Shown: piece after piece, positions 1-64,000 of the stretch
Numbering within the stretch: position 1 is the stretch's first letter
Layout: each line of letters starts with the position of its first letter
Sequence record: NC_070869.1
Direction: 5' to 3' (one strand)
Length of the DNA stretch: 64,000 nucleotides
DNA from: Escherichia phage vB_EcoP_SP5M
Program-made: the position numbers and the translations under genes
Notes under the pieces: generated by a model
What the model was told of the DNA's origin: nothing
Databases searched by the model: none
What the model saw: only the letters and a program-made list of their open reading frames with translations

Positions 1-78
1 GGCTACACCCTTACACTCAACCATCCCCCCCGGTATGTTGACCGTGTATCCACTACCCTACCCCACCTTACACGTTAC

Positions 79-93
79 ACATGCTCCGCATGT
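79..93 (+). promoter_or_regulatory. Hairpin promoter of N4 virion-RNAP type (ACATGC-TCC-GCATGT, then TATGGA)
   Basis: Perfect 6-bp inverted repeat with 3-nt loop TCC (GGA on template strand); same architecture recurs at 893, 1153, 5693. Confidence 0.6.
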
Positions 94-135
94 TATGGAC
101 ATGTCGTCCTATCATCAACTATTGGAGCTATCATC

Positions 136-459
136 ATGACTACTACCGCTACTGTACGTATGACCGCAGGAACTTTACTTGGTACTGTTAACTCAGCTGC
201 TACTACTGTTGCAGATACCTTTGGTACAGCAACTAAAGCAGTAGGTATGCTTAACTCATATGTAAGTACTATGGCAGAGAAACAAGCCATTCGTACTAAA
301 TTAGAAATGCATACATTTGTTAATAAACTGGCAGAGGAAACAGCTATGACTGAGACTATGCGTAAGAAAAGTATTGAGGAATTCTGCAAGGATTCTGAAA
401 ATGCTCGTATCTATAACGCAGAATATTCTAAAGTAATTGACATCCTGTCTAAAGACTAA
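136..459 (+). CDS. Early hypothetical protein (107 aa)
   Basis: ORF track; GGAG upstream; lies between hairpin promoter and terminator. Confidence 0.6.
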   Translation: MTTTATVRMTAGTLLGTVNSAATTVADTFGTATKAVGMLNSYVSTMAEKQAIRTKLEMHTFVNKLAEETAMTETMRKKSIEEFCKDSENARIYNAEYSKVIDILSKD

Positions 460-466
460 GTCACCT

Positions 467-494
467 AGGAGACTCTTCGGAGTCTCCTGTTTTG
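467..494 (+). terminator. Rho-independent terminator
   Basis: AGGAGACTC-TTCG-GAGTCTCCT hairpin followed by GTTTTG. Confidence 0.6.
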
Positions 495-547
495 AACATT
501 AGATAGATAGTCAAAAGTAGATAACTATCTACTTTAGGAGATAGATA

Positions 548-886
548 ATGGCTAAGTACATTTGCGTAAAATCATTAACTAAAGATGTTCCTGTAGGAAC
601 AGAACTAGTAGGAAAATTCCACTCACCAGGAAGATTCATTCTTACTGAAGATAGTAAATTAAAGTGTGTATCTGGAATAGGACCACGTTGGTACAAAGAT
701 GACCAACTACCTCTTGCAGGTGCTTTATGGGTATGGCAATGCCAAGACCCTATTAAAGCTTTAGAACGCTATGAGAAAGCTGTTCGTGCCCATGAAATGC
801 TTGGTGCTCAAGACCCGGAAGATTGGCCTGGAATTGAGAAAGAATATGAATCTGCCAAGGCAGAATTGCTTAAACGCTTGTCTTAA
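548..886 (+). CDS. Early hypothetical protein (112 aa)
   Basis: ORF track; AGGAG 8 nt upstream of ATG. Confidence 0.6.
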   Translation: MAKYICVKSLTKDVPVGTELVGKFHSPGRFILTEDSKLKCVSGIGPRWYKDDQLPLAGALWVWQCQDPIKALERYEKAVRAHEMLGAQDPEDWPGIEKEYESAKAELLKRLS

Positions 887-892
887 AAACCA

Positions 893-907
893 AGAAGCTC
901 CGCTTCT
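893..907 (+). promoter_or_regulatory. Hairpin promoter of N4 virion-RNAP type (AGAAGC-TCC-GCTTCT, then ATTGGA)
   Basis: 6-bp stem, TCC loop; flank AAAACCAAGA shared with the copy at 1153. Confidence 0.6.
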
Positions 908-940
908 ATTGGATATCATTTAACTATTGGAGATTAAGCT

Positions 941-1147
941 ATGTATATTCATACTTCCCTGTTTGCAAACAAGAGTAACAATGGTGGATTGTTAGGTAAG
1001 ATTGATGCTCAGTGGAATCTTTGGTTCTCAGAGATTACTAACGTAACAGAGAGACAGCACTATGTTGCTTGTCACTCATTCCCTGCTAAGCCTACCAAGA
1101 AACAAATCCGTAAATTGCGTAGAGAGTTTCGCAAAGAAGCAATCTAA
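941..1147 (+). CDS. Small basic early protein, C-terminal AKPTKKQIRKL motif
   Basis: ORF track; paralogous C-terminus to ORF 1805..1990. Confidence 0.5.
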   Translation: MYIHTSLFANKSNNGGLLGKIDAQWNLWFSEITNVTERQHYVACHSFPAKPTKKQIRKLRREFRKEAI

Positions 1148-1152
1148 AACCA

Positions 1153-1167
1153 AGATGCTCCGCATCT
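1153..1167 (+). promoter_or_regulatory. Hairpin promoter of N4 virion-RNAP type (AGATGC-TCC-GCATCT, then TATGGA)
   Basis: 6-bp stem, TCC loop, conserved flanks. Confidence 0.6.
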
Positions 1168-1280
1168 TATGGATGATGTAAATGCATCCACTAATCATTG
1201 AAATCTTAAGTCTTTTCTTGGGTTTAGTCACCGACAGACAAACCCATCAATCAAATAATCATTTATCTGGAGAGTACAAA

Positions 1281-1661
1281 ATGTCTATTCAAAAATTCAC
1301 TTTCGGTCAATCTAACGCTGCTGCTACCACTGCTAAAACTGATAAACCAAAAGCTCAGTTCTGGTTGAACATTGGTTATGTAGCTAATGAAGGCTCTGAA
1401 GAAGAGAAGTTCATCTCTCTGCCTACTGGTATTCCACTGGATACTCAGGAGCCACTGCCTACTAATAGCAGCAATGCTGACTTCCGTGCTATGCGTTGTG
1501 CACAGAATGACTTGCTGGAACAGTTAATTGAGTATGCTCAGAACCTGGAACCAGGTGAGGAGGGTATCATTAACCTGCAAGTTCAACTTCGTCGTGTGAA
1601 AGCAGAGGCTGCTGACATCCCAGCAGACGAGAATAAATATGCTCGTAAACTGGCTTTCTAA
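1281..1661 (+). CDS. Early hypothetical protein, acidic C-terminus (start moved to internal ATG with GGAGAG SD)
   Basis: ORF track 1182..1661; internal Met (MSIQKF) has a proper SD; terminator follows. Confidence 0.5.
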
Positions 1662-1670
1662 TCAATCACT

Positions 1671-1699
1671 AGACTCCCTTCGGGGAGTCTTTTATTTTT
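1671..1699 (+). terminator. Rho-independent terminator
   Basis: AGACTCCC-TTCG-GGGAGTCT hairpin followed by TTTATTTTT. Confidence 0.65.
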
Positions 1700-1804
1700 A
1701 ACTAGACGATAAGCTATTTCTACTTTTTGAGTATCTTTAGACGAAGGGTACTGAAACAGTAACCAGATAGATATAGATTTATATTAGATGAAGGAGTAAC
1801 CATT

Positions 1805-1990
1805 ATGCGTACATTATGTAACCGTTATAACTCGCAGAAGATGATTAATATGTTACAACCTTGGGGTAGTAAGATGTCACTGAATGCACGTTGGCAGGTG
1901 TCTGTAAAAGATGAGAATGGTCACTGCCATGACCACTTCTTTGCAGCTAAACCTACTCGTAAACAAATCCGTAAACTTCATAAGGCATAA
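1805..1990 (+). CDS. Small basic early protein, C-terminal AKPTRKQIRKL motif (paralog of 941..1147)
   Basis: ORF track; shared C-terminal motif. Confidence 0.5.
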   Translation: MRTLCNRYNSQKMINMLQPWGSKMSLNARWQVSVKDENGHCHDHFFAAKPTRKQIRKLHKA

Positions 1991-1994
1991 GACT

Positions 1995-2213
1995 ATGTTG
2001 GACTTCATTGCGTTTGTAATACTCTGCTATGTGCTATATCGCCTACGCGGTTACATCCTCAATGGAGCCAAATGGGTAATTACTAAGCTGGTACTTATCT
2101 GTAAGCTACCTGTTGTATTCATTAAGTGTCTGTTTGCTTCCATTGTAGCTAAAGAGGTGCGTAAGCAACTATGGGCTAAGGAAGCTGAAGAGTTTGCAAA
2201 GAGGAACCAGTGA
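1995..2213 (+). CDS. Small hydrophobic membrane protein (internal start of ORF 1911..2213)
   Basis: ORF track; hydrophobic segments; start inferred to avoid overlap. Confidence 0.35.
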   Translation: MLDFIAFVILCYVLYRLRGYILNGAKWVITKLVLICKLPVVFIKCLFASIVAKEVRKQLWAKEAEEFAKRNQ

Positions 2214-2510
2214 TATTCACTAACATAGAAGATGCCATTGAAGAATGCATCTTTCGTAGGTATCACACTGGTGTACAGAAACGACACTATGGTGTTGTGC
2301 AACTCAATGGCTATCAAATGGTTGTAAGAATTGTACGTAAGAGTAAACCTTTTAACTTTATGTGGAGTACTAAATCATGCGCAAGTCATTAATTATGGGA
2401 ACCAAAGAAGACGTACAAAAGATGAAAGAGCGTCTGGCTGCTAAGAAACAGACTTCTGAACCAGTACGTAAGATTGTTACCTTCAATCATCCATGTATCA
2501 AATAGCAGGG

Positions 2511-2540
2511 AGTCCTCCATTAGGAGGGCTTCTATTTTTT
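2511..2540 (+). terminator. Rho-independent terminator
   Basis: AGTCCTCC-ATTA-GGAGGGCT hairpin followed by TCTATTTTTT. Confidence 0.55.
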
Positions 2541-2583
2541 ATTCTTGAATAGTTAGATATGCATTTAAATAGGAGAAATAACC

Positions 2584-2901
2584 TTGAATGAAATTGTTTG
2601 TATACTTCCTCAATCAGCTAAGATAGCTGACCGGAATATACGTATTCACCTACCTTTTCCATTAAGTAATCCATTCACTCGTAATGAAAGAACCACAGTA
2701 GAAGATGTAGAGGTAGCTTATGAAGCTTACCTTCGTAATCGTCTTATTAGTGGTGACAAACTAATTACAGCAGAGATGGAAAGGATTGCTTCCTTTGTAA
2801 CAGATAGTACAGGTAAGCCTGTTGGTTTAATTGGTACTGAATCTGATGTTAACGTTATTCGTAAAATACTAATGGAGGCACTAAGTGAACAACCTCAGTG
2901 A
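2584..2901 (+). CDS. Hypothetical protein (105 aa), TTG start
   Basis: ORF track; AGGAG 8 nt upstream of TTG. Confidence 0.45.
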   Translation: MNEIVCILPQSAKIADRNIRIHLPFPLSNPFTRNERTTVEDVEVAYEAYLRNRLISGDKLITAEMERIASFVTDSTGKPVGLIGTESDVNVIRKILMEALSEQPQ

Positions 2902-3118
2902 TGTAATTGTAGGTAATGAGATATTCATTGACCGAAAAGGTTATGCCCGAATTAAACTAAAGGGTAATAACAGAACTATTGTTCGTAAGGTGTACTCTAA
3001 ACCTTTTAGCAATTTCTCTATTGATGAAGTACGTATTAATAACAAGATGTACTTCATAGATAGTAAAGTATCTGTATGTCATACGGATGGTAAAACCTCT
3101 CTTGAATATACTTACTAA
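2885..3118 (+). CDS. Hypothetical protein (77 aa)
   Basis: ORF track; tight packing with neighbours. Confidence 0.4.
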   Translation: MNNLSDVIVGNEIFIDRKGYARIKLKGNNRTIVRKVYSKPFSNFSIDEVRINNKMYFIDSKVSVCHTDGKTSLEYTY

Positions 3119-3130
3119 GGAATAAACAAA

Positions 3131-3352
3131 ATGCTGTTCAGCACTAATTATGGTATTTGCCCAATTTGCAATAAAGGAAGAGGAGTTGCCAATCATAAGA
3201 AGTGTAGTCGTATTCTACAGAAACGACGGAACCAGAAAGAATGGGATAAGATATTAGAAAACCAACACAAAGATGAGTTCAAGAAGACGGCTGTTAAGGC
3301 ATCTACTCAGCTCATTCGTCGTACTAACTTCATAAAAGGTTATCAGAAATGA
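3131..3352 (+). CDS. Small basic Cys-containing (CPIC...C) protein
   Basis: ORF track; Cys pattern. Confidence 0.4.
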   Translation: MLFSTNYGICPICNKGRGVANHKKCSRILQKRRNQKEWDKILENQHKDEFKKTAVKASTQLIRRTNFIKGYQK

Positions 3353-3705
3353 AACTAATCGTGGCTGGTGGAAGAGACTTCGTTAATACCCAAGTAATGA
3401 TTACGGTATTAATGGATTTAGTGGAGAAGGGTAAGATTGACCCTAATCCTGAATTAGTATGTGGTATGGCTCGTGGTGCTGATATGCTTGCATACAGCCT
3501 ATGGGCTAACCACAATATGAAAATCCATACATTCCCGGCAGATTGGAAAACTCACCCAAGAAGTGCTGGATATATTCGAAATGCAGAAATGGGTAATTTT
3601 GCAGATGTACTTGTTGCCTTCTGGGATGGTAAATCCAGAGGAACCAAGCACATGATTGATATCATGCAAAGGCTAAATAAACCTGTATACATCGTGAGGT
3701 ACTAA
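3349..3705 (+). CDS. SLOG/DUF2493-like Rossmann-type protein (DprA/LOG-like)
   Basis: Motifs IVAGGRDF ... CGMARGADMLAYSLWA recalled as SLOG family pattern. Confidence 0.45.
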   Translation: MKLIVAGGRDFVNTQVMITVLMDLVEKGKIDPNPELVCGMARGADMLAYSLWANHNMKIHTFPADWKTHPRSAGYIRNAEMGNFADVLVAFWDGKSRGTKHMIDIMQRLNKPVYIVRY

Positions 3706-3963
3706 ATGATTATTACATATCCTACCTGTAGACCATTCAATTATATGGGGCAAACAATTGCAATACCCTTGTGGGTTAAATATGTTGCCCTGTTGCCACG
3801 TACATATACTAGTAATAACTCTTCCCTTATGGGTTTTGTAAGAAAGCCCAAACTAACTGCCGAAGGTACTTGGGTATCTAAAGGAAGGCAGGAAGAAATT
3901 GGTATCTGTAATTATGTACCTGAAGATAATAAGACCTATTTAACATTGGAGAAGGTGAAGTGA
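3706..3963 (+). CDS. Hypothetical protein (85 aa)
   Basis: ORF track only. Confidence 0.3.
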   Translation: MIITYPTCRPFNYMGQTIAIPLWVKYVALLPRTYTSNNSSLMGFVRKPKLTAEGTWVSKGRQEEIGICNYVPEDNKTYLTLEKVK

Positions 3964-4274
3964 AAACTATTCTAGTAGTTCATGATTCTACATTTACCGA
4001 TGTAGATAAGATGATGCGTAATATTGATTATGTATCTCAGACAAGCCAAGCATTCAATGAAGAGTTTACTCTGTACTGTAATGCTGAATCTCCACTGGTT
4101 CCTATTATTAAGGAGTCAGGTATACCCTTCTCTACAGAGAACTTCCCGGAAGAACCAGACTATGTAATCTCATTTATATATGACTTACATGATGGTTCAG
4201 GGACTAGTGAATTAGCTATGAACCAGTGGCGTAGTAAACGTCCTGTGTTCGCATTTCAGGTACTTAAACCATGA
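3960..4274 (+). CDS. Hypothetical protein (104 aa)
   Basis: ORF track; overlapping stop/start. Confidence 0.4.
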   Translation: MKTILVVHDSTFTDVDKMMRNIDYVSQTSQAFNEEFTLYCNAESPLVPIIKESGIPFSTENFPEEPDYVISFIYDLHDGSGTSELAMNQWRSKRPVFAFQVLKP

Positions 4275-4651
4275 AGATTATGTCATTAGGTGACGACACC
4301 AATGCTTTATTAGGTGTATCTGCACGTCCAATTATCATTGTTAATAAACATCACGGTAAATCCGGTGAGTATATTGGACGTGGTTCACCTCTTGGAAATC
4401 CATTCGTCATTGGTAAACATGGAACCAGAGAGCAAGTAATTGCTAAGTATAAAGTCTGGCTACAAGAACAGATTGATAAAGGTAATCCAGTTGTACTGGA
4501 TGAACTCAATCGTCTGGGTAATAAAGCCATTGACGAGAAAGGACTAGCCTTACAGTGCTTCTGTTATCCGAAACCATGTCATGGTGAGGTTATTAAAGAG
4601 AAGCTAGTACAGGCTATGTATAACTACTTTGTGGAGAATCCTAATGGGTAA
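4271..4651 (+). CDS. DUF4326-like protein
   Basis: YIGRGSPLGNPF ... CFCYPKPCHG pattern recalled as DUF4326. Confidence 0.45.
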   Translation: MKIMSLGDDTNALLGVSARPIIIVNKHHGKSGEYIGRGSPLGNPFVIGKHGTREQVIAKYKVWLQEQIDKGNPVVLDELNRLGNKAIDEKGLALQCFCYPKPCHGEVIKEKLVQAMYNYFVENPNG

Positions 4652-4892
4652 GCCAAAGAACCATTCCAAAGAATGGGATAATCTAGATAATACTAACTTA
4701 AAATTATTAGTGGAATCTAATAAGTCTTTTGTAGAAATATCAAATATTATGCAGAGAACTCTTGCAGCTACTATAACCCAAGCTCAAAGGTTAAACCTAA
4801 TCCATGTACAAGATGTTGGAGGAGAATTAAGAAGTAAGATTATTTATAAAATTACTTACTTAGAATCCATACCATGGAGTACTTTCAAATGA
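4629..4892 (+). CDS. Hypothetical protein (87 aa)
   Basis: ORF track only. Confidence 0.3.
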   Translation: MWRILMGKPKNHSKEWDNLDNTNLKLLVESNKSFVEISNIMQRTLAATITQAQRLNLIHVQDVGGELRSKIIYKITYLESIPWSTFK

Positions 4893-5074
4893 ATAAACAG
4901 TGTAATTGTGGTAAAGGCTATGTATCCCAATGGGATAACAAGTGTGGTAAATGCCGAACCAAGAAAGAACAACGCGATCATGAGTATGCTCTTACTTATT
5001 TAGAAATGACACGTAACTATAACAATATGACCGCACATGATGCTTATATTTATAATAGAGAGGCTTGTAAATGA
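4874..5074 (+). CDS. Small zinc-ribbon-like protein (CNCG...CGKC)
   Basis: ORF track; Cys pairs. Confidence 0.4.
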   Translation: MEYFQMNKQCNCGKGYVSQWDNKCGKCRTKKEQRDHEYALTYLEMTRNYNNMTAHDAYIYNREACK

Positions 5075-5427
5075 AAGAAATCTTCGTATTTACTACCAAC
5101 ACGTTAGGTCAGCACACTAAGGGTGCTGCTAAAGTGGCTTATAAGAAGCACGGTGCTCGCTGGGGTATGGCTTATGGTCAGTATGGTAATAGCTTTGCTA
5201 TTCCTGTTAAGAACCAAGATGGTCAATACATCCGGGAAGAATATATTAATGGCTTTGTAGAAGGATTCATTAACTATGCCGCTATCAATCCTCAGTGGGA
5301 TTTCCACTTACATAGTACAGAACATTTAGACCCATATCAGTTCATTAATGCTACTGGTAATGTCCTGTTCCCAGAAGAATGGAGACAATACTTAGGTGAC
5401 AATTACAACTACTGGGGAACCTTCTAA
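5071..5427 (+). CDS. Hypothetical protein (118 aa)
   Basis: ORF track; overlapping stop/start. Confidence 0.45.
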   Translation: MKEIFVFTTNTLGQHTKGAAKVAYKKHGARWGMAYGQYGNSFAIPVKNQDGQYIREEYINGFVEGFINYAAINPQWDFHLHSTEHLDPYQFINATGNVLFPEEWRQYLGDNYNYWGTF

Positions 5428-5687
5428 TGACATATGAAGAACTATGGGCTGCTCAGGTTAGAGCCAGAGCACTCACACGGCATGACATCTACTGTGCATT
5501 GCAGAACGAATTAAAGGGTCGTACTAAGCTGGGTCACATATCAGGTTTAATTAAAATACCTATGCGTAGTCTGGTATGGCCTTATCGGGAAAAAAGTAAT
5601 GAATTTAGCGGTAATGGTTTATATGTACGTATTAACTACCTCGGCCAAGAGAACAATATTCGTATTGCCTTTTGGACTAAGCGTTAG
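5427..5687 (+). CDS. Hypothetical protein (86 aa)
   Basis: ORF track. Confidence 0.4.
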   Translation: MTYEELWAAQVRARALTRHDIYCALQNELKGRTKLGHISGLIKIPMRSLVWPYREKSNEFSGNGLYVRINYLGQENNIRIAFWTKR

Positions 5688-5692
5688 GTAAT

Positions 5693-5707
5693 AGCTGCTC
5701 CGCAGCT
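5693..5707 (+). promoter_or_regulatory. Hairpin promoter of N4 virion-RNAP type (AGCTGC-TCC-GCAGCT) upstream of RNAP II genes
   Basis: 6-bp stem, TCC loop, followed by TTGGGGA. Confidence 0.55.
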
Positions 5708-5720
5708 TTGGGGATATAAA

Positions 5721-5975
5721 ATGGATACAACTGCTGTAAGCATTGGGGAGATTGTAAAAAGAAAACATCAATTAAAATGGAGAGATTATCATCTATTAAA
5801 ACATCTTATTCGTATGACTGTTTCAAGCCCTACTCTACAATATTCAGAAGTAAGTGTACTAGGGGTAAGATTATCGATGTTTACCCATAGAGAGGTCGTA
5901 TCAAAGAGTATATTTATAAGCTGCTACTTCGATAAAAGTATTGGCAAATATGAATTCAATTGTTTTATTAAATAA
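5721..5975 (+). CDS. Hypothetical protein (84 aa)
   Basis: ORF track. Confidence 0.35.
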   Translation: MDTTAVSIGEIVKRKHQLKWRDYHLLKHLIRMTVSSPTLQYSEVSVLGVRLSMFTHREVVSKSIFISCYFDKSIGKYEFNCFIK

Positions 5976-5998
5976 ACTAATTTATTAGGAGATATGCG

Positions 5999-6817
5999 AT
6001 GTACTCATCTATTGAACATCAGAAGCAGCTTGAAGTCCTATTCAATAAAAATCAATTACTGCCTCGCATGAGGAAGGAATTCGAGGACTCCAAAGAAATT
6101 GACTTTAAGGCATTCGCTGCCTATTTAGAAATTGATTATAAGCTGCTCATTGATGCAATGGTGCAGATTGCCCTACATAAACGTGCTGACATCCAGACTA
6201 TGATTGGCTCTCTCATGAGTCACTCAGATGATGCTCAGTACATCGCTGACTGTCTGTATAAGATGGCAGAGAATGACTGCTTCAACTATGACCCTACCAT
6301 CGACAAGTTCGGTGTTATCTATGAGATTAGTGAAGATGTCCAAATGGAACTGGAAGCATTCCAGTATCCATTACCTATTGTAAGTGCTCCTAATCCCGTT
6401 AGAACTAACAGAGATACTGGTTACTACCAGACTAAAGGAAGCATCATACTCAAGAAGAACCATCATGAGATGGATGTCTGCCTTGACCACATCAACCGTA
6501 TGAACAATCAACGTCTTTGCATTAACTGGGACGTTGCCAACTATGTAAAAGACTCTCGTCCTAATATGGATAAACCCAAAGAAGGTGAAACCCGTCAGGA
6601 CTATGAGAAACGAGTTAAAGCCTTTGAGAAGTACAGCCGTACTGCTAAGGAAGTAATGGAGTTAGTGACTCAGGAAGGCAATAACTTCTCACTGGGTCAC
6701 AAATATGACAAACGTGGGCGTACTTACGCTCAGGGCTATCACATCAACTATCAGGGAACCAGCTACAACAAAGCTGTACTGGAGTTCGCTGATAAGGAGT
6801 TAGTAAATGAAGACTAA
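5999..6817 (+). CDS. Phage RNA polymerase II small subunit (N4 gp15-like, N-terminal half of a split T7-like RNAP)
   Basis: Size (272 aa) and position directly before the catalytic subunit; promoter hairpin upstream. Confidence 0.65.
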   Translation: MYSSIEHQKQLEVLFNKNQLLPRMRKEFEDSKEIDFKAFAAYLEIDYKLLIDAMVQIALHKRADIQTMIGSLMSHSDDAQYIADCLYKMAENDCFNYDPTIDKFGVIYEISEDVQMELEAFQYPLPIVSAPNPVRTNRDTGYYQTKGSIILKKNHHEMDVCLDHINRMNNQRLCINWDVANYVKDSRPNMDKPKEGETRQDYEKRVKAFEKYSRTAKEVMELVTQEGNNFSLGHKYDKRGRTYAQGYHINYQGTSYNKAVLEFADKELVNED

Positions 6818-7024
6818 CATTGGCTCCTATGAGTTATGGGTTAATGAAGAGTGTATCTACTCAGGTACGTATGTGAAGTGCCTATACTTTGAGAAGCTTT
6901 ATAAGCTTCAGAACCCTAAGAATAAAACCATTATTTATAAACTATCTGCCGACGTAGTAACTATCTAACCCTCCAATAAGCAGGCTCTCCATAGTGGGGA
7001 GCCAAGAAGCAAAAGGAAAATACA

Positions 7025-8242
7025 ATGCAACTGTTAACTGCCCGTGAATACCTGAAAGTAGATATCGCTAACAACTATGGCTTAGATAAAAAGACATGGG
7101 ATGAACGTATTAGCTGGTTCGATGAGAATGAAACTAACCTGCTTAATCTGGTAGATGAAGCTGAAGAATCTGCACTGTTCTATGCTGGTGTAAACGCATG
7201 GAAAGATATGAAAGCTGGTAAACCTATTGGTTATGCCGTAGCTCTGGATGCTACATCATCTGGCTTACAGTTACTGGCTTGCCTGACTGGTGACCGTTCT
7301 GCTGCTGAACTATGTAACGTAGTTAACTACATGGGTGAGAATGGTAAACCATTACGACGTGATGCTTATACAGTTATCTATCATAAGATGTTGGACATCC
7401 TTGGTGAAGCATCTCGTATTAAACGTAGTGACACCAAGCAGGCAGTTATGACTGCGTTCTACGGTTCAGAAGCCAAGCCTAAAGAAGTATTCGGTGAAGG
7501 TATCCGTCTCAAGACTTTTGAGAATGTAATGGAAACTGTTGCTAGTGGCCCTTGGGCACTGAACAAGTTCTTACTGCAATGCGGTAACCCGGATGCTAAC
7601 CGTTACGTATGGATACTGCCTGACAACTTCCACGCTGTCATTAAGGTCATGGTTCCTGAAGTACAGACCGTTAACTTCTTAGGTAAACCATTCGATATCA
7701 CACGTATGGTTCAGGGTACTGAAGAGAAGACACGTATGCTCTCTGCTAACATCACCCACTCTATTGATGGGATGGTGGTACGTGAGATGCTACGTCGTTG
7801 CAACTTCGACATGAACCAGGTGAACTATGTTAAGTCCCTCTGCGAAGGAACCAGTGATTATATGGTTGCCCCTGATGATAACTATGAAATGGTTAACACA
7901 CTGTGGTCTAACTATGAGAAGTCTGGCTACCTGTCTACCCGTATCTTTGATTATCTGGACTCAGAAACGATTGAATTGGTTGATACAGATGTAATCATGG
8001 CTATGCTCAATACCATGCCTAAGAAACCATTCCCTGTAATGACTGTACATGACTGCTTCCGTTGTCATCCTAACTATGGCAATGACCTGCGTCGTCAGTA
8101 CAATCAGATTCTGTCTGACATTGCTAAGAGTGACCTACTGGGCTTCATCCTGTCTCAGGTACTGGGACAAGAGTTCTCTGCTGGTAAGCTGGATGACAGC
8201 CTCTGGCAGGACATTCTTGAAACAGACTATGCATTAAGTTAA
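7025..8242 (+). CDS. Phage RNA polymerase II large subunit (N4 gp16-like, catalytic half of T7-like RNAP)
   Basis: YAVALDATSSGLQLL (motif A-like) and VHDCF (motif C-like); 405 aa. Confidence 0.75.
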   Translation: MQLLTAREYLKVDIANNYGLDKKTWDERISWFDENETNLLNLVDEAEESALFYAGVNAWKDMKAGKPIGYAVALDATSSGLQLLACLTGDRSAAELCNVVNYMGENGKPLRRDAYTVIYHKMLDILGEASRIKRSDTKQAVMTAFYGSEAKPKEVFGEGIRLKTFENVMETVASGPWALNKFLLQCGNPDANRYVWILPDNFHAVIKVMVPEVQTVNFLGKPFDITRMVQGTEEKTRMLSANITHSIDGMVVREMLRRCNFDMNQVNYVKSLCEGTSDYMVAPDDNYEMVNTLWSNYEKSGYLSTRIFDYLDSETIELVDTDVIMAMLNTMPKKPFPVMTVHDCFRCHPNYGNDLRRQYNQILSDIAKSDLLGFILSQVLGQEFSAGKLDDSLWQDILETDYALS

Positions 8243-8248
8243 TAAACT

Positions 8249-8286
8249 GGCCTCATTCCTTCGGGAGTGAGGCCTTTTATTTTTTG
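8249..8286 (+). terminator. Rho-independent terminator
   Basis: GGCCTCATTCC-TTCG-GGAGTGAGGCC hairpin followed by TTTTATTTTTT. Confidence 0.65.
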
Positions 8287-8302
8287 CTTGGAGGTAGTCA
8301 AC

Positions 8303-8485
8303 ATGCCAGACATCTATGATGTTATTACTAAAACTGTACTGATAGTTTTATCTGCTATTGTGATATTCACAATAGTTAATGCTCACAAATCCAAATTTGC
8401 TTACTGCTACTATGGAGCGTACTCTGCCGGATGTTTTGTATTAGCCGGTTGGATAGCTTACTGGATTTACCACATCAACAACTAG
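8303..8485 (+). CDS. Small two-TM membrane protein
   Basis: ORF track 8267..8485 with internal Met after GGAGG; hydrophobic. Confidence 0.4.
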   Translation: MPDIYDVITKTVLIVLSAIVIFTIVNAHKSKFAYCYYGAYSAGCFVLAGWIAYWIYHINN

Positions 8486-8512
8486 CCACCCTCAAGGGTG
8501 GCTTTCTTTTTT
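8484..8512 (+). terminator. Rho-independent terminator
   Basis: AGCCACCC-TCAA-GGGTGGCT hairpin followed by TTCTTTTTT. Confidence 0.6.
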
Positions 8513-8559
8513 ATCAGCCTTCATAATGATTAGGCATATTTACTCAAGAGGATACATAC

Positions 8560-9393
8560 ATGCCAACCCTAAAGATTGCGTTTAATAAAACTACCAACGT
8601 TGCTACCGTGCTTGACTCGAGTGGTAGTGTTCCAGGTGGTTCTGTGGAAGTAGGTACTTTTGTACACCCGGATGCCACTTACCCTGATAGCTTAGTTATC
8701 TATCACGGTGTTCGTGATCTGTTGTATAAACGCTCTGCTAAAAACCCTGCTGAAGAAGGCTTCTGGCCTAATAACATCGTGGATATGCAGTCAGTCACCA
8801 TCGACATGAAAGCTACCCCACGTCTGACTATTGCTACCAAACTGCCTCGTGTAGTCTCCGCTATCGAAGGTGAAGACATTAACTGGCACGTTGATGTAGC
8901 AGGTGGTAAAACTCCATTTACTTATAAATGGCAATTCAAAGCTAATACTGCTGGTGCAGCATTCGCTGATATTGGTTCAGGTAGTAATGCATCAGCTGCT
9001 ACTGCAACGCTGACTCTTAAAGGCGTAACAGCTGCTTCTGCTGGTACTTATAAAGTGATTGTTACTGATGCTAATGGAACCACGGTAGAAGATACCTCGT
9101 TGCTGGCTGTAGGTTATTACGAAGCAAGCTCACTGGTAGCTACTCCTGCTTCACTGGCTTTATCTGTTGCTACTGATACTGCTAAAGGTAAGACTGTAAC
9201 CATCGCTGCTATGCCTGTTGGTTCTTCTGCTGGTACTTTGTCTATCAAGACTGCTCCGGATTCCGGTCGTGCTACAGCTACCATTTCTGGTAACGTACTG
9301 ACGGTTAAACCAGTGGCTGCTGGTAAAGCTACTTCTGTAGTAGTTACCAATGGTACTGTCGATGTAACCATCGCTATTACTGTTGCAGCTTAA
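8560..9393 (+). CDS. Ig-like (Big_2-type) domain protein, candidate capsid decoration protein (N4 gp17-like)
   Basis: Ala/Thr/Val-rich beta-strand repeats (TYKVIVTDANGTT, TVKPVAAGKATSVVVT); flanked by strong terminators. Confidence 0.5.
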   Translation: MPTLKIAFNKTTNVATVLDSSGSVPGGSVEVGTFVHPDATYPDSLVIYHGVRDLLYKRSAKNPAEEGFWPNNIVDMQSVTIDMKATPRLTIATKLPRVVSAIEGEDINWHVDVAGGKTPFTYKWQFKANTAGAAFADIGSGSNASAATATLTLKGVTAASAGTYKVIVTDANGTTVEDTSLLAVGYYEASSLVATPASLALSVATDTAKGKTVTIAAMPVGSSAGTLSIKTAPDSGRATATISGNVLTVKPVAAGKATSVVVTNGTVDVTIAITVAA

Positions 9394-9443
9394 GGGTATT
9401 CTTTGTTTGGGGTTGTAAACCCTGATGTAATACCCTCAAGTTT

Positions 9444-9480
9444 GACCTCCCTAATAAAGGGAGGTCTTTTTTTTTTTTTT
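9444..9480 (+). terminator. Rho-independent terminator with 14-T tract
   Basis: GACCTCCC-TAATAAA-GGGAGGTC hairpin followed by T14. Confidence 0.7.
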
Positions 9481-9505
9481 GACTTAAATAAACTGGAGCC
9501 AGGAA

Positions 9506-9694
9506 ATGTATAAAGAGATTGCATTCTTCTCGTTCTTGCTAGGTGGTTTAATAGGTGCAGGATTTGTAGCTATTTCTAATACCTACTTTGGTTCTACTCC
9601 AAATTCTGTAACACAAACCCTCAAGCATGAATGTGAATTGAATATCCCTCGTAATCAAAGCTGCGTAATGCAGTTCGTACCGGAGAAGAAATGA
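9506..9694 (+). CDS. Small membrane protein
   Basis: ORF track; N-terminal hydrophobic helix. Confidence 0.35.
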   Translation: MYKEIAFFSFLLGGLIGAGFVAISNTYFGSTPNSVTQTLKHECELNIPRNQSCVMQFVPEKK

Positions 9695-9876
9695 AACTTA
9701 CCCAGTCCCAAGCAATTTTCCTTCGCATGGTTCAAGGTGGTTCTGCCACCAGCAACCGTAATAACAAAACCGCACAGTCTCTTAAGAAGCTGGGCTTAGT
9801 ACAGTTCAATGCTGGTCTTGGGTGGTCATTAACCCCTACCGGATTACTTCAACTCAACGAATTAAAAGGTAACTAA
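9691..9876 (+). CDS. Hypothetical protein (61 aa)
   Basis: ORF track. Confidence 0.3.
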   Translation: MKLTQSQAIFLRMVQGGSATSNRNNKTAQSLKKLGLVQFNAGLGWSLTPTGLLQLNELKGN

Positions 9877-10203
9877 ATGAAAACTTTAATTGCTGTTGTT
9901 CTTGTAGCTTTATCAGTTCTGTCATTCGGTGCTCAAGCATCCAGTCGTGCAACTCTATTGGAAGCTGCTGCTGATTACAAAGCCAATAATGCAAACTTTG
10001 TGAACCAGGGTTACTTCATGGGCATGGTTACTATGGGTGTGGAAGCAGGAAAGAATTGTGTACCTGACGATATGAAGTTAGGACACATTTTTGACAGAGT
10101 GGCATCTATTATTCTGTATGACCGAAAGGTAAATGCAGTAAAAGTACCGTCAGACATGGTTCTGTTAGCGATTGATACAGCATATCCCTGCGTTAAATCT
10201 TAA
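9877..10203 (+). CDS. Secreted/periplasmic protein with signal peptide
   Basis: N-terminal MKTLIAVVLVALSVLSFGAQA signal-like sequence. Confidence 0.45.
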   Translation: MKTLIAVVLVALSVLSFGAQASSRATLLEAAADYKANNANFVNQGYFMGMVTMGVEAGKNCVPDDMKLGHIFDRVASIILYDRKVNAVKVPSDMVLLAIDTAYPCVKS

Positions 10204-10237
10204 TTAGTAATTCCATTAACTTTAGGAGAGTAAGTAA

Positions 10238-11290
10238 ATGGAGAGCATTGACTCCTTGACTGTATGTAATACACGCCAAGCCCGTAACTTTATTATCCGT
10301 GCTTTACAAGCAGGTAACGTGCCGTTCCTGACTTCATCACCTGGCATGGGTAAGTCTGCAATTATTCGTTCTGTTGCAGAAGAATTTGGCATGAAGCTGA
10401 TTGACCATCGTCTGTCTACTTCTGCCCCAGAAGACTTGTCTGGTCTACCATTCCGTAATGGTGATCGTGCAGAGTTTATCCCTTTCGCTGACTTATTCCC
10501 TATCGAGGGGGACAAAGTACCGGAAGGTTATAATGGCTGGCTCCTGTTCCTTGATGAGTTCAACTCAGCTAAGAAAGAAGTAGTAGCTGCTGCATACAAA
10601 CTGATTCTCGACCGTATGACTGGACAGAAGAGACTTCACCCCAATGTGATGATTATCTGTGCCGGTAACAAAGCTACTGACCGTGCCATCGTTAACCCTC
10701 TGGGTACTGCAATGCAGTCCCGTGTTGTCCACTTCGAAATGGAACTTAACTTCGATATCTTTGTTGAAGACGTAATGATTCCTCAAGAATGGGATGAGCG
10801 TCTGGTTGCATTCTTACATGCTAACCCTGGCTATCTGCACGACTTCGACCCTGCCCATAAGAACAAGACATTCTGTTGTCCTCGTACTTGGGACTTTGTT
10901 AACAAAGACCTCAAGAACCGACCAGAAGGTGCTCTGCCTGATGAAGATTCTATCTACTATGCAGGCCACGTTACTGCCGGTAAAGCTACAGAATTTGTTC
11001 AGTTCACTCAGGTATACAATCGTATGATTACGATTGAGAAGGTAGTTAAAGACCCTTTGGGCTGTGCACTGCCGGAAGATAATAACCTGTGCTGGGCTAC
11101 CGTTAACCATCTGGCTAACAAGACTACTGAAGATAACTTCTCTGATGTACTTCAGTATATTGAACGCTTTAAAACGTTCACCCATAAGATTCTGTACTTC
11201 CGTACAGTAGGTAAAGCATTACCAGAAATTCAGGCTACCCCTGAATGGCGTAAGGCTGCTGCCAATATCTCTCGTTACATTCACGGATAA
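10238..11290 (+). CDS. MoxR-type AAA+ ATPase
   Basis: Walker A SSPGMGKS, Walker B LLFLDEFN, sensor ICAGN. Confidence 0.8.
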   Translation: MESIDSLTVCNTRQARNFIIRALQAGNVPFLTSSPGMGKSAIIRSVAEEFGMKLIDHRLSTSAPEDLSGLPFRNGDRAEFIPFADLFPIEGDKVPEGYNGWLLFLDEFNSAKKEVVAAAYKLILDRMTGQKRLHPNVMIICAGNKATDRAIVNPLGTAMQSRVVHFEMELNFDIFVEDVMIPQEWDERLVAFLHANPGYLHDFDPAHKNKTFCCPRTWDFVNKDLKNRPEGALPDEDSIYYAGHVTAGKATEFVQFTQVYNRMITIEKVVKDPLGCALPEDNNLCWATVNHLANKTTEDNFSDVLQYIERFKTFTHKILYFRTVGKALPEIQATPEWRKAAANISRYIHG

Positions 11291-11297
11291 TCACAAC

Positions 11298-12473
11298 ATG
11301 AACCAGATACCTCAGCACACACTTAGTGATGAACAACTCATGCGTGAGTATGACCGTATTCAGGCCCAAGCCTTTCTAGGCAAGTCTGCTGCGTTTTTTG
11401 GTTCATTGCTGTGTAGTCTTAAATTCTCATGGAATCGGGAGGATTGTCCCACTGCATGTACTGATGGGATAGAACTCCATTTCAACCCAGACTTCTTTAT
11501 CTGGATGTGCCCTGATGCAAGAGAAACAGTGCTAATGCACGAACTCTGGCATGTGGCATATCTCCATGGCATCCGTTGTGGAAGCCGTGACCCGGAAGTC
11601 TGGAACCAGGCATGTGACCACTTCATTAACCTTCAGTTAGAGGAAGATGGTTACAAATTCACTGGTATCGACAAAGGCATTTGCAAAGACCCTCAATATA
11701 AAGGATGGGTTGAAGAAGACATCTACGATGACCTGATGAAGAACCCTCAGAAAAGGCAGAAGCCGTCAGGGGGTGCTGGAGCAGGTCTTGCTGGCGACAT
11801 GAAAGCTCCCTCTTCGGGGCAGTCCCAGGGTGCTGTTGTCAACAACGTAGTACGTGCAATGCAAAGCCAGAAGATGGCTGGTGGAATGATGCCCGGTAAA
11901 GGTGCTGGTCGTATGGAAGAGGTTATTACCCAATTCCTTAAACCAGTGGTTCCTTGGCAAGAAGTCCTGCTGAACTTCTTTACCGACATTGATGACACAC
12001 ACTATACGTGGGCCAGACCTAACCGTCGTTTCACTGATATCCATCTACCTTCTCTGGAAGATGATGAGGGTCGTTTACGGCACTTAGCTTACTTTGAGGA
12101 TGTATCTGGTTCTATTAGTAGTGCTGACTCTCTGCGTTTTAACTCAGAGGTTGCCTACGTTAAGAGCCAGTTCAATCCTAAGAAGATGACCCTTATTACC
12201 TTCGACGATATTATCCAAGAAGAGATAGACATCACTGAAGAAGATACTTTTGAAGAGATTAAGATTACTGGTCGTGGTGGTACAAACCTTGAACCAGTGC
12301 GTGATTGGATTATTAAGAATAAGCCAACCGCTGCAATCATATTCTCCGATATGTATGTTCGTCCAATGGAAGAATTACCATTTGATATCCCTATCATCTG
12401 GTGTGTTCTGAATAATCCCAATGCTACCGTACCTTTTGGGGAGGTAGTTCATATCCCTAAAGGAATGAAATAA
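11298..12473 (+). CDS. vWA domain protein with N-terminal HExxH metallopeptidase-like region
   Basis: HELWH motif; MIDAS-like DVSGS; partner of the MoxR ATPase. Confidence 0.7.
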   Translation: MNQIPQHTLSDEQLMREYDRIQAQAFLGKSAAFFGSLLCSLKFSWNREDCPTACTDGIELHFNPDFFIWMCPDARETVLMHELWHVAYLHGIRCGSRDPEVWNQACDHFINLQLEEDGYKFTGIDKGICKDPQYKGWVEEDIYDDLMKNPQKRQKPSGGAGAGLAGDMKAPSSGQSQGAVVNNVVRAMQSQKMAGGMMPGKGAGRMEEVITQFLKPVVPWQEVLLNFFTDIDDTHYTWARPNRRFTDIHLPSLEDDEGRLRHLAYFEDVSGSISSADSLRFNSEVAYVKSQFNPKKMTLITFDDIIQEEIDITEEDTFEEIKITGRGGTNLEPVRDWIIKNKPTAAIIFSDMYVRPMEELPFDIPIIWCVLNNPNATVPFGEVVHIPKGMK

Positions 12474-12979
12474 TGGTTGTTAATGGTAATTCTCTATACC
12501 GTTCATCTCAATTACTGGACATCCCAGACCGTAAGGTATCCGAGCACGGTGTAAGCTATGGATTAGGTGAAGCTGGTTACGATATCCGTATCAAACAAGA
12601 TATCACCTTCTATCGCTTATTTGGGTTGATTCCAATGGTGAAAATCATTGATGGTGAGACGGTAACTCGTCGCTTCGGCAAGTTCGCATTGGCTTCGGCA
12701 ATTGAGAAGTTCAACATGTCTAAGTACTGCGTAGCTATCGTTCACGATAAGTCTACCTGGGCAAGGCGTGCATTATCAGTGTTCAATACCGTAATAGAAC
12801 CAGGATGGAAAGGGTATCTTACCCTCGAACTGGTTTATCATGGTCGTAAGAAACTGCATATCCCGGCTGGTGCTGGGATAGCTCAAGTATTATTTCATCT
12901 GGTTCAGGAGCCTGCTAATTACAATGGCAAGTATCAGAACCAGGAAAACAAACCAGTAGCTGCAAGAAGCAGTAAATAA
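12473..12979 (+). CDS. dCTP deaminase / dUTPase-fold enzyme
   Basis: GEAGYDIRI and EPGWKGYLTLEL motifs. Confidence 0.6.
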   Translation: MVVNGNSLYRSSQLLDIPDRKVSEHGVSYGLGEAGYDIRIKQDITFYRLFGLIPMVKIIDGETVTRRFGKFALASAIEKFNMSKYCVAIVHDKSTWARRALSVFNTVIEPGWKGYLTLELVYHGRKKLHIPAGAGIAQVLFHLVQEPANYNGKYQNQENKPVAARSSK

Positions 12980-12988
12980 GGAAACAAC

Positions 12989-13198
12989 ATGTCAGTATTT
13001 CAAGTAACTCATGCAACCTCAGATGTACGCTTAACCATTAATGCTGCAAATGTAATTGCAGTAGAACAGATTCCACTGTCTGACTGTGCACGCGTCATAT
13101 TTGTAGATAATAACTATATAGAAACCAAAGAAACTTATCGTTCAGTACGCAATTACCTGAAAAAAGCTCTTGCTCCTGCAAGCAAAGATGCTGAGTAA
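12989..13198 (+). CDS. Hypothetical protein (69 aa)
   Basis: ORF track. Confidence 0.35.
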   Translation: MSVFQVTHATSDVRLTINAANVIAVEQIPLSDCARVIFVDNNYIETKETYRSVRNYLKKALAPASKDAE

Positions 13199-13271
13199 GT
13201 AGCTGCCTAAATAGCCCGGCATAGTTGGGCTATTTGTGAAGAAACTAACTAAACCTCACATAGGAACCATC

Positions 13272-13514
13272 ATGGAATCTTTAGCAGCAATCCTTGTTTT
13301 CTTATTCATATTAGCTGTATACCTTATCCCTACTATCATTGCTTTTTCACGAGGCCATGCCTCTAAGTGGGGCATTGGTGTGCTTAATATCGTATTAGGC
13401 TGGTCTTTAGTCTTCTGGGTAGTAGCACTGATTTGGTCACTGTCCAACAAAGGTCAGAACCAGGTTACGAATGTAACTGTCGTCCAAACCAATGGTGGCA
13501 GTAAAGCAGAGTAA
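13272..13514 (+). CDS. Superinfection-immunity-like small membrane protein
   Basis: PTIIAFSRGHASKWGIGVLNIVLGWSLVFWVVALIWSL resembles Imm_superinfect pattern; start moved to internal Met. Confidence 0.45.
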   Translation: MESLAAILVFLFILAVYLIPTIIAFSRGHASKWGIGVLNIVLGWSLVFWVVALIWSLSNKGQNQVTNVTVVQTNGGSKAE

Positions 13515-13588
13515 CTAATCTAAGCATCATTACATAGTGGTGCTTGTGGAAGTTGCTTCCAGCTCATTGCTTATCCATCTCCTAACCC

Positions 13589-13619
13589 AAGCCCACCTAA
13601 CCCGTGGGCTTTTTTATTT
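13589..13619 (+). terminator. Rho-independent terminator
   Basis: AGCCCAC-CTAACCC-GTGGGCT hairpin followed by TTTTTATTT. Confidence 0.6.
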
Positions 13620-13631
13620 ACAGGTACTCTT

Positions 13632-14021
13632 ATGTCAAACAGACGAAACGGTAAGTCTATCTTTCAAGGAATGGACTTCGGTAAGCTGGAACAAACTGCA
13701 ATGCTTACTCTAGGTAAAACTATGCACGACCTGGTGGAAAAGAATGGAATTAACTCTGATGTTTATGCAGCAATGCAGGTTCTTATTCAGAAAGGCTGGA
13801 CTACTAGTAGACCTTTTAACACCACTTCATATATTCCACCAGAACCACATCTGAAATCTAAGGTAGACCGAATCATAGATAAGTTCTGGCTTAGTCCGTG
13901 TTATGGCGACATGCACCTTTACCTGGCTCAAATACAAAAAAATCCATATACCAAAGATGTATTCAAAGGCAAGAGCACTACCCATCATTACCCCTGGTAT
14001 AAAAGAGGTAGTAAATACTAA
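13632..14021 (+). CDS. Hypothetical protein (129 aa)
   Basis: ORF track. Confidence 0.4.
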   Translation: MSNRRNGKSIFQGMDFGKLEQTAMLTLGKTMHDLVEKNGINSDVYAAMQVLIQKGWTTSRPFNTTSYIPPEPHLKSKVDRIIDKFWLSPCYGDMHLYLAQIQKNPYTKDVFKGKSTTHHYPWYKRGSKY

Positions 14022-14464
14022 TGCGTATCCCATTCCTAAGAAAAAGGGAACGAAATCCCGTTCTTTATAATAAAGGCATAGAGGATGAGTACGAACTCAA
14101 CCGTAAAGCCCGTTCCTACGCAACAAAATTATTCATGGGGACCAATACCCCTGATAGATTACTGGACTTTGTTTTCGAACAAGTCTTTATCATATACAGC
14201 TTAGCTATGTCTGCTGGTTCACAAGAAGTAAGTGATAAGGCAAGAGATGCTCTCTGTATGCTCCGTAAAGAGTATGAAGACTTTCTGTATGAAGACTTGT
14301 ACTCCTTTAAAAAAGAAACCGCTGTAGCGTGTTCTGTGGCTCTTACTGAAGGTATAGCAGTATTACAGGAACTACCACGTAGTGAGTTTAAGCTGGTATA
14401 TGTTCAGGCCAAGAAGATTACAGAAAGCCGTAGTGGTATCACCAACTATCTAAGGTCATTCTAA
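14021..14464 (+). CDS. Hypothetical protein (147 aa)
   Basis: ORF track; ATGA overlap with neighbours. Confidence 0.4.
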   Translation: MRIPFLRKRERNPVLYNKGIEDEYELNRKARSYATKLFMGTNTPDRLLDFVFEQVFIIYSLAMSAGSQEVSDKARDALCMLRKEYEDFLYEDLYSFKKETAVACSVALTEGIAVLQELPRSEFKLVYVQAKKITESRSGITNYLRSF

Positions 14465-15408
14465 TGATTAAGGCAACTGTCATTGCAGATTCCGTTCATC
14501 ATGCAACGGGTACTCGTATTACTACCTTTGAATTGGTTTATCCCCGATTCATTCACAGTGAGTTTATGACCCACCGTGTATTCAACCGCAATGCTTCAAG
14601 TAGTCGTGCTATCCCTACTTCTAAGTTAATCGAACAGGTTCGTAATGAACCAGTGATGCCGAGTCACTGGGGTAAGAACCAGAAAGGTATGCAAGCAGAT
14701 GAAGAACTCACTCCTATGGAGATTGAGGATGCTAAGTTTATCTGGGATAACGCTGCATCTGCTGCTGCTGTATATGCTGAACAACTGCGTCGTGGGCAGG
14801 TACATAAGCAAATCGTTAACCGTATTCTGGAACCATTCACACATATCCGTGTAGTAGTAACTTCAACTAGTTGGGCTAATTTCTATGGACTACGTGACCA
14901 CAAAGATGCACAACCAGAGATTCGTGAACTGGCTCAGGCAATGCGTAAGGCACATGAAGAAAGTACTCCAAGAGCATTACCACAAGGGGAATGGCATTTA
15001 CCGTATATTGCTCATATTGACCGTGTCGGGGCTTATAATTACTGCAAACATCAGCGAATTACTCGTGATGAGCCAAGTAGTGAAGAAGTGTATGGCTTAC
15101 TTCTTAAAGTAAGTGCTGCTCGTTGTGCTCGTGCTTCTTATAACAACTTCGAGGGGCGACCTTCTACTATTGAAGAAGACTTAGGATTGTTTGCTAAGTT
15201 AGTTGAGAACCAGCCTATTCATGCATCCCCTACAGAACACCAAGCAACTCCTATGCTGTTCGGTGATAAGTTCATTAACAACCAGAACCCATTAACCTGG
15301 GAACAGGGTGTTACTTCAATGAATCGCGAAGGTAAGCTGTATTCAGGCAACTTACTGGATTTTATCCAATTCCGTAAACTAATCCCCGGAGAAACAATTA
15401 CAGAATGA
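14464..15408 (+). CDS. thyX: Flavin-dependent thymidylate synthase (ThyX-like)
   Basis: HR-x7-S signature-like (THRVFNRNASSSR); adjacent to dCTP deaminase. Confidence 0.5.
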   Translation: MIKATVIADSVHHATGTRITTFELVYPRFIHSEFMTHRVFNRNASSSRAIPTSKLIEQVRNEPVMPSHWGKNQKGMQADEELTPMEIEDAKFIWDNAASAAAVYAEQLRRGQVHKQIVNRILEPFTHIRVVVTSTSWANFYGLRDHKDAQPEIRELAQAMRKAHEESTPRALPQGEWHLPYIAHIDRVGAYNYCKHQRITRDEPSSEEVYGLLLKVSAARCARASYNNFEGRPSTIEEDLGLFAKLVENQPIHASPTEHQATPMLFGDKFINNQNPLTWEQGVTSMNREGKLYSGNLLDFIQFRKLIPGETITE

Positions 15409-15641
15409 AGCGTCTAGCTATTCAAGCTCTGTTTATAAGTATCATCCTGGTTCTGGAATTTGTATTTGCACTGCATGGTGCACAGAGCCTGGAAGAGATG
15501 TTCTTCGTAGTAGCCCGTTTCTCTGCATGTGTTCTTGGCTTATGGTGTGTGTATTACTATGCACGCGATTATGTAGCCATTAAGGAACGCGATGATGCTG
15601 AGAAGCGTCTACGACAATTCGTAGAACAGAATCGTAAGTAA
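15405..15641 (+). CDS. Small membrane protein
   Basis: ORF track; two hydrophobic helices. Confidence 0.4.
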   Translation: MKRLAIQALFISIILVLEFVFALHGAQSLEEMFFVVARFSACVLGLWCVYYYARDYVAIKERDDAEKRLRQFVEQNRK

Positions 15642-15645
15642 ACCT

Positions 15646-15674
15646 AAGACCTCCTTCGGGAGGTCTTTTTTTGG
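15646..15674 (+). terminator. Rho-independent terminator
   Basis: AAGACCTCC-TTCG-GGAGGTCTT hairpin followed by TTTTTT. Confidence 0.7.
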
Positions 15675-15701
15675 TTTCAATTAACTCTTTTAGGAGGGCA
15701 T

Positions 15702-15914
15702 ATGCCTGCTAAATACCGTATCAAAGACACTCCACTAATGTGTGAGGGTGAGAAAGGTGACATTGTATATGCCTGTATCCAAGACGATTTCAATGCTGCT
15801 TTGATGTTAACTCAAATGACAAACACACTGCATGTATCAGTAACACTGGATCCTACCGGTGACTATCCATGCTTCCCTATCCCTGCCCACAACCTGGAGC
15901 AAATCCATGATTAA
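15702..15914 (+). CDS. Hypothetical protein (70 aa)
   Basis: ORF track; AGGAGG upstream. Confidence 0.4.
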   Translation: MPAKYRIKDTPLMCEGEKGDIVYACIQDDFNAALMLTQMTNTLHVSVTLDPTGDYPCFPIPAHNLEQIHD

Positions 15915-16221
15915 TCCTGAAGTTATTCATAGTAAAACTGGTAAGGCTGTTCCACTTAGTGATATTGCAGTTACCGGTGATATTGCTGCTTGTCCAGCTA
16001 ACATCGCTTCACTGTGTATGTGCATTGCTGCGCTGGCAGAGGAACGTAAATTATGGCTGGAACCAAGCAAAGAGATGGTACTGGCTGGTATGTCTGAACT
16101 GAATGCACTTCTGAAAGAAATGTATGACGAGGATGGTCAATTAGTTGAGCCAACCGATGATCAGATTTCGGGTGCTGTAGTATTTATCCTTCAAGCAATG
16201 GCAGGTAAACGCAATGGCTAA
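15907..16221 (+). CDS. Hypothetical protein (internal start of ORF 15859..16221)
   Basis: ORF track; GGAG before internal ATG. Confidence 0.4.
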   Translation: MINPEVIHSKTGKAVPLSDIAVTGDIAACPANIASLCMCIAALAEERKLWLEPSKEMVLAGMSELNALLKEMYDEDGQLVEPTDDQISGAVVFILQAMAGKRNG

Positions 16222-16405
16222 TGTAAATATCGCTTCAGAGAAAACGTATAGCATTCAAATTAATGGCTTAACCGAATATCAGGTCTTATTCCTAATGAAT
16301 GCTTTTCAAAACAGTCCAGTGGGTCACCACCCTAATGATGAACCACTGGAAGAAGCTGAACTACGTAAAGCTATTTTCGATAAGTGTAAACAAGTACTAC
16401 TTTAA
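16214..16405 (+). CDS. Hypothetical protein (63 aa)
   Basis: ORF track. Confidence 0.35.
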   Translation: MANVNIASEKTYSIQINGLTEYQVLFLMNAFQNSPVGHHPNDEPLEEAELRKAIFDKCKQVLL

Positions 16406-16432
16406 GCAACATTTAAACTGGAGAGTAAATAA

Positions 16433-18994
16433 ATGTTAGTTGCAGATACCAATCAATCAGCCACTTCAGCGACACTGGGTGGCAAAGAAGCAATCGCCTT
16501 TGGCATCTCCGATGACCCGGCATTCTTTCACGTATTAAGTACTTCCCTTTATAACAATCCTACTCTGGCAGTAGTCCGTGAGACTATCTGTAACAGTTGG
16601 GATGCTCATATTGAGGCAGGTAAGACTGATACTCCTATTCGTATCACCATTGATACAGACAACTTTATTACCTTCCGTGACTACGGTAGCGGTATTCCAG
16701 ATGAACTCATTGGTTCCATTTATGGTGTCTATGGTGCATCTACTAAGAAGTCCAACAGTAGTGTTACTGGTGGCTTCGGTCTGGGATGTAAATCCCCATT
16801 CGCTTATACAGATAGCTTCCAGGTTACTTCATGGAACCAAGGAAAGATGTCTGTATATAACGTAGCTAAGGCTGCGATTGAGAATGATGGTAAACCGGGT
16901 ATTGTTCCTATTGTTACCAATATTCCTACTGAGGAATCTGGTCTGGAAGTTAAATTCCAGTTAGGCAAGCATGATGTAAATACCTTCGTGCATTACATCA
17001 CATCAATTGTGTTTAACGGTGAGATTAAAGCTGAGCTTAGTATTCCTAAACTCGTTAAAACAGAAGAGGGTAACAGTATTCAGCAGGGTGATTACACTCT
17101 ACTGAATACACTGGGTATGTCATTTGAACCTGGTTCGTATGATATGTCTGATAGATGGTATCAAGGCTATATGGGTAGTAGTAACATATACGTTCGCTAC
17201 GGTAACGTAATGTACCCAATAGTATCTAGCCCGGCTAGTGAAGAGGCTGTAGGGCTTATCCTCAACTTCATGAATATTATTGGTGCTTTTAATTTAGTAG
17301 TTCAGGCTGCACCAGACACCTTAGCTATTGCTCCTAGTCGAGAAACACTGTCTAACCAGAAGTTAACTGATGATGGTATTACTACTCTATGCGTAGATTT
17401 AGTAGACCGTATGGAGAAAGAGATTAAAGCTAAGATTCCTGAAGCTATTAAGCAGATTGAAGAATATGCCTCTGAATCCTCTACCCGCTTCTGGGAATAT
17501 CCATCATTCCTGGGTGCTGTTACAGATAGAACCGTTCAACGCTATATGTCCTCCAGTTTATGGGCTAAGCAACGTAAACATTACATCAAACACTGGCGTA
17601 ACTTATCCAATAAGGCATTATTAGCCCGCCCTGAGTATGCAGGACTTAAGAAACTGTATGGTAAGGCTATGCGTGCTCTTAAGCATACTCGTACAGACAG
17701 TACATCCTTATTTCAGGAATTAGTATATCGCCATCTGCACTTACCTCAGCTTGCTGCTTTAAAAGCTACTGGTATTAAGTGGTCTGGTTACATAATGAAC
17801 CAAGGTAATTCTGTAGACTTGGTGAAAGGTAAGCTTATTGACTACTTTAAGATGTACCATAACTCCCACCAGAGTATTGGCATATTTACTACCAAGAACG
17901 TTGTAGTTACCCGACGTTTATCTGATTGTGCAGATTCTTTCTCGTACTTCCCTGAATACAACCGAGGTGACCTGGAGCGTACAGCTTTTGTTCATGTCGT
18001 TGGTCCTAAGAAGGGTGCAGCAGAGGAAGCTGTAGCTAAGTTCACTGCTATGGATTATCGGGTAATTGACCTTACTCAATACAATGAGTGGGACAAACCA
18101 ACTAACTTCCGTAGAGAGCAGGCTAAAATAGCTGCCGAGAAACGAGCTAAGACAATAGCTGCCAATAAAACCAAAGCAGGAGGTAAAACTAATGCTCTGA
18201 TTTCGTTGAATGCAGTCCTTGATACTACCCAAGTACGGAATAAAAATGGCGATTGGGAACCCAAGCCGTATATTCAGAAGGAATTTGCTGACCCAAGTCG
18301 CCATGAGAAGTACGGTTTCGTTGAAGTGGAGCAACCTAAGTACTACGTACTAGCCAATCAGGTTGGTTCTGGTAGTCCTGTAACTGCTCGAATTGGAACC
18401 ATGTGGAAATGGTATGAGTTATCTGATGAGATGAAAGCAGAGACAGTTGTCTGTCGTAATCAAATCGAAGCTAACAAGGCCAAACGTCGTGGTGCTATTC
18501 ACATTGACGACATTCGTCTTAATGAATTGATGTCTGTTATTACCAGCAAGGGATTCAAGAAGTATGCCACAGAGCAACGTATCGGTGTTCTGGAATACGT
18601 AGGACTGGATGACAGAGAATATTGGGAAATCCTCGACATCCTGGGTCTAACATTCAAACCATTACAGAGTCTGACTTTTAAACCAGAATATGAATGGGCT
18701 TGCGACTTCTTAAGAAACCATCCACGCAACAAAGAGAGACTTGTTGAGATGGGCCTTATTAAGTCAGTAGATGACTTGGAGCCATATGTAAGGATAGTTA
18801 ATCCCCGTATGCATAAGCATTTCGAAGTACTTAACGAATACAAAAGTCTGTTTTGTTACAACTGGAGTGCTGGCGACATCCTACAGAGCCTGGACTTGGG
18901 TAGTTTAGTTAAACATCTCAAGAAAAATCCAGAGGATATTCCTGGGTTTAAGTCCCTCTACCGTAATCGTCTAAATAAACTGAAAGGTAAATAA
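16433..18994 (+). CDS. rIIA: rIIA-like protein with GHKL/Bergerat-fold ATPase domain
   Basis: N-terminal ICNSWDAH ... DYGSGIPDE ... GGFGLGCKS; 853 aa; followed by rIIB-sized partner. Confidence 0.7.
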   Translation: MLVADTNQSATSATLGGKEAIAFGISDDPAFFHVLSTSLYNNPTLAVVRETICNSWDAHIEAGKTDTPIRITIDTDNFITFRDYGSGIPDELIGSIYGVYGASTKKSNSSVTGGFGLGCKSPFAYTDSFQVTSWNQGKMSVYNVAKAAIENDGKPGIVPIVTNIPTEESGLEVKFQLGKHDVNTFVHYITSIVFNGEIKAELSIPKLVKTEEGNSIQQGDYTLLNTLGMSFEPGSYDMSDRWYQGYMGSSNIYVRYGNVMYPIVSSPASEEAVGLILNFMNIIGAFNLVVQAAPDTLAIAPSRETLSNQKLTDDGITTLCVDLVDRMEKEIKAKIPEAIKQIEEYASESSTRFWEYPSFLGAVTDRTVQRYMSSSLWAKQRKHYIKHWRNLSNKALLARPEYAGLKKLYGKAMRALKHTRTDSTSLFQELVYRHLHLPQLAALKATGIKWSGYIMNQGNSVDLVKGKLIDYFKMYHNSHQSIGIFTTKNVVVTRRLSDCADSFSYFPEYNRGDLERTAFVHVVGPKKGAAEEAVAKFTAMDYRVIDLTQYNEWDKPTNFRREQAKIAAEKRAKTIAANKTKAGGKTNALISLNAVLDTTQVRNKNGDWEPKPYIQKEFADPSRHEKYGFVEVEQPKYYVLANQVGSGSPVTARIGTMWKWYELSDEMKAETVVCRNQIEANKAKRRGAIHIDDIRLNELMSVITSKGFKKYATEQRIGVLEYVGLDDREYWEILDILGLTFKPLQSLTFKPEYEWACDFLRNHPRNKERLVEMGLIKSVDDLEPYVRIVNPRMHKHFEVLNEYKSLFCYNWSAGDILQSLDLGSLVKHLKKNPEDIPGFKSLYRNRLNKLKGK

Positions 18995-18998
18995 TCTG

Positions 18999-21047
18999 AT
19001 GAAAATCGAAATGATTTCTATCATCGCACTGGCAGTTGACAGTCGAAACCTCACACTGTGGAAGCCTGATGGCTCCACGGTTGTATATCCTCAGAGCGAC
19101 CCACGGGTTGCTCGCATTGTATCTGAAGCACAGACTAAAGGTCTTGGTACTACCCAAGACCAAATAGAAGTAAACATTGCACCAGAAGTAGAACTACGTA
19201 CTGAATATCTAGAAGCAGAGAAGAACACCAACGGATTCGTCCGTTTCTTCAAGGTAGCTAAGGCTAAACTCAAAGAGTTCTTTGAGGATGGTACAGGTGT
19301 TCAACCAGCCCGTATCGTCTCAGATATTAAGCTGGGTAACCCTACTAAGACATTAGTGTCTAAAGCTATGGATACCTTCCTGGCTGTCCAGGCTAATGAA
19401 CCAGAAGTAACGGTAACAAACGGATGCTTCGACAAACGTGACAATCTGATGTGGGTTATTGGTTGGGACAAGGACCATAACCATCCTGCACTGGTTCGTT
19501 TTATTAACGACGTACTGGGTTGGGGTTATGACCATACCCACCGCATTCTTAGACGGGAATGGCCAATTGGAATTCGTGCAGTATCCGACGATGAAATGGG
19601 TGAATTTGCTAAACAAGCCCAGAACATCAAAGGTGTACACATTGTATTTACCAACCGTGAGGAAACACCACTACCTTATGTGGAAGTAGCTAAAACTACG
19701 AACCAGAATAAGCTGGCTGCTGTTTCAGAGAAGCTGGCTGCATTAGGTGCTATCAGTACCGATGATGCTAACTTCCACACTGATGTGAAGGAAGATGAGG
19801 TGGTTGTTGCTGTTACCAACAATGGGGTTATCCCTGGGGTTGAGAACCTGCAACGTCACCTGCGTCAGTCTGCCAAGCTGAAAGACTACAAGGGCTTTAC
19901 TAAGTTCCTTGAGCGTCTGGCTCCAGTTATTAAAGACCGTCTGCACTCAGTAGAAGACCTGATGAAGTTCATGGAGACTGCTGAGCTACCTATTGCAGAT
20001 GATGGTTCAATCCTATTCCTGAAACGCCTGCAGTATAAAGACACGGAAGATGGTAAACGTGTATTCGTTGACTGTCACTCAGGGAATATCCGTCAATGGG
20101 TAGGCTGCAAAGTGCAGGTACGTGAAGACCTGGTAGACCCTGACCGTCGTCAGGACTGCTCTAATGGCCTACACGTAGCATCCATGAGCTATATTCGTAG
20201 CTTCGGTGGTAACGTAACTATCCTTGGTAAAGTAGCACCTGAAGATGTATTTGCTGTTCCTCAGTACAACACTAATAAGATGCGTGTATCTGCATATCAT
20301 ATTATTGCTGAACTACCGGAAGAGGAACGTAATAACGTTAACAATGGTATCTACCTGTCTAAGACAGCAGTAGGTAAGAAGTTGCTTAATGATGCCATCG
20401 TTGGGAACCATAGTTCACCCACCACACTTATTATGGTTGGTGGTCATTATGGTACTAACCTCAAATACACTAATCTATCTTCTGGTTCCGTAGAACAATT
20501 CCGTACAGTTGCTAGTAAAGAAGCACTGAACATGGAAGAGTCACTGAATGAAGCTGTAGCTGCTGAACCAGTGAAGGCTACTGATCTTAAACCTGTTAAT
20601 AAGAAGACTCCTACTGTGAAAGAACAAATCCAGGAACTGGTCAAAGAGTTCCTCAATACAACAACACCAGAAGATAAGTTAGCTGCTGCTGACCTTCTGG
20701 TAGAACTGCGTTCCAAAGCCAGAAAGCCTTGGGGTGCATTCGATGTAGGTAGTGATGTGGTAGCTAAGATTGCTGATGTACGTGCTACCTATACAGCTAA
20801 GCCTATAGGTAAACCTAAAGCTGTTAAGCAAGATAAGACAGGTAAACCTACTAAGTCTAAGCCTGCTATTAATAGTACTAATGCCAATATCATCAGAGGT
20901 TATCTAGCAGATAATGGTATGTCCGATTATCAGAAAGCCCACTCCATTCATGACCTGAAACGCGCAGCTAAGAAGTCATATACTGCCATGGGTCTTACTG
21001 AAGAAGAATGCAAAGCTATTGATAAGCTGAAGCACCACCTTAAGTAA
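18999..21047 (+). CDS. rIIB: rIIB-like protein
   Basis: 682 aa ORF immediately downstream of the rIIA-like gene; synteny-based call. Confidence 0.5.
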   Translation: MKIEMISIIALAVDSRNLTLWKPDGSTVVYPQSDPRVARIVSEAQTKGLGTTQDQIEVNIAPEVELRTEYLEAEKNTNGFVRFFKVAKAKLKEFFEDGTGVQPARIVSDIKLGNPTKTLVSKAMDTFLAVQANEPEVTVTNGCFDKRDNLMWVIGWDKDHNHPALVRFINDVLGWGYDHTHRILRREWPIGIRAVSDDEMGEFAKQAQNIKGVHIVFTNREETPLPYVEVAKTTNQNKLAAVSEKLAALGAISTDDANFHTDVKEDEVVVAVTNNGVIPGVENLQRHLRQSAKLKDYKGFTKFLERLAPVIKDRLHSVEDLMKFMETAELPIADDGSILFLKRLQYKDTEDGKRVFVDCHSGNIRQWVGCKVQVREDLVDPDRRQDCSNGLHVASMSYIRSFGGNVTILGKVAPEDVFAVPQYNTNKMRVSAYHIIAELPEEERNNVNNGIYLSKTAVGKKLLNDAIVGNHSSPTTLIMVGGHYGTNLKYTNLSSGSVEQFRTVASKEALNMEESLNEAVAAEPVKATDLKPVNKKTPTVKEQIQELVKEFLNTTTPEDKLAAADLLVELRSKARKPWGAFDVGSDVVAKIADVRATYTAKPIGKPKAVKQDKTGKPTKSKPAINSTNANIIRGYLADNGMSDYQKAHSIHDLKRAAKKSYTAMGLTEEECKAIDKLKHHLK

Positions 21048-21109
21048 TAGCCTGTTCAAATAGCCTCACTTATAATAAAGTGAGGCTATCTTTGAAGAGG
21101 AAATAAGCT

Positions 21110-21505
21110 ATGTCTAAAGTATTCAGAAGTAATCGCAAAGCAACTGATGAAGACATCATTCGTATGAATGCTGTTGGTCTGTCCCTCGCAACTATCGCTA
21201 AGACGTTGGGGGTTCACCCCACCACGGTTACTTTGCGATTGCGTTCCCTAAACATTGAACCAGCCGACACACGTCGGACGTTCATGGAAAACGTATTACG
21301 TCCTTTACCAACCCATGTGGCTGATTGGCTGTCAGAGCAAGTTGGTCCTGCTTATGAGATTCGCTCATATGTAAGAGACTTGATTCTGGAGGCTTATAAC
21401 AATCGCCACCTTAACCAAGAGAGTGAACATGAAAAGTTCATCCGTTTGTACGCTGGCAAATACGGAAGCCTGGTTCCGGAAAGCAGTAGCAAATCCTACG
21501 AGTAA
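21110..21505 (+). CDS. Putative HTH DNA-binding protein
   Basis: AVGLSLATIAKTLGVHPTTVTLRLRSL helix-turn-helix-like segment. Confidence 0.4.
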   Translation: MSKVFRSNRKATDEDIIRMNAVGLSLATIAKTLGVHPTTVTLRLRSLNIEPADTRRTFMENVLRPLPTHVADWLSEQVGPAYEIRSYVRDLILEAYNNRHLNQESEHEKFIRLYAGKYGSLVPESSSKSYE

Positions 21506-21890
21506 GAACATTAGTACCCAGATTGGTTGCCATCTGGAAGAAGTATGTGAAATGTTAGATGAGTTGACCCCATCCTGCGAGGATAGTATGCAAGTGTTAG
21601 CCGATGCACAGGCTGCTTTGGGTAAATTATCTCTGCTGATGAAAACAAACCACATGGCTATCTTCCCAGCAAATAGCAATCGCTTAGCTTTGCTGGATTC
21701 ACTGGCAGACCAGATTGTTACAGCAACTGGCGTCGGTACTTTCCTTGGGATGAATGTCCCGGGAGCATTGGCTGAAGTCAATCGCTCAAACTATTCTAAG
21801 TTTGAAGATGGTGAACCCGTCTTCAATGAGAATAAGAAAGTTATGAAAGGGAAAGACTATACTCCCCCAGATTTAACGCCTTACATCTAA
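21423..21890 (+). CDS. Hypothetical protein, possible MazG-like NTP pyrophosphohydrolase (start uncertain)
   Basis: HLEEVCEMLDE acidic motif; overlaps upstream ORF so true start unclear. Confidence 0.3.
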   Translation: MNMKSSSVCTLANTEAWFRKAVANPTSKNISTQIGCHLEEVCEMLDELTPSCEDSMQVLADAQAALGKLSLLMKTNHMAIFPANSNRLALLDSLADQIVTATGVGTFLGMNVPGALAEVNRSNYSKFEDGEPVFNENKKVMKGKDYTPPDLTPYI

Positions 21891-21910
21891 CCCTCTACGG
21901 AGGGTTTTTT
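21889..21910 (+). terminator. Rho-independent terminator
   Basis: AACCCTC-TACG-GAGGGTT hairpin followed by TTTTTT. Confidence 0.6.
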
Positions 21911-21923
21911 ACTGGAGATTTTA

Positions 21924-23234
21924 ATGTTTTCCAAACCTACCAAAGCCCCACTGAACAAGGGGCAAGAAGCGGTTGCGAAGGAGTTCTTCGACTTCCTGCT
22001 CGACCCTAATGCTACCGAATTCAATATTAGTGGCCCAGGGGGAACTGGCAAGACATTCCTGATGTCGCACCTCATTGATGACACTATGCCTGCATATATG
22101 GAAACTTGCTCCCTTATGGGAACCAAGCCTCTGTATAACGAGGTTGTTATGACTGCGACCACGAACAAGGCTGCCGAAGTTCTGGCTCAGGCTACTGGAC
22201 GCCCAACATCTACCTACCATTCCTTCCAGGGATTGATTGTTAAGAATGACTTTAAGACTGGTGAGGCTAATGTCGTACCATCTAAATCATTCAATATTAA
22301 GAAGAACAAAATCATCTTCGTAGATGAAGCATCCATGATTGACCGTCAGTTGCTTAAGTATGCTCGTGAAGGTACTCACCAGTGCAAACTGGTATTCGTA
22401 GGTGATGCTTCTCAGCTTCTGCCTGTTAAAGAGAATAAGTCTCCAGTGTATGCAGGTAATATCCCAACACACTATCTGACTGAACAGATGCGTACCGATG
22501 CACCGGAACTCAAAGCATTGCACCAGCAATTGCGTGATACGGTGGAAGGTAAGACAGGCTTCCTGCCTATTAAATGTATTCCAGGCATTATTGACTGGGT
22601 ACAGGGGGAAGAGATGGAGAAACTGGTTCTCAGTCACTTCACTCAACCTACCAACAGCCGTATTGTTGCTTACACAAATGACCAGGTTATTAATTACAAT
22701 AACTACATTCGTGAAGCTAATGGTTACGTAGGTGAGTACTCCATCGGTGAACAGTTAGTTTCTAACTCTGCTGTTCGATTAGGGGTGGAGGACCGTCTGT
22801 CTATTGAGCAAGACGTAAAACTCATTGACCAGGATAGTAGTACTCGCATGGTTCAAGTTACAGGTGACCTGGAACTGGAAGTCCGTGATAGTACTCTGGA
22901 CCTTGGTTATGGTGGTATTGTTAGCGAAGTACCAGTTCCTACCGACCCAGACTACTTCAACCGTTTGGTTAAGTGGTTAGGTAAAGAGAAGAACTGGGAA
23001 CCTTATTTCCGTCTTAAAGAAACCATTCCAGACCTTCGTGCTACTCATGCATGTACTGTTCATAAATCACAAGGCTCTACTTACGACACAATCTTCATTG
23101 ATGCAAATGACCTCTCAAGCTGTCGCCAACCTGATATGGTTGCCCGTCTGCTTTACGTCGCCGTGTCTCGTGCCCGTAAGCGTGTAGTGTTCTATGGCAA
23201 TCTTGCCAGTAAGTACGGTGGGCTAACTTTCTAA
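21924..23234 (+). CDS. SF1 DNA helicase (Dda/RecD-like)
   Basis: Walker A GPGGTGKTF, Walker B IIFVDEASMID, C-terminal VAVSRARKRVVFYG. Confidence 0.8.
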   Translation: MFSKPTKAPLNKGQEAVAKEFFDFLLDPNATEFNISGPGGTGKTFLMSHLIDDTMPAYMETCSLMGTKPLYNEVVMTATTNKAAEVLAQATGRPTSTYHSFQGLIVKNDFKTGEANVVPSKSFNIKKNKIIFVDEASMIDRQLLKYAREGTHQCKLVFVGDASQLLPVKENKSPVYAGNIPTHYLTEQMRTDAPELKALHQQLRDTVEGKTGFLPIKCIPGIIDWVQGEEMEKLVLSHFTQPTNSRIVAYTNDQVINYNNYIREANGYVGEYSIGEQLVSNSAVRLGVEDRLSIEQDVKLIDQDSSTRMVQVTGDLELEVRDSTLDLGYGGIVSEVPVPTDPDYFNRLVKWLGKEKNWEPYFRLKETIPDLRATHACTVHKSQGSTYDTIFIDANDLSSCRQPDMVARLLYVAVSRARKRVVFYGNLASKYGGLTF

Positions 23235-23244
23235 GGGAGGGTAT

Positions 23245-23775
23245 ATGCCTCAGATTGGTTCAGCGACTATTGGTCAGGTTGCCAATAGCAGCGAGATAGT
23301 CAAGCACCTGTTCTTAGCAGAACTGGTTCGTCTTGATGGTGTGTTAAACGGCATCATTGATAAGAATGATCGTATCAATGGTGTAGACGTATCGGCTGGA
23401 TTCCTTCATCAAGGGGAGTTCTATCAGCGTTCTAATGCTACCAGACCCCCAACCTATGGTGAACGATTAACACTTAATCCAGAACTTTGGCCTGCAATGG
23501 ACAAGTATCTGAAAGCCTCCAGTCGTTTGATTATGGAAGTACACCTTGTGAATCAGACTGTATATCGACTGGTTCGCGGTTGTATGTCCTATCAGGATGT
23601 ACGTGATGCTCTACCTGAATGTCTGGTAGCACAAGACCAGACTGGTCAGTACAAAGGGCTACCACGTACTCGTGAAGCAGCTTGGGCTCTTGCTGGCGAT
23701 GCTATGGCAATCAAACAGTATGAGAAGATTCTTCCTTCTATTGAGTACTATGCAGCTTCTCATCTGATTTTCTAA
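23245..23775 (+). CDS. Hypothetical protein (176 aa)
   Basis: ORF track; GGAGGG upstream. Confidence 0.45.
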   Translation: MPQIGSATIGQVANSSEIVKHLFLAELVRLDGVLNGIIDKNDRINGVDVSAGFLHQGEFYQRSNATRPPTYGERLTLNPELWPAMDKYLKASSRLIMEVHLVNQTVYRLVRGCMSYQDVRDALPECLVAQDQTGQYKGLPRTREAAWALAGDAMAIKQYEKILPSIEYYAASHLIF

Positions 23776-23784
23776 GGTAAAGCT

Positions 23785-25749
23785 ATGCGTTACATCACCT
23801 CTCAGGATACTGGCAAGTATCCTATTGCTATCCTCGGTCATCAAATCCGAAGGGAGGAGATGATTAAAACCTACCTGCTGCCTTATGACCTAAGCATGGA
23901 AGATTTCATCTTCCTTGAACTACATTCTGCCCCTGGCAAGAAGAAAACTCCTGCAAGGGAGATTAAAGAGTTCATTCAGCAGGAACTACAGCAAGTACTG
24001 GATGATGCGGAGACTCAGTACATTATCTGTACCGATTCTGACTACTTCAAAATACTGACTAAAGAAGCTAAAGCAGAAGCTAACCTCGGCTATGTTTGTG
24101 ACTCAGTATGGGGTAAGCAGAAGGTTATTTATACGCCTAACTACAGACAGGTCTTTTATGATCCACCCGTAGTAAAAGCCAAAATTGCTCAGGGTATGGA
24201 TGCATTACTTAACCACATCCGTGGACAGTATGCTGAACCAGGTCAGGGAATCATTGAGTTTGAAGCCTATCCGGATACGCCCGAAAAGATTAAAGCCTGG
24301 TTAGACCAGTTGCTTGAGATGAATAAGCCTCTGGCTATAGACATCGAATCATTCGGTTTAAAGCACTATAACGCAGGTATAGGAACGATTACGTTCTGTT
24401 GGAGTAAGACACAAGGCATAGCTTTTAATGTGGACTACGAGCCAATTAAGGGGGCTACTGAAGCACCATATGGGCGTATTAACAGGAACGATGTTGTTCG
24501 TAACCTGTTACGTGAGTTCTTCATTAAGTACACTCAACGGCAGATGTATCACAACATTAGCTATGATGTTTATGTGCTTATCTATCAGTTATTCATGGAT
24601 AACCTGATTGATACGGAAGGCTTACTACATGGCGTGGAAATCATGCTACGTAACTGGGACTGTACTAAGTTAATCACCTATCTGGCTACTAACAGTTGTG
24701 CCGGTAATCACCTTAGTCTGAAAGACCAGGCTCAGGAGTATGCTGGTAACTATGCTCAGGATGATATTAAAGACATTCGTCTTATTCCTAATGAGCAACT
24801 GTTACGCTACAACCTCATTGATGGTTTGTGTACGTGGTACACCTACGAGAAGCACTGGGATACTCTCATTGCTGATGACCAACTGGATGTTTACAACAAC
24901 ATCTTTAAACCAGCCTGTGAAGACATTATTCAGATGCAGTTAACCGGTATGCCCATGAATATGGAAACCGTTAACCAAGTAGCTGAAGAGATGGAAACTG
25001 ACAGGAACCAGGCTTTGAAAACTATTCGTGAGTCTAAGCTCATGAAGAACTTCACCCTGATGCTTCGTCAGGAATGGGTAGATGATAAGAATGCTAAGCT
25101 CAAGAAGAAACAAGTAACGCTTGCTGATTGTGATATTGAGTTTAATCCTAACTCCGGTCCACAGTTACAGAAGCTGTTATTTGATTATATTGGCTTACCG
25201 GTTCTTGGTCTTACTAAGAGCAAGCAACCTGCTACTGACGGTGATACTATTAAAGCACTGCGTACACATACGCAGAGTGAAGATGTTAAGGAACTGCTCA
25301 ATGCACTTATCGACTATAAACTCGTGGATAAGATTATCACTAGTTTTATACCAGCTTTCAGGAATGCCCAACCGGGACCGGATGGCTGGCACTACCTGTT
25401 CGGAAACCTCAATCTGGGAGGCACAGTCTCCGGTAGGCTATCGGCTTCAGAGCCAAATCTACAAACAATTCCATCCGGTTCTAAATATGCCAAGAAGATT
25501 AAGAAATGCTTCGAAGCCCCTCCTGGCTGGATATTTTGCGGTTTGGACTTCGCCTCGCTGGAAGACAGAATATCTGCACTGACTACCAAAGACCCACAGA
25601 AGCTCAAAGTGTACATGGGGGTAATTGTGTATAGCGTTACTATCGATGGAGTTGACCATCATATCCGAGATGATGATACAATTGTTTATGATGGGAAAAC
25701 ATTTACCGGAGAGGAATTTTATAATGCCTATACCAATAGCCTACTTTGA
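23785..25749 (+). CDS. Family A DNA polymerase, N-terminal part (3'-5' exonuclease and polymerase motif A)
   Basis: Exo I DIESFGL, Exo II YHNISYDVYVL, Exo III-like YNLIDGL, motif A GLDFASLEDRI; ORF ends before motif B. Confidence 0.8.
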   Translation: MRYITSQDTGKYPIAILGHQIRREEMIKTYLLPYDLSMEDFIFLELHSAPGKKKTPAREIKEFIQQELQQVLDDAETQYIICTDSDYFKILTKEAKAEANLGYVCDSVWGKQKVIYTPNYRQVFYDPPVVKAKIAQGMDALLNHIRGQYAEPGQGIIEFEAYPDTPEKIKAWLDQLLEMNKPLAIDIESFGLKHYNAGIGTITFCWSKTQGIAFNVDYEPIKGATEAPYGRINRNDVVRNLLREFFIKYTQRQMYHNISYDVYVLIYQLFMDNLIDTEGLLHGVEIMLRNWDCTKLITYLATNSCAGNHLSLKDQAQEYAGNYAQDDIKDIRLIPNEQLLRYNLIDGLCTWYTYEKHWDTLIADDQLDVYNNIFKPACEDIIQMQLTGMPMNMETVNQVAEEMETDRNQALKTIRESKLMKNFTLMLRQEWVDDKNAKLKKKQVTLADCDIEFNPNSGPQLQKLLFDYIGLPVLGLTKSKQPATDGDTIKALRTHTQSEDVKELLNALIDYKLVDKIITSFIPAFRNAQPGPDGWHYLFGNLNLGGTVSGRLSASEPNLQTIPSGSKYAKKIKKCFEAPPGWIFCGLDFASLEDRISALTTKDPQKLKVYMGVIVYSVTIDGVDHHIRDDDTIVYDGKTFTGEEFYNAYTNSLL

Positions 25750-26266
25750 GAACCGTTATCTAATTTCAGAGGATGGTTCCATCACCAATCTTGCTAGCAA
25801 TTCCCCGCTTAAACCAACAGTAAATCCTAATGGGTATCTTAAGGTTGGTTTAGCGAAAGGGGATGGTACGCACCAACAGGAATTGGTTCATATTCTGGTA
25901 GCTAAACACTTTATTCCCAATCCATACGGATACAAGTATGTAAATCATCTGGATGGGAATAAACAGAATCCCCATAAGGATAATCTGAAATGGTGTACAG
26001 CATCCCAAAATTCAGAACACGCCCTGCGAACAGGATTACGTCCTGGATATATGTCTGCAAATGACAAGGAGAAGTACCTATTTGAAGTACTGGAAGGTAA
26101 GCAAGTAGGTGAACTCGCCCAAGAAATAGGCAGACGTGCAGAAACACTGCATAAAATGCTCAGAACCACTGCTGACAGACTCGGTATCCGTCATAAGTGG
26201 GATGAGGTTATGAGGAGGAACCGCAGAGATGTCGCAATTCGACAACTTGCCAAAATCAACTCATGA
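25724..26266 (+). CDS. HNH homing endonuclease (NUMOD4 + HNH_3-like) inserted within the DNA polymerase gene
   Basis: NGYLKVGL ... VHILVAKHFIPNP ... VNHLDGNKQNPHKDNLKWCT; own SD GGAGAGG. Confidence 0.75.
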   Translation: MPIPIAYFENRYLISEDGSITNLASNSPLKPTVNPNGYLKVGLAKGDGTHQQELVHILVAKHFIPNPYGYKYVNHLDGNKQNPHKDNLKWCTASQNSEHALRTGLRPGYMSANDKEKYLFEVLEGKQVGELAQEIGRRAETLHKMLRTTADRLGIRHKWDEVMRRNRRDVAIRQLAKINS

Positions 26267-27059
26267 TTTCACTGGCAAAAAGATTCAATCTGTAAAAAAG
26301 GTAGGTAGTTCAACGGGTTATGATGGGCATAGTCTTCGTGCGTATGCTTACTTCGGTGAGCAAATGCCAGACATTGTAGACACAGTTGAATCAATTAACT
26401 CTATTCAGGTGAAGTACAAGCACTTGCGTAGTGATTCTAAAGCCCCAACCTTCTTGCTTACCTATGGTGGCACGTATATGGGCTTGATGAAAAACTGTGG
26501 CTTCTCGGAAGAGAAAGCTAAGACAACAGAGAAACGTTATCACGAACTCTATGTAGTTAGCGATATGTGGGTTCAGGCTAAACTAGACGAAGCTGCCAAG
26601 ACTGGTTATGTAACTGCTGCATTTGGTTTGAGAGTGCGTACTCCTTTACTGGCTCAGGTATTACGTGGGACATGTAAGACTCCATATGAAGCAGAGGCTG
26701 AAGGTAGAACTGCTGGTAATGCCTTGGGGCAAAGCTGGTGTCTACTTAATAACCGTGCTGGCTCAGAATTTATGCGTAAGGTCAGAGCCAGTGAGTTCAG
26801 GTTAGATATACGTCCTAGTATTCACATTCATGATGCTCAGTACTTCATGATTCGTGACAACATGGATACTTTGCAGTACACGAACAAGCACTTGGTTGAA
26901 GCCGTTAACTGGCAGGACCATCCTGATATTGCTCATCCAGAAGTTGGTTTGGGTGGGGAACTATCATTGTTTTACCCAACGTGGGCTAACGAGATTGAGA
27001 TTCCAAATCACGCTACCCCAGAAGAAGTTAATCAAATAATTCAAAAGGCATTCGCATGA
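26229..27059 (+). CDS. Family A DNA polymerase, C-terminal part (motifs B and C)
   Basis: Motif B RSDSKAPTFLLTYGGTYMG, motif C IHIHDAQY. Confidence 0.8.
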   Translation: MSQFDNLPKSTHDFTGKKIQSVKKVGSSTGYDGHSLRAYAYFGEQMPDIVDTVESINSIQVKYKHLRSDSKAPTFLLTYGGTYMGLMKNCGFSEEKAKTTEKRYHELYVVSDMWVQAKLDEAAKTGYVTAAFGLRVRTPLLAQVLRGTCKTPYEAEAEGRTAGNALGQSWCLLNNRAGSEFMRKVRASEFRLDIRPSIHIHDAQYFMIRDNMDTLQYTNKHLVEAVNWQDHPDIAHPEVGLGGELSLFYPTWANEIEIPNHATPEEVNQIIQKAFA

Positions 27060-36009: not shown

Positions 36010-36086
36010 GTCCGCTTAGCTTAGACTGGGAAAGCAACCGACTAATAATCGGAAGGTCACTGGTTCAAATCCAGTAGTGGACACCA
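36010..36086 (+). tRNA. tRNA with apparent anticodon AAU (loop CTAATAA), CCA encoded
   Basis: Acceptor GTCCGCT/AGTGGAC; D-arm GCTT-AGACTGGGA-AAGC; anticodon stem ACCGA/TCGGA; T-arm ACTGG-TTCAAAT-CCAGT. Confidence 0.55.
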
Positions 36087-36318
36087 ATTCAGCAGTAACA
36101 TAGTCCTGATTGCATAGCACTCTAAAGACAACACTGGTAAGACAGTCCAGTGGCTGCTAATGTATTGTTATTCCCCTCGACGGGAATTTCGCTAGTGAAG
36201 GTAACACTTAAAAATCCAAACCTACGTCTTACTACTATCAGGCTATCAACCCATGGTCGCTTAACCCTATAGTGATAGTAGTTTGACGGCCTGCTTCGTT
36301 GACTGCGTTAAAGTCACT

Positions 36319-36358
36319 AAGTCCCCTGGAGCCGCCACTCTGGGGGACTTTTTTATTT
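36319..36358 (+). terminator. Rho-independent terminator closing the tRNA island
   Basis: AAGTCCCC ... GGGGACTT hairpin followed by TTTTTTATTT. Confidence 0.55.
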
Positions 36359-36525
36359 GAGAATTACTTATTGGACGATTCATATGATTGACCTAATCTT
36401 AACCCCATATGCCTATGAGGTAACGGATAACCGAGGACGTAAGTCTTTAGTATTTGCAGGTAGCGTAGCCTATAACAACGCAGTCATGTTTAAATACACA
36501 CTCAAACCACTCTATGAGGCTAATA

Positions 36526-36906
36526 ATGGCAACAGTAAGCAAAGAATCAATCGAAGCTAAGATTAAGAGCGTCTACTATTTCAATGGTGCTGATGCAGTG
36601 AAGTCTGCATTCGTTAACCCTTCTGCACTTCCGGCAGACGATTTGGCTAACCTGGGCCTGGTAACATACTGTGTTATCATCCTGGAAAATGGCTTTAAAG
36701 TTGAGGGTGTATCTGCCTGTGCTGATCCGTCCATCTATGATGAATGGAAAGGTCGTCAGTATGCATATGAAAATGCATTCAATAAGATCTGGGAATTGGA
36801 GGGTTACCTCCTACGTCAGGCGCTGCATGAGCAAGCCCAGAGCCAGGAAATGTTAAAGGGCTTCCTGGAAAATAATGAGTGTGAAGGTGGGGGTTGTAAA
36901 ATTTAA
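36526..36906 (+). CDS. Hypothetical protein (126 aa)
   Basis: ORF track 36514..36906 with Met after GAGG. Confidence 0.45.
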   Translation: MATVSKESIEAKIKSVYYFNGADAVKSAFVNPSALPADDLANLGLVTYCVIILENGFKVEGVSACADPSIYDEWKGRQYAYENAFNKIWELEGYLLRQALHEQAQSQEMLKGFLENNECEGGGCKI

Positions 36907-37154
36907 TGGATATAGACCCTAAAGTTGGGTTTGCTTCTGTTAAAGTTTTAGCTAAAAGCGGAAAAATTACTTCTGAGCCAGCTTACCATCATAAGTTCCC
37001 CATTGGGGAAACAGCAGATACAATCAATGTAAATAAGTTGGAAAAGGAATTACTTAGTATGGCTAAACACCATGTAAGCAAGCATCCCCCTACAGAGTAT
37101 GAAGCTAAGTTCGGATACTTCATTGAGTATACGAAAGGGCAATATTCTAAATAA
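36906..37154 (+). CDS. Hypothetical protein (82 aa)
   Basis: ORF track. Confidence 0.4.
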   Translation: MDIDPKVGFASVKVLAKSGKITSEPAYHHKFPIGETADTINVNKLEKELLSMAKHHVSKHPPTEYEAKFGYFIEYTKGQYSK

Positions 37155-37298
37155 AAGTTAGTGGTGGTTGCACCATTTAACAAACAAGTGTAAGGTAGTT
37201 TTTACCGAAAGGTACTGAACTACCCGACATGTGGTAAGGCTCTAGAAGCCAAAACAAAACAAGCCCTCCTAGTGAGGGCTTTATCATTTGAGGTAGTT

Positions 37299-37787
37299 AT
37301 GTCAGAAGAAATTAAAGTTCACTTCACCAATTACATTGGAACCAAGTGTGTAAATGGTTTCAAGATGAACAAAGAAACATATTGCAAACTTCGTGGATGG
37401 GATGTGCCTGCTAATGAAGACCCATTAGAAGTAGGTTACTTAGTAGAATACCCGGATTCTAAACCTAACCATGAGCAATTCCGTGGTTATATTAGCTGGT
37501 CACCGAGGGTTGCATTTGAAGCTGCATATTGTGATGTAGATAAGGGTTGTACTTTTGGTCACGTAGTAGAACTTATAAAACTAGGTCACAGACTGACCCG
37601 TAAAAGCTGGAATGGTAAGGGAATGTATATCACCCTAGTACCTGGTGAAAATTGGGCTATGGATAAACATGAGAATACCGTGTGTGAGAAACGGGATTGG
37701 TTGGGCATCAAAACTGTTGATGACCAGTTTATGCCTTGGGTTCCATCCCAATCGGATGTATTAGCTGAAGACTGGGTAATTCTGTAG
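37299..37787 (+). CDS. Two-domain protein with C-terminal DUF2829 (Tad2-like) domain
   Basis: RKSWNGKGMYITL ... MPWVPSQSDVLAEDWVIL matches remembered DUF2829 signature; start moved to Met after GAGG. Confidence 0.5.
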   Translation: MSEEIKVHFTNYIGTKCVNGFKMNKETYCKLRGWDVPANEDPLEVGYLVEYPDSKPNHEQFRGYISWSPRVAFEAAYCDVDKGCTFGHVVELIKLGHRLTRKSWNGKGMYITLVPGENWAMDKHENTVCEKRDWLGIKTVDDQFMPWVPSQSDVLAEDWVIL

Positions 37788-37796
37788 GAAACTATT

Positions 37797-38027
37797 ATGA
37801 CGCAAGTATCTATTACCTCTGTTGTTCGTGAAGCCATTCTCAACAATACTGTCCGTACATATTCATTCGATGAAATCGCAGAGAAGCTGGGAGTAACTCG
37901 TTACGTAGCTAAGAAACTTTACTTCACTTTCCTGTGGTTCCCTACGGAGGAAACATTACGGAAGATTAAAGAGACTGGTAAATTTCCAAGTGAAGGACGT
38001 AAGCCTAAAATGTGGAAAACACCCTGA
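37797..38027 (+). CDS. Hypothetical small protein
   Basis: ORF track; last + strand gene before the convergent terminator. Confidence 0.4.
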   Translation: MTQVSITSVVREAILNNTVRTYSFDEIAEKLGVTRYVAKKLYFTFLWFPTEETLRKIKETGKFPSEGRKPKMWKTP

Positions 38028-38038
38028 CTTCTAAAAGC

Positions 38039-38067
38039 AAAGCCCCTCATAGAGGGGCTTTTTTATT
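38039..38067. terminator. Bidirectional terminator at the convergence of + and - transcription units
   Basis: AAAGCCCCTC-ATA-GAGGGGCTTT hairpin with T-rich tracts on both sides. Confidence 0.65.
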
Positions 38068-41000
38068 TTAGTTTACTAAGTTCATCCAAGGGTTCAGGTT
38101 GTGAGCACGAAGCCCCTGACCAAAGCCCCATGAGTAATCCAGACTACCCTTAGCAGCAATGCTAAAGATGTTGTCCTGAATAGGTAAGCCAACGTTACCA
38201 AACATGGTAGGAGTTGGAGCCAGCATCGCCATTGCTGCATGTACTGGGTTGTTACGAATCATGGACACTGCAACTTTTGCTGAACGAATCTTAAAGTTGT
38301 AGAACCACATTAAACCAACACTTTCCATATACCCACGGAAGCGACCCGGCAGACGGTCATAGTTAACGAACTCTTCCGTTACACGTCCCAGTGCTTCTTC
38401 ACGAGTCTTACCTTTACGCTGGGTCAGTTCATCATAGATGATTGCTTTAGCGATAAAGTCAGAGTACTCAACAGTCTTCTGGATACCCTGGAACAAAGCA
38501 GTATCCTTAGTGATAAGTGCATAACGACCAGCAGTACGCACTGACTTAGGTAACTTATCAGCCAGCTTATCCATGTATTCGTGAAGTTTGCCCTCAGTAA
38601 TCAGGATGTCATCACGACCGATACCAGCATCCGCAATTGAAGAGAACTCACCAGCTTCTAACAGAGGCCAGATACTCATACGCTTATGGCTATCAGTAAT
38701 GGACTGAATCTCAGCCTTAAGTTTACGAATCTGGTTCGGGTTAGTAGCTGCACGTAATTCTGCTTCTGCATCTACCTGACGTAGACGAGATTTCAGGTAC
38801 TGATTAATCTCAGCAGTCTTCTGTGGAATGCTCTTAGCAATGTTCTTAACCGGTACGCCACGGGCAACCATCTGGTAAAGGTTAGCCAAGAAGTTAACAG
38901 CAGGTACGACTACTGACTTAACTACAATCAGAGTCTTAGCTTCTTTAACTAAGTTTTGAACCAGGTTCTCACCACCCATTGTGTACTTATATGCACGGTT
39001 ACCAAATACACCCAGCATAGCTTTCTTGAAGGTATCCAATGTTTCTGGGGACCAACGAGAATTACCAGACCAAGCATCCCCAACGGAAGCTGCACGATAA
39101 CCAAGTGCATCATTCAGCATGTCACGACGCACCCACAGTTCACCTTCACCGAATAAACTCTCTGCTTTCCGTCGAGTTTCACTGTTCATCAGCTTGAGAG
39201 CATCAGCAGTTACTGGGTCCAGTTTAGAACCAAGAAGATTCACATACTGGGACTTATTAGAGGCAGACATTTTAATGTCGTTCTCATACATGCTATGCAG
39301 GTTCTCAATCAGCATATCGTTGAAGCGTTGAGCCTTAGCTTCTTCCACCTGACGACCACGCCATACACCAATTGCACGGGCAAGATGGTTCTCACCTTCA
39401 ATGTGCTTCAGCATGTTAGGGTCAATGGATTGCTCATAGGCAACTACATTACCTTTATCGTCATATACTGGCAGCAGTGGTTCGTTGCCACGTTCACCAC
39501 GAGCCAGTGCTTTAGTGATACGGTCTACGGAAGGTTTGTCAGTAATACGACCAGCTACCATTGAACCTACCGTAAATCCTGTACCAAGATCTACACCACC
39601 AGCAGTATCACGAACGTTCTGTAGGATACCCTGTGAGAATGGAGCCTGTGCCTGTACTGGTGCAAAGTAGTAGCTACGTGCTGGACCACGGTTAGCAGAG
39701 CTACCTTGATAAGTACCAAGACGTACATAGGACTTCTCAATCAAATCACCAAACTGGCTATCTTCAGCAACAATCAGATTAACACCCTGTTTAGTCTCAC
39801 TAGGGATATGCCCTTTGTACTGGTTCAGAGTTGCACGTGGGTCAGACTTGGCTTTAGCCATTTCATCTTTACGCTGACCAACCAGATAAGAAGTAGCAAA
39901 GTCCATTCCATCAACTTCTGTCTGAGCCAGTGAAGATAACATTTCACGGTCAGACTTGTTCATTGCTTCCAGTGCATACAGGGTAATAAGTTTATCCAGT
40001 TGAGCTACATCTACAGTAGATCGAGCAGCCTGACGTTCACCCAGCATACGGGAGATTGCAGTAGCATTACGCAGTAGGTTATTACCAACTGTACCGTTAA
40101 TCATGTACTGAGCCAGTTGCTTAGATTTACGATTAATCAGGGGCCAGTTACGACCAGCTTGTTTCTGCAAATCTGCTTCCAGCTTATTCACTTCACGGTC
40201 AACAATCTTCTGGTCAGACAGCAGGTCACGGATTTCAGCCAGAGACATAGTATCCCGAAGAACAGCTAAGTCAGTTTTACCCATACCAGTGTGCATTGCT
40301 TTCCACTCATCATTAGTCAGCTTACGACTGAACTTAGATGCGATAGTGGTAGGCAGATGTTCACGGAATTGCTGTCGGTCTGCTTGTACCTGTGCACGAA
40401 CTGCTTTAATCAAATCGTATACAGAAGCATTGCTCTTAGTACGACCGGTTAAGTCATTAATTAAGTCATGAAAAGGTTGCCATACCTTACCCTGGTTCAT
40501 TGCTGCCATAACACCTTCAGCTACAATTGCACCATTCTTCTCTGTAGCAATAGCAGCTACCAGTTGTGCAGCATGAGCAGCACCTTTGACCAATGGGTTC
40601 TTAGTATTAGCTGCAACTTCACGAGCACTTTCTAAAGCACGAGTAGACAGTGCATCAATAGAATCCACCAGATACTGGTTAGCTCGGTCAATAGCATTAC
40701 CACTGGGAGTAGCAACGGAATCATAGAATGACTGTGCATTGAGGCTAGTCTGCATGATTGTCTGAGCCAGTGCATCCATACCTTCCTGTACGTTAGTAGC
40801 TTTGGTATCACCTGCTACACGGGCATTCAGGCTAGACATTGCAGCAGTACCAATGTTAGTCAGCATTGCATCAACGGTATTACCAGATTTCTTATCTGCT
40901 TTCATAACTGGAATGTTAGCCAGTACATTACGTACTTCTTCGCTAACCATTGCCAGACCAACAAAGGTAGGCAGTAAGGAAGAACGACCCTGTGCATCAA

Positions 41001-44000
41001 ACTCAATGTTGTTAGCACCCATGATTGTATCGAACTTCTGTTGAGCATAGTAACGGTCAGCAGGGTTAGTACTATCTGGGTCAGCCATGAATGCTTCAAC
41101 GGTCAGGTTCTTAGTAACGTGTGCATAGTATTCCTGTACACGAGAAAGAGCTGCCGGACTAATAGCAGCTTCGGTAGCCAGTGCAGCAACGATATTAGTG
41201 AACAGACGTTGCTCCTGCATATTCATAGTGAAGCCATGGGCCTGAACATCACGGGTTACTTTAGTTGCATTCACTACTGCATCAGAGAACTTACCTTTAC
41301 GAATTACTTGCTGTACTGGTTCAGAACCAATGTAGTTAGTAATCAGTTTATCAAAGGTCTGCCCCAACTCTTCCAGACGGGTATTGTCACCGTATGCCTT
41401 GTTATGGAACAAGGTAGTGTCCTTGGATACAGCAGCAGTAGGAGCCTGTCCACGCATAACCACAGAGGAGTTAAACAGTAAGCCAGAGAACATATCATCT
41501 GCATTAGCAGGTGCTTTCTTGCGACCAAATACCAGACGCTTGATTGCTTCATACACAGACTGAACCATAGCTTTCAGTGCTGTGGTCTTCTTCTGCTTAC
41601 CAATCAATTCACGGTTGGTTAAACCCCAAGCCATGTACTCATTCAGTGCAGCAGCTTTAGCCATTGCAGGTTCAATGAAGCCATTAGACAGGTGACCATT
41701 AATGGTAATAAGTGCATCAGCATATGCTTCACGTACTGCCGGAGATTCGTTCTTAACATCCAGAGTACGGAACTGGTTCATCAGGTCTTCAATATTCTGG
41801 ACTGCTTCATTATGAGTACCCTCGTAGTGAGCCAGTACAGATTCAAAAGTGGAAGCATGTACCAATTCATGAACCAGAGTCTCTAAGGAAGGGGTAACTA
41901 AGTAGATGGTCTTATCATCGAAGTTAGTCCAACCATACGCATTACCTGCTTCGGCAGCTTCAATATCTTCCGGTGCTGGACGGGTAATGTTCTTCTCAAT
42001 AGCATAAGCATCCAGTTGAGCAGGTGTACCGTAAACAACCTTGTAGTCTTTAGCAGCAAGAGATTTCTGTACTTCCTTCAATACTGCTTGCTGCTCAGGA
42101 GACATCTCTTTAGCCAGCTTAGTAATAGCAGTATTGGACAGCAGACGTACACCAGACTTAAGTACACGACCAACTTGTTCCATTGCTGGAATTTCTTTCA
42201 CTGGTTCTGCTTTAGCAGCACGTACTGCATCACGACGCTTGTTTAATTCAGCATCAAACAGTTCGTTCAACTTAGCTACTTGCTGGTCTACAGTCAGACC
42301 TTCCAGAGAGATTTTACCGTTATTCACATAAGGAGCACCTACAGCAGCCATCTGGTCAACAGTGGTCTGCACCTGGTTCATTACTTTGTGGCGAATATCT
42401 ACACCAAGAGCAATGTTACGCAGGTTACGTTCAATCTGTTCAGCACCTGCACGTAACAGGTCATCAGTAGCTCCCTCACGCTGGTCATATTCCAGAGCAG
42501 ATTTAGCGATAGCCTGTTTGGTTTCATCAGACAGTTTGCTGAAGTCTACATTCTTCATGAACTTAGCGTAGGAGTCATAAACATTCTTGATAGGGTTACC
42601 CTGCCAAGAAGTGTATACAGCCTCGTTAGCTTTGCGACTTGCATCAGTGATGTCACTGATACCAATGTTCATACCATCAAAGATTTTCAAGGTATTCTTT
42701 GGAGCACCTTTCATAGTAGAAAGGGTCTGCATCATCATGCCATCACCAGTACCGATGGTCATAAATGGAATACCTGCAACACCTGCCTGTGAAGGAGCAT
42801 AGATGCTCATTGGCACACGCATACGGTCATCTAAGTTGGTAGCCAGTACTTGGTTAGCAACATCAGTATTCTCACTACCAGCAATGTAGAAAGTCTGTGA
42901 GCCAGTCTCAATCATTGGAGCCAGTGGAGATAAAGATTCCTGGATTTCATTCAGTTCTTTCTGTGTTAAGAAATCACCCTTCTTCCAGGTTGAGTCTTTT
43001 TCTTTTTCTGCCAGCTTAGCCTGTACTGCTTGCTGGAACATATCCTGCAATACCAGAGACTGAATCTGGGTAGCCTTCTGCAAGTTCTCAGTAGAGTGCA
43101 TCAGACCTTCACCAACAGTATTACGGATACCAGTACGCATTGGTTCAACGAACAGGTAGAGCATGTTCTCTTGTAAGTTCTTCAGGGCATTACCGGATAC
43201 GGTAAATTTCTGAGGGTTTAACTTACCAGTCAGAGCACCATCTACTTGCTGAATAGACAACTCACCTTTACGCACAACTGGAACATTGCCAGTCAGTGCT
43301 TCCATAGAAGTAAGGAAAGTATCCAGCATAGCCTGAGCATCAGCCTCAGACGCAGCCTCCTTACCAAACATTGCCATAGCTGGGGAAATGCTAGGGTCAG
43401 CAGCCCGTGCTTGCAGAACGTCACTGAGGCGTTCATAGATGGTGTCAGTAATTGCACTAACCATCTTACCAGCAATACCACGAGCACCAGAACCATAGAT
43501 GGTAATGGTCAGTGGGTTTTTGGCGATACCACGTTTCAGGTCCAGAGTACCGTCTTCATTCAGGTTGAAGTCTTTAATGAACAAGTCCATTAACTTCTGA
43601 AGATGGTTCATCTGGCTCATAACTGGAACGTTGTTACGGTAAGTAGTACGTAACTCATTCAGGGCTTGTTGCAGACCATTGGTAGATGCTTCATACAGGT
43701 CAACACTGTCATCCTGTGAACGATGCTCGTTCATAGTCTTACCAGCTTTACCAAAGAACAAACCACCCTTAGCAGTATTCTTAATCCAGTCTGGAGTGAA
43801 CTTACCACCAGTCATTAATACCATTGCGTTGATTGGGCCGTTAGTTACACCATCAGCTTCAACGTACAGTGGAGTATTAAAGTTGGCACGGTCATCGCTG
43901 TTCAGGTAACGAGCATATTCCATCAGAGCCATGAGAGCCACGAAGGATTTGTCACCACCCAGAGAAGTCTTCAGGATATCTACTGCATCAGCAGGTAAGT

Positions 44001-47000
44001 GACCAGACTTATCGAACTCAACCATCATATCAACAGCTGGCTTCAGATTGCCTTCCAGAGCCTTGGTCAGCTTTTCAGACATAGCCTCACGGGACATGTT
44101 ATGTACCTTGATGCCCAATGCCTGAGCCAGTCCTAGCTGGAAGTCAGAGTACGCTTGGCTGTTTTCATTACTTAAGTCGATAGTAGAGAAGGTCGGCAGA
44201 ATTGCTTCACGAACCAGTTTACTGGATTGTGGGTTGTTCTTACCAAGCATCTGCATACGGCCTACACGAGTCATGTTGTAACTGTAGTGAATAGGAGTAT
44301 CCAGTCCATTCTCTTGTTCTCGTATCTGATTAATTACACCGAACAGAGAATCATATGCCATAGACACGGACAGGTTTTTACCTTCCAGAGATTTAGCAGT
44401 GTTCTCATTCAGTAAGTCAGGATTAAGAGTACCAGCACCCATCAGTTCCAGAATGTTGTCACGGCCTAATGCTTCATAGAAGTTAACCATCGGCATATGT
44501 ACACGGAACTCAGTAGCCTGTTCAGCTTTCAGAGCAGCTTTCTGCTCAGGGGTATTTTTAACAGCAGGATTACGTAACTGAGTTTGAGCCACGGAAGGAA
44601 TGTCATCACCGAAGTACATTTTCTCTTCCGGATTTACCAGCACAGCTTCCTCAATTGCTGTAGGGAAATCATTAATAGGGTCTTTATCTGCCAGCTTATT
44701 AATGGTGTACAGACCAACAGTCTTATTAGAGTCTGGGTCAATCTCAGACACATCCAGCATAGTCTCAGTAACTGCACCCATCTCAATGAGAGAAGACAGA
44801 ATCTCTGTAGCCATTGCCATTGGGATACCTTTTGTATATCCCAAAGGTGCATTAGGATTGCGATTTAAACCCCAGTAGGATTCAATCTTCTGAGCCAGTG
44901 AGCTAGTAGCTTCAACCAGAGTCTGGGCATTCTCAAACTCAGCCAGAATACTTTCTGGTAACAGAGATGCTTCTACACCAGTAATAGCAGCTACATCTTT
45001 CATATCTTTAATAGCAGCATTCTGTGTAGCAGTCAGTCGCCATTGCAGACCAGCAAGCACAGCAGTCTCTAACAACTGGTCATTGAACTTAAAGGTATCA
45101 CCATCTCGTTCAACGATATTCAGCAGTTTGCCACCTACCCAACGATTAGCCTCAGTACCTTCTGCAAAACGTTTACCAACATTTTTGTTAGCAAGGAACT
45201 TAGCCAGTCGTTCAGACAGAGTAGTCTTCAGAGTTTCCCCAAAGTCCATCAAGTCCTGATAACGTTTCATCACATCACTGGTGAGAGCGTTATTTTCTTT
45301 TTGAGTGAATGCTTCAAAGCGAGCAGCAGAAGACAGTGCTTGCTTAATATCAGTCAAAGGAGATTCAGAACCAATGGTACGGGACTTAGGTTCTTCTGGT
45401 AGGGTAAATGCTTTCAGGAACTGGTTCGGTGTCTTTTCATTGTTATAGACAGGGAACACTGTTTCCATTTCTGTTTTGGTTTCGACTACTTCCTGGGTAG
45501 CATCTACTGTTTCAGATTCAGTAGTAGAGACTTCTTCTGCTTTTGGACTAGTCTCCTTAGTAGGAGCAGTCTTATTTTCTACCACTGGTTTAGATTTAGG
45601 CTGTACAGTAGTAGTGTCCTCTTGCACTGGTGCAGGAGATTCATCAACCTGATTCACTGGTTCATTGGTCTGTTGGGATTGAGCAGCATCAAGACTGCCC
45701 TGACGGAACTCTTTAACTACCTGAGCAGCAGGCTTGTTCAGACGTGGATCCAACGAGGTAACTTTCACATGAGAAACATTAAGCTCCGGGTAAGCCGTAG
45801 CAAGTGCATTAGCAATATCAGCTACGGTTTTGGCCTCCAGTCCTACTTGCTGGGCAAACTTAACAGACTTGGTATCATAAGGATTGACACCGAGACCAGT
45901 ACGACTACGTACCCATTCACGGGAAGGCGAGAGAGCCTGATAATGAACAGACTTATTCTTATCCGCATTCCCAGAAATCAGATGCTCATTCAACGCTCCG
46001 ACCTTATTCTGCATGTGCTGGGCGAACTTCATAAAGTCGCTCAGATAAGCGGAGGCCAAATCGAAGTTACCAGAGTTATACGCAGAACGAATGCGTTTCG
46101 CATGTTGCAACGCAGAGTACTGTCCTTCGTTAGAACGAGACTCGTCGGTTTTAATCTGTTTACTAACAATGTCTTGAGGACGTAAGCCTAGTTCTTCTGC
46201 TTTAGCGTCGAACTCACGTGCACCCTGTAATAAGGCAGCAGCCGATTGCAGGGCAGCACGTTGACGATTCCCCAGTGTAATCTTACCTTCACTTGCATGT
46301 TTCAGAACCATGTTCACTGAATCTGCGTCCAGTACTTCTGGAGACACATCAGCAGCCATAGCAATGTTGTTTGCTTGGGCTTGGTTAGCTTCTTCAGTAG
46401 CTTTCAGCTTACCTGCTTCAGCCTGTTCCTGAATCATGGAATGGATAGCACGGAATGCACGGAGTACTTTAGGGGTATTCTGTACGTTAGCCATCAGACC
46501 GGAGAACTGGTCTACGATAGTAGCAGCAGGGGAACCTTGTTCCAGATTAGCCAGAGCACCTGGGTCACGGTTAATGAAGCTATCCATAGACATGATGTTG
46601 TCATACATCTGGATTGCAGCTTCCATTTGAACGTTAGGGTCTTCGGCAGTATTAACCAGGTCAGCCATCTTCTGAATAGCTTCTACACGGTTAGTGGAAC
46701 CAGAAACAGCTTCACGGATTACTGGGTTAGCTTGTTCCAATTCTACTGGGTCAAACTTCATTGCCTGAGTTAAGTCAGCAGCATACTGAGTAGCAGCAGC
46801 TTTCTCTTCTGGAGTGATATCCATTGCATCTACTGCTTCCTGTACAGTTGCTTGTGCTTGCTCTGCCTGAGCAGCAGCTTCCTGTGCAGCAGCGTTAACC
46901 GTAGCATCAGCTACAGGGGATGCTTGTTCATTACGCTTAGCAACTTCTTCACCACGTTGAACCAGGATGTTAGTAAGAGGAGATGCAGCTTTTGCTAATG

Positions 47001-48417
47001 TTTTACCAACCAGAGAAGCACCAGCCAGAGTAGTACGAAGAGCAGGACCAGCAGCAGCTCCGGCAGCTTTAACAGTTGCACCTGGAGCTTGAGCAACCCC
47101 AGCACTACCGAAGCCATAAAGTGCACCAAGACCTGCTTGCTCACCAACCCCTTTGAGAGTGTCACGGGATGCATCAACATTTTCCTTGATTGCACGGTTC
47201 TGGGCATACTGACCAAAGCCTGACTGAATACCTTCCTCTACAGTCTCACGAAGCATATTAGAACCAGCACCTGCCAGTGAACCTACCTTAAGTGGATTAA
47301 GTTCAAACTTGGATACCAGTGGACCAGTAGCAGCAGCAACTGGGGCAGTTAAGCCAGCAGCAATGATACCTGTTTCGGATGCAGTCTGACGACGTGCTTC
47401 ATCAGGAGATAATCCATCAGCAATATGTTGTTGGTAAACAGGAGATTTACTTGCCAGTTCTTGATGAGGCATCTTCATGATTTCAGAAGCAGTCTGTTGG
47501 TATGCACCACCAGCTTCCATACCACCGATTGCAATAGCAGGTGCAGCAACACGACCAGCAGACAATGCAACCTGTGCAGGACGTGAACCTAACTCAGCAG
47601 CTAAGGTAATACCCTTAACAGCTTTATCCCCTCCTACCATTACTTTACCGAGTGCAGATACACCACGGATAAGTGGACCACCAGTAAAGAGGGAACCAAC
47701 ACCTTCACTCAGTCCATCGGAGGCAGCCATACCATTATCAAGTGTATTAGCAACAGAATCGAAAGCATCACGACCAATGCGGGACAAGGAGGCAACCAAA
47801 TCGCTCTCCCCGTTTTTGATGTCTTGTTCATAAAGTTTCTGGTTCTTTTGAGCAGAAATCTGGTTCTGATTCTGAACAACTTTACGGGTAGCATTCAGTG
47901 CATCAGACTGTAAATTGTGTACACCTTCATTCAACCAATCCATCCCGGAAGCAATGGATGCCCCGGCATTATCATTGACCAGACCTGTGCCAAGAGCAGC
48001 AATGCCCCCAAGGGTATTAGCAACACCAAGACCAACACCAGAAAGAGTATCGCCAAATGCTTCTGCGTTAGTACGTTGTTTAGATAAGTCCTGACGTACA
48101 GCATCAGCAGCATTAGCTCGGCTATTAAGAATTTGTAGACCCTGCTCATTACCGTATTTATTAATGATTTCTAAGGGGGAGGCTTGAGTGAAATCTGCCT
48201 GAAGTGAACCTGGTTCGAATGCACCGATTCCAAGATTACCTACTCGTCCGGTCTGGAGATTGTAAGCATTCTCTGGGGTTAATTGGAAAGGGCTTTGCCC
48301 TTGTGCAGCTTGCTTCTGAGAGGTTGCAGTAGAGACATCGACTTGCTTAGCATTAGTGATGCTGTCTGCGAAACCTGCCAGACGGTCAAATGTTGACATA
48401 GCATGTTTCCTGTTCAA
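38068..48417 (-). CDS. Virion-encapsidated RNA polymerase (N4 gp50-like vRNAP), 3449 aa
   Basis: Giant ORF at the N4 vRNAP position; TRVGR (T/DxxGR-like) and other RNAP-like motifs in the central region. Confidence 0.85.
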   Translation of the reverse strand: MNRKHAMSTFDRLAGFADSITNAKQVDVSTATSQKQAAQGQSPFQLTPENAYNLQTGRVGNLGIGAFEPGSLQADFTQASPLEIINKYGNEQGLQILNSRANAADAVRQDLSKQRTNAEAFGDTLSGVGLGVANTLGGIAALGTGLVNDNAGASIASGMDWLNEGVHNLQSDALNATRKVVQNQNQISAQKNQKLYEQDIKNGESDLVASLSRIGRDAFDSVANTLDNGMAASDGLSEGVGSLFTGGPLIRGVSALGKVMVGGDKAVKGITLAAELGSRPAQVALSAGRVAAPAIAIGGMEAGGAYQQTASEIMKMPHQELASKSPVYQQHIADGLSPDEARRQTASETGIIAAGLTAPVAAATGPLVSKFELNPLKVGSLAGAGSNMLRETVEEGIQSGFGQYAQNRAIKENVDASRDTLKGVGEQAGLGALYGFGSAGVAQAPGATVKAAGAAAGPALRTTLAGASLVGKTLAKAASPLTNILVQRGEEVAKRNEQASPVADATVNAAAQEAAAQAEQAQATVQEAVDAMDITPEEKAAATQYAADLTQAMKFDPVELEQANPVIREAVSGSTNRVEAIQKMADLVNTAEDPNVQMEAAIQMYDNIMSMDSFINRDPGALANLEQGSPAATIVDQFSGLMANVQNTPKVLRAFRAIHSMIQEQAEAGKLKATEEANQAQANNIAMAADVSPEVLDADSVNMVLKHASEGKITLGNRQRAALQSAAALLQGAREFDAKAEELGLRPQDIVSKQIKTDESRSNEGQYSALQHAKRIRSAYNSGNFDLASAYLSDFMKFAQHMQNKVGALNEHLISGNADKNKSVHYQALSPSREWVRSRTGLGVNPYDTKSVKFAQQVGLEAKTVADIANALATAYPELNVSHVKVTSLDPRLNKPAAQVVKEFRQGSLDAAQSQQTNEPVNQVDESPAPVQEDTTTVQPKSKPVVENKTAPTKETSPKAEEVSTTESETVDATQEVVETKTEMETVFPVYNNEKTPNQFLKAFTLPEEPKSRTIGSESPLTDIKQALSSAARFEAFTQKENNALTSDVMKRYQDLMDFGETLKTTLSERLAKFLANKNVGKRFAEGTEANRWVGGKLLNIVERDGDTFKFNDQLLETAVLAGLQWRLTATQNAAIKDMKDVAAITGVEASLLPESILAEFENAQTLVEATSSLAQKIESYWGLNRNPNAPLGYTKGIPMAMATEILSSLIEMGAVTETMLDVSEIDPDSNKTVGLYTINKLADKDPINDFPTAIEEAVLVNPEEKMYFGDDIPSVAQTQLRNPAVKNTPEQKAALKAEQATEFRVHMPMVNFYEALGRDNILELMGAGTLNPDLLNENTAKSLEGKNLSVSMAYDSLFGVINQIREQENGLDTPIHYSYNMTRVGRMQMLGKNNPQSSKLVREAILPTFSTIDLSNENSQAYSDFQLGLAQALGIKVHNMSREAMSEKLTKALEGNLKPAVDMMVEFDKSGHLPADAVDILKTSLGGDKSFVALMALMEYARYLNSDDRANFNTPLYVEADGVTNGPINAMVLMTGGKFTPDWIKNTAKGGLFFGKAGKTMNEHRSQDDSVDLYEASTNGLQQALNELRTTYRNNVPVMSQMNHLQKLMDLFIKDFNLNEDGTLDLKRGIAKNPLTITIYGSGARGIAGKMVSAITDTIYERLSDVLQARAADPSISPAMAMFGKEAASEADAQAMLDTFLTSMEALTGNVPVVRKGELSIQQVDGALTGKLNPQKFTVSGNALKNLQENMLYLFVEPMRTGIRNTVGEGLMHSTENLQKATQIQSLVLQDMFQQAVQAKLAEKEKDSTWKKGDFLTQKELNEIQESLSPLAPMIETGSQTFYIAGSENTDVANQVLATNLDDRMRVPMSIYAPSQAGVAGIPFMTIGTGDGMMMQTLSTMKGAPKNTLKIFDGMNIGISDITDASRKANEAVYTSWQGNPIKNVYDSYAKFMKNVDFSKLSDETKQAIAKSALEYDQREGATDDLLRAGAEQIERNLRNIALGVDIRHKVMNQVQTTVDQMAAVGAPYVNNGKISLEGLTVDQQVAKLNELFDAELNKRRDAVRAAKAEPVKEIPAMEQVGRVLKSGVRLLSNTAITKLAKEMSPEQQAVLKEVQKSLAAKDYKVVYGTPAQLDAYAIEKNITRPAPEDIEAAEAGNAYGWTNFDDKTIYLVTPSLETLVHELVHASTFESVLAHYEGTHNEAVQNIEDLMNQFRTLDVKNESPAVREAYADALITINGHLSNGFIEPAMAKAAALNEYMAWGLTNRELIGKQKKTTALKAMVQSVYEAIKRLVFGRKKAPANADDMFSGLLFNSSVVMRGQAPTAAVSKDTTLFHNKAYGDNTRLEELGQTFDKLITNYIGSEPVQQVIRKGKFSDAVVNATKVTRDVQAHGFTMNMQEQRLFTNIVAALATEAAISPAALSRVQEYYAHVTKNLTVEAFMADPDSTNPADRYYAQQKFDTIMGANNIEFDAQGRSSLLPTFVGLAMVSEEVRNVLANIPVMKADKKSGNTVDAMLTNIGTAAMSSLNARVAGDTKATNVQEGMDALAQTIMQTSLNAQSFYDSVATPSGNAIDRANQYLVDSIDALSTRALESAREVAANTKNPLVKGAAHAAQLVAAIATEKNGAIVAEGVMAAMNQGKVWQPFHDLINDLTGRTKSNASVYDLIKAVRAQVQADRQQFREHLPTTIASKFSRKLTNDEWKAMHTGMGKTDLAVLRDTMSLAEIRDLLSDQKIVDREVNKLEADLQKQAGRNWPLINRKSKQLAQYMINGTVGNNLLRNATAISRMLGERQAARSTVDVAQLDKLITLYALEAMNKSDREMLSSLAQTEVDGMDFATSYLVGQRKDEMAKAKSDPRATLNQYKGHIPSETKQGVNLIVAEDSQFGDLIEKSYVRLGTYQGSSANRGPARSYYFAPVQAQAPFSQGILQNVRDTAGGVDLGTGFTVGSMVAGRITDKPSVDRITKALARGERGNEPLLPVYDDKGNVVAYEQSIDPNMLKHIEGENHLARAIGVWRGRQVEEAKAQRFNDMLIENLHSMYENDIKMSASNKSQYVNLLGSKLDPVTADALKLMNSETRRKAESLFGEGELWVRRDMLNDALGYRAASVGDAWSGNSRWSPETLDTFKKAMLGVFGNRAYKYTMGGENLVQNLVKEAKTLIVVKSVVVPAVNFLANLYQMVARGVPVKNIAKSIPQKTAEINQYLKSRLRQVDAEAELRAATNPNQIRKLKAEIQSITDSHKRMSIWPLLEAGEFSSIADAGIGRDDILITEGKLHEYMDKLADKLPKSVRTAGRYALITKDTALFQGIQKTVEYSDFIAKAIIYDELTQRKGKTREEALGRVTEEFVNYDRLPGRFRGYMESVGLMWFYNFKIRSAKVAVSMIRNNPVHAAMAMLAPTPTMFGNVGLPIQDNIFSIAAKGSLDYSWGFGQGLRAHNLNPWMNLVN

Positions 48418-48464
48418 ACTTATATCGTATATAGGTAACTTACTCTACAGTAAGCCAGTTAAAG

Positions 48465-48487
48465 AAAAAAGCCCCGTAGGGCTTTTA
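48465..48487 (-). terminator. Rho-independent terminator (minus strand) between the upstream virion gene and the vRNAP gene
   Basis: AAAGCCC-CGTA-GGGCTTT hairpin; minus strand reads hairpin then TTTTTTCTTT. Confidence 0.55.
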
Positions 48488-48493
48488 TTAGTA

Positions 48494-50458
48494 TTACCGA
48501 TTTTGTCTTGGTTGCATATACTCAGGCAGTCCTTGTGCCTGACGAAGGTATCGTTCAGCACGCTCCTTGTTTTCTTTCTCAACTGCCCGGTCTACAGAGG
48601 CCTGAGATTGGAAGTTACGTGGAGCCAGGTTTTGTGGGTCTGCTTGTACTTGTGCCTGTGCAGCTTGGAGCATTGCAGCAGCTTTAGTAACAGCCTCCTG
48701 ACGTGCAGGTAACAGTGCAGTAAGACCACTTTGTCCGGTGTTAATCTTATTCTGGGTATTTGTCAGTGCAGCTACAGCAGCATCATAAGCAGTCTGTGCT
48801 GCCTGAATGTTCTGCATAGCCTGAGCACGACCTAGGTTACGAACACTACCTTCCAGTGGCTCTCCCCGTTTCACACCCTCAATTAACTGTTCTACCTGAC
48901 GGTCATTAAGACGCATACCATTACCGGCTTCATTGGTAATGAATGGGTTAACTGCATCAATAGCACGACTAATATAACCTTCCGGTACACCAGTCTGTGC
49001 ACGTTGCATAACAGCAGCAGCCATAGCTGGTGACATATTCCCACGTTGAGAAATATCGTTCAGTCGGTTCAGTACCCAGTTACGGTCAGCACCTTTAAAG
49101 TCGCCCTCCAACAGACGGTTAGCAATCTCACCTACTGGGGTATTATCAGTGACAGTACCAAGGAAATCAGTATTAAGACTACCGGTGTTATCCTGCATAG
49201 AACGAGTACCAATCATACCCTGAGCCAGAGTAGATACTGCCTGATTACCTTGATTATTCTGAACCATAGCGAGCGGGTCAGACCCTACTTCTGCTTGGGC
49301 AATAACAGGTTTAATCTGTTCCCAAGTCATATCCTTATAAGCACCTGGGGTAGAGTTAGGCAGAGCAGCCCAGGTATCTTTAAGGTTACCGTTCTTACGA
49401 GACTCGAAGATAGCCTTACCAATCTTATCCTGGTTCTCAGCAGAAAGTGGCTGGCTTTGCCAATCTGAACCAAGAACTTTGGGGGCGAAGTCTTTCAGGG
49501 TAGCTTGGTTAATCTGGAATGCTCCAACAGGTGAAGCTCCTTGGTTAGACTTCATACCATCCTGGTGCTTAATTACATCACCAATACTCATTTGAGTAAT
49601 AGGAGTAGATGTACCAGCAAACTGGTAAGTAACATCGTAAGGGGAACCCTGACGAGTACCAGCAGTACCTGGAGCAGATGCAGCACCTACACCATTGCCA
49701 TATACACCCGGGTAAGCATTAGCCAGTAATCCCTGCAAACGTGCCTGTGCAACTGGGGACAGGTTCTTACTATATGCTTCTGCTAACAGACGGGCATCGT
49801 TGGGGTTCTCAGCACCACGGGTAATCTGTGCCATTACACCCATAGCAGCCTGACTATCAGCATCATTACGTTGAGCAACACCCAAATCAAAACGGTTCTG
49901 TGCCTGATTAATAGCCTGACCTCCCTGACCCTGAAGACTACCCATCATCTCCAGTTGTTGGTCAGCAGGCAGTGCAGACAGTGCCTCACGTGTCTGACTT
50001 AATGCAGCATTAATACGGTTCTGGTCACCGGACTGATAAGCTTCAGACAGTAAACGAATAGCAGGGGAAGCATTATCTAATGCAGAGTTAGTATCCTGTA
50101 AACGACCAAAGAGATAAGCATTGTAGTCATTGGTTCCCTGCTGACCTTGTTGAGTCAGTAATGTACCTGCTCGCTCATCCAGGTTTTGAAGGGTACGTTG
50201 GTTTACCAGTGAAGGGTCAACCCCCTGAAACAATGCACCAGATGCCAAAGCATTACGGTACTCATTCGGGTCTTGGTACTGCATAGCATTCATCATGACG
50301 GCATTGCCAGCCTCCTGCTTGGCAGCGTTCTGGAAATTACCCAGTGCATCACTTAAGCCGGAGGTGGCATTACCAATCATGCTACCAAATGTGCGAATGC
50401 TGTCACCAACTCCAGAGAAGTTAGGTGCATCAACATTTCTCCACGTTATCTGAGCCAT
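48494..50458 (-). CDS. Virion protein (N4 gp51-like position), Q/N/G-rich
   Basis: 654 aa ORF in the late module; synteny. Confidence 0.5.
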   Translation of the reverse strand: MAQITWRNVDAPNFSGVGDSIRTFGSMIGNATSGLSDALGNFQNAAKQEAGNAVMMNAMQYQDPNEYRNALASGALFQGVDPSLVNQRTLQNLDERAGTLLTQQGQQGTNDYNAYLFGRLQDTNSALDNASPAIRLLSEAYQSGDQNRINAALSQTREALSALPADQQLEMMGSLQGQGGQAINQAQNRFDLGVAQRNDADSQAAMGVMAQITRGAENPNDARLLAEAYSKNLSPVAQARLQGLLANAYPGVYGNGVGAASAPGTAGTRQGSPYDVTYQFAGTSTPITQMSIGDVIKHQDGMKSNQGASPVGAFQINQATLKDFAPKVLGSDWQSQPLSAENQDKIGKAIFESRKNGNLKDTWAALPNSTPGAYKDMTWEQIKPVIAQAEVGSDPLAMVQNNQGNQAVSTLAQGMIGTRSMQDNTGSLNTDFLGTVTDNTPVGEIANRLLEGDFKGADRNWVLNRLNDISQRGNMSPAMAAAVMQRAQTGVPEGYISRAIDAVNPFITNEAGNGMRLNDRQVEQLIEGVKRGEPLEGSVRNLGRAQAMQNIQAAQTAYDAAVAALTNTQNKINTGQSGLTALLPARQEAVTKAAAMLQAAQAQVQADPQNLAPRNFQSQASVDRAVEKENKERAERYLRQAQGLPEYMQPRQNR

Positions 50459-50470
50459 GATGGTTTCCTA

Positions 50471-50935
50471 TTAACGGGTTAGTTTATTAGCTGCAATGTA
50501 AGCATCAGCCGAAGACTGGTCACGGTTCTCTGCTGTAGCACGGCTACGAGCACGGTCTTCCAGTGCAGTGTTATAAGACTTAATCTGGTTATTCAGGTTA
50601 GTGTTAGTAACACTCTTAGTAAAGTTCAGCTGGTCTTTGGCTAACTTGTTAGCCTGGAAACCACTATAGATACCAGCTAAGGAACCAAGTGCACCCAGCC
50701 CTAGTTGGAAGGTAGGTACGTTCATGCCCAACTGATTAGCTGAACCAGACAAGAAAGAAGTAGGGGAGGATACTCCTGTACCTGCATTCATACCAATAGT
50801 TGCACCAGGGGTATAGTTCATAGCTGGGGTATTAAAGTTCTGATTGTTATTAGGCATCCAAGACATAGCTCCTGGCTGAGGGGCTTGGTTGCCTGTTAAG
50901 AATGACAAATCCATAAGGATTCTCCTGTTAAACAA
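50471..50935 (-). CDS. Virion protein (154 aa)
   Basis: ORF track; late module. Confidence 0.45.
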   Translation of the reverse strand: MFNRRILMDLSFLTGNQAPQPGAMSWMPNNNQNFNTPAMNYTPGATIGMNAGTGVSSPTSFLSGSANQLGMNVPTFQLGLGALGSLAGIYSGFQANKLAKDQLNFTKSVTNTNLNNQIKSYNTALEDRARSRATAENRDQSSADAYIAANKLTR

Positions 50936-53582
50936 GGTCAGTATTAAGAGTCATATCAGTGTAGCTGCCAATCATGTTTAGAGACATATCAGCTATATCT
51001 GAACCAGTCATAAGAGTACGTGAGAGGAAAGAATCCATCGACTCCATTGACACGAATTGCATAGGGTCAATTACACCCTGTCCAGCAGTACCAAACATTT
51101 CTTCATACTGCTTATTGATTGCCATCATATCGGTATTGTACTTCTGCATTACACTCTCTGCTTTCTGAATAGTAGCAGCCGTAGATGCATTAATATACTG
51201 GCTAATGCCATTACCCACTGAACTGGTAAGCTGCATGATGTTTTGGGCATTCATCATTTCGCTGGCTAAGGTAGATAAGGATGTACCAGTAGATAGAGCA
51301 GTACCAACATTCATAGCTACCATTGAAGCAACAGCAGCGATGATAAAACCTAGCTTATCACCAAACAGTGAAGTAGATACTTTAGTGACAATAGATATCA
51401 TAATCATTGCAGCAATGGCGTTTGCTACAGCACCTACTATTACAGCAGCTAATCCAACAAAACCGAGTGATGCACCAACTGCACCATAAGCCCCAAGTAT
51501 ACCTACACCACCAGCACCCATAGTGAATACAGATACAACGACAGCAACTACAACAACCACAATCTTAAAGGCAGAAGTTTGATACCACTTCTTCTTAACC
51601 TTCTTATATGAGTTCATTACTAAGTAGGAACAAGCAGTAGACAGCTGAGTACTACGAGTCAGTGACATTGAACGGTAGATGTTAGTGTGCAGTGGGATAA
51701 TGAATCCACTCTCTTCTGCATCACCCATTGCTTCAGCAACATCAATGTTTACTGACTTGTTTTTATACACCCTGTTGCTGTGGTGCAGACCAAGTACCCT
51801 AAGTTTACGATAGGTGTTATCACCATCTTGCCAAAGCAACTCATATTCCTGCATAGAGTAAAACGTAGGAGTAACTTCCAATCTTTTAGTTGAACCAGAG
51901 TTACTAGCTGTACGTATGTTCTTGCGTGTAAGGGTTATATCCCCTGCATACCTGGCTCGAAGTTGTCCTTGTTTAGCACCTGCCCATGCTTTACCAGAAT
52001 GTGTAGTTTCAGATACATAATTCCAACGGATGGTCATGTCATACTTATAATGCTTACTACTATGCACCCTAAACTCTCGCTTAGGTATGACAGGATATTC
52101 CGGCAAGGGGGGTGGTGTTCCAACAATATGACCTTCCTGCCTGTTCCACCATTCTACGTATGCATCGACTGCATCATTAGCTGCCTGATAACCTGCAATC
52201 ACTGATTCCAATGTAGGGTAGGTTGGGTCAGGTGGGAATGCTTCAGTAGCCATCTGAAAGAAACGATAGATATATTCCTTAGCAGTATCTTCTGGAGTAT
52301 TAAGGGATACACCAAATGTGCCATAAATGTACTGAATATCACCTATGTCCTCATTCTTCTTAAGCTCCGTCATTACTTTATTAAGCTTACCACCAGTGGC
52401 TTTATAGAGAGCCTTCTTACAGTGGGGGTAAATTGGGTCATACTCTACCCATTGTTTATCATTCCTGATTGGGATGAATGGATAGAATCGGTTATCAGTA
52501 GCTTCAGTTTCAAACAGTGAGTCAAGTACAGCGTTGCCGGAATTGTACTTATAGATAAGCAGTTTGGGTGTACTAACAGCAGCCATCTCAGTATCAGTAC
52601 GAGTAATCTGAGATGAGTATTTACGAACCAGTGTTTCCGTAGTTGTGGTGATTGTGTCAGTGCGAGTAACACCCCCACCTAAATCAACAACATTGGTAGT
52701 TACAGTAGTACTGGATTGTATCTCACCGAACTTTTTATGAGTCATTACTCTGTCAGATACAACTACAGTTACATCATCCGGCTTCTCAGTAAATCCTCTA
52801 CGGTAAACCTTAACGTAAGAGTTCCAGTTATCTATGCTTGATTCAGTAACAGTACTGTCTTCATCTGGCCTACCATCAGAGTAAACAGAATGAGTCTGTA
52901 TAGTCTTGGTAAGATTGGCTGTATTAGCTGTCGTATCACTTGAGATAGTAGTCCATAACAAAGTAGACGGTAAGTCATCCTCATCATCATAGACAGTAGT
53001 CGGACCTTCTACTGGTGGATTGGTAGTAGGTGACTTATAGAATGTGTAGTCAGCATAGAGATACAAAGCACCTGGTTCAAAGTTAGTAGGTGTGAATGTA
53101 ATAGTAGAGCCTCCATCTAAGGAGGTCATAGTAATTTCATTGGTATCTTCATCAATGTCTATGTCGAATCGTTCCATGATTCGACTTGGGGCATTTTCAT
53201 AAAGATACTGGTCACACCATTGCTCAAAGTCAGCAAAGCCAATTTCTGCTGCCTGAACATAGACTGTTTCTCCAGCAGGTGGAGTAAGTTGACCCTGTAT
53301 AACAGTAGGGTCAATCTTAGCCAGTACACCTAATGAAGAACCAGCCATACCAACTTCTGAATCATAGTGGTTTTTACTCCAGCTGGAGAACAGTCGCATA
53401 CGAATACCAGGTCCGTTCAGATAACTATCGGAGATAGTATCTGCCATACTGAATCCTGTATTAGCAACAATATTACCAATAACCACAGTCTTCATATAGT
53501 TTGGACGTTTATGTATATCCCCTGCCATGTTATAGACAGAGGATGCTACGTATACTTTGGTTTTCCCACTGAATAAGCCCAT
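50928..53582 (-). CDS. Large virion protein with long Gly/Ala/Val-rich hydrophobic segment
   Basis: 884 aa; about 100-residue hydrophobic stretch (VVVVVAVVVSVF ... AAVIVGAVANAIAAMIMISIV). Confidence 0.5.
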   Translation of the reverse strand: MGLFSGKTKVYVASSVYNMAGDIHKRPNYMKTVVIGNIVANTGFSMADTISDSYLNGPGIRMRLFSSWSKNHYDSEVGMAGSSLGVLAKIDPTVIQGQLTPPAGETVYVQAAEIGFADFEQWCDQYLYENAPSRIMERFDIDIDEDTNEITMTSLDGGSTITFTPTNFEPGALYLYADYTFYKSPTTNPPVEGPTTVYDDEDDLPSTLLWTTISSDTTANTANLTKTIQTHSVYSDGRPDEDSTVTESSIDNWNSYVKVYRRGFTEKPDDVTVVVSDRVMTHKKFGEIQSSTTVTTNVVDLGGGVTRTDTITTTTETLVRKYSSQITRTDTEMAAVSTPKLLIYKYNSGNAVLDSLFETEATDNRFYPFIPIRNDKQWVEYDPIYPHCKKALYKATGGKLNKVMTELKKNEDIGDIQYIYGTFGVSLNTPEDTAKEYIYRFFQMATEAFPPDPTYPTLESVIAGYQAANDAVDAYVEWWNRQEGHIVGTPPPLPEYPVIPKREFRVHSSKHYKYDMTIRWNYVSETTHSGKAWAGAKQGQLRARYAGDITLTRKNIRTASNSGSTKRLEVTPTFYSMQEYELLWQDGDNTYRKLRVLGLHHSNRVYKNKSVNIDVAEAMGDAEESGFIIPLHTNIYRSMSLTRSTQLSTACSYLVMNSYKKVKKKWYQTSAFKIVVVVVAVVVSVFTMGAGGVGILGAYGAVGASLGFVGLAAVIVGAVANAIAAMIMISIVTKVSTSLFGDKLGFIIAAVASMVAMNVGTALSTGTSLSTLASEMMNAQNIMQLTSSVGNGISQYINASTAATIQKAESVMQKYNTDMMAINKQYEEMFGTAGQGVIDPMQFVSMESMDSFLSRTLMTGSDIADMSLNMIGSYTDMTLNTDLV

Positions 53583-53583
53583 A

Positions 53584-54426
53584 TTAGTTCAGCCCGTTGT
53601 TAGACTTCAGCTTGGTCAGAATGGTATCAATACTTGCGTTAGTGAAACCATTAGGAGGATTCAAGCCCTCATCAATAGTCTTCTGTGTAATCCATGCATC
53701 AGTAAACAATTTAGCCGCTTTAACTTCTGCATCTCGTTGGTAAGAAGTAATCTGTTGGGAATACAATTCTTTCTGTTTACCAATAGAACCAAGAATAGGT
53801 AATGCATCAGAACGGGTTTCTTGGGTCTGTGCACGCTGTACTTCATATTGTTCCTGTATCAAACGTTCTTGTGCAGGAAGAATTTTTTCTGAAGTATACA
53901 GTGCAGCACAGTATGTTTCAGACTCAGTAGCAATCTTCATCTTAGTGAGGGCATATTCACTCTTAGCAGACAGTGCCTGAATCTTAGCCAGTACAAACTG
54001 TGCCTTAGAAGTTGCCAGTTGAACACGTGCAGTAACTGCTTGAATCTGTGCCATAGCAGCAGCCCAGTATGCCTGGTCACGACCAAGTAAGAACTGAACA
54101 GCATTATTCATGCAGGCTTCCATCGTAGCAATGTACGCCTTGGTATATTCACCACCAGTAATACGGTTAGCTTTATACTCAGCTTTAAGGTGATTGTGTG
54201 CAGATTCCATTAATGCATCAAACGTACCACTACCACCTACTTCACGGGTAGTAAGTGATTCATTTGTTACTTTAGTAATAGCATCAAAGATTGGGGAGGA
54301 ATCCCCACCAGGGATATCCCATTCAGGGCCAGACATATCAACATCAGGAAGGGTAAAGTCATCACCCTTAGTTAACTCATCTAGGAGACGGTTAGCTTCT
54401 ACCTCAGCAGAACAAGACATAATCAT
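53584..54426 (-). CDS. Virion structural protein (280 aa)
   Basis: ORF track; late module. Confidence 0.45.
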
Positions 54427-54496
54427 TCCTCTTGGTTCAAAAAGAAACGGCCCACGGAGTTACCCCAGTGAGCCGTGTTGAACTGTAGCTTATACG

Positions 54497-55138
54497 TTAA
54501 TCGTTCAGGCTACCAGCAGCAATCTGTGCTTGAGCCAGTTGAGCCAATTCTGCTTCAGTCAGCGGAGGCAATACTTCAATGGAGAACTCACGTGCTTCAG
54601 TTGCACGGATATCCGGTAAGCCATTCTTACCTTTACGGGTCGTAATGTTGATGAACTTACGTTCTTTTAGGAACTCATAAATACAGTACGGAATATGATA
54701 ACCATTGTCGGTGACTTCGCCGAACGGAACAAACTTACGTACAGTACCCATATATTCGTTAGCTACGGTGATAATCTCACCCGGCAGGTCTTTCTTCTTA
54801 GGGTCAAGGTTCTGGATACGTACACGAATCAGTCGAGTCTGTTCTGCACGAATCTTCTGACCCAGTGTCATTTTCTTAACACCTGCTTCTTGTTTTTCAC
54901 CCAAAGGATTAACAGCAGCTTCTTTTACTTCTGGTTCATCTTTTACTTGTGCAGCTTCAATCTTCTCACGAAGCTTCTCAACGGAGATGTTGTTAGAGAA
55001 CTTAATATTCATCAACGTTGCACGTTGCTTAAGAACATCAAGTTCGCTAGGCATTGCAATATCGTTAACGGTATCTTCGTTGCCCTGTACGTCCAGTTCT
55101 ACGTCAGTGGTCGGTTTATCGTTAATGCTCATGTTCAT
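54497..55138 (-). CDS. Virion/assembly protein (213 aa)
   Basis: ORF track; directly downstream of the capsid gene. Confidence 0.4.
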   Translation of the reverse strand: MNMSINDKPTTDVELDVQGNEDTVNDIAMPSELDVLKQRATLMNIKFSNNISVEKLREKIEAAQVKDEPEVKEAAVNPLGEKQEAGVKKMTLGQKIRAEQTRLIRVRIQNLDPKKKDLPGEIITVANEYMGTVRKFVPFGEVTDNGYHIPYCIYEFLKERKFINITTRKGKNGLPDIRATEAREFSIEVLPPLTEAELAQLAQAQIAAGSLND

Positions 55139-55205
55139 ATTTCCTGTGGTTCAACTAGTTTTGTTAAGAGGGGGACTTATGTCCCCCTTACTTTATTTAG
55201 GACTA

Positions 55206-56408
55206 TTACAGAGGAGCAACAGTCTTAATCAGAGCCAGACGTTCTGGACGTTTAACCAGAATACCGTAGTACCACTTGATGGAACTGAAACCAGTCTCGC
55301 CATACGGGTCATTACGGTCAGCAGTTTCTCGACCAGGCATCTTAGTCATGATGGAGAACTTAACAGACTTACCATCAGTCTGGAAGCCAATGGTAGAGAA
55401 GGAGTCATCACCAACTACCAGCATCGGGAATACGTCGTAGTGTTCTTGACCACTAACCATAGAAGAACGGTAACCCGGGTTAGAAGAGACTTGAGCACCA
55501 GCACCTGCCCAATGCAGCATCTCCGGAACCTGAATAATACGGAACTTGTCGATACAACCGACTTCACCGTTCATCAGAGTACCAGCATCAGCATAGTGCT
55601 GAACCTCGATGAATGCTTTGTTACCAAACAGGTCTTTCATCGCTTTCAGTTCTGGAACCAGTTCAGAACCAACGTACATTACGCGAGTACCACCAAGTAC
55701 TTTGGTATCAGTCAGCTTAGAACCAGTGATGATAGTAGTCTGGGTCGGAGTACGGTTCTCAGTAAGAATCTGGTCAAGACGCATCAGGTTCTTATAAGAA
55801 ACTACAGACGGGGTAGAACCTTCACCAGTGATGGTAGCATCAGAGGTAGCAGCACCTGCATACAGTACAGTACCTGCAGCAGCCAACAGGTCTTTCTGGA
55901 GAACAGCTTCAGTCAACTGTACAGCACCGTTCATCAGTTCACGAGACAGGTGTTCTTTCAGTTGGTCATCAGAATCAAAGTCCAGGGACTCTTGAGTAAA
56001 TTCGTAGAAGAAACCGAACTTATGGATGGAACCTTCGCGAGACAGACGGGTAAAGCCTACACGGTTAACACGACCACCGTTCTCTGTCAGCAGAGGCAGT
56101 TTAGAGGTAATGTTACCGACGTCTTTAGAAGAACCATACAGGTTACCATTAACGATGGTAGCACCGTTGGCATCAATACCCTGGTCGTTGATGTTCTTAT
56201 CATCAAGCAGTGGAACGTACTCGTACACCTTAACAGTCTTACCGTAGTTCTTCGGCATGTTGATGGTGTTAGCCAGTGGCATGAAGTACTGATCTTTACG
56301 AGACTGAATAATAGCTTTCTTCAGCCAGTAAAAGGTATTCATCTGGTCGGAACCAGCACCATCAATGCTAGATTTCTGACCGTCAACTGGAGCGTTATAG
56401 TTTAACAT
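55206..56408 (-). CDS. Major capsid protein
   Basis: 400 aa, size and position match N4-like major capsid gene; antisense 472-aa ORF judged spurious. Confidence 0.65.
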
Positions 56409-56424
56409 ATCATCTTATTCCTGT

Positions 56425-57645
56425 TTAAAGACTACCCGGTACTGGGAGTTTAGCGAAATCTTCATCACTCATAGCGAGTGGGTTTACAATAGGTGTTGCT
56501 TTACGTGTAGCAGCCCGACTTAGGGAAGCTGCTTTAGCTTGCTCACTGTTAGCCAGGGTCTGCTTAGGTTGTGCTACACGCACTACCGGCTGAACCACTG
56601 GTTTAACTGCTTGTACCGGTTCAGGCTTAGCCACTCGGTTAAATGCCCCTTGTTGTGCAAGAAGGTTACCGACGTGGTTATAAGCCTGAATGAACGGAGT
56701 ACCAACCGGAATCTGACCTAACATCTGAAGACGATTCACTTCATTTGCAATGGTGTCATAAATACCATTCTCACGTTGTTCGTGAATAGTCTGGAGTAGT
56801 CCACGATTCTGGTAAAGAGCATCTTTACTGGCAGCATCCCATGTCGAGCCGATAACACCTAATGTAGCTTGTCCTTCTTGAGTAGACTTTAAGTCGTCAA
56901 TTTCGGTTGCAAAATCTGCTTCGGTGTCGGTAACACGGTGATTGCCACCCTGGTAGTTAATTTCCTCATCTGGATTAAAGTCCAGGGGGTCTGTACCAGA
57001 GTCTTTGAGCAACTTCTTAATGGCTTCAGGATTCTTTTTATCCAGGTCAATCAGGAAAGAAAGTTTATCCTCATCCATTAAACCGTTGTTCTGTAACATC
57101 AGCATTACCTTACGGTAAGGCTTTAGTTCTTGCATCTTACGAGTATAGTTAGCACCCATCTGCATCAGGCTAATGGCCTCCTCCGGTGAACGGGGAGTAA
57201 TCACTTTGCCGTTAGCTTTAAAAGGAGCCATCAACTTCTCGTAACCTTCCTTATAGTTGAAGTCAGCAGGCAGACCTTCAGACTGTTTGCCTTCTTCTTC
57301 CTGTTCCTGGCCTGGTTCAGTAGTAGAAGGTTCAGCTTTAGTAATCGGCTCACCGTTACTATCAACTTCTGTGTCAACAACTTTATCATCAACTTTATCA
57401 GAAGTTAAAGGATTTGCTGAATCTTCTTCATCTGGTTCGGCTTCAGGGGAGGTTTCTTCGGTTGGTAGGTCTTCAACAGCAGGGGTGGCAACTTCTTCTT
57501 CAGGAGTCTGTACGCCGTTGGTTTCTGGGTTGTTCTGAGTGGAAGTGTCTTCCTCAGCGATAATTGCTGGGGCTTCCATATTCAGAATCTCATCATCCGA
57601 CATTGCGAGAATGTCGGAAGCTGTGGTTGCAGCTTCCGTAGTCAT
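56425..57645 (-). CDS. Acidic protein upstream of capsid gene (scaffold-like candidate)
   Basis: 406 aa, strongly acidic N-terminal half; position. Confidence 0.4.
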   Translation of the reverse strand: MTTEAATTASDILAMSDDEILNMEAPAIIAEEDTSTQNNPETNGVQTPEEEVATPAVEDLPTEETSPEAEPDEEDSANPLTSDKVDDKVVDTEVDSNGEPITKAEPSTTEPGQEQEEEGKQSEGLPADFNYKEGYEKLMAPFKANGKVITPRSPEEAISLMQMGANYTRKMQELKPYRKVMLMLQNNGLMDEDKLSFLIDLDKKNPEAIKKLLKDSGTDPLDFNPDEEINYQGGNHRVTDTEADFATEIDDLKSTQEGQATLGVIGSTWDAASKDALYQNRGLLQTIHEQRENGIYDTIANEVNRLQMLGQIPVGTPFIQAYNHVGNLLAQQGAFNRVAKPEPVQAVKPVVQPVVRVAQPKQTLANSEQAKAASLSRAATRKATPIVNPLAMSDEDFAKLPVPGSL

Positions 57646-57664
57646 AGGAAATATCTCCGGTTAA

Positions 57665-58009
57665 TTATTCGTCTTCAGGCTCAGCACGAACTGCGTCGAG
57701 TTCTTCTTCTACCTGTAGAATAACGTCAGCCTCGTTTTCGCCCATACGAATGGCGAGGTCGAGCCAACGACGTAAATGACCAGCAGCTTGAGCCATGTTC
57801 AATGCATCTGCACGGTTATTGGCTTCAAGCAGTGGGTCACCAGACTCTTGCACGTAACGTGCACAATCTTCCGTACAGAACTGGCGAAGAATTACTTTAC
57901 GGAACAGTGGATTCTCCAGAAGTTTACGTACATCTTCTGCATGTGCAACTACACCTTTAGCAGCTTCTAGTCGATGTTCCAGTCCAGCGATTGTTGATTC
58001 TTTACTCAT
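57665..58009 (-). CDS. Hypothetical late protein (114 aa)
   Basis: ORF track. Confidence 0.4.
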   Translation of the reverse strand: MSKESTIAGLEHRLEAAKGVVAHAEDVRKLLENPLFRKVILRQFCTEDCARYVQESGDPLLEANNRADALNMAQAAGHLRRWLDLAIRMGENEADVILQVEEELDAVRAEPEDE

Positions 58010-58022
58010 GTGAAGGTCTGCC

Positions 58023-60299
58023 TTACAGGTTCATGCCAAGAGCCGATGCTGGATCTTGGCTAGGGTCATAGTATTGGGAACTAAGTGAATAAGCTGGGTC
58101 TTGTTGAGCAGCTAAATCGCGTTCTGGTATTGAGTTCCCATCAGTCAAAGTATTATATCCAACAGCAGCAGATATGTTGGGGGTAGTTTCCCCTTCTTTA
58201 ATAGGTGTTGTCAATGCCTTAGTTATTTGAAGGTTCTGGTTTCCTTGAGATTGTGCTTTTTGTTTTTCCATATCACGAGCATGTTTAGTACCAGATTCCT
58301 GTTCCAGATAATCCAGGTCTTTAAGGTCACCACTAGAAGCAGCCTCTTTAGCCTTAGCCATATTGAGTGCAATCTTACTTTGCAGCTCTTCATTCTCAAG
58401 CTGTGCTTTCTGAATTGCCAATTGCTTAAGCTGTTCTTCCATAGGGTCTGGCTGTGGTCGCCAAGTACGTAACTCATGAGCCAGGTCAGGCATACGTTTA
58501 AGTTCTGCAATCTTAGCTACAAGAGATAGCGTAATAGTTTGGTCAACCGTATTACCTAGTGTTTGAACCATGAAGCTCAAATCCTGAGACTTCTGGTTAT
58601 CAATTTCAGCAGTGTTAATATCAACCTCAATGTCGAAGTTACCTTTAAGGTCTTCACGGTTAATCTCTACATACTGCTCATTAGTAATACGTACTACTTC
58701 CTTCTCAGATAAGAACACAGCATTCATTGCACAAATCTTAGTACCAATGTCTGCCATACCTTTAGCTAATCGGCGAAGGATTGCCATCTCACGTTTGGAT
58801 GCTGCATCAAGTGCACCACGAATACCAGCAGCCACGTCACCATAAGCAGAACCAGTTACACCACCGGAGAATGCTTTAACACCAGTTAGTGATTCTGCTT
58901 CCTGGTTTTGCATCTGGGTCATTACTATTGCCGACTGAGGTAATTCAGGGAACTTATGTTCCATAATAGCCTGACTAGGATTGCCCTGCATTGGGTTGTA
59001 TTCATAGTCTTGCCCATCGTCATATCGACGACGGTTTAGTGTATCCAGCATCCCTTTAGGATAACCACGTTGACCATTTGCACTACGACCCAACAGGTCA
59101 ATCATCCCACGCATAGTTGCACCAAGAATCGCTTGGTTATCCCCTAAAAGTTCAGCATCGGCTTCACCAAAGAGTTCACGCTTACGTGGCATGTAAGGAA
59201 CAACTACCAAAGGTAACTTACCATCAGGGAATGGGTTCTTCTCCATACGAATAAGAGTAGAACCAATCCAGGTAGCAACAATAGGTTCCAAAGAACCATC
59301 ATCATTGATGTCGTAAAATCCCCAGTATTCATAAGCAACAACTTTCTTACGAAGTGCATCCTTAAACTGGAAGTCGCTTGGAGTTTTACTCTCATGGTCT
59401 GGGTCAGTCATAGGACTGGAGCTTTCCCAGTCAATCTTATCTAAGTTGTGATATAGATCCTTGTTCTTCATGAGGTCTGCTTTGCATGTCTCAAAGGAGA
59501 TAACTGCATACAGAGCCTTATCCAAATCACCATTACAGCTTGGATCAATAACTACGTTATTAGGATTAAGCATTTCAACGGTAGGTCTGTTAACCAGTGC
59601 CTTCTCTACCTCTACTTCAGTAACTCCTGTCTGTATTGCATAGGTAGCTTCTCCAGTTTCATTGAAGTAGTTAACAGCTTCCTTAATATCTTCAGGCATT
59701 GTTTCGTCGTACTCACGAGGATTCTCTGCCTGAAGTTGTAAAGCCTGTTGAAGAACATCTGCCTGTTCCTGGTTCTCAATTGGATACAACTGGAAGACCG
59801 GTGTTTCTGTTTTAATTTTAACAGTCTTACGTTCCCAGCCAATACGAGCAATACCAGTACCGTCATCTACGACACTGTGTACGTAATCATCCACCAGTTT
59901 TACTTTATTAAGCTGGGTACGGAATTGGTAGTTAAGAACTAATTCATTCTGTCGTGCAGCTAACTCATCTTCAAAGGTAACAGGAGTTACTTTAAAGAGT
60001 TTATTAGATGAGAGGAACGGCTCAGACAATGGAGCATACCGCCACTCTGCCTGACGGCGAACCAGTCTGGGTTGGACTTGTGACCGTCCTTTAACCTTTG
60101 GGGGTTTAGCTTTACCCTTGACTTCCATCAGGTCATTCCACTCACGAATCTGTGCCATGATTGCTTCGTGAGCAGGTTTAGCTGATTCCAAATCACCCTT
60201 CAGTAATTGGATACTTGGTTCCTTCTTCCAGTCCGTTAGCTTCTCTGATTGAGCCGGGTCAGGTAAAGGCTTAAAAGTGTCTTGGTGTTCCATAGTCAA
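58023..60299 (-). CDS. Portal protein
   Basis: 758 aa at the N4 portal position; acidic C-terminal region. Confidence 0.65.
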
Positions 60300-60301
60300 T
60301 C

Positions 60302-60802
60302 CTATTCAAAAAGTTTACGGTCAGCCTGAATTTGTTTACCCAACTCAACTAGTTGGTTGTCACGGAGTCTAACAGTTGCCCGGAGTTCTTCAACCAAACG
60401 TCTGCCTTCTTCAAGACTACTGTCGAGTCTGGCTGCATGGCTTGCAAGACTTCTGCACTCAAGGGTTCCGGCTTCGGCTTGACGTTTATATACCGATGCT
60501 CGTCTTTCAGACTGTTGCATCCGGCTGTCGTAATCACTGCTAACGCGAGCAAGCTCGCTTGCGTAATTACTCTCAGCCATCTGCAACCGGGAAGTAAGTA
60601 ACCCGACTTCATAACTATGGTTTCTTTGGAGAGCATTGTATTTGTCCTGTAGTTTTTGTGTTGCCTTCAGGTCTTCGACCTTTTGGTCATCCCATTTCTT
60701 TTGAACAGTAGACTGCCCATTGGAATTGCCCCAAAAGTAAATGGTGGCCCCGAGGACCACCACCAGAAGATAAGGCCAACCTTTAGAGATTAGCATCTTC
60801 AT
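60302..60802 (-). CDS. i-spanin (Rz-like): N-terminal TM helix plus coiled-coil periplasmic domain
   Basis: [16 protein letters not shown] helix followed by charged coiled-coil region. Confidence 0.55.
60349..60612 (-). CDS. o-spanin (Rz1-like) lipoprotein embedded in another frame of the i-spanin gene
   Basis: Signal peptide with lipobox-like AVITTAGC, Pro-rich mature part; entirely embedded. Confidence 0.5.
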   Translation of the reverse strand: MKSGYLLPGCRWLRVITQASLLALAVITTAGCNSLKDEHRYINVKPKPEPLSAEVLQAMQPDSTVVLKKADVWLKNSGQLLDSVTTN

Positions 60803-61418
60803 TACATGCCTCCAGTGGCACATTACCGATTCGGTTAGCTACCCAACCATACGTAAAATCTGGCATGTTCAATGAGGTGTAGTGGTTCAGTTGTTTAGCA
60901 TCAAGTAACTTAATCATTACCTGACATGCTGCAACTTTGCCTCGTTTTTTCTGTAATGCTTTATATGCATTAACAGTACCTGCACCGACTTTACCATCAA
61001 CTTGTATTTTAGGGTAGTCTTTGCCATCACGGGACATTTCATTAAGGGATTGCTGCAACCACTTAGCTGGTCTGATTACACCGGTATTAACACCAGCATC
61101 AACCAGTTTGTGTGTTACAGCAGGAGATATATCAGTGAAGGCTACGAAGTTAGGCTTAAGTACATAGTCATCAATGTATATCTCAGCAGCCATCTCTTTA
61201 GATAAACCCTTCATGGAACCATCCCAACCATATTCAGCAGCCAGAACTTCTTTATGAGATTTAGCTACTGATTGAGTAATACCATGATTAGTTTCCCCAC
61301 CTGGGTCACGCGGATTGTTTACATACCCTCCTTCCATATAGAACACTGCCCCCAGAATAGCAGCGACAACTCCTCCCACTGCACCACCTTTTGCAGCAAG
61401 TTTTTGTTTAGCTTTCAT
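60783..61418 (-). CDS. SAR endolysin, N-acetylmuramidase (GH108-like)
   Basis: Gly/Ala-rich N-terminal SAR-like helix (GGAVGGVVAAILGAVFY); EGGYVNNPRDPGGETNHGIT catalytic motif. Confidence 0.7.
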   Translation of the reverse strand: MKAKQKLAAKGGAVGGVVAAILGAVFYMEGGYVNNPRDPGGETNHGITQSVAKSHKEVLAAEYGWDGSMKGLSKEMAAEIYIDDYVLKPNFVAFTDISPAVTHKLVDAGVNTGVIRPAKWLQQSLNEMSRDGKDYPKIQVDGKVGAGTVNAYKALQKKRGKVAACQVMIKLLDAKQLNHYTSLNMPDFTYGWVANRIGNVPLEACNEDANL

Positions 61419-61668
61419 GAGAATCTTCCTTTGGATGGAATCGTATTAGTCTGCCTACAATGTTTAAGGCAAACAGTGCGATTGTAATGCTGGAACCATG
61501 TGGGATATCTTCAAGGATATGACGAGGCAGTCCCGTCAGCATTGGTTGGATAATATCTACAGCAGAAAACAGAATTAACCCAAACGTGCTAATCTGAACA
61601 GATGCCCACTTCCAGGATTTCTTCCAGTTAGGTACTAGCCCTATCTTTCTTTTTAGCCTGCAAACCAT
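61408..61668 (-). CDS. Putative holin/pinholin (two TM helices)
   Basis: TM helices VQISTFGLILFSAVDIIQPML and SSITIALFALNIVGRLI; directly upstream of SAR endolysin. Confidence 0.45.
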   Translation of the reverse strand: MVCRLKRKIGLVPNWKKSWKWASVQISTFGLILFSAVDIIQPMLTGLPRHILEDIPHGSSITIALFALNIVGRLIRFHPKEDSHES

Positions 61669-61985
61669 GCGAATATCTCCCGTCTTGCAGCAGCCAATAC
61701 ACCAATAATTGCACCTGCTCCAGCCCACACCCACTTACCAAAAATCCCAGCACCAGCAACTTTATGTTTAATGGTGATGAACTCTTCGATGGTAGGTTCA
61801 GACTTAGTGATGCTCTCCTCTACCCGTTTAAGTCGGGTACTAAGGTCGCCCATAGACTCACTTAGCTTTTTAATAGACTCTTCCATTTTCTCCCTTTCCC
61901 TCGATTCACGAGTTTGGTTTTCGAAAATGTTTCTCAGTCTCTCTTCAAGTCTGGCTAGAGTTACGTTATCTGGTTCATTTCCCAT
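61653..61985 (-). CDS. Coiled-coil protein with C-terminal TM helix (holin/antiholin candidate)
   Basis: Charged N-terminal region; C-terminal AGAGIFGKWVWAGAGAIIGVLAAA. Confidence 0.4.
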   Translation of the reverse strand: MGNEPDNVTLARLEERLRNIFENQTRESREREKMEESIKKLSESMGDLSTRLKRVEESITKSEPTIEEFITIKHKVAGAGIFGKWVWAGAGAIIGVLAAARREIFAWFAG

Positions 61986-62157
61986 AGGGACTTTCTCAGG
62001 TTAGTTAAGTCATAATTGACTAAAACAGTCTACCTAATGACTTGTTTGTGGTACAACAAAAACCCTCCCCAACAGTCTAGCTGGGCTGGTTAGTACCTAA
62101 AATATTGAACAATAAATCTGTCTACAACAAAGCCTACAAGGAGGCAATGAGCCACCG

Positions 62158-62187
62158 ATGGACTTCGACGACGACATTCCGTTCTGA
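62158..62187 (+). CDS. Mini-ORF encoding MDFDDDIPF (SSB C-terminal tail peptide)
   Basis: ATG-initiated 9-codon ORF; AAGGAGG 13 nt upstream; hairpin with T tract downstream. Confidence 0.3.
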   Translation: MDFDDDIPF

Positions 62188-62192
62188 TGAAG

Positions 62193-62212
62193 AAAGGGCC
62201 ATGCGGCCCTTT
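62193..62212. terminator. Bidirectional hairpin/terminator (AAAGGGCC-ATGC-GGCCCTTT)
   Basis: 8-bp stem with GC core, T-rich on both sides. Confidence 0.5.
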
Positions 62213-62322
62213 TGATTATGATGATAACAGCTCTATAATCTTTTTAACCAGTTCAGCCACGTATCTGAACCAGATTACAAATGGCGGTTCGGTCGGTTCT
62301 GTTTCACCTTCTATTTTCACCC

Positions 62323-63858
62323 CTACATTGATGGCAGTAGAGAGACATTAACATCTCTCACAAGCCCATCAACACTAGTTAACACAACTGAGATGTCACC
62401 AGTTGAACTATTAATAGATAAGCTAACAGTAACCCCTGTTCCAGAAAGACCAATCCTTCCAGAGCTTGCGACAATTCCGCTGGTGATGATATCAAGATAG
62501 AAATTGGTTTCGTGCCTTATCCCTATAGGTATTTTTATATAATCACCTTGTGCAGTATTGCCAATTCTGCACTCAATCAATATGGCTCTGGTGACGTATG
62601 TATCATATAAATCTTGCGCAATATTGGGCTTAGTGAATGATAACGTTGCTCCCACAGTGGCTGGTAATCTACCTGATGACTGTGCACCAATAATCCGTCT
62701 TCCTTTGATAACCTGTGACATTCCAACATTTACATCATCATCCATACCGAGATTTCCGGTTATAGCTTTATTTAATGTAGGAGCCTTCTGGTTAAGTGCC
62801 GAAGTAACAAAACCGGTCATATCACTTCCAGATATCAGGAGTGTCCCATTACCAGAGCCAAGAACCGATACGTTAAACGATGGAGAATTTGTCCCACCCT
62901 GACCCCACTCTTTAGCTCCGTTTCGGGTTCTCACCCCAGAGATTACTATTTTACCGTTATCAATAATAACAAAGTTTGCTGAGTAGTTATCATTCATTGG
63001 TTGATTAGTACCACTGCGAGCGACGACAACTCCGGTTACAATCCATGACGAATCCTTGCCAGCAACTACCCCTCCTCGTCCAGCCCTGTCGCACAGTTCA
63101 CCTGAAATCTGGTTTTCTATTGATTCATACGCATACCAGTTATCACCAGCGTTCCATTCGTTACGGCATCCCCCGAAAAAGTTACTATTTGCCCCACCGA
63201 CAAGAGCTACGCCTCGGTCATTGGCATTGATTGTGCAACCAATCATCATAGAGTCTATTAAATTTTTAACTCCGTCCCCATTTCCAGATAGTGAACAAAA
63301 GTGTGCTTTCACTGTTGCGATGTATCTTGCTGATCCTTCCTTATTCCAACCAATACCAATAGCAAAACGGTAAATCCCGCACCCTTCAAGTCGAGTACCG
63401 TTGAACTCGGTAGATTTATCTGCGGAATAAAAAAGATACGTTGTTTTATCTCGACCATCAAAAACAATATCCCGGAACACATGACGACCAGTTGAATAAA
63501 ACGGAAAGCTTGCTCCAGCTGCTACACGGATAACGACCCCGCAATTAAGGAAGCTACTGTCATCTGATACAGTGTATGGTCGACGACATCCCCACCCTAT
63601 AAGTGAGAATCCCAATGGAAGCGTAGCGGGATCGCTACCAAGTTCAATAATCCCCAGGTTCCTCGGTATATCAAGGACCATAACTCCTGCAGCTATAGCT
63701 GCTTTTAACGCATAGTCCGCTGAGACTACTGCTCCAGAAGTTGTAAGTAATGCTTGTTGATCCGATTCGGTAAGGTATTCAAAAAGTGACGCACGAATGA
63801 TTCTGTCCAGAGGGGAGGCGTTCCGGGACACCATTGACGCCCCTGTTTCAGAAGACAT
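62323..63858 (-). CDS. Tail fiber / tailspike-like protein, probable beta-helix
   Basis: 511 aa, Gly/Asn/Ser/Thr-rich with repeated G-x-G-x-V/I segments; N-terminus may lie beyond ORF start. Confidence 0.45.
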
Positions 63859-64000
63859 CTCCTGCCTAAGCGTTGCATCACCAACACTAACCCACGCATT
63901 AGGGCTAACACCACCGGTTGATGTAGGGGTTGAACCAGCAGGAACTACCTTAGGTAGTACACCATCCCAACGGTATTTACCACCAGCAAAAACAACCAGT

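Follow-up and report, generated by a model that had tools for sequence, protein, structure and literature searches.

The closest described systems are the early promoters P1, P2 and P3 of phage N4 (Haynes and Rothman-Denes 1985, Glucksmann 1992, Gleghorn 2008, as reviewed in PMC4496689). An N4 promoter has a short stem and a 3-nt loop; the virion RNA polymerase (vRNAP) of N4 recognises the template positions −11 (A or G), −10 (G), −8 (G) and +1 (C), and it also needs the loop-closing pair and the 5′ G and 3′ A of the loop, while the other stem bases are free if paired (PMC4496689). The template −8 G is contacted in N4 by residue R904 via the major groove. In Klebsiella phage KP8 (Kaypoctavirus, MG922974) putative early promoters P1–P4, found by similarity to N4, are located at 89-110, 962-983, 1225-1246 and 5963-5984 (PMC6950046). 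Early hairpin promoters of Pseudomonas phage LUZ7 have 5′ ends mapped by ONT-cappable-seq (PMC9163698), and early hairpin promoters have also been called in silico in LIT1, LUZ7, PEV2 and Pectobacterium CB1-like phages. The G7C record contains no promoter features, and a literature search found no paper on early promoters of G7C-like phages (the G7C paper itself was outside the search).

The window, the whole 64-kb stretch of DNA that was analysed, is the left 64 kb of a Gamaleyavirus, a G7C-like N4 relative (Schitoviridae). Its first 3 kb match ∼80 public phages, the best with ∼94% identity, all of them G7C-like coliphages or their neighbours. The earlier note, made from the sequence of this DNA, had placed the window near the left end of the genome, which agrees with the alignment of base 1 to N4 base 7 and G7C base 8; compared with the records of N4, G7C and KP8, the first ∼6–8 nt of the left terminus are missing from the window. 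The non-coding segment 1-78 is conserved with the left termini of these three phages, with GGCTACACCC, a C7 tract (25-31) and CCTACCCCACCTTACAC (57-73) in common, and appears conserved as well as the neighbouring genes, or better. This conservation suggests, at the sequence level, a role in terminus formation, packaging or ejection.

We found four hairpin elements in the first 5.7 kb of the window:

79..99, plus strand, hairpin 1: stem 79-84/88-93, loop TCC at 85-87 (template 5′-GGA-3′), predicted +1 at G97
893..913, plus strand, hairpin 2: stem 893-898/902-907, loop at 899-901, predicted +1 at G911
1152..1173, plus strand, hairpin 3: 7-bp stem 1152-1158/1162-1168, loop at 1159-1161, predicted +1 at G1171
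5693..5713, plus strand, hairpin 4: stem 5693-5698/5702-5707, loop at 5699-5701, predicted +1 at G5711 (or G5710)

Direct reading confirmed the three perfect 6-bp stems with loop TCC that had been reported at 79-93, 893-907 and 1153-1167, as well as the box that follows each of them, (T/A)(A/T)TGGA. The sequences are ACATGC-TCC-GCATGT followed by TATGGA, AGAAGC-TCC-GCTTCT followed by ATTGGA and AGATGC-TCC-GCATCT followed by TATGGA, with A1152-T1168 as a possible seventh pair in the last one. The count of three copies was incomplete: the listed sites are real, but a fourth had been overlooked at 5693-5707, where AGCTGC-TCC-GCAGCT is followed by TTGGGG in a 33-bp intergenic gap between ORF 5427-5687 and ORF 5721-5975. 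All stems are perfect (6, 6, 7 and 6 bp for hairpins 1–4), each with a 3-nt loop.

The flank that the earlier note described as common to two copies, AAAACCAAGA, was found where it had been reported, at 886-895 and 1146-1155, ahead of hairpins 2 and 3, and its last 3 nt are also the first three of each stem. The ORF before each copy ends within the flank, with a TAA stop that covers the first base of the flank at hairpin 2 (ORF 548-886, stop at 884-886) and the first two bases at hairpin 3 (stop at 1145-1147). The AAAACC(A) part of the flank can pair with the start-site TGG to make a longer hairpin in both of these copies (886-914 and 1146-1174); the same flank is seen again in KP8, pSb-1 and other relatives.

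The four sites have every sequence determinant of N4 promoters, as the earlier note's assignment to the N4 virion-RNAP type would predict. The non-template GC-TCC-GC, that is, GC-GGA-GC on the template, is present at all four, so that the template order is G(−8)C(−9)-G(−10)G(−11)A(−12)-G(−13)C(−14) with closing pair C(−9):G(−13); the non-template C at centre+3, equivalent to the template −8 G, is found in each. The template has C at +1 (non-template G at 97, 911, 1171 and 5711), 11 nt from the loop centre, with a second G next to it. One claim of the earlier note had to be corrected here: it had put the start about 10 nt past the hairpin, while the N4 rule gives 11 nt from the loop centre, i.e. 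4 nt past a 6-bp stem. Folding of the template-strand DNA returned exactly the expected hairpin at all four sites, with −4.7 kcal/mol for hairpin 1 and a range of −4.7 to −5.7 kcal/mol; these energies are modest (z = −1.95 to −3.6), and nearest-neighbour energy models miss the special GGA loop. Judged by their sequences, the four elements are very probably early promoters for the virion-encapsidated RNA polymerase of this G7C-like N4 relative.

The motif was scored by a full rule that requires a T[CT]C loop, a stem of ≥5 bp and G at centre+11. In 50 kb of N4 this rule matched exactly three sites, with centres at 96, 565 and 4554; these correspond to P1, P2 and P3, which precede gp1, gp2 and gp15. 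By the left-end alignment with N4, G7C and KP8, hairpin 1 is the orthologue of N4 P1. Hairpin 3 is, on sequence comparison, the positional orthologue of N4 P2, because the downstream sequence GGATGATGTAAATGCATCCA aligns with N4 577-596. Similarly, hairpin 4, ahead of the RNAPII genes, is by sequence the orthologue of N4 P3 (centre 4554), with which its stem, AGCTGC/GCAGCT, is identical. Hairpin 2, as its position and flanking sequence indicate, is an additional P2-class copy. The three sites first listed are thus, by these alignments, P1, an extra P2-class copy and P2, rather than equivalents of N4 P1–P3. The annotation of Mimir124 has a direct terminal repeat of 403 bp at the corresponding end (1-403), and by analogy P1 probably lies inside a terminal repeat in this phage.

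The additional copy allows an alternative that we consider very unlikely: only the orthologues of P1, P2 and P3 (79-93, 1153-1167 and 5693-5707) would be active, and 893-907 would be left over from recombination or duplication at the edge of a cassette, contributing little or nothing to transcription. The flank in common with hairpin 3 is consistent with duplication, and the copy is absent in ECBP1, while in IME11 the closing pair is broken despite the same downstream ORF. The IME11 copy (locus L009, about 5618-5640) reads AGATGC-TCC-ACATCT, with the loop-closing G changed to A (GCTCCAC), and by the N4 rules it is probably a crippled promoter; IME11 keeps the cassette gene of the window, 96% identical. 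Against inactivity, every determinant is intact in hairpin 2, which matches the N4 P2 hairpin of the oligonucleotide used for the cryo-EM initiation complex (PMC13492108) exactly in the loop and the five inner pairs of the stem (template GAAGC-GGA-GCTTC). Also, the GG stands at the right distance and is followed by an RBS and an ORF, and an intact extra copy is kept in KP8, G7C and the related loci L005, L010 and L017.

The slot between hairpins 2 and 3 is occupied by at least five unrelated small ORF families among the relatives. Up to and including hairpin 2 the window and L005 are near-identical; the ORF sequences then differ completely, and similarity returns at the flank of hairpin 3. Homology is lost ∼20–30 nt after one promoter and is regained at the TAAAAC flank of the promoter that follows. 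The promoter-bounded swap was delimited as follows:

893-1167, window, cassette slot
5594-5850, L005, cassette slot
5618-5886, L009, cassette slot
970-1233, L012, cassette slot

That the hairpin promoters double as conserved joints for swaps of single early genes between Enquatrovirinae genomes is an idea we hold only tentatively and think rather unlikely. If the promoter repeat or its cruciform did actively drive the exchange, these phages would have a system of early-gene cassettes delimited by promoters. Roughly four vRNAP molecules per virion have been proposed for N4 (PMC13492108), a number that the four left-end promoters of the window could match by analogy.

The genes and terminators around the four elements, together with the gene of the polymerase, are as follows:

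136..459, plus strand, gp1 homologue, 107 aa, first early gene (66% identity to N4 gp1, blastp)
467..494, plus strand, terminator-like hairpin after gp1, AGGAGACTC-TTCG-GAGTCTCCT then GTTTTG (direct reading)
548..886, plus strand, small ORF, 112 aa, in a variable region, without its own hairpin promoter
941..1147, plus strand, one-gene cassette, 68 aa, between hairpins 2 and 3 (ORF list)
1182..1661, plus strand, gp2 homologue, 159 aa in the long form (67% identity to N4 gp2, full length)
about 1671..1700, plus strand, intrinsic terminator after gp2 (terminator scan)
5721..5975, plus strand, small ORF, 84 aa, first after hairpin 4 (KP8 has an ORF in the same position)
5999..6817, plus strand, RNAPII small subunit, N4 gp15 homologue (66% identity to N4 gp15, E = 3e-137)
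7025..8242, plus strand, RNAPII large subunit, N4 gp16 homologue (Pfam RNA_pol PF00940; T7-like RNAP fragment)
8249-8274, plus strand, terminator after the RNAPII large subunit (terminator scan)
38068..48417, minus strand, virion RNA polymerase, 3449 aa (four N4 vRNAP Pfam domains)

From this arrangement four transcription units can be predicted. P1 would serve gp1, with the transcript ending at the hairpin 467-494; the extra promoter (hairpin 2) would serve the 68-aa cassette gene and read on into gp2; hairpin 3 would serve gp2, ending at the terminator from 1671; and hairpin 4 would serve the 84-aa ORF and both RNAPII subunits, ending at the terminator 8249-8274. The claim that the hairpins define the early transcription units holds in so far as they stand upstream of gp1, gp2 and the RNAPII genes; it fails for ORF 548-886, and because this ORF has no such promoter, the four sites do not alone define all early units. 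In ECBP1, ORF 548-886 is kept with 95% identity, and elsewhere it is either absent or strongly diverged; it sits downstream of the terminator-like hairpin of gp1, and its expression would need read-through from P1 or a middle promoter. The terminator-like element at 467-494 has an N4 counterpart at 493-516; the terminator scan did not flag it because its T run is only 4 T long.

Several observations concern the translation and relationships of these genes. In N4, gp2 serves the middle RNA polymerase as its cofactor. No obvious RBS precedes the start codon of the long gp2 homologue, which lies 11 nt beyond the predicted +1 (1171); a strong GGAG RBS stands ahead of an internal ATG at 1281. The 33 additional N-terminal residues of the long form (1182-1280) are conserved with N4 gp2 at the protein level; therefore both forms of gp2 may be made. 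The transcript predicted for hairpin 4 has a 10-nt leader to the ATG at 5721, in which the 5′-terminal GGGGA is the sole Shine–Dalgarno-like element (5710-5721). The cassette ORF 941-1147 and ORF 1805-1990 appear, by sequence, to be paralogous early genes: their products are 37% identical over 41 aa (E = 5e-07 in a single comparison) and have a common C-terminal motif, AKPT(K/R)KQIRKL. The possibility that 941-1147 is the KP8 gene of that slot was rejected, as BLASTP gave no alignment between the two.

The vRNAP encoded in the window is 67% identical to N4 gp50 overall and 72% identical over the polymerase domain. All base-contacting residues are kept with respect to N4: K114, R119, W129, K849, K850, D901 and R904 are conserved. 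D559 and D951, which are catalytic, are likewise the same, and the only difference is at K267 in the intercalating hairpin, which is N in the window vRNAP.

Variation of the elements was examined in 37 related loci from IMG/VR, searched with the gp2 homologue. In ∼475 kb made of the window, 50 kb of N4 and the related loci, a stem of ≥5 bp accompanied 65 of the 83 GCTCCGC cores on the gene strand and none of the 11 on the opposite strand, while three extra pairs are expected by chance in 1/64 of cases. In a first set of sites, selected with the stem, G was found at +1 in 55/59 sites and at +2 in 56/59, and the −4 to −1 spacer was T/A-rich across the sites of relatives. Since the first set required a stem, so that pairing was built in, the covariation set was re-selected on the core and GG at +1/+2 only, without regard to the outer stem, which gave 53 distinct sites, 48 of them with a stem of ≥5 bp. 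Paired cells made up 85.7% in these 53 sites versus 66.8% after shuffling and ≤47% with the partner slid; pairs 3–5 showed all four Watson–Crick types with 71 double-sided changes, and the covariation score was reached in none of 500 shuffles. The outer stem thus covaries while the core is fixed across the 53 sites of relatives.

These data bear on a second alternative, that the repeats are antisense intrinsic terminators or duplex palindromes for a dimeric regulator or recombinase, which we regard as highly improbable. The terminator scan did flag the minus strand at 907-893 and 1169-1151 (hairpin followed by TGGTTTT), where hairpins 2 and 3 are terminator-like because of the AAAACC flank, but hairpins 1 and 4 lack a T run, and there are no minus-strand genes upstream to be terminated. 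The coincidence of cassette junctions with the repeats would also suit a non-promoter role such as a recombinase site; yet on the gene strand the loop reads TCC or TTC without exception, and stemmed sites number 65 on that strand versus 0 on the other. A symmetric duplex site would not need such strand asymmetry of the loop and is disfavoured for this reason. Both the invariant position of GG at centre+11/+12 and the agreement with contacts defined by biochemistry fit a promoter.

Two simpler assignments were also rejected. No T run follows any copy on the plus strand, which excludes an intrinsic terminator in that orientation. A sigma-70 host promoter was rejected as no sigma-70-like site (−35/−10 with 16–18 nt spacing) overlaps any of the hairpins; sigma-70-like sites were not enriched in 1-8500 (17 found versus 26.1 expected).

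The earlier note had proposed to look for the motif in the rest of the genome; searching the whole window added the one copy at 5693-5707, and the distribution is not random. The full rule had 4 matches in the window, all on the plus strand, in intergenic gaps and within the first 5.7 kb, versus 0.029 on average and never more than 1 in 1000 mononucleotide shuffles; the scan of both strands of the 64 kb produced nothing beyond the four hairpins. The GCTCCGC core occurs four times on both strands of the 64 kb, each time with a stem of ≥6 bp. A relaxed scan (one stem mismatch allowed) yielded five extra sites, non-canonical and all without the GC core. The fixed-spacing pattern GCTCCGCNTNTNWTGGA with ≤2 mismatches matched hairpins 1–3 only, missing hairpin 4 because its stem and start box differ, and was superseded by the rule-based scan. 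Hairpins with a perfect 6-bp stem and a 3-nt loop form a common class, with 41 in the window, but that the four arose as chance inverted repeats has a negligible probability given 4 matches to the specific rule versus 0.029 expected and sites that are conserved and covarying in relatives and orthologous to mapped N4 promoters.

In reading the four hairpins as vRNAP promoters, we infer by analogy with N4 where exactly transcription starts, that it depends on gyrase and SSB, and how strong the promoters are. By homology with N4, the left end of the genome would enter the cell together with vRNAP. Negative supercoiling driven by gyrase would then extrude each inverted repeat as a cruciform, and host SSB would melt the non-template hairpin while the template hairpin stays intact, its 5′-GGA-3′ loop presumably stabilised by a sheared G:A pair. 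The polymerase would dock on the template hairpin via the −11 pocket (W129/R119), K114 and the specificity loop (D901/R904) and start with GTP opposite the template C, with predicted +1 positions at 97, 911, 1171 and 5711. Transcription may help to draw the genome into the cell, as in N4.

What is gained is a predicted regulatory annotation for a Gamaleyavirus early region, where public records such as G7C list no promoters, with four exact predicted transcription starts that are directly testable. The understanding of N4-type transcription is unchanged; promoters of this class are routinely predicted in N4-like genomes.

Among the known systems, LUZ7 resembles the window in its 3-nt-loop hairpin, the preferred G start and an injected vRNAP as the reader. 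It belongs to a distant subfamily and differs in having nine early starts, stems of ≥4 bp and starts located 13–14 nt from the hairpin centre instead of 11; the start spacing is therefore not universal among N4-like phages. KP8 has the same four-promoter layout as the window, with promoters before gp1, a one-gene cassette, gp2, and a small ORF plus RNAPII subunit; the core is the same, the AAAACCAAGA flank is found on KP8 P2, and KP8 P4 lies where hairpin 4 does. KP8 is of a different genus, however, its stems differ and covary, its cassette gene between the second and third promoters is unrelated to that of the window, and its promoters are in-silico predictions only.

With N4 itself the window has in common the GC-T(C/T)C-GC core, a 5–7 bp stem, a 3-nt loop and a G start 11 nt from the loop centre, as well as sites on the same strand upstream of gp1, gp2 and the RNAPII genes and a cognate vRNAP that is 67% identical. 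The window differs in having four copies versus three in N4. Its P1 has loop TCC (−11G) and stem ACATGC, whereas N4 P1 has loop TTC (−11A) and stem GTTGC, and its −4 to −1 spacer is TTAT, TATT or TTTG as opposed to TTTT in N4 P2 and P3. While the N4 promoters were mapped experimentally, the four in the window are sequence predictions, and it is as predicted instances that they are added to a promoter class that is well known and has been characterised biochemically and structurally. The N4 promoter grammar, a fixed GC-GGA-GC core with a free but paired outer stem and a GG start, is found across Enquatrovirus, Gamaleyavirus and Kaypoctavirus, together with the contact residues of the enzyme.

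What the first reader, a model, noticed from the sequence alone, without database searches (positions are those of the whole stretch)
3349..4651. Early small-protein cluster with SLOG-like and DUF4326-like nucleotide-associated domains
Among the early genes are a SLOG/DUF2493-like Rossmann protein and a DUF4326-like protein, embedded between zinc-ribbon mini-proteins. Both families are, to my knowledge, linked to nucleotide-derived small molecules, and the position fits host takeover or anti-defense functions.
Basis: inference. Interest (0 to 1): 0.4.

Follow-up and report, generated by a model that had tools for sequence, protein, structure and literature searches.

The report
Phage early SLOG and DUF4326 genes
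Two small genes near the first-entering end of an N4-like E. coli phage do encode a SLOG nucleotide-binding domain and a DUF4326 cysteine-loop domain; the pairing is already published and their function (probably countering NAD/ADP-ribose-based host defence) has never been tested.

Summary
ORF 3349-3705 matches Pfam YAcAr (SLOG, ex-DUF2493) and ORF 4271-4651 matches DUF4326, both above the curated cut-offs. Two AlphaFold models are confident (pLDDT 96 and 93). The window is a Gamaleyavirus (G7C-like, N4-like coliphage).

The genes lie between virion-RNA-polymerase promoter hairpins, upstream of the phage RNAPII genes, so an early position is plausible. Two terminators lie between the nearest upstream hairpin and the cluster.

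The SLOG-DUF4326 link is real beyond this lineage:
- fusions in 11 of 27 multidomain DUF4326 proteins;
- a giant NADAR+SLOG+DUF4326 polyvalent protein;
- adjacency in several other viral contigs.

All of this was already described computationally by Iyer, Burroughs and Aravind (2021, 2022), and relatives are already annotated with these names in GenBank. No experiment defines either family.

New details found here:
- a second, catalytically dead DUF4326 paralog at 2584-2901;
- the SLOG gene is a clean presence/absence cassette (4 of 12 related contigs);
- a decayed A1S_2505 gene at 5071-5427.

Best reading, confidence about 0.4: an accessory early module acting on NAD+/ADP-ribose-derived nucleotides or adducts. 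Ordinary and largely known; interest is low to moderate.

The parts
79..94 (+). N4-type virion-RNAP early promoter hairpin (heptamer GCTCCGC in an inverted repeat), first of four
   Evidence: Repeat family D3/D6; exact WGCTCCGCW match; same motif as KP8 P1-P4 (PMC6950046).
893..908 (+). Second early promoter hairpin (AGAAGC-TCC-GCTTCT)
   Evidence: also picked up as a hairpin.
1153..1168 (+). Third early promoter hairpin, just upstream of the gp2-like RNAPII cofactor gene (1182-1661, phrog_4099)
   Evidence: Mimir124 annotation.
2508..2533 (+). Intrinsic-terminator-like hairpin (11 pairs, followed by a T run) immediately upstream of the cluster
   Evidence: sequence read.
2584..2901 (+). 105-aa DUF4326 paralog that has lost the family's invariant residues (R37, R53 and the whole CxCxPxxCH loop); probably not catalytic
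   Evidence: phrog_464 at E 3.3e-17. Pfam DUF4326 at E 0.012, below threshold. jackhmmer convergence. Alignments. Present in all 19 Gamaleyavirus-type loci examined.
2885..3118 (+). 77-aa protein of unknown function (phrog_10124), variably present
3131..3352 (+). 73-aa mini-protein with a conserved CPxC...HxxC pattern (putative zinc knuckle), phrog_6887
3349..3705 (+). 118-aa stand-alone SLOG domain of the YAcAr (ex-DUF2493) family
   Evidence: Pfam E 1.8e-11. AF2 pLDDT 96.2. Foldseek hits to ShosA, DprA and ThsA-SLOG. Conserved G7G8R9, G39-x-x-R42-G43-x-D45, R77N78, G94xS96xG98T99. 100% identical to the 'DNA processing protein' of phage vB_EcoP_SP5M.
3706..3963 (+). 85-aa protein of unknown function (phrog_1972), always directly upstream of the 104-aa gene
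3960..4274 (+). 104-aa protein of unknown function (phrog_7827); precedes DUF4326 in all 12 related contigs, directly abutting it in 9
   Evidence: No significant similarity to SLOG (hhalign probability 3.5%).
4271..4651 (+). 126-aa DUF4326 protein with all family invariants (R37, R53, Y60, C96-x-C98-x-P100-x-x-C103-H104)
4629..4892 (+). 87-aa protein of unknown function (phrog_37989; the likely true start is the ATG at 4644), variably present
4874..5074 (+). 66-aa mini-protein with a conserved CxC...CxxC pattern (putative zinc ribbon), phrog_13804
5071..5427 (+). 118-aa A1S_2505-family phage non-structural protein (labelled 'ADP-ribosylglycohydrolase' in related records). This copy lacks an 8-residue conserved block.
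   Evidence: NCBIfam NF049995 at E 6.3e-26; phrog_2072; alignment; annotations.
5427..5687 (+). 86-aa protein of unknown function (phrog_14487), last gene before the fourth promoter hairpin
5693..5708 (+). Fourth early promoter hairpin, upstream of the RNAPII subunit genes

Best explanation
The region is part of a tightly packed accessory operon (about 2584-5687) in the early-type left arm of a Gamaleyavirus. I read it as a host-takeover or counter-defence module acting on NAD+/ADP-ribose-derived nucleotides, either free signals or breakdown products.

Proposed division of labour (inferred, not shown):
- The stand-alone YAcAr SLOG domain binds an adenine- or ADP-ribose-containing ligand in its glycine-rich pocket (G7G8R9, GxxRGxD, RN, GxSxGT). 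It either sequesters the ligand or cleaves a ribosyl N-glycosidic bond.
- The DUF4326 protein is a minimal alpha/beta domain. Its invariant CxCxPxxCH loop sits between a beta-strand and a helix, as the P-loop does in cysteine phosphatases. Together with R37 and R53 it would process a phosphate on the ribose product.

What is shown: the domain identities, the intact conserved residues, the fold similarities, the fusion and neighbourhood links, and the position in the genome.

What is inferred: the substrates, the chemistry, the timing of expression and the anti-defence role.
For: - Domain identity.
- SLOG structure: model pLDDT 96. The best structural neighbours are SLOG proteins, including ShosA, DprA and the ThsA SLOG domain bound to 3'cADPR.
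- DUF4326 residues: the window protein keeps residues found in 145-149 of 150 diverse family representatives.
- Fusions: of 27 multidomain DUF4326 representatives, 7 carry YAcAr, 3 a DprA-type and 1 a YpsA SLOG, 4 carry NADAR and 1 Macro.
- Other architectures: a viral protein of more than 3251 aa carries NADAR + cpYpsA SLOG + DUF4326; an N4-like contig has a NADAR-DUF4326 fusion; two portal proteins carry DUF4326 at the C-terminus. This suggests action at the very start of infection.
- Neighbourhoods: a SLOG gene lies within 6 kb of DUF4326 in 7-9 of 68 diverse viral loci, including adjacent genes and one fusion. By comparison, tblastn finds a SLOG relative in only 818 of 50,697 phage genomes.
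- Accessory character: the SLOG gene is a cassette, and only 2 of 78 related genomes cover at least 80% of 2500-6000.
- Literature: predictions in PMC7824862 and PMC9503650. Deleting a DprA/Smf-like SLOG gene (ORF83) in phage DruSM1 lowers plating on AVAST type III (10.1101/2024.04.14.589459; 10.1101/2025.06.06.658234).
Against: - No biochemical activity has been shown for any YAcAr or DUF4326 protein.
- The loop lacks the arginine of the classical CX5R motif.
- The two genes are separable. The SLOG is missing in 8 of 12 related contigs, and 42 distant SLOG loci have no DUF4326 within 10 kb.
- The strongest co-occurrence is within one phage family that shares gene order.
- DUF4326 also sits next to terminase genes and, in T4-like phages, next to ribonucleotide reductase genes.
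- Two terminators lie between the nearest upstream promoter hairpin and the cluster.
- No PADLOC hit.
Confidence: 0.4

Rival explanations
1. The proteins act on nucleic acids rather than on free nucleotides. The SLOG would be a DprA-like single-stranded-DNA binder or a sensor. DUF4326 would process DNA or RNA ends or remove adducts, for example ADP-ribose placed on DNA by DarT-type toxins. The role would be to protect or repair the incoming genome.
For: - The closest solved structures to the SLOG model include DprA with ssDNA (4ljk, 3uqz).
- The GxARGxD motif resembles DprA's (the DprA motif is from my own knowledge).
- Relatives are annotated 'DNA processing protein DprA'.
- DUF4326 is also fused to a 3'-5' exonuclease and hits a 'DNA repair protein' PHROG.
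- SLOG fused to an SF1 helicase occurs in ICP1 HelB (10.1101/671271).
- From memory, not checked here: Burroughs and Aravind 2023 (NAR Genom Bioinform lqad029) predict DNA-end processing for the RapZ-C/DUF488/DUF4326 clade.
Against: - The window SLOG gets no Pfam DprA hit.
- It is only 118 aa and lacks DprA's extra domains.
- The EVADES preprint reports that the related ORF83 lacks the DprA dimerisation and RecA-binding residues.
- No nuclease, ligase or polymerase gene is linked in this cluster.
Confidence: 0.2
2. The genes serve nucleotide-pool metabolism for phage DNA synthesis. The SLOG would act as a LOG-like nucleotide phosphoribohydrolase and DUF4326 as a sugar-phosphate or nucleotide phosphatase, feeding salvage rather than countering immunity.
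For: - LOG-type SLOG enzymes hydrolyse AMP (summarised in PMC9503650 and 10.1101/2025.06.06.658234).
- DNPH1, a nucleotide N-glycosidase, appears among the structural neighbours.
- DUF4326 lies next to ribonucleotide reductase genes in many T4-like and Felix-like phages and is labelled 'NrdA-like' there.
- From my own knowledge: RapZ, the best structural match, binds a phosphosugar.
Against: - In this phage the genes sit far from the replication and nucleotide-metabolism genes, in a hypervariable accessory block.
- The SLOG is dispensable in close relatives.
- Fusion partners are ADP-ribose-processing domains (NADAR, Macro), not salvage enzymes.
- According to PMC9503650, viral SLOGs are mostly of the YpsA-like clade, not the LOG clade.
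Confidence: 0.15
3. There is no joint function. SLOG and DUF4326 are independent accessory genes that happen to sit in the same mosaic early region, each with its own, possibly unrelated, target.
For: - The SLOG is a clean presence/absence cassette, with 8 of 12 related contigs lacking it.
- One SLOG-bearing relative (L003) lacks the canonical DUF4326.
- 42 of 54 SLOG loci have no DUF4326 nearby.
- Two unrelated genes separate them here.
Against: - Repeated independent fusions of the two domains, and adjacency in other viral contigs.
- SLOG, DUF4326 and A1S_2505 are retained in varying order in the N4-like contigs examined, whose SLOG is 53-92% identical to the window's.
Confidence: 0.25

Closest known systems
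Viral SLOG-DUF4326 (with Macro/NADAR) associations described by Iyer, Burroughs, Anand, de Souza and Aravind (Viruses 2021, PMC7824862; Viruses 2022, PMC9503650)
   Same: The same two Pfam families occur in phages. I reproduced their fusions to each other and to NADAR and Macro. The functional idea is also the same: processing of ADP-ribose derivatives in virus-host conflict.
   Different: Here the domains are separate small genes with two unknown genes between them, in an N4-like early arm. The locus also holds a dead DUF4326 paralog. The published proposals are computational and are not fully consistent with each other: a DNA-modification link in 2021, terminal ribose phosphates in 2022.
ORF83 of phage DruSM1, reported as an anti-AVAST type III gene (Ojima et al. 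bioRxiv 10.1101/2024.04.14.589459; analysed in EVADES, 10.1101/2025.06.06.658234)
   Same: Both are small phage-encoded SLOG proteins annotated as DprA/Smf-like. Both have ThsA/LOG/DprA-type structural neighbours. Its reported ligand residues (R89, N90, T112) have counterparts at similar spacing here (R77, N78, T99). Its amoeba-virus homologues are fused to DUF4326.
   Different: I could not obtain the ORF83 sequence, so identity and family membership were not measured. DruSM1 is a Queuovirinae siphovirus. The related phage 9g has no SLOG in the 37 kb I scanned. The phenotype is a knock-out effect in a preprint and no mechanism is known. The residue after T is D in ORF83 and H here.
ThsA SLOG domain of type I Thoeris (PDB 7uxs, 6lhx, 8btp)
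   Same: The Rossmannoid SLOG fold is shared (Foldseek probability 1.00, TM 0.57-0.64). ThsA's SLOG binds a cyclic ADP-ribose isomer, which sets a precedent for ADPr-derived ligands.
   Different: Sequence identity is only 12-14%. ThsA's SLOG is a sensor fused to a SIR2 effector in a bacterial defence system, whereas this is a stand-alone phage protein. Ligand binding was not tested.
DprA/Smf recombination mediator (PF02481)
   Same: It is among the best structural matches (4ljk, 3uqz), has a similar GxARGxD loop, and is the name used in several GenBank records.
   Different: There is no Pfam DprA match for the window protein. The protein is 118 aa against roughly 280-370 aa, and it lacks the flanking DprA domains. 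The GenBank name should be read as 'SLOG fold', not as a function.
RapZ C-terminal domain and cysteine phosphatases (PTEN, DUSPs) of the rhodanese-phosphatase superfamily
   Different: Foldseek sees no match. The fold is much reduced (2-3 strands). The loop is CxCxPxxCH rather than CX5R. Sequence identity is 10-14%.

Membership tests
SLOG superfamily, YAcAr family (Pfam PF10686, ex-DUF2493) | Profile match above the curated gathering score | tested here: met
   44.1 bits against a cut-off of 28.2, E 1.8e-11. All 120 listed homologues carry PF10686.
SLOG superfamily, YAcAr family (Pfam PF10686, ex-DUF2493) | Three-layer alpha/beta Rossmannoid fold with a parallel sheet | tested here: met
   The AF2 model (pLDDT 96.2) alternates strands and helices (E2-7, H14-26, E35-38, H44-54, E59-61, H73-84, E87-92, H97-108, E113-117). 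Top Foldseek hits are ShosA, DprA and ThsA-SLOG, TMq 0.57-0.74.
SLOG superfamily, YAcAr family (Pfam PF10686, ex-DUF2493) | Conserved glycine-rich or polar loops after strand 1 and after strand 3 that contact the nucleotide (as described in PMC9503650) | tested here: met
   G7, G8, R9; G39, R42 (at least 90%), G43, D45; R77, N78; G94, S96, G98, T99 are invariant or nearly so across 29 sequences of 65-100% identity. The contact role itself is inferred.
SLOG superfamily, YAcAr family (Pfam PF10686, ex-DUF2493) | Binding or cleavage of a nucleotide or ADP-ribose-derived ligand | not testable with these tools
   Needs biochemistry; no coordinates or docking were available.
DUF4326 (Pfam PF14216) | Profile match above the curated gathering score | tested here: met
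   79.8 bits against a cut-off of 25, E 2.4e-22.
DUF4326 (Pfam PF14216) | Family-invariant residues: GR in YxGRxxxLGNP, R53, Y60, and LxCxCxPxxCH | tested here: met
   All are present in the window protein. Each is found in 143-149 of 150 representatives clustered at 50% identity.
DUF4326 (Pfam PF14216) | Membership of the rhodanese-phosphatase superfamily (claimed in PMC9503650) | tested here: inconclusive
DUF4326 (Pfam PF14216) | Cysteine-dependent phosphoesterase activity | not testable with these tools
   No experiment is available. The loop lacks the CX5R arginine.
DUF4326, applied to the upstream paralog 2584-2901 | Profile match and invariant residues | tested here: not met
   Pfam E 0.012, 16.7 bits against a cut-off of 25. 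R37 is L, R53 is V and the Cys/His loop is absent. Homology itself is supported by phrog_464 at E 3.3e-17. It is therefore a divergent homologue, not a canonical member.
DprA/Smf (Pfam PF02481) | Profile match and full DprA architecture | tested here: not met
   No PF02481 hit at E of 1 or less. The protein is a single 118-aa domain. Only fold-level similarity is seen.
Known phage anti-defence proteins (ORF83 anti-Avs3; Tad-type signal sponges) | Sequence homology to an experimentally implicated protein | not tested
The proxy phage 9g has no SLOG in the 37 kb scanned.
Known phage anti-defence proteins (ORF83 anti-Avs3; Tad-type signal sponges) | Loss- or gain-of-function phenotype against a defence system | not testable with these tools
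   Requires phage genetics.
N4-type early (virion-RNAP-transcribed) genes | Location between the left genome end and the RNAPII genes, on the same strand | tested here: met
   RNAPII-like genes lie at 5999-6817 and 7025-8242.
N4-type early (virion-RNAP-transcribed) genes | A hairpin promoter upstream with no intervening terminator, or transcript data | tested here: inconclusive
   The nearest upstream hairpin is at 1153-1168. Terminator-like hairpins at 1671-1690 and 2508-2533 intervene. No transcript data are available.
A1S_2505 family phage non-structural protein (NCBIfam NF049995), for 5071-5427 | Profile match above the cut-off | tested here: met
   90.8 bits against a cut-off of 45, E 6.3e-26. 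This copy lacks an 8-residue conserved block.

The most novel reading that the evidence does not exclude
The conserved backbone (dead DUF4326 paralog, 85-aa, 104-aa, active DUF4326, A1S_2505) plus the optional SLOG cassette may be one multi-part anti-defence device. The active DUF4326 would destroy an ADP-ribose-derived immune signal or DNA adduct. The SLOG would add capture or cleavage of a second ligand. The catalytically dead paralog would act as a sponge, decoy or regulator. That would be a pseudoenzyme/enzyme pair not yet described for phage counter-defence.
Probability: 0.12. Interest if true: 0.6.

Novelty: already known. Interest (0 to 1): 0.27.

Why it matters
If the predicted role holds, these genes would be widespread phage tools against NAD+/ADP-ribose-based immunity. 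By tblastn at E 1e-5, SLOG relatives occur in 818 and DUF4326 relatives in 890 of 50,697 phage genomes.

Gamaleyaviruses offer a convenient natural experiment. Close relatives differ by a clean SLOG cassette, and they carry both an intact and a dead DUF4326 copy.

As it stands, the finding adds no new family and no new association. The genes are already annotated with these names, and the pairing is already in the literature.

Tried and rejected
- Is the 104-aa protein (3960-4274) a second, divergent SLOG? The profile-profile comparison gave probability 3.5%. Not supported.
- Is the A1S_2505 protein a Macro domain, as the 'ADP-ribosylglycohydrolase' label in relatives suggests? There was no Pfam Macro hit for four intact relatives and no PDB sequence match. 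Left open.
- PADLOC defence models: no hits for any of the 10 proteins.
- Sequence searches of the PDB with the single proteins and with the DUF4326 profile: nothing significant.
- Direct comparison with the anti-Avs3 protein ORF83: the sequence is not in the preprints or supplements I could read. Gao et al. 2022 is not held, nor is Burroughs and Aravind 2023. The Queuovirinae proxy, phage 9g, has no SLOG in 20-56.7 kb.
- A third homologue search with a diverse DUF4326 profile still returned mainly Gamaleyavirus proteins. The diverse alignment of 50%-cluster representatives was used for the structure prediction instead.
- Sigma-70 promoter scan: fewer sites than in shuffles (17 against 26), so it is uninformative.
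Full report
**What the window is.** Megablast of 2500-6000 finds 78 phage records, almost all Escherichia, Klebsiella or Shigella phages of the genus Gamaleyavirus (Schitoviridae; G7C-like N4 relatives). The best are Mimir124 (88.5% identity) and K57alpha1.2 (94.8%). The SLOG protein is 100% identical to the 'DNA processing protein' of Escherichia phage vB_EcoP_SP5M. Only 2 of the 78 records cover at least 80% of this stretch, so it is a mosaic accessory region.

**The observation.**
- The + strand carries a run of short genes with overlapping or abutting stops and starts.
- ORF 3349-3705 (118 aa) matches Pfam YAcAr (SLOG, ex-DUF2493) at E 1.8e-11, and ORF 4271-4651 (126 aa) matches DUF4326 at E 2.4e-22. 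Both are above the gathering scores, and both have strong PHROG matches.
Their CPxC...HxxC and CxC...CxxC patterns are kept in all collected homologues.

**Transcription context.**
- Four hairpins with the heptamer GCTCCGC inside inverted repeats lie at 79-94, 893-908, 1153-1168 and 5693-5708. All are on the + strand, and they are the only exact matches in 64 kb.
- They match the P1-P4 promoters proposed for the related phage KP8 (PMC6950046). They also fit the N4 virion-RNAP promoter description: a GC-rich heptamer flanked by inverted repeats (PMC4496689).
- The third hairpin precedes the gp2-like cofactor gene, and the fourth precedes the RNAPII subunit genes at 5999-6817 and 7025-8242.
- Strong terminator-like hairpins lie at 1671-1690, 2508-2533 and 8249-8274.
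- The cluster 2584-5687 therefore sits in the early arm, but behind two terminators and without its own hairpin. Early expression by read-through is plausible but not shown.

**The SLOG protein.**
- AlphaFold2 gives pLDDT 96.2 and a regular alternating strand/helix fold.
- Foldseek against the PDB returns ShosA, several DprA structures, the ThsA SLOG domain with 3'cADPR, Cam1 and DNPH1. All of these except Cam1 are SLOG or closely allied Rossmannoid domains.
- Across 29 homologues (65-100% identity) the loops G7G8R9, G39xxR42G43xD45, R77N78 and G94xS96xG98T99 are invariant or nearly so.
- There is no Pfam DprA hit, so the GenBank label 'DprA' reflects fold only.

**The DUF4326 protein.**
- An exhaustive search of the library clustered at 50% identity finds 5556 relatives.
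- In 150 diverse representatives R37, R53, C96, C98, P100, C103 and H104 are each present in 145-149. The window protein has all of them.
- The model (pLDDT 93.4) is a small alpha/beta domain. The CxCxPxxCH loop lies between strand 92-96 and helix 105-122.
- Foldseek finds nothing significant, and there is no sequence match in the PDB.
- This agrees only moderately with the published assignment to the rhodanese-phosphatase superfamily (PMC9503650).

**Is the pairing meaningful?**

For:
- Among 27 multidomain DUF4326 representatives, 7 carry YAcAr, 3 a DprA-type SLOG, 1 YpsA, 4 NADAR and 1 Macro.
- In viral contigs I found a NADAR-DUF4326 fusion, a protein of more than 3251 aa with NADAR + cpYpsA SLOG + DUF4326, and two portal proteins ending in DUF4326.
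- Of 68 diverse DUF4326 loci, 7-9 have a SLOG gene within 6 kb. Some are adjacent and one is fused.

Against:
- Of 54 SLOG-anchored loci, only the 12 with SLOG identity of at least 53% have DUF4326 within 10 kb. The other 42 have none.
- Within Gamaleyavirus-type contigs the SLOG is present in only 4 of 12. Where it is absent, the 73-aa gene's stop overlaps the 85-aa gene's start, so the SLOG is a clean cassette.
- The more stable backbone is: paralog, (73 aa), (SLOG), 85 aa, 104 aa, DUF4326, (87 aa), (66 aa), A1S_2505, 86 aa. Genes in brackets are variably present.

- ORF 2584-2901 is a DUF4326 homologue (phrog_464 at E 3.3e-17; jackhmmer). It has lost R37, R53 and the whole Cys/His loop. It is kept in every Gamaleyavirus-type locus examined, which suggests a non-catalytic role.
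- ORF 5071-5427 belongs to the A1S_2505 family (E 6.3e-26). Related records call it 'ADP-ribosylglycohydrolase'. This copy lacks a conserved 8-residue block and two glycine/serine positions.

**Comparison with the literature.**
- The SLOG-DUF4326-Macro-NADAR network in phages and giant viruses was described by Aravind's group (PMC7824862, PMC9503650). They predicted that viral SLOGs sense or cleave ADP-ribose derivatives and that DUF4326 removes terminal ribose phosphates.
- KP8's gp14 is already annotated DUF2493 (PMC6950046).
- The only phenotype I found for a phage SLOG is from a preprint. Deleting ORF83 (Smf/DprA-like) in phage DruSM1 lowered plating on AVAST type III (10.1101/2024.04.14.589459).
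- The EVADES preprint notes that amoeba-virus homologues of ORF83 are fused to DUF4326 (10.1101/2025.06.06.658234). I could not obtain ORF83's sequence for a direct comparison.

**Verdict.**
- The interpretation matches published predictions but remains unproven.
- The most likely role is an accessory early module acting on NAD+/ADP-ribose-derived nucleotides or adducts (confidence about 0.4).
- The rivals are nucleic-acid end or adduct processing, nucleotide-pool metabolism, and simple independence of the two genes.
- Novelty is low. The modest new points are the dead paralog, the SLOG cassette polymorphism and the decayed A1S_2505 copy.

Noticed in passing
window 2584-2901: A second DUF4326 homologue that has lost all invariant Arg/Cys/His residues. 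It is conserved in every Gamaleyavirus-type locus examined and may be a pseudoenzyme.
   Followed up: yes
window 3349-3705; loci L057-L068: The SLOG gene is a clean 357-bp presence/absence cassette, present in 4 of 12 related contigs. Where it is absent, the upstream 73-aa gene's stop overlaps the 85-aa gene's start.
   Followed up: yes
window 5071-5427: This A1S_2505-family gene ('ADP-ribosylglycohydrolase' in related records; per the KP8 paper the KP8 homologue is 77% identical to an N4 protein) lacks an 8-residue 'RIGCGLAG' block and the G-S of 'FVFGSN' that relatives keep. It may be decaying. My guess that the family is Macro-like was not confirmed.
   Followed up: partly
window 941-1147 and 1805-1990: Two paralogous early mini-proteins share a C-terminal 'AKPT(K/R)KQIRKL' motif. 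It shows up as a 49-nt direct repeat (1073-1121 and 1934-1982, 73% identity) and as cross-hits to phrog_2375 and phrog_7840.
   Followed up: no
window 79-94, 893-908, 1153-1168, 5693-5708: Four N4-type virion-RNAP promoter hairpins (GCTCCGC in inverted repeats; the first three are followed by TATGGA or ATTGGA). They match KP8 promoters P1-P4.
   Followed up: partly
window 2534-2583: The AT-rich gap after the 2508-2533 terminator contains GCATTTAAATAGG. It might be an N4 RNAPII-type middle promoter, but I recall the consensus only from memory. If so, the cluster would be middle rather than early.
   Followed up: no
loci L095 3232-6252, L103 3190-6252, L080 23-9775: DUF4326 occurs at the C-terminus of two phage portal proteins. 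It also occurs inside a polyvalent protein of more than 3251 aa, together with NADAR and a cpYpsA SLOG domain. This suggests delivery with the virion.
   Followed up: partly
phage records (e.g. Klebsiella phage KP15 43933-44175): In T4-like and Felix-like phages the DUF4326 homologue lies beside ribonucleotide reductase genes and is often labelled 'NrdA-like'.
   Followed up: no
window 6807-6968, between 5999-6817 and 7025-8242: A 53-aa ORF fills the gap between the two RNAPII-type polymerase genes. In Mimir124 an HNH endonuclease gene sits at this position.
   Followed up: no
loci L073, L082, L084, L085, L092, L093, L096 (e.g. L085 3988-4527): A different protein of about 179 aa with a DprA-like 'GxAxGADxxA' motif (Pfam DprA E 0.0065, below threshold) recurs near DUF4326 in 7 viral loci. 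It may be another SLOG type that my YAcAr profile missed.
   Followed up: partly

What the first reader, a model, noticed from the sequence alone, without database searches (positions are those of the whole stretch)
5693..5707. Fourth hairpin promoter placed upstream of the RNAP II operon
The same stem-TCC-stem element recurs 5 kb downstream, just ahead of the ORF preceding the two RNAP II subunit genes. This implies the middle-gene polymerase is itself transcribed by the injected virion RNAP, giving a built-in early-to-middle cascade; the downstream box differs (TTGGGGA), which could tune strength.
Basis: partly seen in the sequence, partly recalled or inferred. Interest (0 to 1): 0.4.

Follow-up and report, generated by a model that had tools for sequence, protein, structure and literature searches.

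The report
N4-type early promoter before RNAPII genes
This 15-base DNA hairpin is a genuine copy of the start signal used by the RNA polymerase that N4-like phages inject with their DNA, and it sits exactly where phage N4 and its relatives have one, so it is a real but already described feature.

Summary
Window 5693-5707 is a perfect 6-bp stem with a 3-nt loop (AGCTGC-TCC-GCAGCT). It is one of only four GCTCCGC-centred hairpins in 64 kb. All four lie on the + strand, between genes, in the first 6 kb; shuffles give 0.05.

The window is a G7C-like coliphage (Gamaleyavirus, N4 family). The element meets every sequence rule published for N4 virion-RNA-polymerase (vRNAP) early promoters, and the window's own vRNAP keeps 8 of 9 N4 promoter-contact residues.

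The same hairpin lies upstream of the RNAPII small-subunit gene in all 17 N4/G7C/KP8-group genomes examined. The heptamer never changes, and the stem changes only through compensatory substitutions. N4 itself has it at 4546-4562, almost certainly its mapped promoter P3. Phage KP8's GenBank record annotates the orthologue as "early promoter" (published as P4).

The "different box" (TTGGGGA) keeps the conserved GG start. It varies with an optional 84-aa gene placed 10 nt after the predicted start, so it need not be a strength tuner.

Verdict: real, correctly interpreted, already known, low interest. No transcript data exist for this phage.

The parts
5693..5707 (+). Hairpin core of the RNAPII-proximal vRNAP early promoter: AGCTGC-TCC-GCAGCT. 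The functional hairpin is the template (-) strand form 5'-AGCTGC-GGA-GCAGCT-3', spanning promoter positions -18 to -4.
   Evidence: Searches show the sequence. The DNA fold of the - strand is -5.7 kcal/mol, z = -2.8. The element is conserved in 17 of 17 related genomes, with compensatory stem changes.
5697..5703 (+). Invariant GC-rich heptamer GCTCCGC centred at -11 (loop centre C5700). On the template strand this gives -12A, -11G, -10G, -9C and -8G.
   Evidence: The heptamer occurs only 4 times in the window, all at hairpins. Across the window and 16 related loci, 54 of 54 copies are on the sense strand and 53 of 54 have a stem. The determinants are as published for N4 (PMC4496689).
5708..5714 (+). 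Initiation box TTGGGGA. The predicted start is G5711 (+1, template C), 11 nt after the loop centre. G5710 at -1 is an unusual base, found in 1 of 46 unique promoters.
   Evidence: In the loop-anchored alignment of 46 unique promoters, G is at +1 in 45 and at +2 in 46, although this was not a selection criterion. The identical box is present in phages K57alpha1.2 and NAN33P5. The start site is inferred, not measured.
5721..5975 (+). 84-aa accessory ORF, the first gene of the predicted transcript, with a 10-nt leader. It belongs to a variable small-protein family that is absent from N4 and PhAPEC7.
   Evidence: tblastn finds 93-99% identity in three Gamaleyaviruses and 33% identity to KP8 ORF21. 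There is no PHROG or Pfam match.
5999..6817 (+). RNAPII small subunit, homologue of N4 gp15 (called RNAP1 or RNAP1 subunit B in database records).
   Evidence: phrog_2166, N4-like RNA polymerase, E 2e-117. The annotations of relatives agree.
6807..6968 (+). Conserved 53-aa ORF between the two RNAPII subunit genes.
   Evidence: phrog_15352, E 7e-41. It corresponds to PhAPEC7_16.
7025..8242 (+). RNAPII large subunit, homologue of N4 gp16 (called RNAP2 in database records).
   Evidence: phrog_2051, RNA polymerase, E 8e-177.
8249..8284 (+). Strong intrinsic terminator (11-bp stem followed by TTTTATTTTT) directly after the large-subunit gene. It is the probable 3' end of the unit that starts at 5711.
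79..93 (+). Sister promoter before the gp1 homologue; equivalent to N4 P1.
893..907 (+). Sister promoter before a 68-aa DUF7279 ORF (941-1147). This is the lineage-variable extra promoter, absent from N4 and PhAPEC7.
1152..1168 (+). Sister promoter before the gp2 homologue (1182-1661), with an 11-nt leader; equivalent to N4 P2.
   Evidence: PhAPEC7 annotates the homologous ORF as gp2-like.
1671..1700 (+). Intrinsic terminator after the gp2 homologue. It lies between the left-end promoters and the RNAPII genes.
2508..2543 (+). Second strong intrinsic terminator between the left-end promoters and the RNAPII genes.
38068..48399 (-). Virion RNA polymerase gene (homologue of N4 gp50), the enzyme predicted to read the hairpin. 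The ORF as listed begins at a TTG at 48417. The methionine that aligns with the N4 start lies 6 codons further in.
   Evidence: One search lists the ORF. It is 67% identical to N4 gp50 overall and 71.5% over the polymerase domain. K114, R119, W129, K268, K849, K850, D901 and R904 are conserved, and K267 is replaced by N.

Best explanation
The element is a functional N4-type early promoter read by the virion-encapsidated RNA polymerase (vRNAP). It is the orthologue of the hairpin that precedes gene 15 in phage N4.

Proposed mechanism, taken from N4 biochemistry and inferred for this phage:
1. [quoted passage not shown]
2. Negative supercoiling from host gyrase extrudes the inverted repeat at 5693-5707.
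3. Host SSB melts the non-template arm and leaves the template-strand hairpin 5'-AGCTGC-GGA-GCAGCT-3'.
4. vRNAP binds the hairpin. The tryptophan equivalent to mini-vRNAP W129 stacks on -11G. K114 and R119 contact -10G and -11G. [quoted passage not shown] The intercalating hairpin sets the double-strand/single-strand junction at -5/-4, which would open the sixth stem pair.
5. Transcription starts 11 nt after the loop centre, at + strand G5711.
6. The transcript (5'-GGGAUAUAAAAUG...) carries the 84-aa ORF, the RNAPII small subunit, a 53-aa ORF and the RNAPII large subunit. It probably ends at the terminator at 8249-8284.

Because two strong terminators (1671, 2508) separate the left-end promoters from these genes, this promoter gives the middle-phase polymerase genes a start that does not depend on read-through.

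Shown here: the sequence, its non-random occurrence, conservation, covariation, strand specificity, the fixed GG register and conservation of the polymerase contact residues. Inferred: that transcription actually starts here, and when.
For: The window is a Gamaleyavirus of the N4 family.

Promoter features:
- Perfect 6-bp stem with a 3-nt loop TCC.
- Four GCTCCGC hairpins against 0.051 expected; 0 of 1000 shuffles reached four.
- Template-strand bases -12A, -11G, -10G, -9C, -8G and +1C all match the determinants published for N4 (PMC4496689).
- GGA-loop promoters are the high-affinity class, KD 2 nM (PMC13037366).

Orthology:
- N4 has exactly three such hairpins in its first 12 kb: 90-102, 557-573 and 4546-4562. 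The third lies between gp14 and gene 15, and its flanks align with the window. This matches the three mapped promoters in the leftmost 10% of N4.
- The KP8 paper lists P4 AAGCAGCTCCGCTGCTTGTGGG before ORF21 and the RNAP1 subunit B gene. GenBank MG922974 annotates 5963-5984 as 'early promoter'.

Conservation:
- The hairpin is present upstream of the RNAPII small-subunit gene in 17 of 17 genomes of the group.
- The stem covaries (C:G to G:C, U:A to A:U). Covariation score is 0.245 against 0.076 for shuffled partners, 0 of 500 shuffles as high. Across all 46 unique promoters the score is 0.468 against 0.127.
- 54 of 54 heptamers are on the sense strand and 53 of 54 carry a stem.
- GG sits at +1/+2 in 45 and 46 of 46 promoters without having been selected for.

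Polymerase and context:
- The vRNAP keeps 8 of 9 promoter-contact residues.
- No sigma-70 or terminator call falls on the site, and + strand terminators lie at 1671, 2508 and 8249.
- vRNAP transcription of genes 15 and 16 is established for N4.
- Hairpin early promoters have been confirmed by TSS mapping in the N4-like phage LUZ7.
Against: - There are no transcript or biochemical data for this phage or any Gamaleyavirus in the material I could reach.
- The identification of N4's hairpin at 4546 as the mapped P3 is an inference from counting.
- G at -1 is unique among the 46 unique promoters, so efficiency or the exact start (5710-5712) could differ.
- Read-through from the upstream promoters could also supply RNAPII mRNA, so the quantitative contribution of this promoter is unknown.
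Confidence: 0.88

Rival explanations
1. The hairpin acts mainly at the RNA level, as a weak intrinsic terminator or a 3'-stabilising stem-loop for transcripts arriving from the upstream early genes, rather than as a promoter.
For: It lies 5 nt after the stop codon of ORF 5427-5687 and is followed by TTT (TTTT in N4). The hairpins at 893 and 1152 are flagged as terminator-like on the opposite strand.
Against: The terminator scan does not call it on the + strand, where only 3 T follow the stem. Genuine terminators in this region have 8-11-bp stems and long T runs. Terminators do not need an invariant loop and closing pairs (46 of 46), strict strand polarity (54 to 0) or a GG at a fixed distance. 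A minor additional terminator or attenuator role is not excluded.
Confidence: 0.04
2. The promoter is a non-functional or largely redundant relic. The RNAPII genes would be expressed by read-through from the three left-end promoters, and the hairpin would persist only by descent.
For: No expression data exist for this phage. G at -1 is atypical. Read-through of phage terminators is common in N4-like phages (LUZ7).
Against: The heptamer and the GG are invariant while the stem bases change in compensating pairs across genomes whose RNAPII small subunit is only about 70% identical. That pattern indicates purifying selection on the structure. Two strong terminators lie upstream. The TTGGGGA variant is shared unchanged by two other isolates.
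Confidence: 0.05
3. The inverted repeat is a double-stranded palindromic binding site (operator) for a dimeric phage or host protein.
For: It is a perfect palindrome apart from the 3-nt centre and sits between genes.
Against: Stem bases at two positions are free to change provided they stay complementary, whereas the asymmetric centre TCC is invariant and always on one strand. This is the signature of a single-strand structure, not of a sequence-specific duplex site. The element matches the N4 vRNAP rules exactly.
Confidence: 0.02
4. The element is a chance palindrome.
For: Short 3-nt-loop hairpins are frequent in this window: 41 with stems of at least 6 bp.
Against: Shuffles give 0.051 GCTCCGC-centred hairpins against 4 observed. 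Orthologous conservation is found in 17 of 17 genomes.
Confidence: 0.01

Closest known systems
Phage N4 early (vRNAP) promoter at EF056009 4546-4562, between gp14 and gene 15; by inference the mapped promoter P3.
   Same: It has the same heptamer GCTCCGC and loop, and an almost identical stem (AAGCTGC/GCAGCTT against AGCTGC/GCAGCT). The upstream flank is conserved (ACGTTAGGCAAT against GCGTTAGGTAAT). GG lies at +1/+2, and the position ahead of the RNAPII small-subunit gene is the same.
   Different: The stem is 7 bp in N4 and 6 bp here. Position -1 is T in N4 and G here. In N4 the hairpin is 41 nt before gene 15, whereas here an 84-aa ORF lies between them. That the N4 element is the published P3 was deduced from there being exactly three such hairpins; it was not read from the primary paper.
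Klebsiella phage KP8 putative early promoter P4 (MG922974 5963-5984; Viruses 2019, PMC6950046, Table 1).
   Same: It has the same four-promoter layout (89, 962, 1225 and 5965 in KP8; 79, 893, 1152 and 5693 here). P4 is followed after a 10-nt leader by a homologous small ORF (33% identity) and then the RNAPII genes. A G-run lies at the start (GTGGGGG in KP8, TTGGGGA here). The GenBank record annotates it as an early promoter.
   Different: The KP8 stem is AAGCAGC/GCTGCTT, which carries a compensatory A:T for T:A change and is 7 bp long. KP8 belongs to a different genus (Kaypoctavirus). The KP8 promoter is also only a prediction by similarity to N4.
Pseudomonas phage LUZ7 early hairpin promoters, with start sites mapped by ONT-cappable-seq (PMC9163698).
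   Same: They have a stem of at least 4 bp, a conserved 3-nt loop and initiation at G at a fixed distance downstream. They are read by an injected vRNAP.
   Different: LUZ7 is a distant genus. Its start lies 13-14 bp from the hairpin centre, against 11 predicted here. Its promoter positions in the early region differ: before genes 1, 12 and 13 as predicted by Ceyssens et al. 2010 (PMC3715699).

Membership tests
N4-type vRNAP early hairpin promoter | Inverted repeat forming a 5-7-bp stem with a 3-nt loop | tested here: met
   Perfect 6-bp stem and 3-nt loop at 5693-5707. The template-strand DNA fold is -5.7 kcal/mol, z = -2.8.
N4-type vRNAP early hairpin promoter | GC-rich heptamer centred at -11. 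On the template strand: loop 5'-G(G/A)A-3' with a central purine, a loop-closing G:C pair, -10G, -9C and -8G. | tested here: met
   + strand GCTCCGC at 5697-5703 corresponds to template 5'-GCGGAGC-3'. The rules are from PMC4496689.
N4-type vRNAP early hairpin promoter | Template C (non-template G) at +1, 11 nt after the loop centre and 8 nt after -8 | tested here: met
   G5711 and G5712. GG is in this register in 45 and 46 of 46 unique promoters.
N4-type vRNAP early hairpin promoter | Located in the first-injected left-end early region and oriented with the early genes | tested here: met
   The element is 5.7 kb from the left end of the window. That end aligns with the genome left end of N4, PhAPEC7 and others. 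All heptamers are on the sense strand.
N4-type vRNAP early hairpin promoter | A cognate virion RNA polymerase with the promoter-recognition residues is encoded in the same genome | tested here: met
   The gp50 homologue lies at 38068-48399 (-). K114, R119, W129, K268, K849, K850, D901 and R904 are conserved and K267 is N.
N4-type vRNAP early hairpin promoter | Structure maintained in evolution: stem covariation with an invariant recognition core | tested here: met
   (0 of 500 shuffles reach the observed covariation score). Selection on the stem barely filtered the set, since 53 of 54 heptamers have a stem.
N4-type vRNAP early hairpin promoter | Rifampicin-resistant initiation by vRNAP in vivo or in vitro, dependent on gyrase and SSB | not testable with these tools
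   This requires 5'-end mapping or run-off transcription. No data set for a Gamaleyavirus was found.
Rho-independent terminator | GC-rich stem followed by a run of at least 5 T on the transcribed strand | tested here: not met
   Only TTT follows the stem, and the + strand scan does not call the site.
Sigma-70 promoter (host RNAP) | -35 and -10 hexamers with 16-18-nt spacing upstream of the ORF | tested here: not met
   No + strand match lies between 5248 and 5813. The nearest matches are at 5220-5247 and 5814-5841.

The most novel reading that the evidence does not exclude
The most novel reading not excluded concerns the gene behind the promoter rather than the promoter itself. The slot directly after this promoter holds an optional, fast-evolving small-protein family: 84 aa here, 76-81 aa in relatives, absent from N4 and PhAPEC7. 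Its ATG always lies 10-11 nt after the predicted start, so the initiating GG(G/A) would also serve as the ribosome-binding purines. Being co-transcribed with the RNAPII subunits, this protein could be an undescribed accessory factor or regulator of the middle polymerase, or an early host-takeover factor. The unusual -1G/+3G box would then be part of a translation signal rather than a promoter-strength signal.
Probability: 0.12. Interest if true: 0.35.

Novelty: already known. Interest (0 to 1): 0.12.

Why it matters
It matters little beyond correct annotation. The result confirms that this Gamaleyavirus uses the N4 transcription programme. An injected polymerase reads supercoil-extruded DNA hairpins, and one of those hairpins gives the genes for the second (middle) polymerase a start that does not depend on reading through two upstream terminators. 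Most database records of G7C-like phages, including G7C, PhAPEC7 and Mimir124, do not annotate these promoters. A simple rule would let them be annotated automatically across the subfamily: GCTCCGC with at least 2 further complementary pairs, GG 11-12 nt after the loop centre, on the sense strand. No open question is advanced.

Tried and rejected
- I tried to read the primary N4 promoter papers to get the published coordinate of P3: Gleghorn 2008 (PMC2639713), Davydova 2007 (PMC1855362) and Choi 2008 (PMC2396777). None is held.
- A full-text search for the promoter sequences as strings returned only unrelated primer hits.
- A search for older mini-vRNAP papers found nothing useful.
- A search for transcriptome or TSS data on N4 or G7C-like phages found only LUZ7 and unrelated phages.
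- Rfam gave no family in 1-9000.
- PHROGs and Pfam gave nothing for the 84-aa ORF.
- I looked for an RNAPII-proximal hairpin in more distant N4-like contigs, where the RNAPII small subunit is at most 55% identical (L017-L022). None of the TYC-loop type (Y = C or T) is present within 1.5 kb upstream, so the conserved position is limited to the N4/G7C/KP8 group.
- I listed all 41 perfect 3-nt-loop hairpins in the window to look for a second conserved class, such as hairpin middle promoters like those of LUZ7. No shared loop or flank was evident.
- I considered and rejected a terminator, a sigma-70 promoter, a duplex operator and a chance palindrome (see rival explanations).

Full report
**What the window is.** The first 9 kb match G7C-like coliphages (genus Gamaleyavirus, subfamily Enquatrovirinae, family Schitoviridae, the N4-like phages) at 87-95% identity with mosaic coverage. 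The window starts at the genome's left end, as in N4, PhAPEC7 and St11Ph5. ORFs 5999-6817 and 7025-8242 are the two subunits of the N4-type heterodimeric RNA polymerase II (PHROG E-values 2e-117 and 8e-177). The giant virion RNA polymerase (vRNAP) gene lies at 38068-48417 on the minus strand.

**Checking the observation.**
- Positions 5693-5707 read AGCTGC-TCC-GCAGCT, a perfect 6-bp stem with a 3-nt loop, followed by TTGGGGA.
- The same design is at 79-93, 893-907 and 1152-1168.
- The heptamer GCTCCGC occurs exactly four times in 64 kb. All four are on the + strand, at these hairpins and between genes.
- In 1000 dinucleotide-preserving shuffles, the mean number of GCTCCGC-centred hairpins with stems of at least 5 bp (both strands) was 0.051. 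The maximum was 2 and none reached 4.

**What it is.** The N4 literature defines vRNAP early promoters as follows:
- a 5-7-bp stem with a 3-nt loop;
- a GC-rich heptamer centred at -11;
- specific recognition of template -11 purine, -10G, -8G and +1C;
- a sheared -10G:-12A pair;
- specificity-loop contacts to -9C/-10G and -8G;
- a start 8 nt downstream of -8, with no base contacts at -4 to -1 (PMC4496689).

Placing the loop centre C5700 at -11, the template strand here carries -12A, -11G, -10G, -9C and -8G, with C opposite G5711 at +1. Every determinant is met. GGA-loop promoters are the high-affinity class. The single-stranded template arm folds as the expected hairpin (-5.7 kcal/mol, z = -2.8). 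The site has no sigma-70-like match and is not called as a terminator. Rfam has no match.

**Relatives.**
- N4 itself (EF056009) has exactly three hairpins of this kind in its first 12 kb. They lie at 90-102 (TTC loop, before gp1), at 557-573 (AAGAAGC-TCC-GCTTCTT, before gp2; its four T at -4 to -1 fit the 'four As' described for the crystallised P2 template) and at 4546-4562 (AAGCTGC-TCC-GCAGCTT, between gp14 and gene 15).
- N4 has three mapped vRNAP start sites in its leftmost 10%, each with such a heptamer and inverted repeats. The third hairpin is therefore almost certainly P3.
- The window's element aligns with the N4 element through the flanks as well.
- I fetched 20 viral contigs that encode relatives of the RNAPII small subunit. 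Taking the window, N4, PhAPEC7 and the 14 contigs that are at least 70% identical, all 17 genomes have a GCTCCGC hairpin upstream of that gene.
- Among these orthologues the heptamer is invariant, while two stem positions change in compensating pairs (C:G to G:C, U:A to A:U). The covariation score is 0.245 against 0.076 for shuffled partners, with 0 of 500 shuffles as high, and every slid register is far worse.
- Across all 46 unique promoters of these genomes the score is 0.468 against 0.127.
- The stem criterion did not bias this, because 53 of 54 heptamers found in 275 kb have a stem. All 54 are on the sense strand and none on the other.
- When the promoters are anchored on the loop, G is at +1 in 45 of 46 and at +2 in 46 of 46, although this was not used to select them. 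This independently supports a start at G5711.
- The window's vRNAP is 71.5% identical to N4's polymerase domain. It keeps K114, R119, W129, K268, K849, K850, D901 and R904; only K267 is changed, to N.

**Prior description.**
- The Klebsiella phage KP8 paper lists four putative early promoters at 89, 962, 1225 and 5965. P4 is AAGCAGCTCCGCTGCTTGTGGG, lying before ORF21 and the RNAP1 subunit B gene (PMC6950046).
- The KP8 GenBank record carries a 'promoter, early promoter' feature at 5963-5984.
- KP8 ORF21 is a 33%-identical homologue of the window's 84-aa ORF.
- That vRNAP transcribes genes 15 and 16, whose products then carry out middle transcription, is standard N4 biology.

**What 'fourth' means.** N4 and PhAPEC7 have three promoters: before gp1, before gp2 and before the RNAPII genes. 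The window, L005 and KP8 have an additional one between gp1 and gp2; here it is 893-907, ahead of a 68-aa DUF7279 ORF. The RNAPII-proximal hairpin is thus one of the three core promoters, not the extra one.

**The 'different box'.** In N4, PhAPEC7, G7C and others, the hairpin sits 31-41 nt before the RNAPII small-subunit ATG and is followed by TTTTGGT(A/T)ATTAAT. In the window, L005, L007, L010, Mimir124 and KP8, a small ORF of one divergent family (76-84 aa) lies between them. This family shares the N-terminal motif AVSIxEIVxKxHxxKW. The sequence diverges immediately after the stem, and the ORF's ATG is always 10-11 nt after the predicted start.

The window's TTGGGGA is identical in phages K57alpha1.2 and NAN33P5, whereas Mimir124 and L007 have TTTAGGAGA before the same gene. 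All variants keep GG at +1/+2. The variation therefore tracks the leader and ribosome-binding region of the optional gene. Whether G at -1 (unique among the 46) alters initiation is untested.

**Likely mechanism.** Strong + strand terminators lie at 1671 and 2508, downstream of the left-end promoters, and at 8249, directly after the RNAPII large-subunit gene. The simplest model is as follows. Gyrase-driven extrusion and host SSB expose the template hairpin. vRNAP initiates at G5711. It transcribes the 84-aa ORF, the small subunit, a conserved 53-aa ORF and the large subunit, and terminates at 8249-8284. This gives the middle polymerase a start that does not rely on terminator read-through. All steps after the sequence-level evidence are inferred from N4.

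**Rivals.** A terminator or RNA-stabiliser role, a relic promoter, a duplex operator and a chance palindrome were each considered. The invariant asymmetric loop, strict strand polarity, fixed GG register, covariation and shuffle statistics argue against all of them.

**Verdict.** The feature is already known: it is the orthologue of N4's gene-15-proximal promoter and of the annotated KP8 P4. Interest is low.

Noticed in passing
window 5721-5975; also L005 6748-6978, L007 6723-6977, L010 6745-6981, L016 (KP8) 5992-6237: An optional small-protein family (76-84 aa, conserved N-terminal AVSIxEIVxKxHxxKW) sits directly after the RNAPII-proximal promoter in some Enquatrovirinae and is absent from N4, PhAPEC7 and G7C. 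Its ATG is always 10-11 nt after the predicted start, so the mRNA would have a very short leader. It has no Pfam or PHROG family.
   Followed up: partly
window 893-1147 and 1805-1990: An extra hairpin-promoter-plus-ORF cassette lies between the gp1 and gp2 homologues; N4 and PhAPEC7 lack it. Its 68-aa product is DUF7279 (E 8.5e-21), and a 61-aa paralogue (DUF7279, E 7.5e-10) lies at 1805-1990. Both end in a KPT(K/R)KQIRKL motif.
   Followed up: partly
window 2584-5687: About 14 small + strand ORFs lie downstream of two strong terminators (1671, 2508). They have no hairpin promoter of their own and no good sigma-70 match. Their early expression would have to come from terminator read-through or from another polymerase.
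   Followed up: no
window 885-892 and 1145-1151: The promoters at 893 and 1152, and their orthologues, share an upstream TAAAACC motif. On the opposite strand this makes hairpin plus GGTTTT look terminator-like. The gp1-proximal and RNAPII-proximal classes instead share ACGTTA upstream, at different offsets. The promoter classes therefore have class-specific upstream flanks of unknown role.
   Followed up: no
whole window: Perfect hairpins with 3-nt loops and stems of at least 6 bp are about twice as frequent as in shuffles (41 against 18.4 +/- 4.4, maximum 31). Apart from the four promoters and one terminator-like stem (38039-38061), no shared loop or flank was seen.
   Followed up: partly
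window 38068-48417 (-), residue equivalent to N4 mini-vRNAP K267: One of the two lysines of the intercalating hairpin, which in N4 melt the base of 7-bp stems, is asparagine here (K267N). The other eight promoter-contact residues are conserved.
   Followed up: no
L004 (phage G7C) 503-515: G7C has an additional GCTCCGC hairpin (AACGC-TCC-GCGTT) that lacks the GG at +1/+2 (it has CG instead). It is the only one of the 46 unique promoters to do so and may be a decayed or non-canonical promoter.
   Followed up: no
L017-L022 (contigs whose RNAPII small subunit is at most 55% identical): More distant N4-like contigs have TTC/TCC-loop hairpins in their early regions but none within 1.5 kb upstream of the RNAPII small-subunit gene. 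The RNAPII-proximal promoter seems confined to the N4/G7C/KP8 group.
   Followed up: partly
literature: PMC13492108 (J Bacteriol 2026): The same paper speaks of three N4 early promoters (P1-P3) in its introduction and of four (P1-P4) in its discussion. My scan of N4 positions 1-12000 finds only three canonical hairpins.
   Followed up: partly
OY979416.1 42458-42973 (Klebsiella phage vB_Kpl_K57alpha1.2; L026): In this record a single CDS, flagged as a pseudogene, is annotated straight across the stop codon of the upstream gene, the promoter hairpin and the 84-aa ORF. This appears to be an annotation artefact.
   Followed up: no

Follow-up and report, generated by a model that had tools for sequence, protein, structure and literature searches.

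Orthologues of N4 gp24 and gp25 in a Gamaleyavirus genome: an AAA+ ATPase and a peptidase-VWA protein with a possible role against host defence

When analysing the window, the whole stretch of 64,000 nucleotides of Escherichia phage vB_EcoP_SP5M (NC_070869.1), two neighbouring genes were found which encode an ATPase and a protein joining a putative metallopeptidase domain to a VWA domain (from now on referred to as the peptidase-VWA protein). The ORF listing of the window places both on the forward strand and followed by a gene for dCTP deaminase. The first two ORFs are separated by 7 nt, as read from the sequence, while the stop codon of the peptidase-VWA gene overlaps the start codon of the dCTP deaminase gene (TAATG). 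The features of the locus are:

10224..10228, + strand: Shine-Dalgarno sequence AGGAG, read in the sequence 9 nt 5' of the ATPase ATG
10238..11290, + strand: N4 gp24 orthologue, AAA+ ATPase of the dynein/midasin/MoxR (AAA_5) branch as judged from its sequence, 350 aa
10337..10357, + strand: Walker A (P-loop), residues 34-40, SPGMGKS
10541..10558, + strand: Walker B, residues 102-107, LLFLDE
11298..12473, + strand: N4 gp25 orthologue with zincin-like domain, linker and VWA domain, 391 aa (ORF, Pfam and PhAPEC7 annotation)
11325..11747, + strand: zincin-like (putative metallopeptidase) domain, residues ~10-150, from invariant residues and structure model
11538-11552, + strand: HExxH, residues 81-85, invariant in homologues
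12075..12461, + strand: VWA domain with complete MIDAS, residues ~260-388
12099-12113, + strand: MIDAS DxSxS, residues 268-272, complemented by T329 and D351
12473..12979, + strand: dCTP deaminase, N4 gp26 orthologue, translationally coupled to the VWA gene, 168 aa

The third ORF matched Pfam DCD (E 7.9e-16) and PHROG 1663, dCTP deaminase (E 7.6e-59), as well as TIGR02274 at an E-value of 5.8e-22 that is nevertheless under the cut-off of that model. It is treated here as genomic context of the pair. A sequence-only reading of this DNA had placed the genes inside the replication module, which is loosely put as their neighbours are nucleotide-metabolism genes: the pair lies in the middle-gene block, with the RNAP II subunit genes and gp17 on one side and nucleotide-metabolism and rIIA/B genes on the other, and not in the replication module proper. 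Going by N4-like gene order, helicase, polymerase and primase would be encoded by the long ORFs at ~21.9-34 kb, ~10 kb downstream.

The phage is a Gamaleyavirus (G7C-like, Schitoviridae) and the two genes are the orthologues of N4 gp24 and gp25. They match annotated genes in GenBank at 92-97% DNA identity and the finding is therefore already known, while related N4-group phages show ~61% protein identity to the pair. N4 gp24 and gp25 are named in the annotations of PhAPEC7 and G7C, the PhAPEC7 orthologue being described as "similar to N4 gp25", and both belong to the 14 core genes of N4-like phages, where they are listed as "Unknown" and "vWFA domain" (PMC4193335; PMC2784036). The earlier proposal of a MoxR-VWA remodelling pair with no obvious role agrees with this core-gene literature. 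It did not recognise the pair as already catalogued. Gene order (gp24, gp25, dCTP deaminase gp26), length and domains are the same in N4 and no difference of substance was found; G7C, U1G and NAN33P5 differ in carrying HNH homing-endonuclease insertions which the window lacks. As a sequence feature this is thus an ordinary annotated gene pair that adds no new kind of system. A literature search for functional studies of N4-like gp24/gp25 gave none, the CRISPRi-ART paper holds no genome-wide N4 data on the two genes and the module goes unmentioned in the "Polyvalent proteins" paper.

The ATPase matched PHROG 1297, "ATPase" (E 2.5e-133), and Pfam AAA (E 2.7e-6), whereas its score against AAA_5 (PF07728) was 17.9 bits, under the 22-bit cut-off. 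A bacterial homologue (locus L030) scored 26.5 bits against AAA_5, and a precomputed PF07728 assignment exists for a further homologue (P0235). An alignment of 38 homologues showed no variation in Walker A (G38, K39, S40), Walker B (D106, E107), sensor-1 (N144), the arginine finger (R162) or the sensor-2-like R216 (in CPRTW). These residues are also kept in distant phage and bacterial homologues, with E107 replaced by Asp in 15 of 76 aligned distant sequences, these being from ICE-type bacterial loci. The structure model suggests a fold closest to dynein, Midasin, CbbQ and NorQ; its structural neighbours are AAA_5/MoxR proteins and the helix-2 and pre-sensor-1 beta-hairpin inserts appear to be present. 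The C-terminal domain (about residues 170-345, roughly 180 residues) is all-helical. Judged by its motifs, the protein belongs to the MoxR/AAA_5 branch of AAA+ ATPases and is predicted to be catalytically competent.

For the peptidase-VWA protein, matches were found to Pfam DUF2201_N, "putative metallopeptidase" (E 5.7e-54), and DUF2201, "VWA-like" (E 1.7e-33). The order of ATPase with Walker and sensor motifs, HExxH and MIDAS protein and dCTP deaminase had been read from the letters beforehand; profile searches gave the assignments expected from it and the E-values of the three ORFs exclude chance. Neither protein of the pair is matched by any NCBIfam model. The label "HNH endonuclease", given to gp25 homologues by PHROG/RefSeq, was rejected since Pfam yields DUF2201_N and DUF2201 only. 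Among 38 close homologues there is no variation in H81-E82-x-x-H85 and D107 or in the MIDAS residues (D268-x-S270-x-S272, T329, D351); the latter are found in at least 86 of 91 distant homologues, and HExxH is invariant across the phage proteins. Metal may in addition be bound by H90, conserved in at least 90% of homologues, and by D107. The sequence thus predicts an intact MIDAS and a zincin-type domain in which the residues for metal binding and catalysis are all in place.

The structure model of the protein (pLDDT 78) suggests an N-terminal domain of helices and a three-stranded sheet, with HExxH on helix 72-87, connected by a low-complexity/helical linker to a C-terminal Rossmann-like VWA fold. 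The zincin fold assignment of the N-terminal domain is weak. Fold searches with this domain gave lists dominated by the VWA domain and, as sole marginal match, selecase, a minigluzincin (Foldseek E 0.054, probability 0.90-0.94); in Pfam, Peptidase_M91 and SprT-like were matched below threshold only, and sequence and profile searches of the PDB, using the whole protein or the N-terminal domain by itself, returned nothing relevant. A literature search for experimental reports of zinc binding or peptide-bond hydrolysis by gp25-type proteins gave none.

The cellular MoxR-VWA systems CbbQ-CbbO, NorQ-NorD and RavA-ViaA serve metabolic enzymes as clients (Rubisco, NO reductase and respiratory complexes), and their partner proteins carry no peptidase domain. 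The window ATPase differs from these systems by its own helical C-terminal domain, and its similarity to them is under Pfam thresholds. Midasin/Rea1 is one giant eukaryotic polypeptide of six fused AAA modules, also without a peptidase. The viral pair cited as chaperone precedent, p618 (MoxR) and p892 (vWA) of Acidianus two-tailed virus, comes from a virus of archaea; it serves the growth of tails outside the cell and likewise lacks a peptidase domain.

At E <= 1e-3 the protein family is very large and counts 21,855 cluster representatives (~22,000 at 50% identity). The ATPase and peptidase-VWA genes are tightly linked not only in phages but also on conjugative elements and in bacterial chromosomes. 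Among 77 bacterial loci, 67 have a gp24-like ATPase upstream on the same strand, and most of the ten exceptions have too little upstream sequence. Many of these loci are situated on conjugative elements, where a third gene of ~300 aa (component X) is located between the two; it was sought in the window and the phage loci and is absent there. Mobile-element markers (among them VirB4, VirB11, conjugative-transposon TraM/TraN, ParB, PRTRC ThiF/E2/E, Mom-like, RDF) were found at 27 bacterial loci.

The pair is kept in unrelated phage lineages, namely Rak2-like jumbo phages, rV5-like phages, phage G and a cyanophage. The two genes are adjacent in 121Q (ATPase E 3e-25 to the window protein), in Serratia BF, whose ATPase is counted as homologous on its "ATPase" annotation, and in cyanophage S-TIM54; the MoxR-like ATPase of S-TIM5 is 29% identical to that of the window. 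The 121Q partner shows DUF2201_N and DUF2201 with every motif residue. rV5-like phages hold both genes (ATPase E 3e-21), and an "anti-sigma factor" gene directly 5' of their peptidase-VWA gene was rejected as ATPase or third component as no similarity was found.

Genetic data exist for one pair of homologues, that of the rV5-like phage Bas54 (Vequintavirus; checked to be phage MaxBurger), studied in the 2025 HIDEN-SEQ transposon screen (preprint 10.1101/2025.11.20.689424, the source of all screen results given here). The MoxR ATPase bas54_0063 and the DUF2201 homologue bas54_0055 were both "Non-essential" on K-12, with 60 of 64 and 81 of 86 TA sites hit. In the comparison with a clinical isolate, bas54_0063 was strongly depleted (log2FC -7.23, adjusted p 0) and bas54_0055 moderately and much more weakly so (log2FC -2.20, adjusted p 0.009), both counting as conditionally required there. 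The bas54_0063 knockout was specifically sensitive to the predicted defence system DS-28, for which the other validated gene is bas54_0140 (99 aa) and not the peptidase-VWA gene. A search of the window for a bas54_0140 homologue gave only chance-level matches in non-genic frames, and the origin and mechanism of DS-28 were sought and not traced. An hhalign comparison of bas54_0063 with the window ATPase profile gave a probability of 99.35% (E 6e-21), and in bas54_0055 the motifs of DUF2201_N and DUF2201 are intact, as in the window. The ATPases are however only ~23% identical and from different phage families, and the Bas54 genes lie 3.6 kb apart on opposite strands while those of the window are adjacent.

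The MoxR and peptidase-vWA pair of jumbo phages was described already in 2021, when Iyer, Anantharaman, Krishnan, Burroughs and Aravind proposed a role in virion assembly for that of group 2.2, by analogy with p618/p892 (PMC7824862). These phages have the same two-gene architecture as the window and homologous proteins, which are longer (441 and 474 aa), 25-30% identical to those of the window and encoded beside structural genes. A virion-assembly chaperone and maturation protease, folding, assembling and processing structural proteins, would fit the 121Q and Serratia BF pairs, which directly follow virion structural genes and an Hsp70-like gene, the S-TIM54 pair, which is flanked by Hsp20 and a virion structural protein, and the location of the virion decoration gene gp17 0.85 kb upstream of the pair in the window. 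Homologous modules are, however, common on conjugative elements, which make no virions, and the pair is therefore not tied to these. Moreover, Bas54 plaques on K-12 without either homologue, podo- and myoviruses of unrelated virion architecture share the pair, and the genes are middle and not late ones in N4-like phages (PMC4193335). The proposal for the jumbo-phage pair finds no support in this wider distribution, and a structural role of the kind is judged unlikely.

The nucleotide-metabolism neighbours could instead indicate a chaperone inserting or activating the metal cofactor of a phage enzyme of nucleotide or DNA metabolism, comparable to NorQ-NorD, CoxD-CoxE, CobS-CobT and CbbQ-CbbO, where the four-residue His/Asp site would handle metal and there would be no protease. 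The translationally coupled dCTP deaminase, ThyX 2 kb downstream and a thymidylate synthase (ThyX or ThyA) 2-4 kb from the pair in three separate phage lineages are consistent with this, as is a chromosomal bacterial subfamily that has lost the catalytic Glu and keeps H81, H85, H90 and D107, one such locus adjoining genes for a P-type ATPase and FeoA. Neither dCTP deaminase nor ThyX, though, is known to need assisted metal insertion; the thymidylate synthase gene of rV5-like phages is ~60 kb from the pair, the ICE loci are without such enzymes, every phage and ICE version strictly keeps the catalytic Glu and the Bas54 phenotype varies with the host strain. Cofactor delivery is accordingly held to be improbable.

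Another possible substrate would be proteins bound or cross-linked to DNA, cleared during phage and conjugative-element replication in the manner of SprT/Wss1/SPRTN zincins with the AAA+ protein Cdc48/p97. SprT-like Pfam matches, all sub-threshold, appeared for 3 of 21 N-terminal domains (best E 0.11), the ICE loci have RNase H, an extra DnaN, ParB and Sipho_Gp157 as neighbours, and DNA-metabolism genes lie near the pair in phages. The SprT similarity is nevertheless not significant and no stronger than that to Peptidase_M91, no DNA-binding domain was detected, and the phenotype in Bas54 is specific to the host strain and not one of generally impaired replication, all of which makes such clearing very unlikely.

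Taken together, the data from the distant homologues and from bacterial mobile elements point to the countering of host defences. A two-component ATP-driven machine of gp24 and gp25, neutralising a host protein, probably a defence component, in the middle phase of infection, is the reading tentatively favoured here, plausible though some way from secure. By analogy with CbbQ-CbbO, NorQ-NorD, RavA-ViaA and Midasin, gp24 would form a ring, presumably a hexamer, on which the VWA domain of gp25 would dock, or else the MIDAS would grip an acidic residue of the target. ATP hydrolysis would then remodel the target and, in a step specific to this family, the zincin domain may cleave what has been captured, giving a substrate-specific ATP-assisted protease. 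The target would probably be a component of anti-phage or anti-mobile-element defence.

For N4-like phages a host-defence role is an extrapolation from a ~23% identical homologue and from genomic context; so extrapolated, it appears the most likely one, with virion assembly or DNA synthesis as such less likely. The pattern of a gene dispensable on a permissive host and required on a defence-carrying one was seen for the Bas54 homologues only. Against the defence reading, gp24 and gp25 are universal in the N4-like core while anti-defence genes are normally variable, pointing to a more central function of the pair in these phages. The pair as a component of a known defence system was rejected, the best PADLOC match being DolB (E 0.006, 13.8 bits).

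It is more doubtful, though conceivable, that the pair and its homologues make up a widespread class of ATP-dependent, substrate-specific anti-defence proteases in several phage families and conjugative elements, in which ring and MIDAS would capture an immune protein of the host for the zincin to cut, and which would have become a fixed core pair in N4-like phages. The pair is now set against N4-like phages, conjugative elements and the Bas54 phenotype of the ATPase homologue towards DS-28, which yields a concrete hypothesis, open to testing, on what this long-standing "unknown" of the N4-like core does. If true, energy-dependent proteolysis would join the known phage counter-defences, with a bearing on host-range prediction for N4-like therapeutic phages.

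The window belongs to an N4-like coliphage of the G7C type (Gamaleyavirus, Schitoviridae), and its 2,236-bp region encoding the ATPase and its partner is 92–97% identical at the DNA level to 54 phage records, NAN33P5, E20, PhAPEC7 and G7C among them. The three ORFs proposed in the sequence-only reading are all present as it describes them, together with a ribosome-binding site:

9 nt upstream of the ATPase ATG: AGGAG ribosome-binding site
10238–11290, + strand: ATPase ORF, 350 aa
11298–12473, + strand: partner ORF, 391 aa
12473–12979, + strand: dCTP deaminase ORF, 168 aa

The first two genes are spaced by 7 nt and the partner stop codon overlaps the dCTP deaminase start codon (TAATG), which, with the AGGAG site, suggests co-translation of all three. 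In its RefSeq annotation PhAPEC7 has orthologues described as similar to N4 gp24, gp25 and the N4 dCTP deaminase. N4-like phages share 14 core genes, two of which are gp24 and gp25, described as middle genes and listed as 'Unknown' and 'vWFA domain', respectively (PMC4193335). For the MoxR/peptidase-vWA pair of jumbo phages, Iyer et al. proposed a virion-assembly role by analogy with ATV (PMC7824862). Observation and interpretation are thus both already in the literature and the gene pair is known and annotated; no functional study of N4-like gp24/gp25 was found in the literature searched. The sequence of the pair holds no surprise, and what remains of value is the functional question. Elsewhere in the window a 92-aa ORF (13236–13514) takes the position of PhAPEC7 gp28, annotated 'immunity to superinfection' and situated between the dCTP deaminase and ThyX genes, and two adjoining tRNA genes are located at 35928–36086 (+ strand), one a tRNA-Ile (anticodon AAT) and the other given no anticodon assignment by ARAGORN.

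The ATPase matches PHROG 1297 'ATPase' (E 2.5e-133), while Pfam returned the generic AAA family alone (E 2.7e-6), the AAA_5 score being 17.9 bits against a cut-off of 22 bits. When aligning 38 homologues, with identities down to 50%, Walker A (G38-K39-S40), Walker B (D106-E107), sensor 1 (N144), the arginine finger (R162) and R216 of the sensor-2-like CPRTW motif were all invariant. The top PDB sequence match was one of the AAA modules in Midasin (E 5.6e-5), in an alignment that takes in the conserved RLSTSAPEDLSGLP segment following strand 2, and some homologues already carry the label 'MoxR ATPase' from their GenBank depositors. On these grounds the earlier designation 'MoxR-type' was accepted, taken to mean the dynein/midasin/MoxR (AAA_5) branch, within which the protein is divergent and has a helical C-terminal domain (~180 residues) of its own; its motifs predict a competent AAA+ ATPase.

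The description of the partner as an HExxH metallopeptidase-like protein with a vWA/MIDAS domain also held, since DUF2201_N ('putative metallopeptidase') covers residues 17–253 (Pfam E 5.7e-54) and DUF2201 ('VWA-like') residues 263–386 (E 1.7e-33). Among the candidate zincin-site residues H81-E82-x-x-H85 and D107 do not vary and H90 hardly does; the MIDAS residues D268-x-S270-x-S272, T329 and D351 are all invariant, and both sites are predicted to be intact. The structural model (pLDDT 78) is confident for both domains and poor for the linker, and shows an N-terminal domain of helices, a three-stranded sheet and the HExxH helix, for which the sole structural match was a marginal one to the minigluzincin selecase (Foldseek E 0.054). 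Peptidase_M91 and SprT-like were the other zincin families matched in Pfam, below threshold only. A protease that clears proteins from DNA in the manner of SprT/Wss1-Cdc48, proposed from sub-threshold similarity only, is considered highly improbable.

A tblastn search of 50,697 phage records found the partner in 667 and the ATPase in 808. Among Rak2-like jumbo phages the genes are adjacent in 121Q (ATPase match E 3e-25) and in Serratia BF (ATPase annotated) and separated by one gene in Vibrio 2.275.O; cyanophage S-TIM54 has the order Hsp20, MoxR-like ATPase, partner. The distance is ~5 kb in Bacillus phage G, and in rV5-like Vequintavirinae the genes lie 3.6 kb apart on opposite strands (ATPase match E 3e-21). 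HExxH, H90, D107 and a complete MIDAS are retained by the partners of all these non-N4 lineages. Structural and chaperone genes adjoin the pair in the jumbo phages and the cyanophage, which speaks for a role in virion assembly. In three separate lineages (loci L002, L085, L088 and L089), namely N4-like phages, the Rak2-like phages 121Q, BF and Vibrio 2.275.O, and S-TIM54, a thymidylate synthase gene follows the pair within ~2–4 kb; it is ThyX in the window by Pfam (14464–15408) and in S-TIM54 by annotation, the jumbo-phage genes being annotated 'thymidylate synthase' only. In rV5-like Bas54 it lies ~60 kb away.

A scan with one genome per species gave 80 loci, 77 of them of a bacterial type, 25–34% identical to the window partner protein, within a family of 21,855 representatives (50% identity, E ≤ 1e-3). 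In 67 of the 77 the partner gene is preceded by a same-strand gene for a gp24-like ATPase (E values mostly between 1e-40 and 1e-70, less strong for truncated ORFs), and most of the other ten have too little upstream sequence. The two genes are tightly linked across phages, conjugative elements and bacterial chromosomes. Two architectures were seen. In type (a), where Walker B is in many loci DD rather than DE, a conserved protein of ~300 aa, here called X, is usually encoded between ATPase and partner (e.g. L030 5067–5984, L018 5057–6001); it occurs in 53 bacterial loci (among L009–L084), many on conjugative elements, has the N-terminal motif KAMLV.L.IS.WTARK.D and no Pfam match, and no homologue was found in the window or the phage loci examined. 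Genes near type (a) loci encode conjugation proteins (VirB4, VirB11, conjugative-transposon TraM/TraN), ParB, PRTRC-system ThiF/E2/E proteins, a Mom-like protein, RNase H, Sipho_Gp157, DUF4942, an extra DnaN and an excision RDF. Such markers are present in 27 loci, 25 of which also have X, and these 27 are conjugative or integrative elements (ICEs).

In type (b), mainly from Desulfobacterota and Thiotrichaceae, the ATPase directly adjoins the partner, followed by a conserved 153-aa protein. Only chromosomal loci of this type have lost the catalytic Glu (L043, L046, L058, L063, L068, L070, L073, L074, L079 and L081), replaced by V, I, T or L (HVVTH, HIVMH, HTVMH, HLVMH), while the candidate metal ligands H81, H85, H90 and D107 and the MIDAS residues are nearly invariant, which suggests a metal-binding, non-proteolytic variant. 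The 153-aa protein, also lacking a Pfam match, follows the pair in about six Glu-less loci and forms a cluster of nine members (including L043, L046, L063, L068, L073, L079 and L081). Retention of the ligands without the Glu, the coupling to dCTP deaminase and a thymidylate synthase within 2–4 kb in three lineages would fit a chaperone for metal-cofactor insertion or enzyme activation in nucleotide metabolism, but the ICE contexts and the strict conservation of the Glu in phages speak against it, and it is judged unlikely.

Gene essentiality has been mapped by HIDEN-SEQ in Bas54 (10.1101/2025.11.20.689424, a 2025 preprint), verified here as phage MaxBurger, with bas54_0063 as its MoxR ATPase (BLASTP 3e-21 against the window ATPase; hhalign probability 99.35%, E 6e-21, against the N4-like profile) and bas54_0055 as the DUF2201 partner. 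On K-12 both are 'Non-essential' (insertions at 60/64 and 81/86 TA sites, respectively), while in a clinical isolate compared with K-12 insertions in bas54_0063 fell to zero (log2FC -7.23, adjusted p 0) and those in bas54_0055 were significantly depleted (log2FC -2.20, adjusted p 0.009) (10.1101/2025.11.20.689424). The strain behind these depletion values is ambiguous from the file alone, since the sheet (supplementary file 9, Data S6) is titled 'resampling_K-12_vs_CFE303' and its command line and inputs say '311' (Bas54_BW_311). According to the authors, knockout of bas54_0063 or bas54_0140 gives specific sensitivity to DS-28, a defence system predicted in strain CFE311 (10.1101/2025.11.20.689424); for the 99-aa product of bas54_0140 the window has no credible homologue.

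Against virion assembly stand both the ICE distribution and these non-essential homologues, and it is judged unlikely. Occurrence of the module in virion-less conjugative elements and morphologically unrelated phages, and homologues dispensable on K-12 and conditionally required in a clinical isolate, favour a host-directed role, probably in counter-defence, which is tentatively preferred. By analogy with characterised MoxR-VWA systems and Midasin, the ATPase would form a ring, the VWA/MIDAS domain would couple it to a target protein via an acidic residue and ATP hydrolysis would remodel the captured target, which the fused zincin domain, a feature specific to the gp24/gp25 family, probably cleaves. 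The main reservation is that gp24/gp25 belong to the core of all N4-like phages, which is atypical for anti-defence genes and would allow a more central function there. Given the ICE association and the phenotype in Bas54, the function can be tested directly in N4-like phages.

Homologues of gp25 are labelled 'HNH endonuclease' in PHROG 1314 and many RefSeq records, a misannotation, as Pfam finds DUF2201_N and DUF2201 only and no HNH domain; genuine HNH homing-endonuclease ORFs, which in some phages are inserted beside or inside these genes, are the probable source of the label. Such insertions make the pair a hot spot among relatives: an HNH gene (gp24.1) separates gp24 from gp25 in G7C, in U1G and Pollock the ATPase gene is split around one, annotated 'phage intron' in U1G (sub-threshold Rfam group I intron match, 23.7 bits against a cut-off of 50), and NAN33P5 has ~1.7 kb of extra DNA. 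Compared with these four, the window pair (10238–12473) contains no insertion. In U1G gp25 is annotated as two ORFs owing to a single-base deletion in a GGGGG run (L090 position 2913; window 11769), within the low-complexity linker that joins the zincin and VWA domains; either a sequencing error or a natural separation of the two domains could account for it.

Follow-up and report, generated by a model that had tools for sequence, protein, structure and literature searches.

The window analysed here is a stretch of 64,000 nucleotides from Escherichia phage vB_EcoP_SP5M (NC_070869.1), a G7C-like (Gamaleyavirus), N4-like coliphage. The gene studied encodes a family A DNA polymerase, the homologue of N4 gp39, and is broken between polymerase motifs A and B. 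The locus consists of three ORFs in three different frames: 23785..25749 (654 aa), 25625/25724..26266, in which the true start is the ATG at 25724 and not the TTG at 25625, and 26229..27059 (276 aa). Its features are the following.

23785..25749, + strand: N-fragment of the DNA polymerase (N4 gp39 homologue), 654 aa, with the 3'-5' exonuclease motifs, motif A and a 44-aa cassette-derived tail
24334-24357, + strand: Exo I, in the N-fragment
24550-24579, + strand: Exo II, in the N-fragment
24808-24834, + strand: Exo III, in the N-fragment
25540..25569, + strand: polymerase motif A (GLDFASLEDR), in the N-fragment
25615..26315, + strand: mobile cassette, 701 nt in place of ACCGAT (Thr-Asp) of G7C gp39
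25615..25746, + strand: tail of 44 aa (MGVIVYSVTIDGVDHHIRDDDTIVYDGKTFTGEEFYNAYTNSLL, which includes the peptide VYSVTIDGVDHHIR) in the polymerase frame, acidic, net charge -6
25708..25714, + strand: Shine-Dalgarno sequence of the HNH gene, GGAGAGG, 9 nt before its ATG, read from the sequence
25724..26266, + strand: HNH homing endonuclease of NUMOD4/HNH_3 type, I-HmuI-like (Pfam; match to PDB 1U3E), 180 aa
25747-25749, + strand: stop codon TGA of the N-fragment, read from the sequence
26212..26218, + strand: Shine-Dalgarno sequence of the C-fragment, GAGGAGG, 10 nt before its ATG (26229) and inside the HNH coding sequence, read from the sequence
26229..27059, + strand: C-fragment of the DNA polymerase, 276 aa, with motifs B and C
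26229..26315, + strand: head of 29 aa (MSQFDNLPKSTHDFTGKKIQSVKKVGSST) with which the C-fragment begins, basic, net charge +3
26427..26471, + strand: polymerase motif B (RSDSKAPTFLLTYGG), in the C-fragment, uninterrupted in the window
26820..26846, + strand: polymerase motif C (IHIHDAQYF), in the C-fragment

The two outer ORFs are the two parts of one polymerase. The Pfam profile DNA_pol_A matches the first ORF over profile positions 11-179 (E 1.9e-23) and the third over positions 201-303 (E 1.5e-9), and the family A motif set (Exo I-III, A, B and C) is complete, although spread over the two fragments. A first-pass annotation of this DNA had proposed that an HNH gene with its own Shine-Dalgarno sequence interrupts the polymerase between motifs A and B, with the exonuclease motifs and motif A in the first ORF, motifs B and C in the last, and the three ORFs in three frames; the ORF and motif coordinates, the Pfam matches and the GGAGAGG at 25708..25714 bear this out. 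The same three-frame layout is found in the independently sequenced phage PD205 and likewise in Pollock, Pylas, AlfredRasser and others, so that the interruption is not a sequencing artefact.

It is barely credible that the polymerase gene is simply broken and non-functional, with the phage relying on another polymerase. Nothing beyond the interruption itself speaks for such a loss, but both halves are under strong purifying selection, with a pN/pS of 0.02-0.04 for the N-fragment (compared with PD205, G7C and PhAPEC5) and 0.04-0.06 for the C-fragment. Selection is evident also between the window and PD205, both of which carry the cassette (pN/pS 0.038 and 0.045 for the two polymerase halves). 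In addition, the catalytic motifs are all intact, and the cassette is carried by many cultured lytic phages.

The ends of the cassette were mapped by alignment with the uninterrupted G7C gp39, PD205 and PhAPEC5/7, a comparison with relatives that had been suggested in the first-pass annotation. The insertion point lies between the residues ..KVY and TD-GYDGH.., in a loop of the fingers domain. There is no non-coding base in the cassette, which is made up entirely of three overlapping ORFs encoding the tail, the HNH endonuclease and the head. The HNH gene shares 26 nt with the N-fragment and 38 nt with the C-fragment, and the 161 nt of the cassette that lie outside the HNH coding sequence all code for extensions of the polymerase fragments. 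The earlier figure of about 50 nt outside the endonuclease ORF was thus too low, given an HNH start at ATG 25724 and an insertion that spans 25615..26315. The stop codon of the N-fragment and the Shine-Dalgarno sequence and ATG of the C-fragment have been conserved in four genera (Gamaleyavirus, Enquatrovirus, Pollockvirus and Pylasvirus). The GGAG and ATG of the C-fragment persist in Pollock, AlfredRasser and Pylas despite differing codons in the overlapping HNH gene. Scans for sigma-70 promoters and terminators over 23500-27400 returned fewer sites than shuffled sequence and therefore give no evidence for transcription signals borne by the cassette.

The endonuclease ORF is intact. Its assignment to the NUMOD4/HNH type stands: HNH_3 is found in the middle ORF with 27.1 bits, above the cut-off, while NUMOD4 falls just below its cut-off (22.8 versus 23.4 bits). 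The protein matches I-HmuI (PDB 1U3E) with an E of 1.9e-11 over residues 6-104, and it has both the N-terminal DNA-binding region and the residues of the beta-beta-alpha-metal HNH motif. H56, N74, H75, N87, N96 and H99 are invariant, and the catalytic residues, whose loss would have told against a homing endonuclease, are kept. The gene has a pN/pS of 0.25 in its own frame.

Going beyond the earlier annotation, we find that the extra coding ends of the two polymerase fragments belong to the mobile cassette as a conserved and portable component. Judged from substitution patterns, the tail is under purifying selection as a protein: its pN/pS is 0.19 in the polymerase frame but 0.8-1.3 in the other two frames. 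The HNH gene begins within the tail and shares its last 8 codons; the 36 codons outside this overlap have the same pN/pS of 0.19, as low as that of the endonuclease. The head is only weakly constrained at the protein level by the same measure, with a pN/pS of 0.50 in its own frame (from the 16 non-overlapping codons alone) versus 1.0-1.7 in the other frames; its first 12 codons overlap the HNH gene. AlphaFold2 (AF2) modelling of the fragments separately predicts four strands and a helix for the tail (pLDDT 85-89), while the head, modelled alone, is predicted to be disordered. When the N-fragment model was compared with the PDB by Foldseek, no match had an E below 1; for this search a mini-domain of the tail's size is too small, and confidence in the rest of the model is low. 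Similarly, Pfam searches with the tail, the tail from a second insertion site, a fused tail and head, and a variant tail gave no meaningful match.

The tail is found exclusively in split polymerases. In a search of 1.84 billion representative proteins, the tail motif occurred only at the C-termini of polymerase fragments of ~640-690 aa, and the residues of tail and head were absent from all ~40 uninterrupted polymerases. No natural in-frame fusion of tail and head in which the HNH gene had been lost was found in the protein search. The word-indexed protein search with a short query returned only short fragments and is informative on the diversity of tails, not on full-length proteins. The head family is present in metagenomic C-fragments, and the pairing of opposite charges on tail and head is seen repeatedly in the family.

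The element has previously been treated as an intron. HNH genes of the I-HmuI type are classically intron-encoded, and PhAPEC5/7 have a true group I intron in the same polymerase gene at a different site. The Pollock genome paper labels the same element ‘intron-encoded’ without giving evidence (PMC4319500), and a joined CDS is given in the GenBank records of AlfredRasser and Pylas, also without evidence of splicing. If the mRNA were self-spliced, by a group I or an atypical intron whose core overlaps coding sequence, a single uninterrupted polymerase message would result, and tail and head would be by-products. However, no match to the Rfam family Intron_gpI (RF00028) was obtained at E<=10 within 25300-26600, while two positive controls were detected: the group I intron at the other site in the PhAPEC5 polymerase, with an E of 3.9e-7 in the Rfam E-value scan, and a group I intron elsewhere in the window (31341-32095), with 58.3 bits in the gathering scan with RF00028. 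Just 161 nt lie beyond the HNH coding sequence, none of them non-coding, and in the polymerase frames these nucleotides show protein-level constraint (pN/pS 0.19 and 0.50), which would not be required of an intron that is spliced out. Moreover, the Shine-Dalgarno sequence and ATG of the second fragment are conserved, and RNA folding at the junctions is ordinary, with no convincing regulatory hairpin around the HNH start (z +0.88) or the C-fragment start (z -1.67). We therefore consider an intron distinctly unlikely. The first-pass annotation had argued against a classical group I core and had left two possibilities, production of the polymerase in two polypeptides and an unusual intron overlapping coding sequence; its argument holds, and the evidence goes against the second and favours the first, with no core, an insertion that codes throughout, constrained extensions and a conserved stop, Shine-Dalgarno sequence and ATG.

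Splicing could in principle take place at the protein level. The order of host half, free-standing endonuclease and host half is that of the ‘fractured genes’ of Dassa et al. (2009, PMC2677866), in which an endonuclease gene stands by itself between the two halves of a split intein, and a Thr is often found at the +1 position after the head; tail and head would then be split intein halves that ligate the polymerase fragments by trans-splicing. The junction residues do not fit. The first residue of the tail varies (M, S, T, Q, A, V or L), with no conserved Cys/Ser nucleophile, and the last residue of the head varies as well (N, R, K, S, Q or T), with no conserved His-Asn. Tail and head together comprise 44 + 29 aa (73 aa), far below the size of a Hint fold, which is at least about 130 aa, and Pfam searches with tail and head sequences gave no Hint or intein match. 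On these grounds we regard a split intein as very improbable. A loose resemblance of the tail to intein block A (..DT-I-V-x-DG-x4-EEF) was also considered and was rejected because of the variable junction residues and the size.

The cassette is mobile, as indicated by presence/absence polymorphism at one site and by recent lateral spread. Among Gamaleyavirus phage records it is present, besides the window, in PD205 alone and is absent from most genomes, while the same site is occupied in three other genera. The window and PD205 differ at 3 positions across 25588-26317 while their flanks are ~6% different, which corresponds to a cassette identity of 99.6% versus about 94% in the flanks. A 231-aa Gamaleyavirus C-fragment (P0082), suspected of representing a third cassette site and resembling a case of the second site, turned out to be an intron allele of the PhAPEC5 type whose start had been called late.

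A homologous tail, aligned without gaps, is present at a second insertion site in the polymerase. The tail there tracks the lineage of the HNH gene and not the place of insertion; over the two sites the tail is conserved down to about 36-40% identity, and it always travels with the HNH gene. We also noted that relatives with the cassette at site 2 carry conserved, frame-breaking inserts of 1 nt or 5 nt in motif B, in the contexts TTT-C-GCA and ACN-TAGCT-TAY. Each of these inserts lies just downstream of a strong hairpin and has a stop codon adjoining it. The window itself has no insert in motif B.

The behaviour of the tail bears on a further explanation, that the two polypeptides assemble unaided and that tail and head are neutral baggage, kept only for their overlap with the translation signals of the endonuclease. 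In its favour, tail and head do overlap the HNH gene (8 and 12 codons), the head is weakly constrained and predicted to be disordered, and in phage Aeh1 the heterodimer of the split NrdA forms without its tails, which are needed instead in a higher-order assembly step (PMC3045599). On the other hand, the non-overlapping tail codons are as constrained as the endonuclease, the tail is a confidently predicted mini-domain that is retained with the HNH gene at two sites, and the opposite charges of tail and head recur. Neutral baggage is, in our estimation, rather unlikely.

We consider it probable that the locus is a case of ‘genes in pieces’ of the Aeh1 NrdA/MobE type, in which the message is not spliced and the polymerase is made as two proteins that reassemble. 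The sequence features of genes in pieces are found together in the window: split ORFs with their own stop, start and ribosome-binding site, an intact endonuclease, neither intron nor intein, tails, and mobility. According to this proposal, a free-standing HNH cassette would have inserted into a fingers-domain loop of an essential family A DNA polymerase, bringing three units. The first would extend the upstream polymerase ORF by 44 codons and a stop (the tail), the second would be the endonuclease gene with its own Shine-Dalgarno sequence, and the third would be a Shine-Dalgarno sequence and ATG within the 3' end of the endonuclease gene, followed by the head, 29 codons that are continuous with the polymerase ORF downstream. 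The 654-aa and 276-aa polypeptides would be translated from the unspliced mRNA and would reassemble non-covalently, with the acidic folded tail and the basic head predicted to emerge from adjacent points of the fold. We infer that tail and head touch, and that they probably act as a clasp holding the halves together, by analogy with the tails of Aeh1 NrdA-a and NrdA-b; given that the Aeh1 tails serve the higher-order assembly step and not heterodimer formation, a clasp may be too simple a description. The I-HmuI-like endonuclease would presumably cut or nick cassette-free polymerase alleles in co-infections, a candidate target being AAGCTGAAGGTGTATACCGATGGCTATGATGG of G7C gp39, and recombinational repair would then copy the whole cassette, tail and head included.

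More tentatively, tail and head might form a portable, endonuclease-linked split-gene adaptor, a two-chain clasp domain that allows this HNH family to invade different loops (at least two sites) with neither intron nor intein, and the site-2 lineage might in addition be coupled to programmed ribosomal recoding, a +1 slip or a 5-nt hop at the motif B insert, in parallel with T4 mobA/gene 60. This broader idea is possible but doubtful. If the motif B inserts are recoded, they would constitute a new natural example of translational recoding linked to an endonuclease. A mobile endonuclease would here bring along peptide tails that offset the harm it does by splitting an essential gene; as the tail is conserved, foldable and present in many phages and at two sites, such a general ‘antidote’ module becomes testable by comparative and biochemical work, and the coliphages PD205, AlfredRasser/Bas69 and Pollock are easily grown for this purpose. 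The finding also corrects the habit of publishing or depositing the element as ‘intron-encoded’ or as a joined CDS, and a family A polymerase that is split in nature and assembles by itself could be of interest for protein engineering.

Several known systems resemble this locus in part. I-HmuI and I-HmuII, the HNH nicking endonucleases of group I introns in the DNA polymerase genes of Bacillus phages SPO1/SP82 (PDB 1U3E for I-HmuI), share with it sequence homology and residence in a phage DNA polymerase gene. However, I-HmuI lies inside a self-splicing group I intron, while no such core is detectable here, and the two proteins cannot be aligned in their C-terminal halves. The T4 topoisomerase genes offer a second parallel, as there too an HNH gene splits an essential gene, and gene 60 contains a 50-nt translational bypass; Bonocora and colleagues reportedly linked the bypass insert to immunity to MobA in 2011. 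In the gene 39/mobA/gene 60 cassette, MobA has been reported to be a mobile element (Manning & Atkins, bioRxiv 10.1101/2022.08.31.505936). The site-2 relatives resemble gene 60 in that the host gene has a short untranslatable insert just downstream of the cassette, adjoining a stop codon and a 5' hairpin, but their inserts are 1 or 5 nt and not 50, recoding in them is a candidate, the window has no insert, and both host gene and phage family differ.

The fractured genes of Dassa et al. have the same gene order, the same phage and metagenomic setting and the same preference for replication enzymes, but the tail and head described here have neither the intein nucleophile, the terminal Asn nor the Hint size, and the endonucleases there are GIY-YIG and Vsr-like rather than HNH. 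T4-like Aeromonas phages have split gp43 polymerases (Petrov & Karam, cited in PMC2677866), which according to the citing account are likewise phage replicative polymerases made from two cistrons, in one case with an endonuclease gene between them. They belong to family B, with 2-3 kb intervening and a GIY-YIG endonuclease, and no conserved tail module is known to have been described for them.

The closest parallel is with Aeh1, in which a free-standing HNH gene also splits an essential enzyme gene into two cistrons with oppositely charged, insertion-derived tails. The arrangement nrdA-a/mobE/nrdA-b is said to have been described as ‘genes in pieces’ by Friedrich and colleagues in 2007. Crona et al. 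(2011, PMC3045599) found tails of opposite charge and no RNA or protein splicing in it, and predicted such tails in other fragmented genes. The polymerase would be a second and much better-sampled case of this solution, hitherto shown biochemically only for Aeh1 NrdA. The two systems differ in the host gene, which is a family A DNA polymerase here and the large subunit of RNR there, in polarity, with an acidic tail and a basic head here and the reverse in Aeh1, and in layout, with three overlapping ORFs and no intergenic sequence here. Finally, the tails of Aeh1 are unique sequences, whereas those of the polymerase are a conserved, foldable module present at two sites and in several genera.

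The window phage is a G7C-like, N4-like podophage (genus Gamaleyavirus, Schitoviridae), and its region 23785-27059 is 94.7% identical over the full length to that of PD205, another cassette-bearing phage, and about 96% identical, with 79% of the length covered, to that of G7C, in which the polymerase gene is uninterrupted. The first-pass annotation had placed three ORFs here in three separate frames, which is borne out by their positions and Pfam matches; the intervening ORF matches HNH_3, with a NUMOD4 match slightly under threshold. Motif mapping likewise located Exo I-III and motif A in the first ORF and motifs B and C in the third, as had been described. Purifying selection acts strongly on the two polymerase halves, also between the window and PD205 (pN/pS 0.038 and 0.045), which argues against a polymerase pseudogene.

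The comparison with an uninterrupted polymerase that had been proposed was run against G7C gp39, a single 2580-nt ORF, and places the insertion at 25615..26315. The window reads ..AAA GTG TAC [25615..26315] GGT TAT GAT GGG.. where G7C reads ..AAG GTG TAT ACC GAT GGC TAT GAT GGT..; thus 701 nt stand in place of two codons, Thr-Asp, lost from the loop ..KVY-TD-GYDGH.. between motifs A and B. None of the uninterrupted homologues sampled has residues like the inserted ones; all have the short loop. The insert contains no non-coding bases, and is read as a C-terminal extension of the N-fragment (the tail), the endonuclease, and 29 residues that begin the C-fragment (the head), after which polymerase sequence resumes at GYDGH.

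Features of the interrupted polymerase gene
23785..25749, polymerase N-fragment ORF, 654 aa, Pfam DNA_pol_A (first half)
25615-25746, tail, 44 codons prolonging the upstream polymerase ORF
25747-25749, N-fragment stop TGA
25724 to 26266, endonuclease gene from its ATG, GGAGAGG 9 nt before the ATG
26229..27059, polymerase C-fragment ORF, 276 aa, Pfam DNA_pol_A (second half); ATG at 26229 within the endonuclease 3' end, GAGGAGG 10 nt before

The GGAGAGG ahead of ATG 25724 is the endonuclease's own SD that had been claimed for it. A longer ORF starting at TTG 25625 was rejected, because pN/pS upstream of 25724 is 1.34 in the endonuclease frame and 0.19 in the polymerase frame. The HNH identity of the enzyme also held, with H56, N74/H75, N87, N96 and H99 invariant in the family alignment, and it is homologous to I-HmuI (PDB 1U3E, E 1.9e-11), an intron-encoded HNH nickase from the SPO1 DNA polymerase gene.

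An intron has been assumed for this element in the literature on Pollock, a phage that bears the cassette (PMC4319500; see also PMC3670811). We find no group I intron match in 25300-26600 in a permissive Rfam scan (E<=10); Rfam scans did recover two positive controls: an intron at another site of the same gene in phage PhAPEC5 (window coordinate 25454/25455; E 3.9e-7) and one in the window at 31341-32095 (RF00028, 58.3 bits; gathering score 50). Moreover, only 161 nt lie outside the endonuclease CDS, and in the polymerase frames these show the constraint of protein-coding sequence; both results argue against an intron. The earlier argument that too little of the insert lies outside the endonuclease for an intron core therefore stands, with the figure corrected from about 50 to 161 nt.

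pN/pS among the cassettes of the window, Pollock, AlfredRasser and Pylas (DNA identity to the window's cassette ~70-77%)
Tail: own frame 0.19, other frames 0.79-1.34
Head, 16 non-overlapping codons: own frame 0.50, other frames 0.96-1.71
HNH: own frame 0.25, other frames 1.08-1.68

All four phages retain the stop of the N-fragment as well as the SD and ATG of the C-fragment, and in Pylas this ATG persists despite change of both overlapping endonuclease codons. RNA folding at both internal starts is locally unremarkable. An intein is rejected similarly: the junction residues are variable (M, S, T, Q, A, V or L at tail residue 1; N, R, K, S, Q or T at the last residue of the head), tail and head total only 73 aa, and Pfam finds no Hint domain. 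The absence of an intron match and the coding constraint favour a polymerase made as two polypeptides, the reading preferred at first pass.

Over 25588-26317 the window and PD205 mismatch at 3 positions, compared with ~6% divergence in both flanks; thus the cassette, including tail and head, is far younger than its flanks. At ~77% nucleotide identity, the cassette also occupies this insertion point (site 1) in the Enquatrovirus phages AlfredRasser, VEc25, PMBT57, the BEU phages and AL25, and in Pollock and Pylas; it is absent in most Gamaleyaviruses. In N4-like polymerases from metagenomes, a homologous NUMOD4-HNH gene lies ~25 codons further downstream (site 2), past ..GYDGH..MPDI.. and ahead of ..INSI..YK..R..SK, with the site 1 layout, in which a tail continues into the start of the endonuclease and a head opens within its 3' end. 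Tails of the two sites align without gaps (site 1, VYxVxIxGxxHHIRDDDTIxYDGKTYTGEEFY; site 2, CYKAxVGGTDxYFHxxEDVEYLGKxMxGKELY). One locus, L021, has a site-1-lineage endonuclease (47-53% identity to that lineage, ~30% to other site-2 enzymes) at site 2, with a site-1-like tail. The tail, as L021 shows at the sequence level, tracks the endonuclease, and tail and head are by the same comparisons parts of the mobile element.

A search of 1.84 billion representative proteins with the tail gave 32 matches, which lie at, or no more than about six residues from, the C-terminus, save five exceptions: two 42-aa tail-only proteins, and three long proteins matched partially over multiple stretches, taken to be unrelated. 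Many tail-bearing proteins are ~640-690 aa, the length of a polymerase N-fragment. A search for natural tail-head fusions found none. One metagenomic fragment of 118 aa (P0001, Logan contig) shares its tail with the window at 100% identity, but its N-terminus (MQDLLNKLVSIKNRVTLDDYDELIQLASKYGIQEQVSECFDYEEGW..) is unrelated to polymerase and meets polymerase sequence at ..GWIFCGLDF.., which suggests that this phage has a further insertion just before motif A. In AL25 (~3000-3265 of its locus), 127 bp of the 5' junction (..KLKVY and most of the tail) are directly duplicated, truncating the first tail and forming a separate 44-aa 'DNA polymerase I' ORF; the duplication is either a product of faulty assembly close to the end of the record or a footprint of cassette recombination.

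The tail is predicted by AlphaFold (40-sequence alignment) to form four beta-strands and a short helix with pLDDT 85-89, exceeding that of the remaining construct, while the head modelled alone is predicted to be disordered (pLDDT 36-51). The two differ in charge, with an acidic tail (net -6, pI 4.2; site-1 family mean -4.4) and a basic head (+3, pI 9.8; family 0 to +5). Since the tail start and head end replace two adjacent residues, they would leave the fingers domain next to each other, and we infer that they may pair as an inter-chain clasp.

Motif B contains a conserved insert that breaks the frame, of one of two types, at all site-2 loci examined and at a single site-1 locus (L018).

Motif B inserts in relatives
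+C type, ..ACN TTT [C] GCA CTT ACC TAY CAG GG.., C after TTT: L018 ~960-985; L021 ~3130-3155; L102 ~2931-2954
TAGCT type, ..TTT GCN CTN ACN [TAGCT] TAY CAR GG.., 5 nt with in-frame UAG: L009 ~5034-5052; L011 ~1130-1148; also L099, L100, L107, L108, L109, L116

With the extra 1 nt or 5 nt taken out, translation again gives ..PTFALTYQGT... Apart from the inserts these loci are strongly diverged. In 10 of the 11 a strong hairpin (-15 to -22 kcal/mol, z -2.6 to -5.0) lies immediately 5' of the insert, ending one codon ahead of the UAG in the TAGCT type; the stems differ in sequence, with compensatory changes, and no matching hairpin occurs in uninterrupted alleles or in the window. The inserts are possibly sites of programmed forward recoding, by a +1 slip from UUU to UUC in one type and by hopping 5 nt past UAG in the other. 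This recalls T4 gene 60 beside mobA (bioRxiv 10.1101/2022.08.31.505936), and a link to the endonuclease is possible by that analogy. Alternatively, they may split the gene a third time or be a scar of immunity.

Other elements occur nearby and in relatives. The group I intron (RF00028) at window 31341-32095 is bona fide and breaks the gene following a primase-like ORF; the downstream part of this gene has a weak AAA_24 match, and the 163-aa ORF within the intron has no Pfam match.

ORFs around the window intron
31018..31353
31486..31977
32123..32566

In PhAPEC5 and PhAPEC7 the polymerase insertion is a different one, ~160 nt upstream (3193-3862 of their loci), a group I intron with a different HNH ORF; it is also found in L009 (3190-4000) and L117. 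The metagenomic phage of L009/L010 has this insertion together with a site-2 cassette, and its polymerase is therefore in at least three pieces. In L102 (1716-2273) the site-2 cassette has an additional ORF between tail and HNH gene, which encodes a domain like Tad2 (Thoeris anti-defence 2; Pfam E 6.8e-25), so the cassette is able to carry cargo. In G7C, gp41 and gp42 are separated by gp41.1, a free-standing HNH gene (4924-5421 of its locus), whereas the window equivalents (27361..27831 and 27831..28811) abut at 27831 without an endonuclease; close relatives thus differ in homing-endonuclease content at several loci. Two adjacent tRNA genes lie at window 35928-36086, one a tRNA-Ile (anticodon AAT), the other with an anticodon loop unassignable by ARAGORN (Rfam tRNA, 42.5 bits).

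In the mechanism we propose, a single middle-gene transcript would yield three proteins, and the polymerase fragments would rejoin non-covalently, aided by tail and head. In co-infection the endonuclease would attack alleles without the cassette and repair would copy it in, carrying along tail and head as 'antidote' ends. Judged from its sequence, the feature is a well-sampled member of the known 'genes-in-pieces by free-standing homing endonuclease' kind, distinct from the 'fractured genes' with split inteins described by Dassa et al. (PMC2677866). The proposed solution is the one demonstrated experimentally for Aeh1 NrdA-a/MobE/NrdA-b, and Crona et al. forecast that it would occur more widely and that such tails would be missed (PMC3045599); unlike that system as described, the cassette has a conserved, portable tail module.
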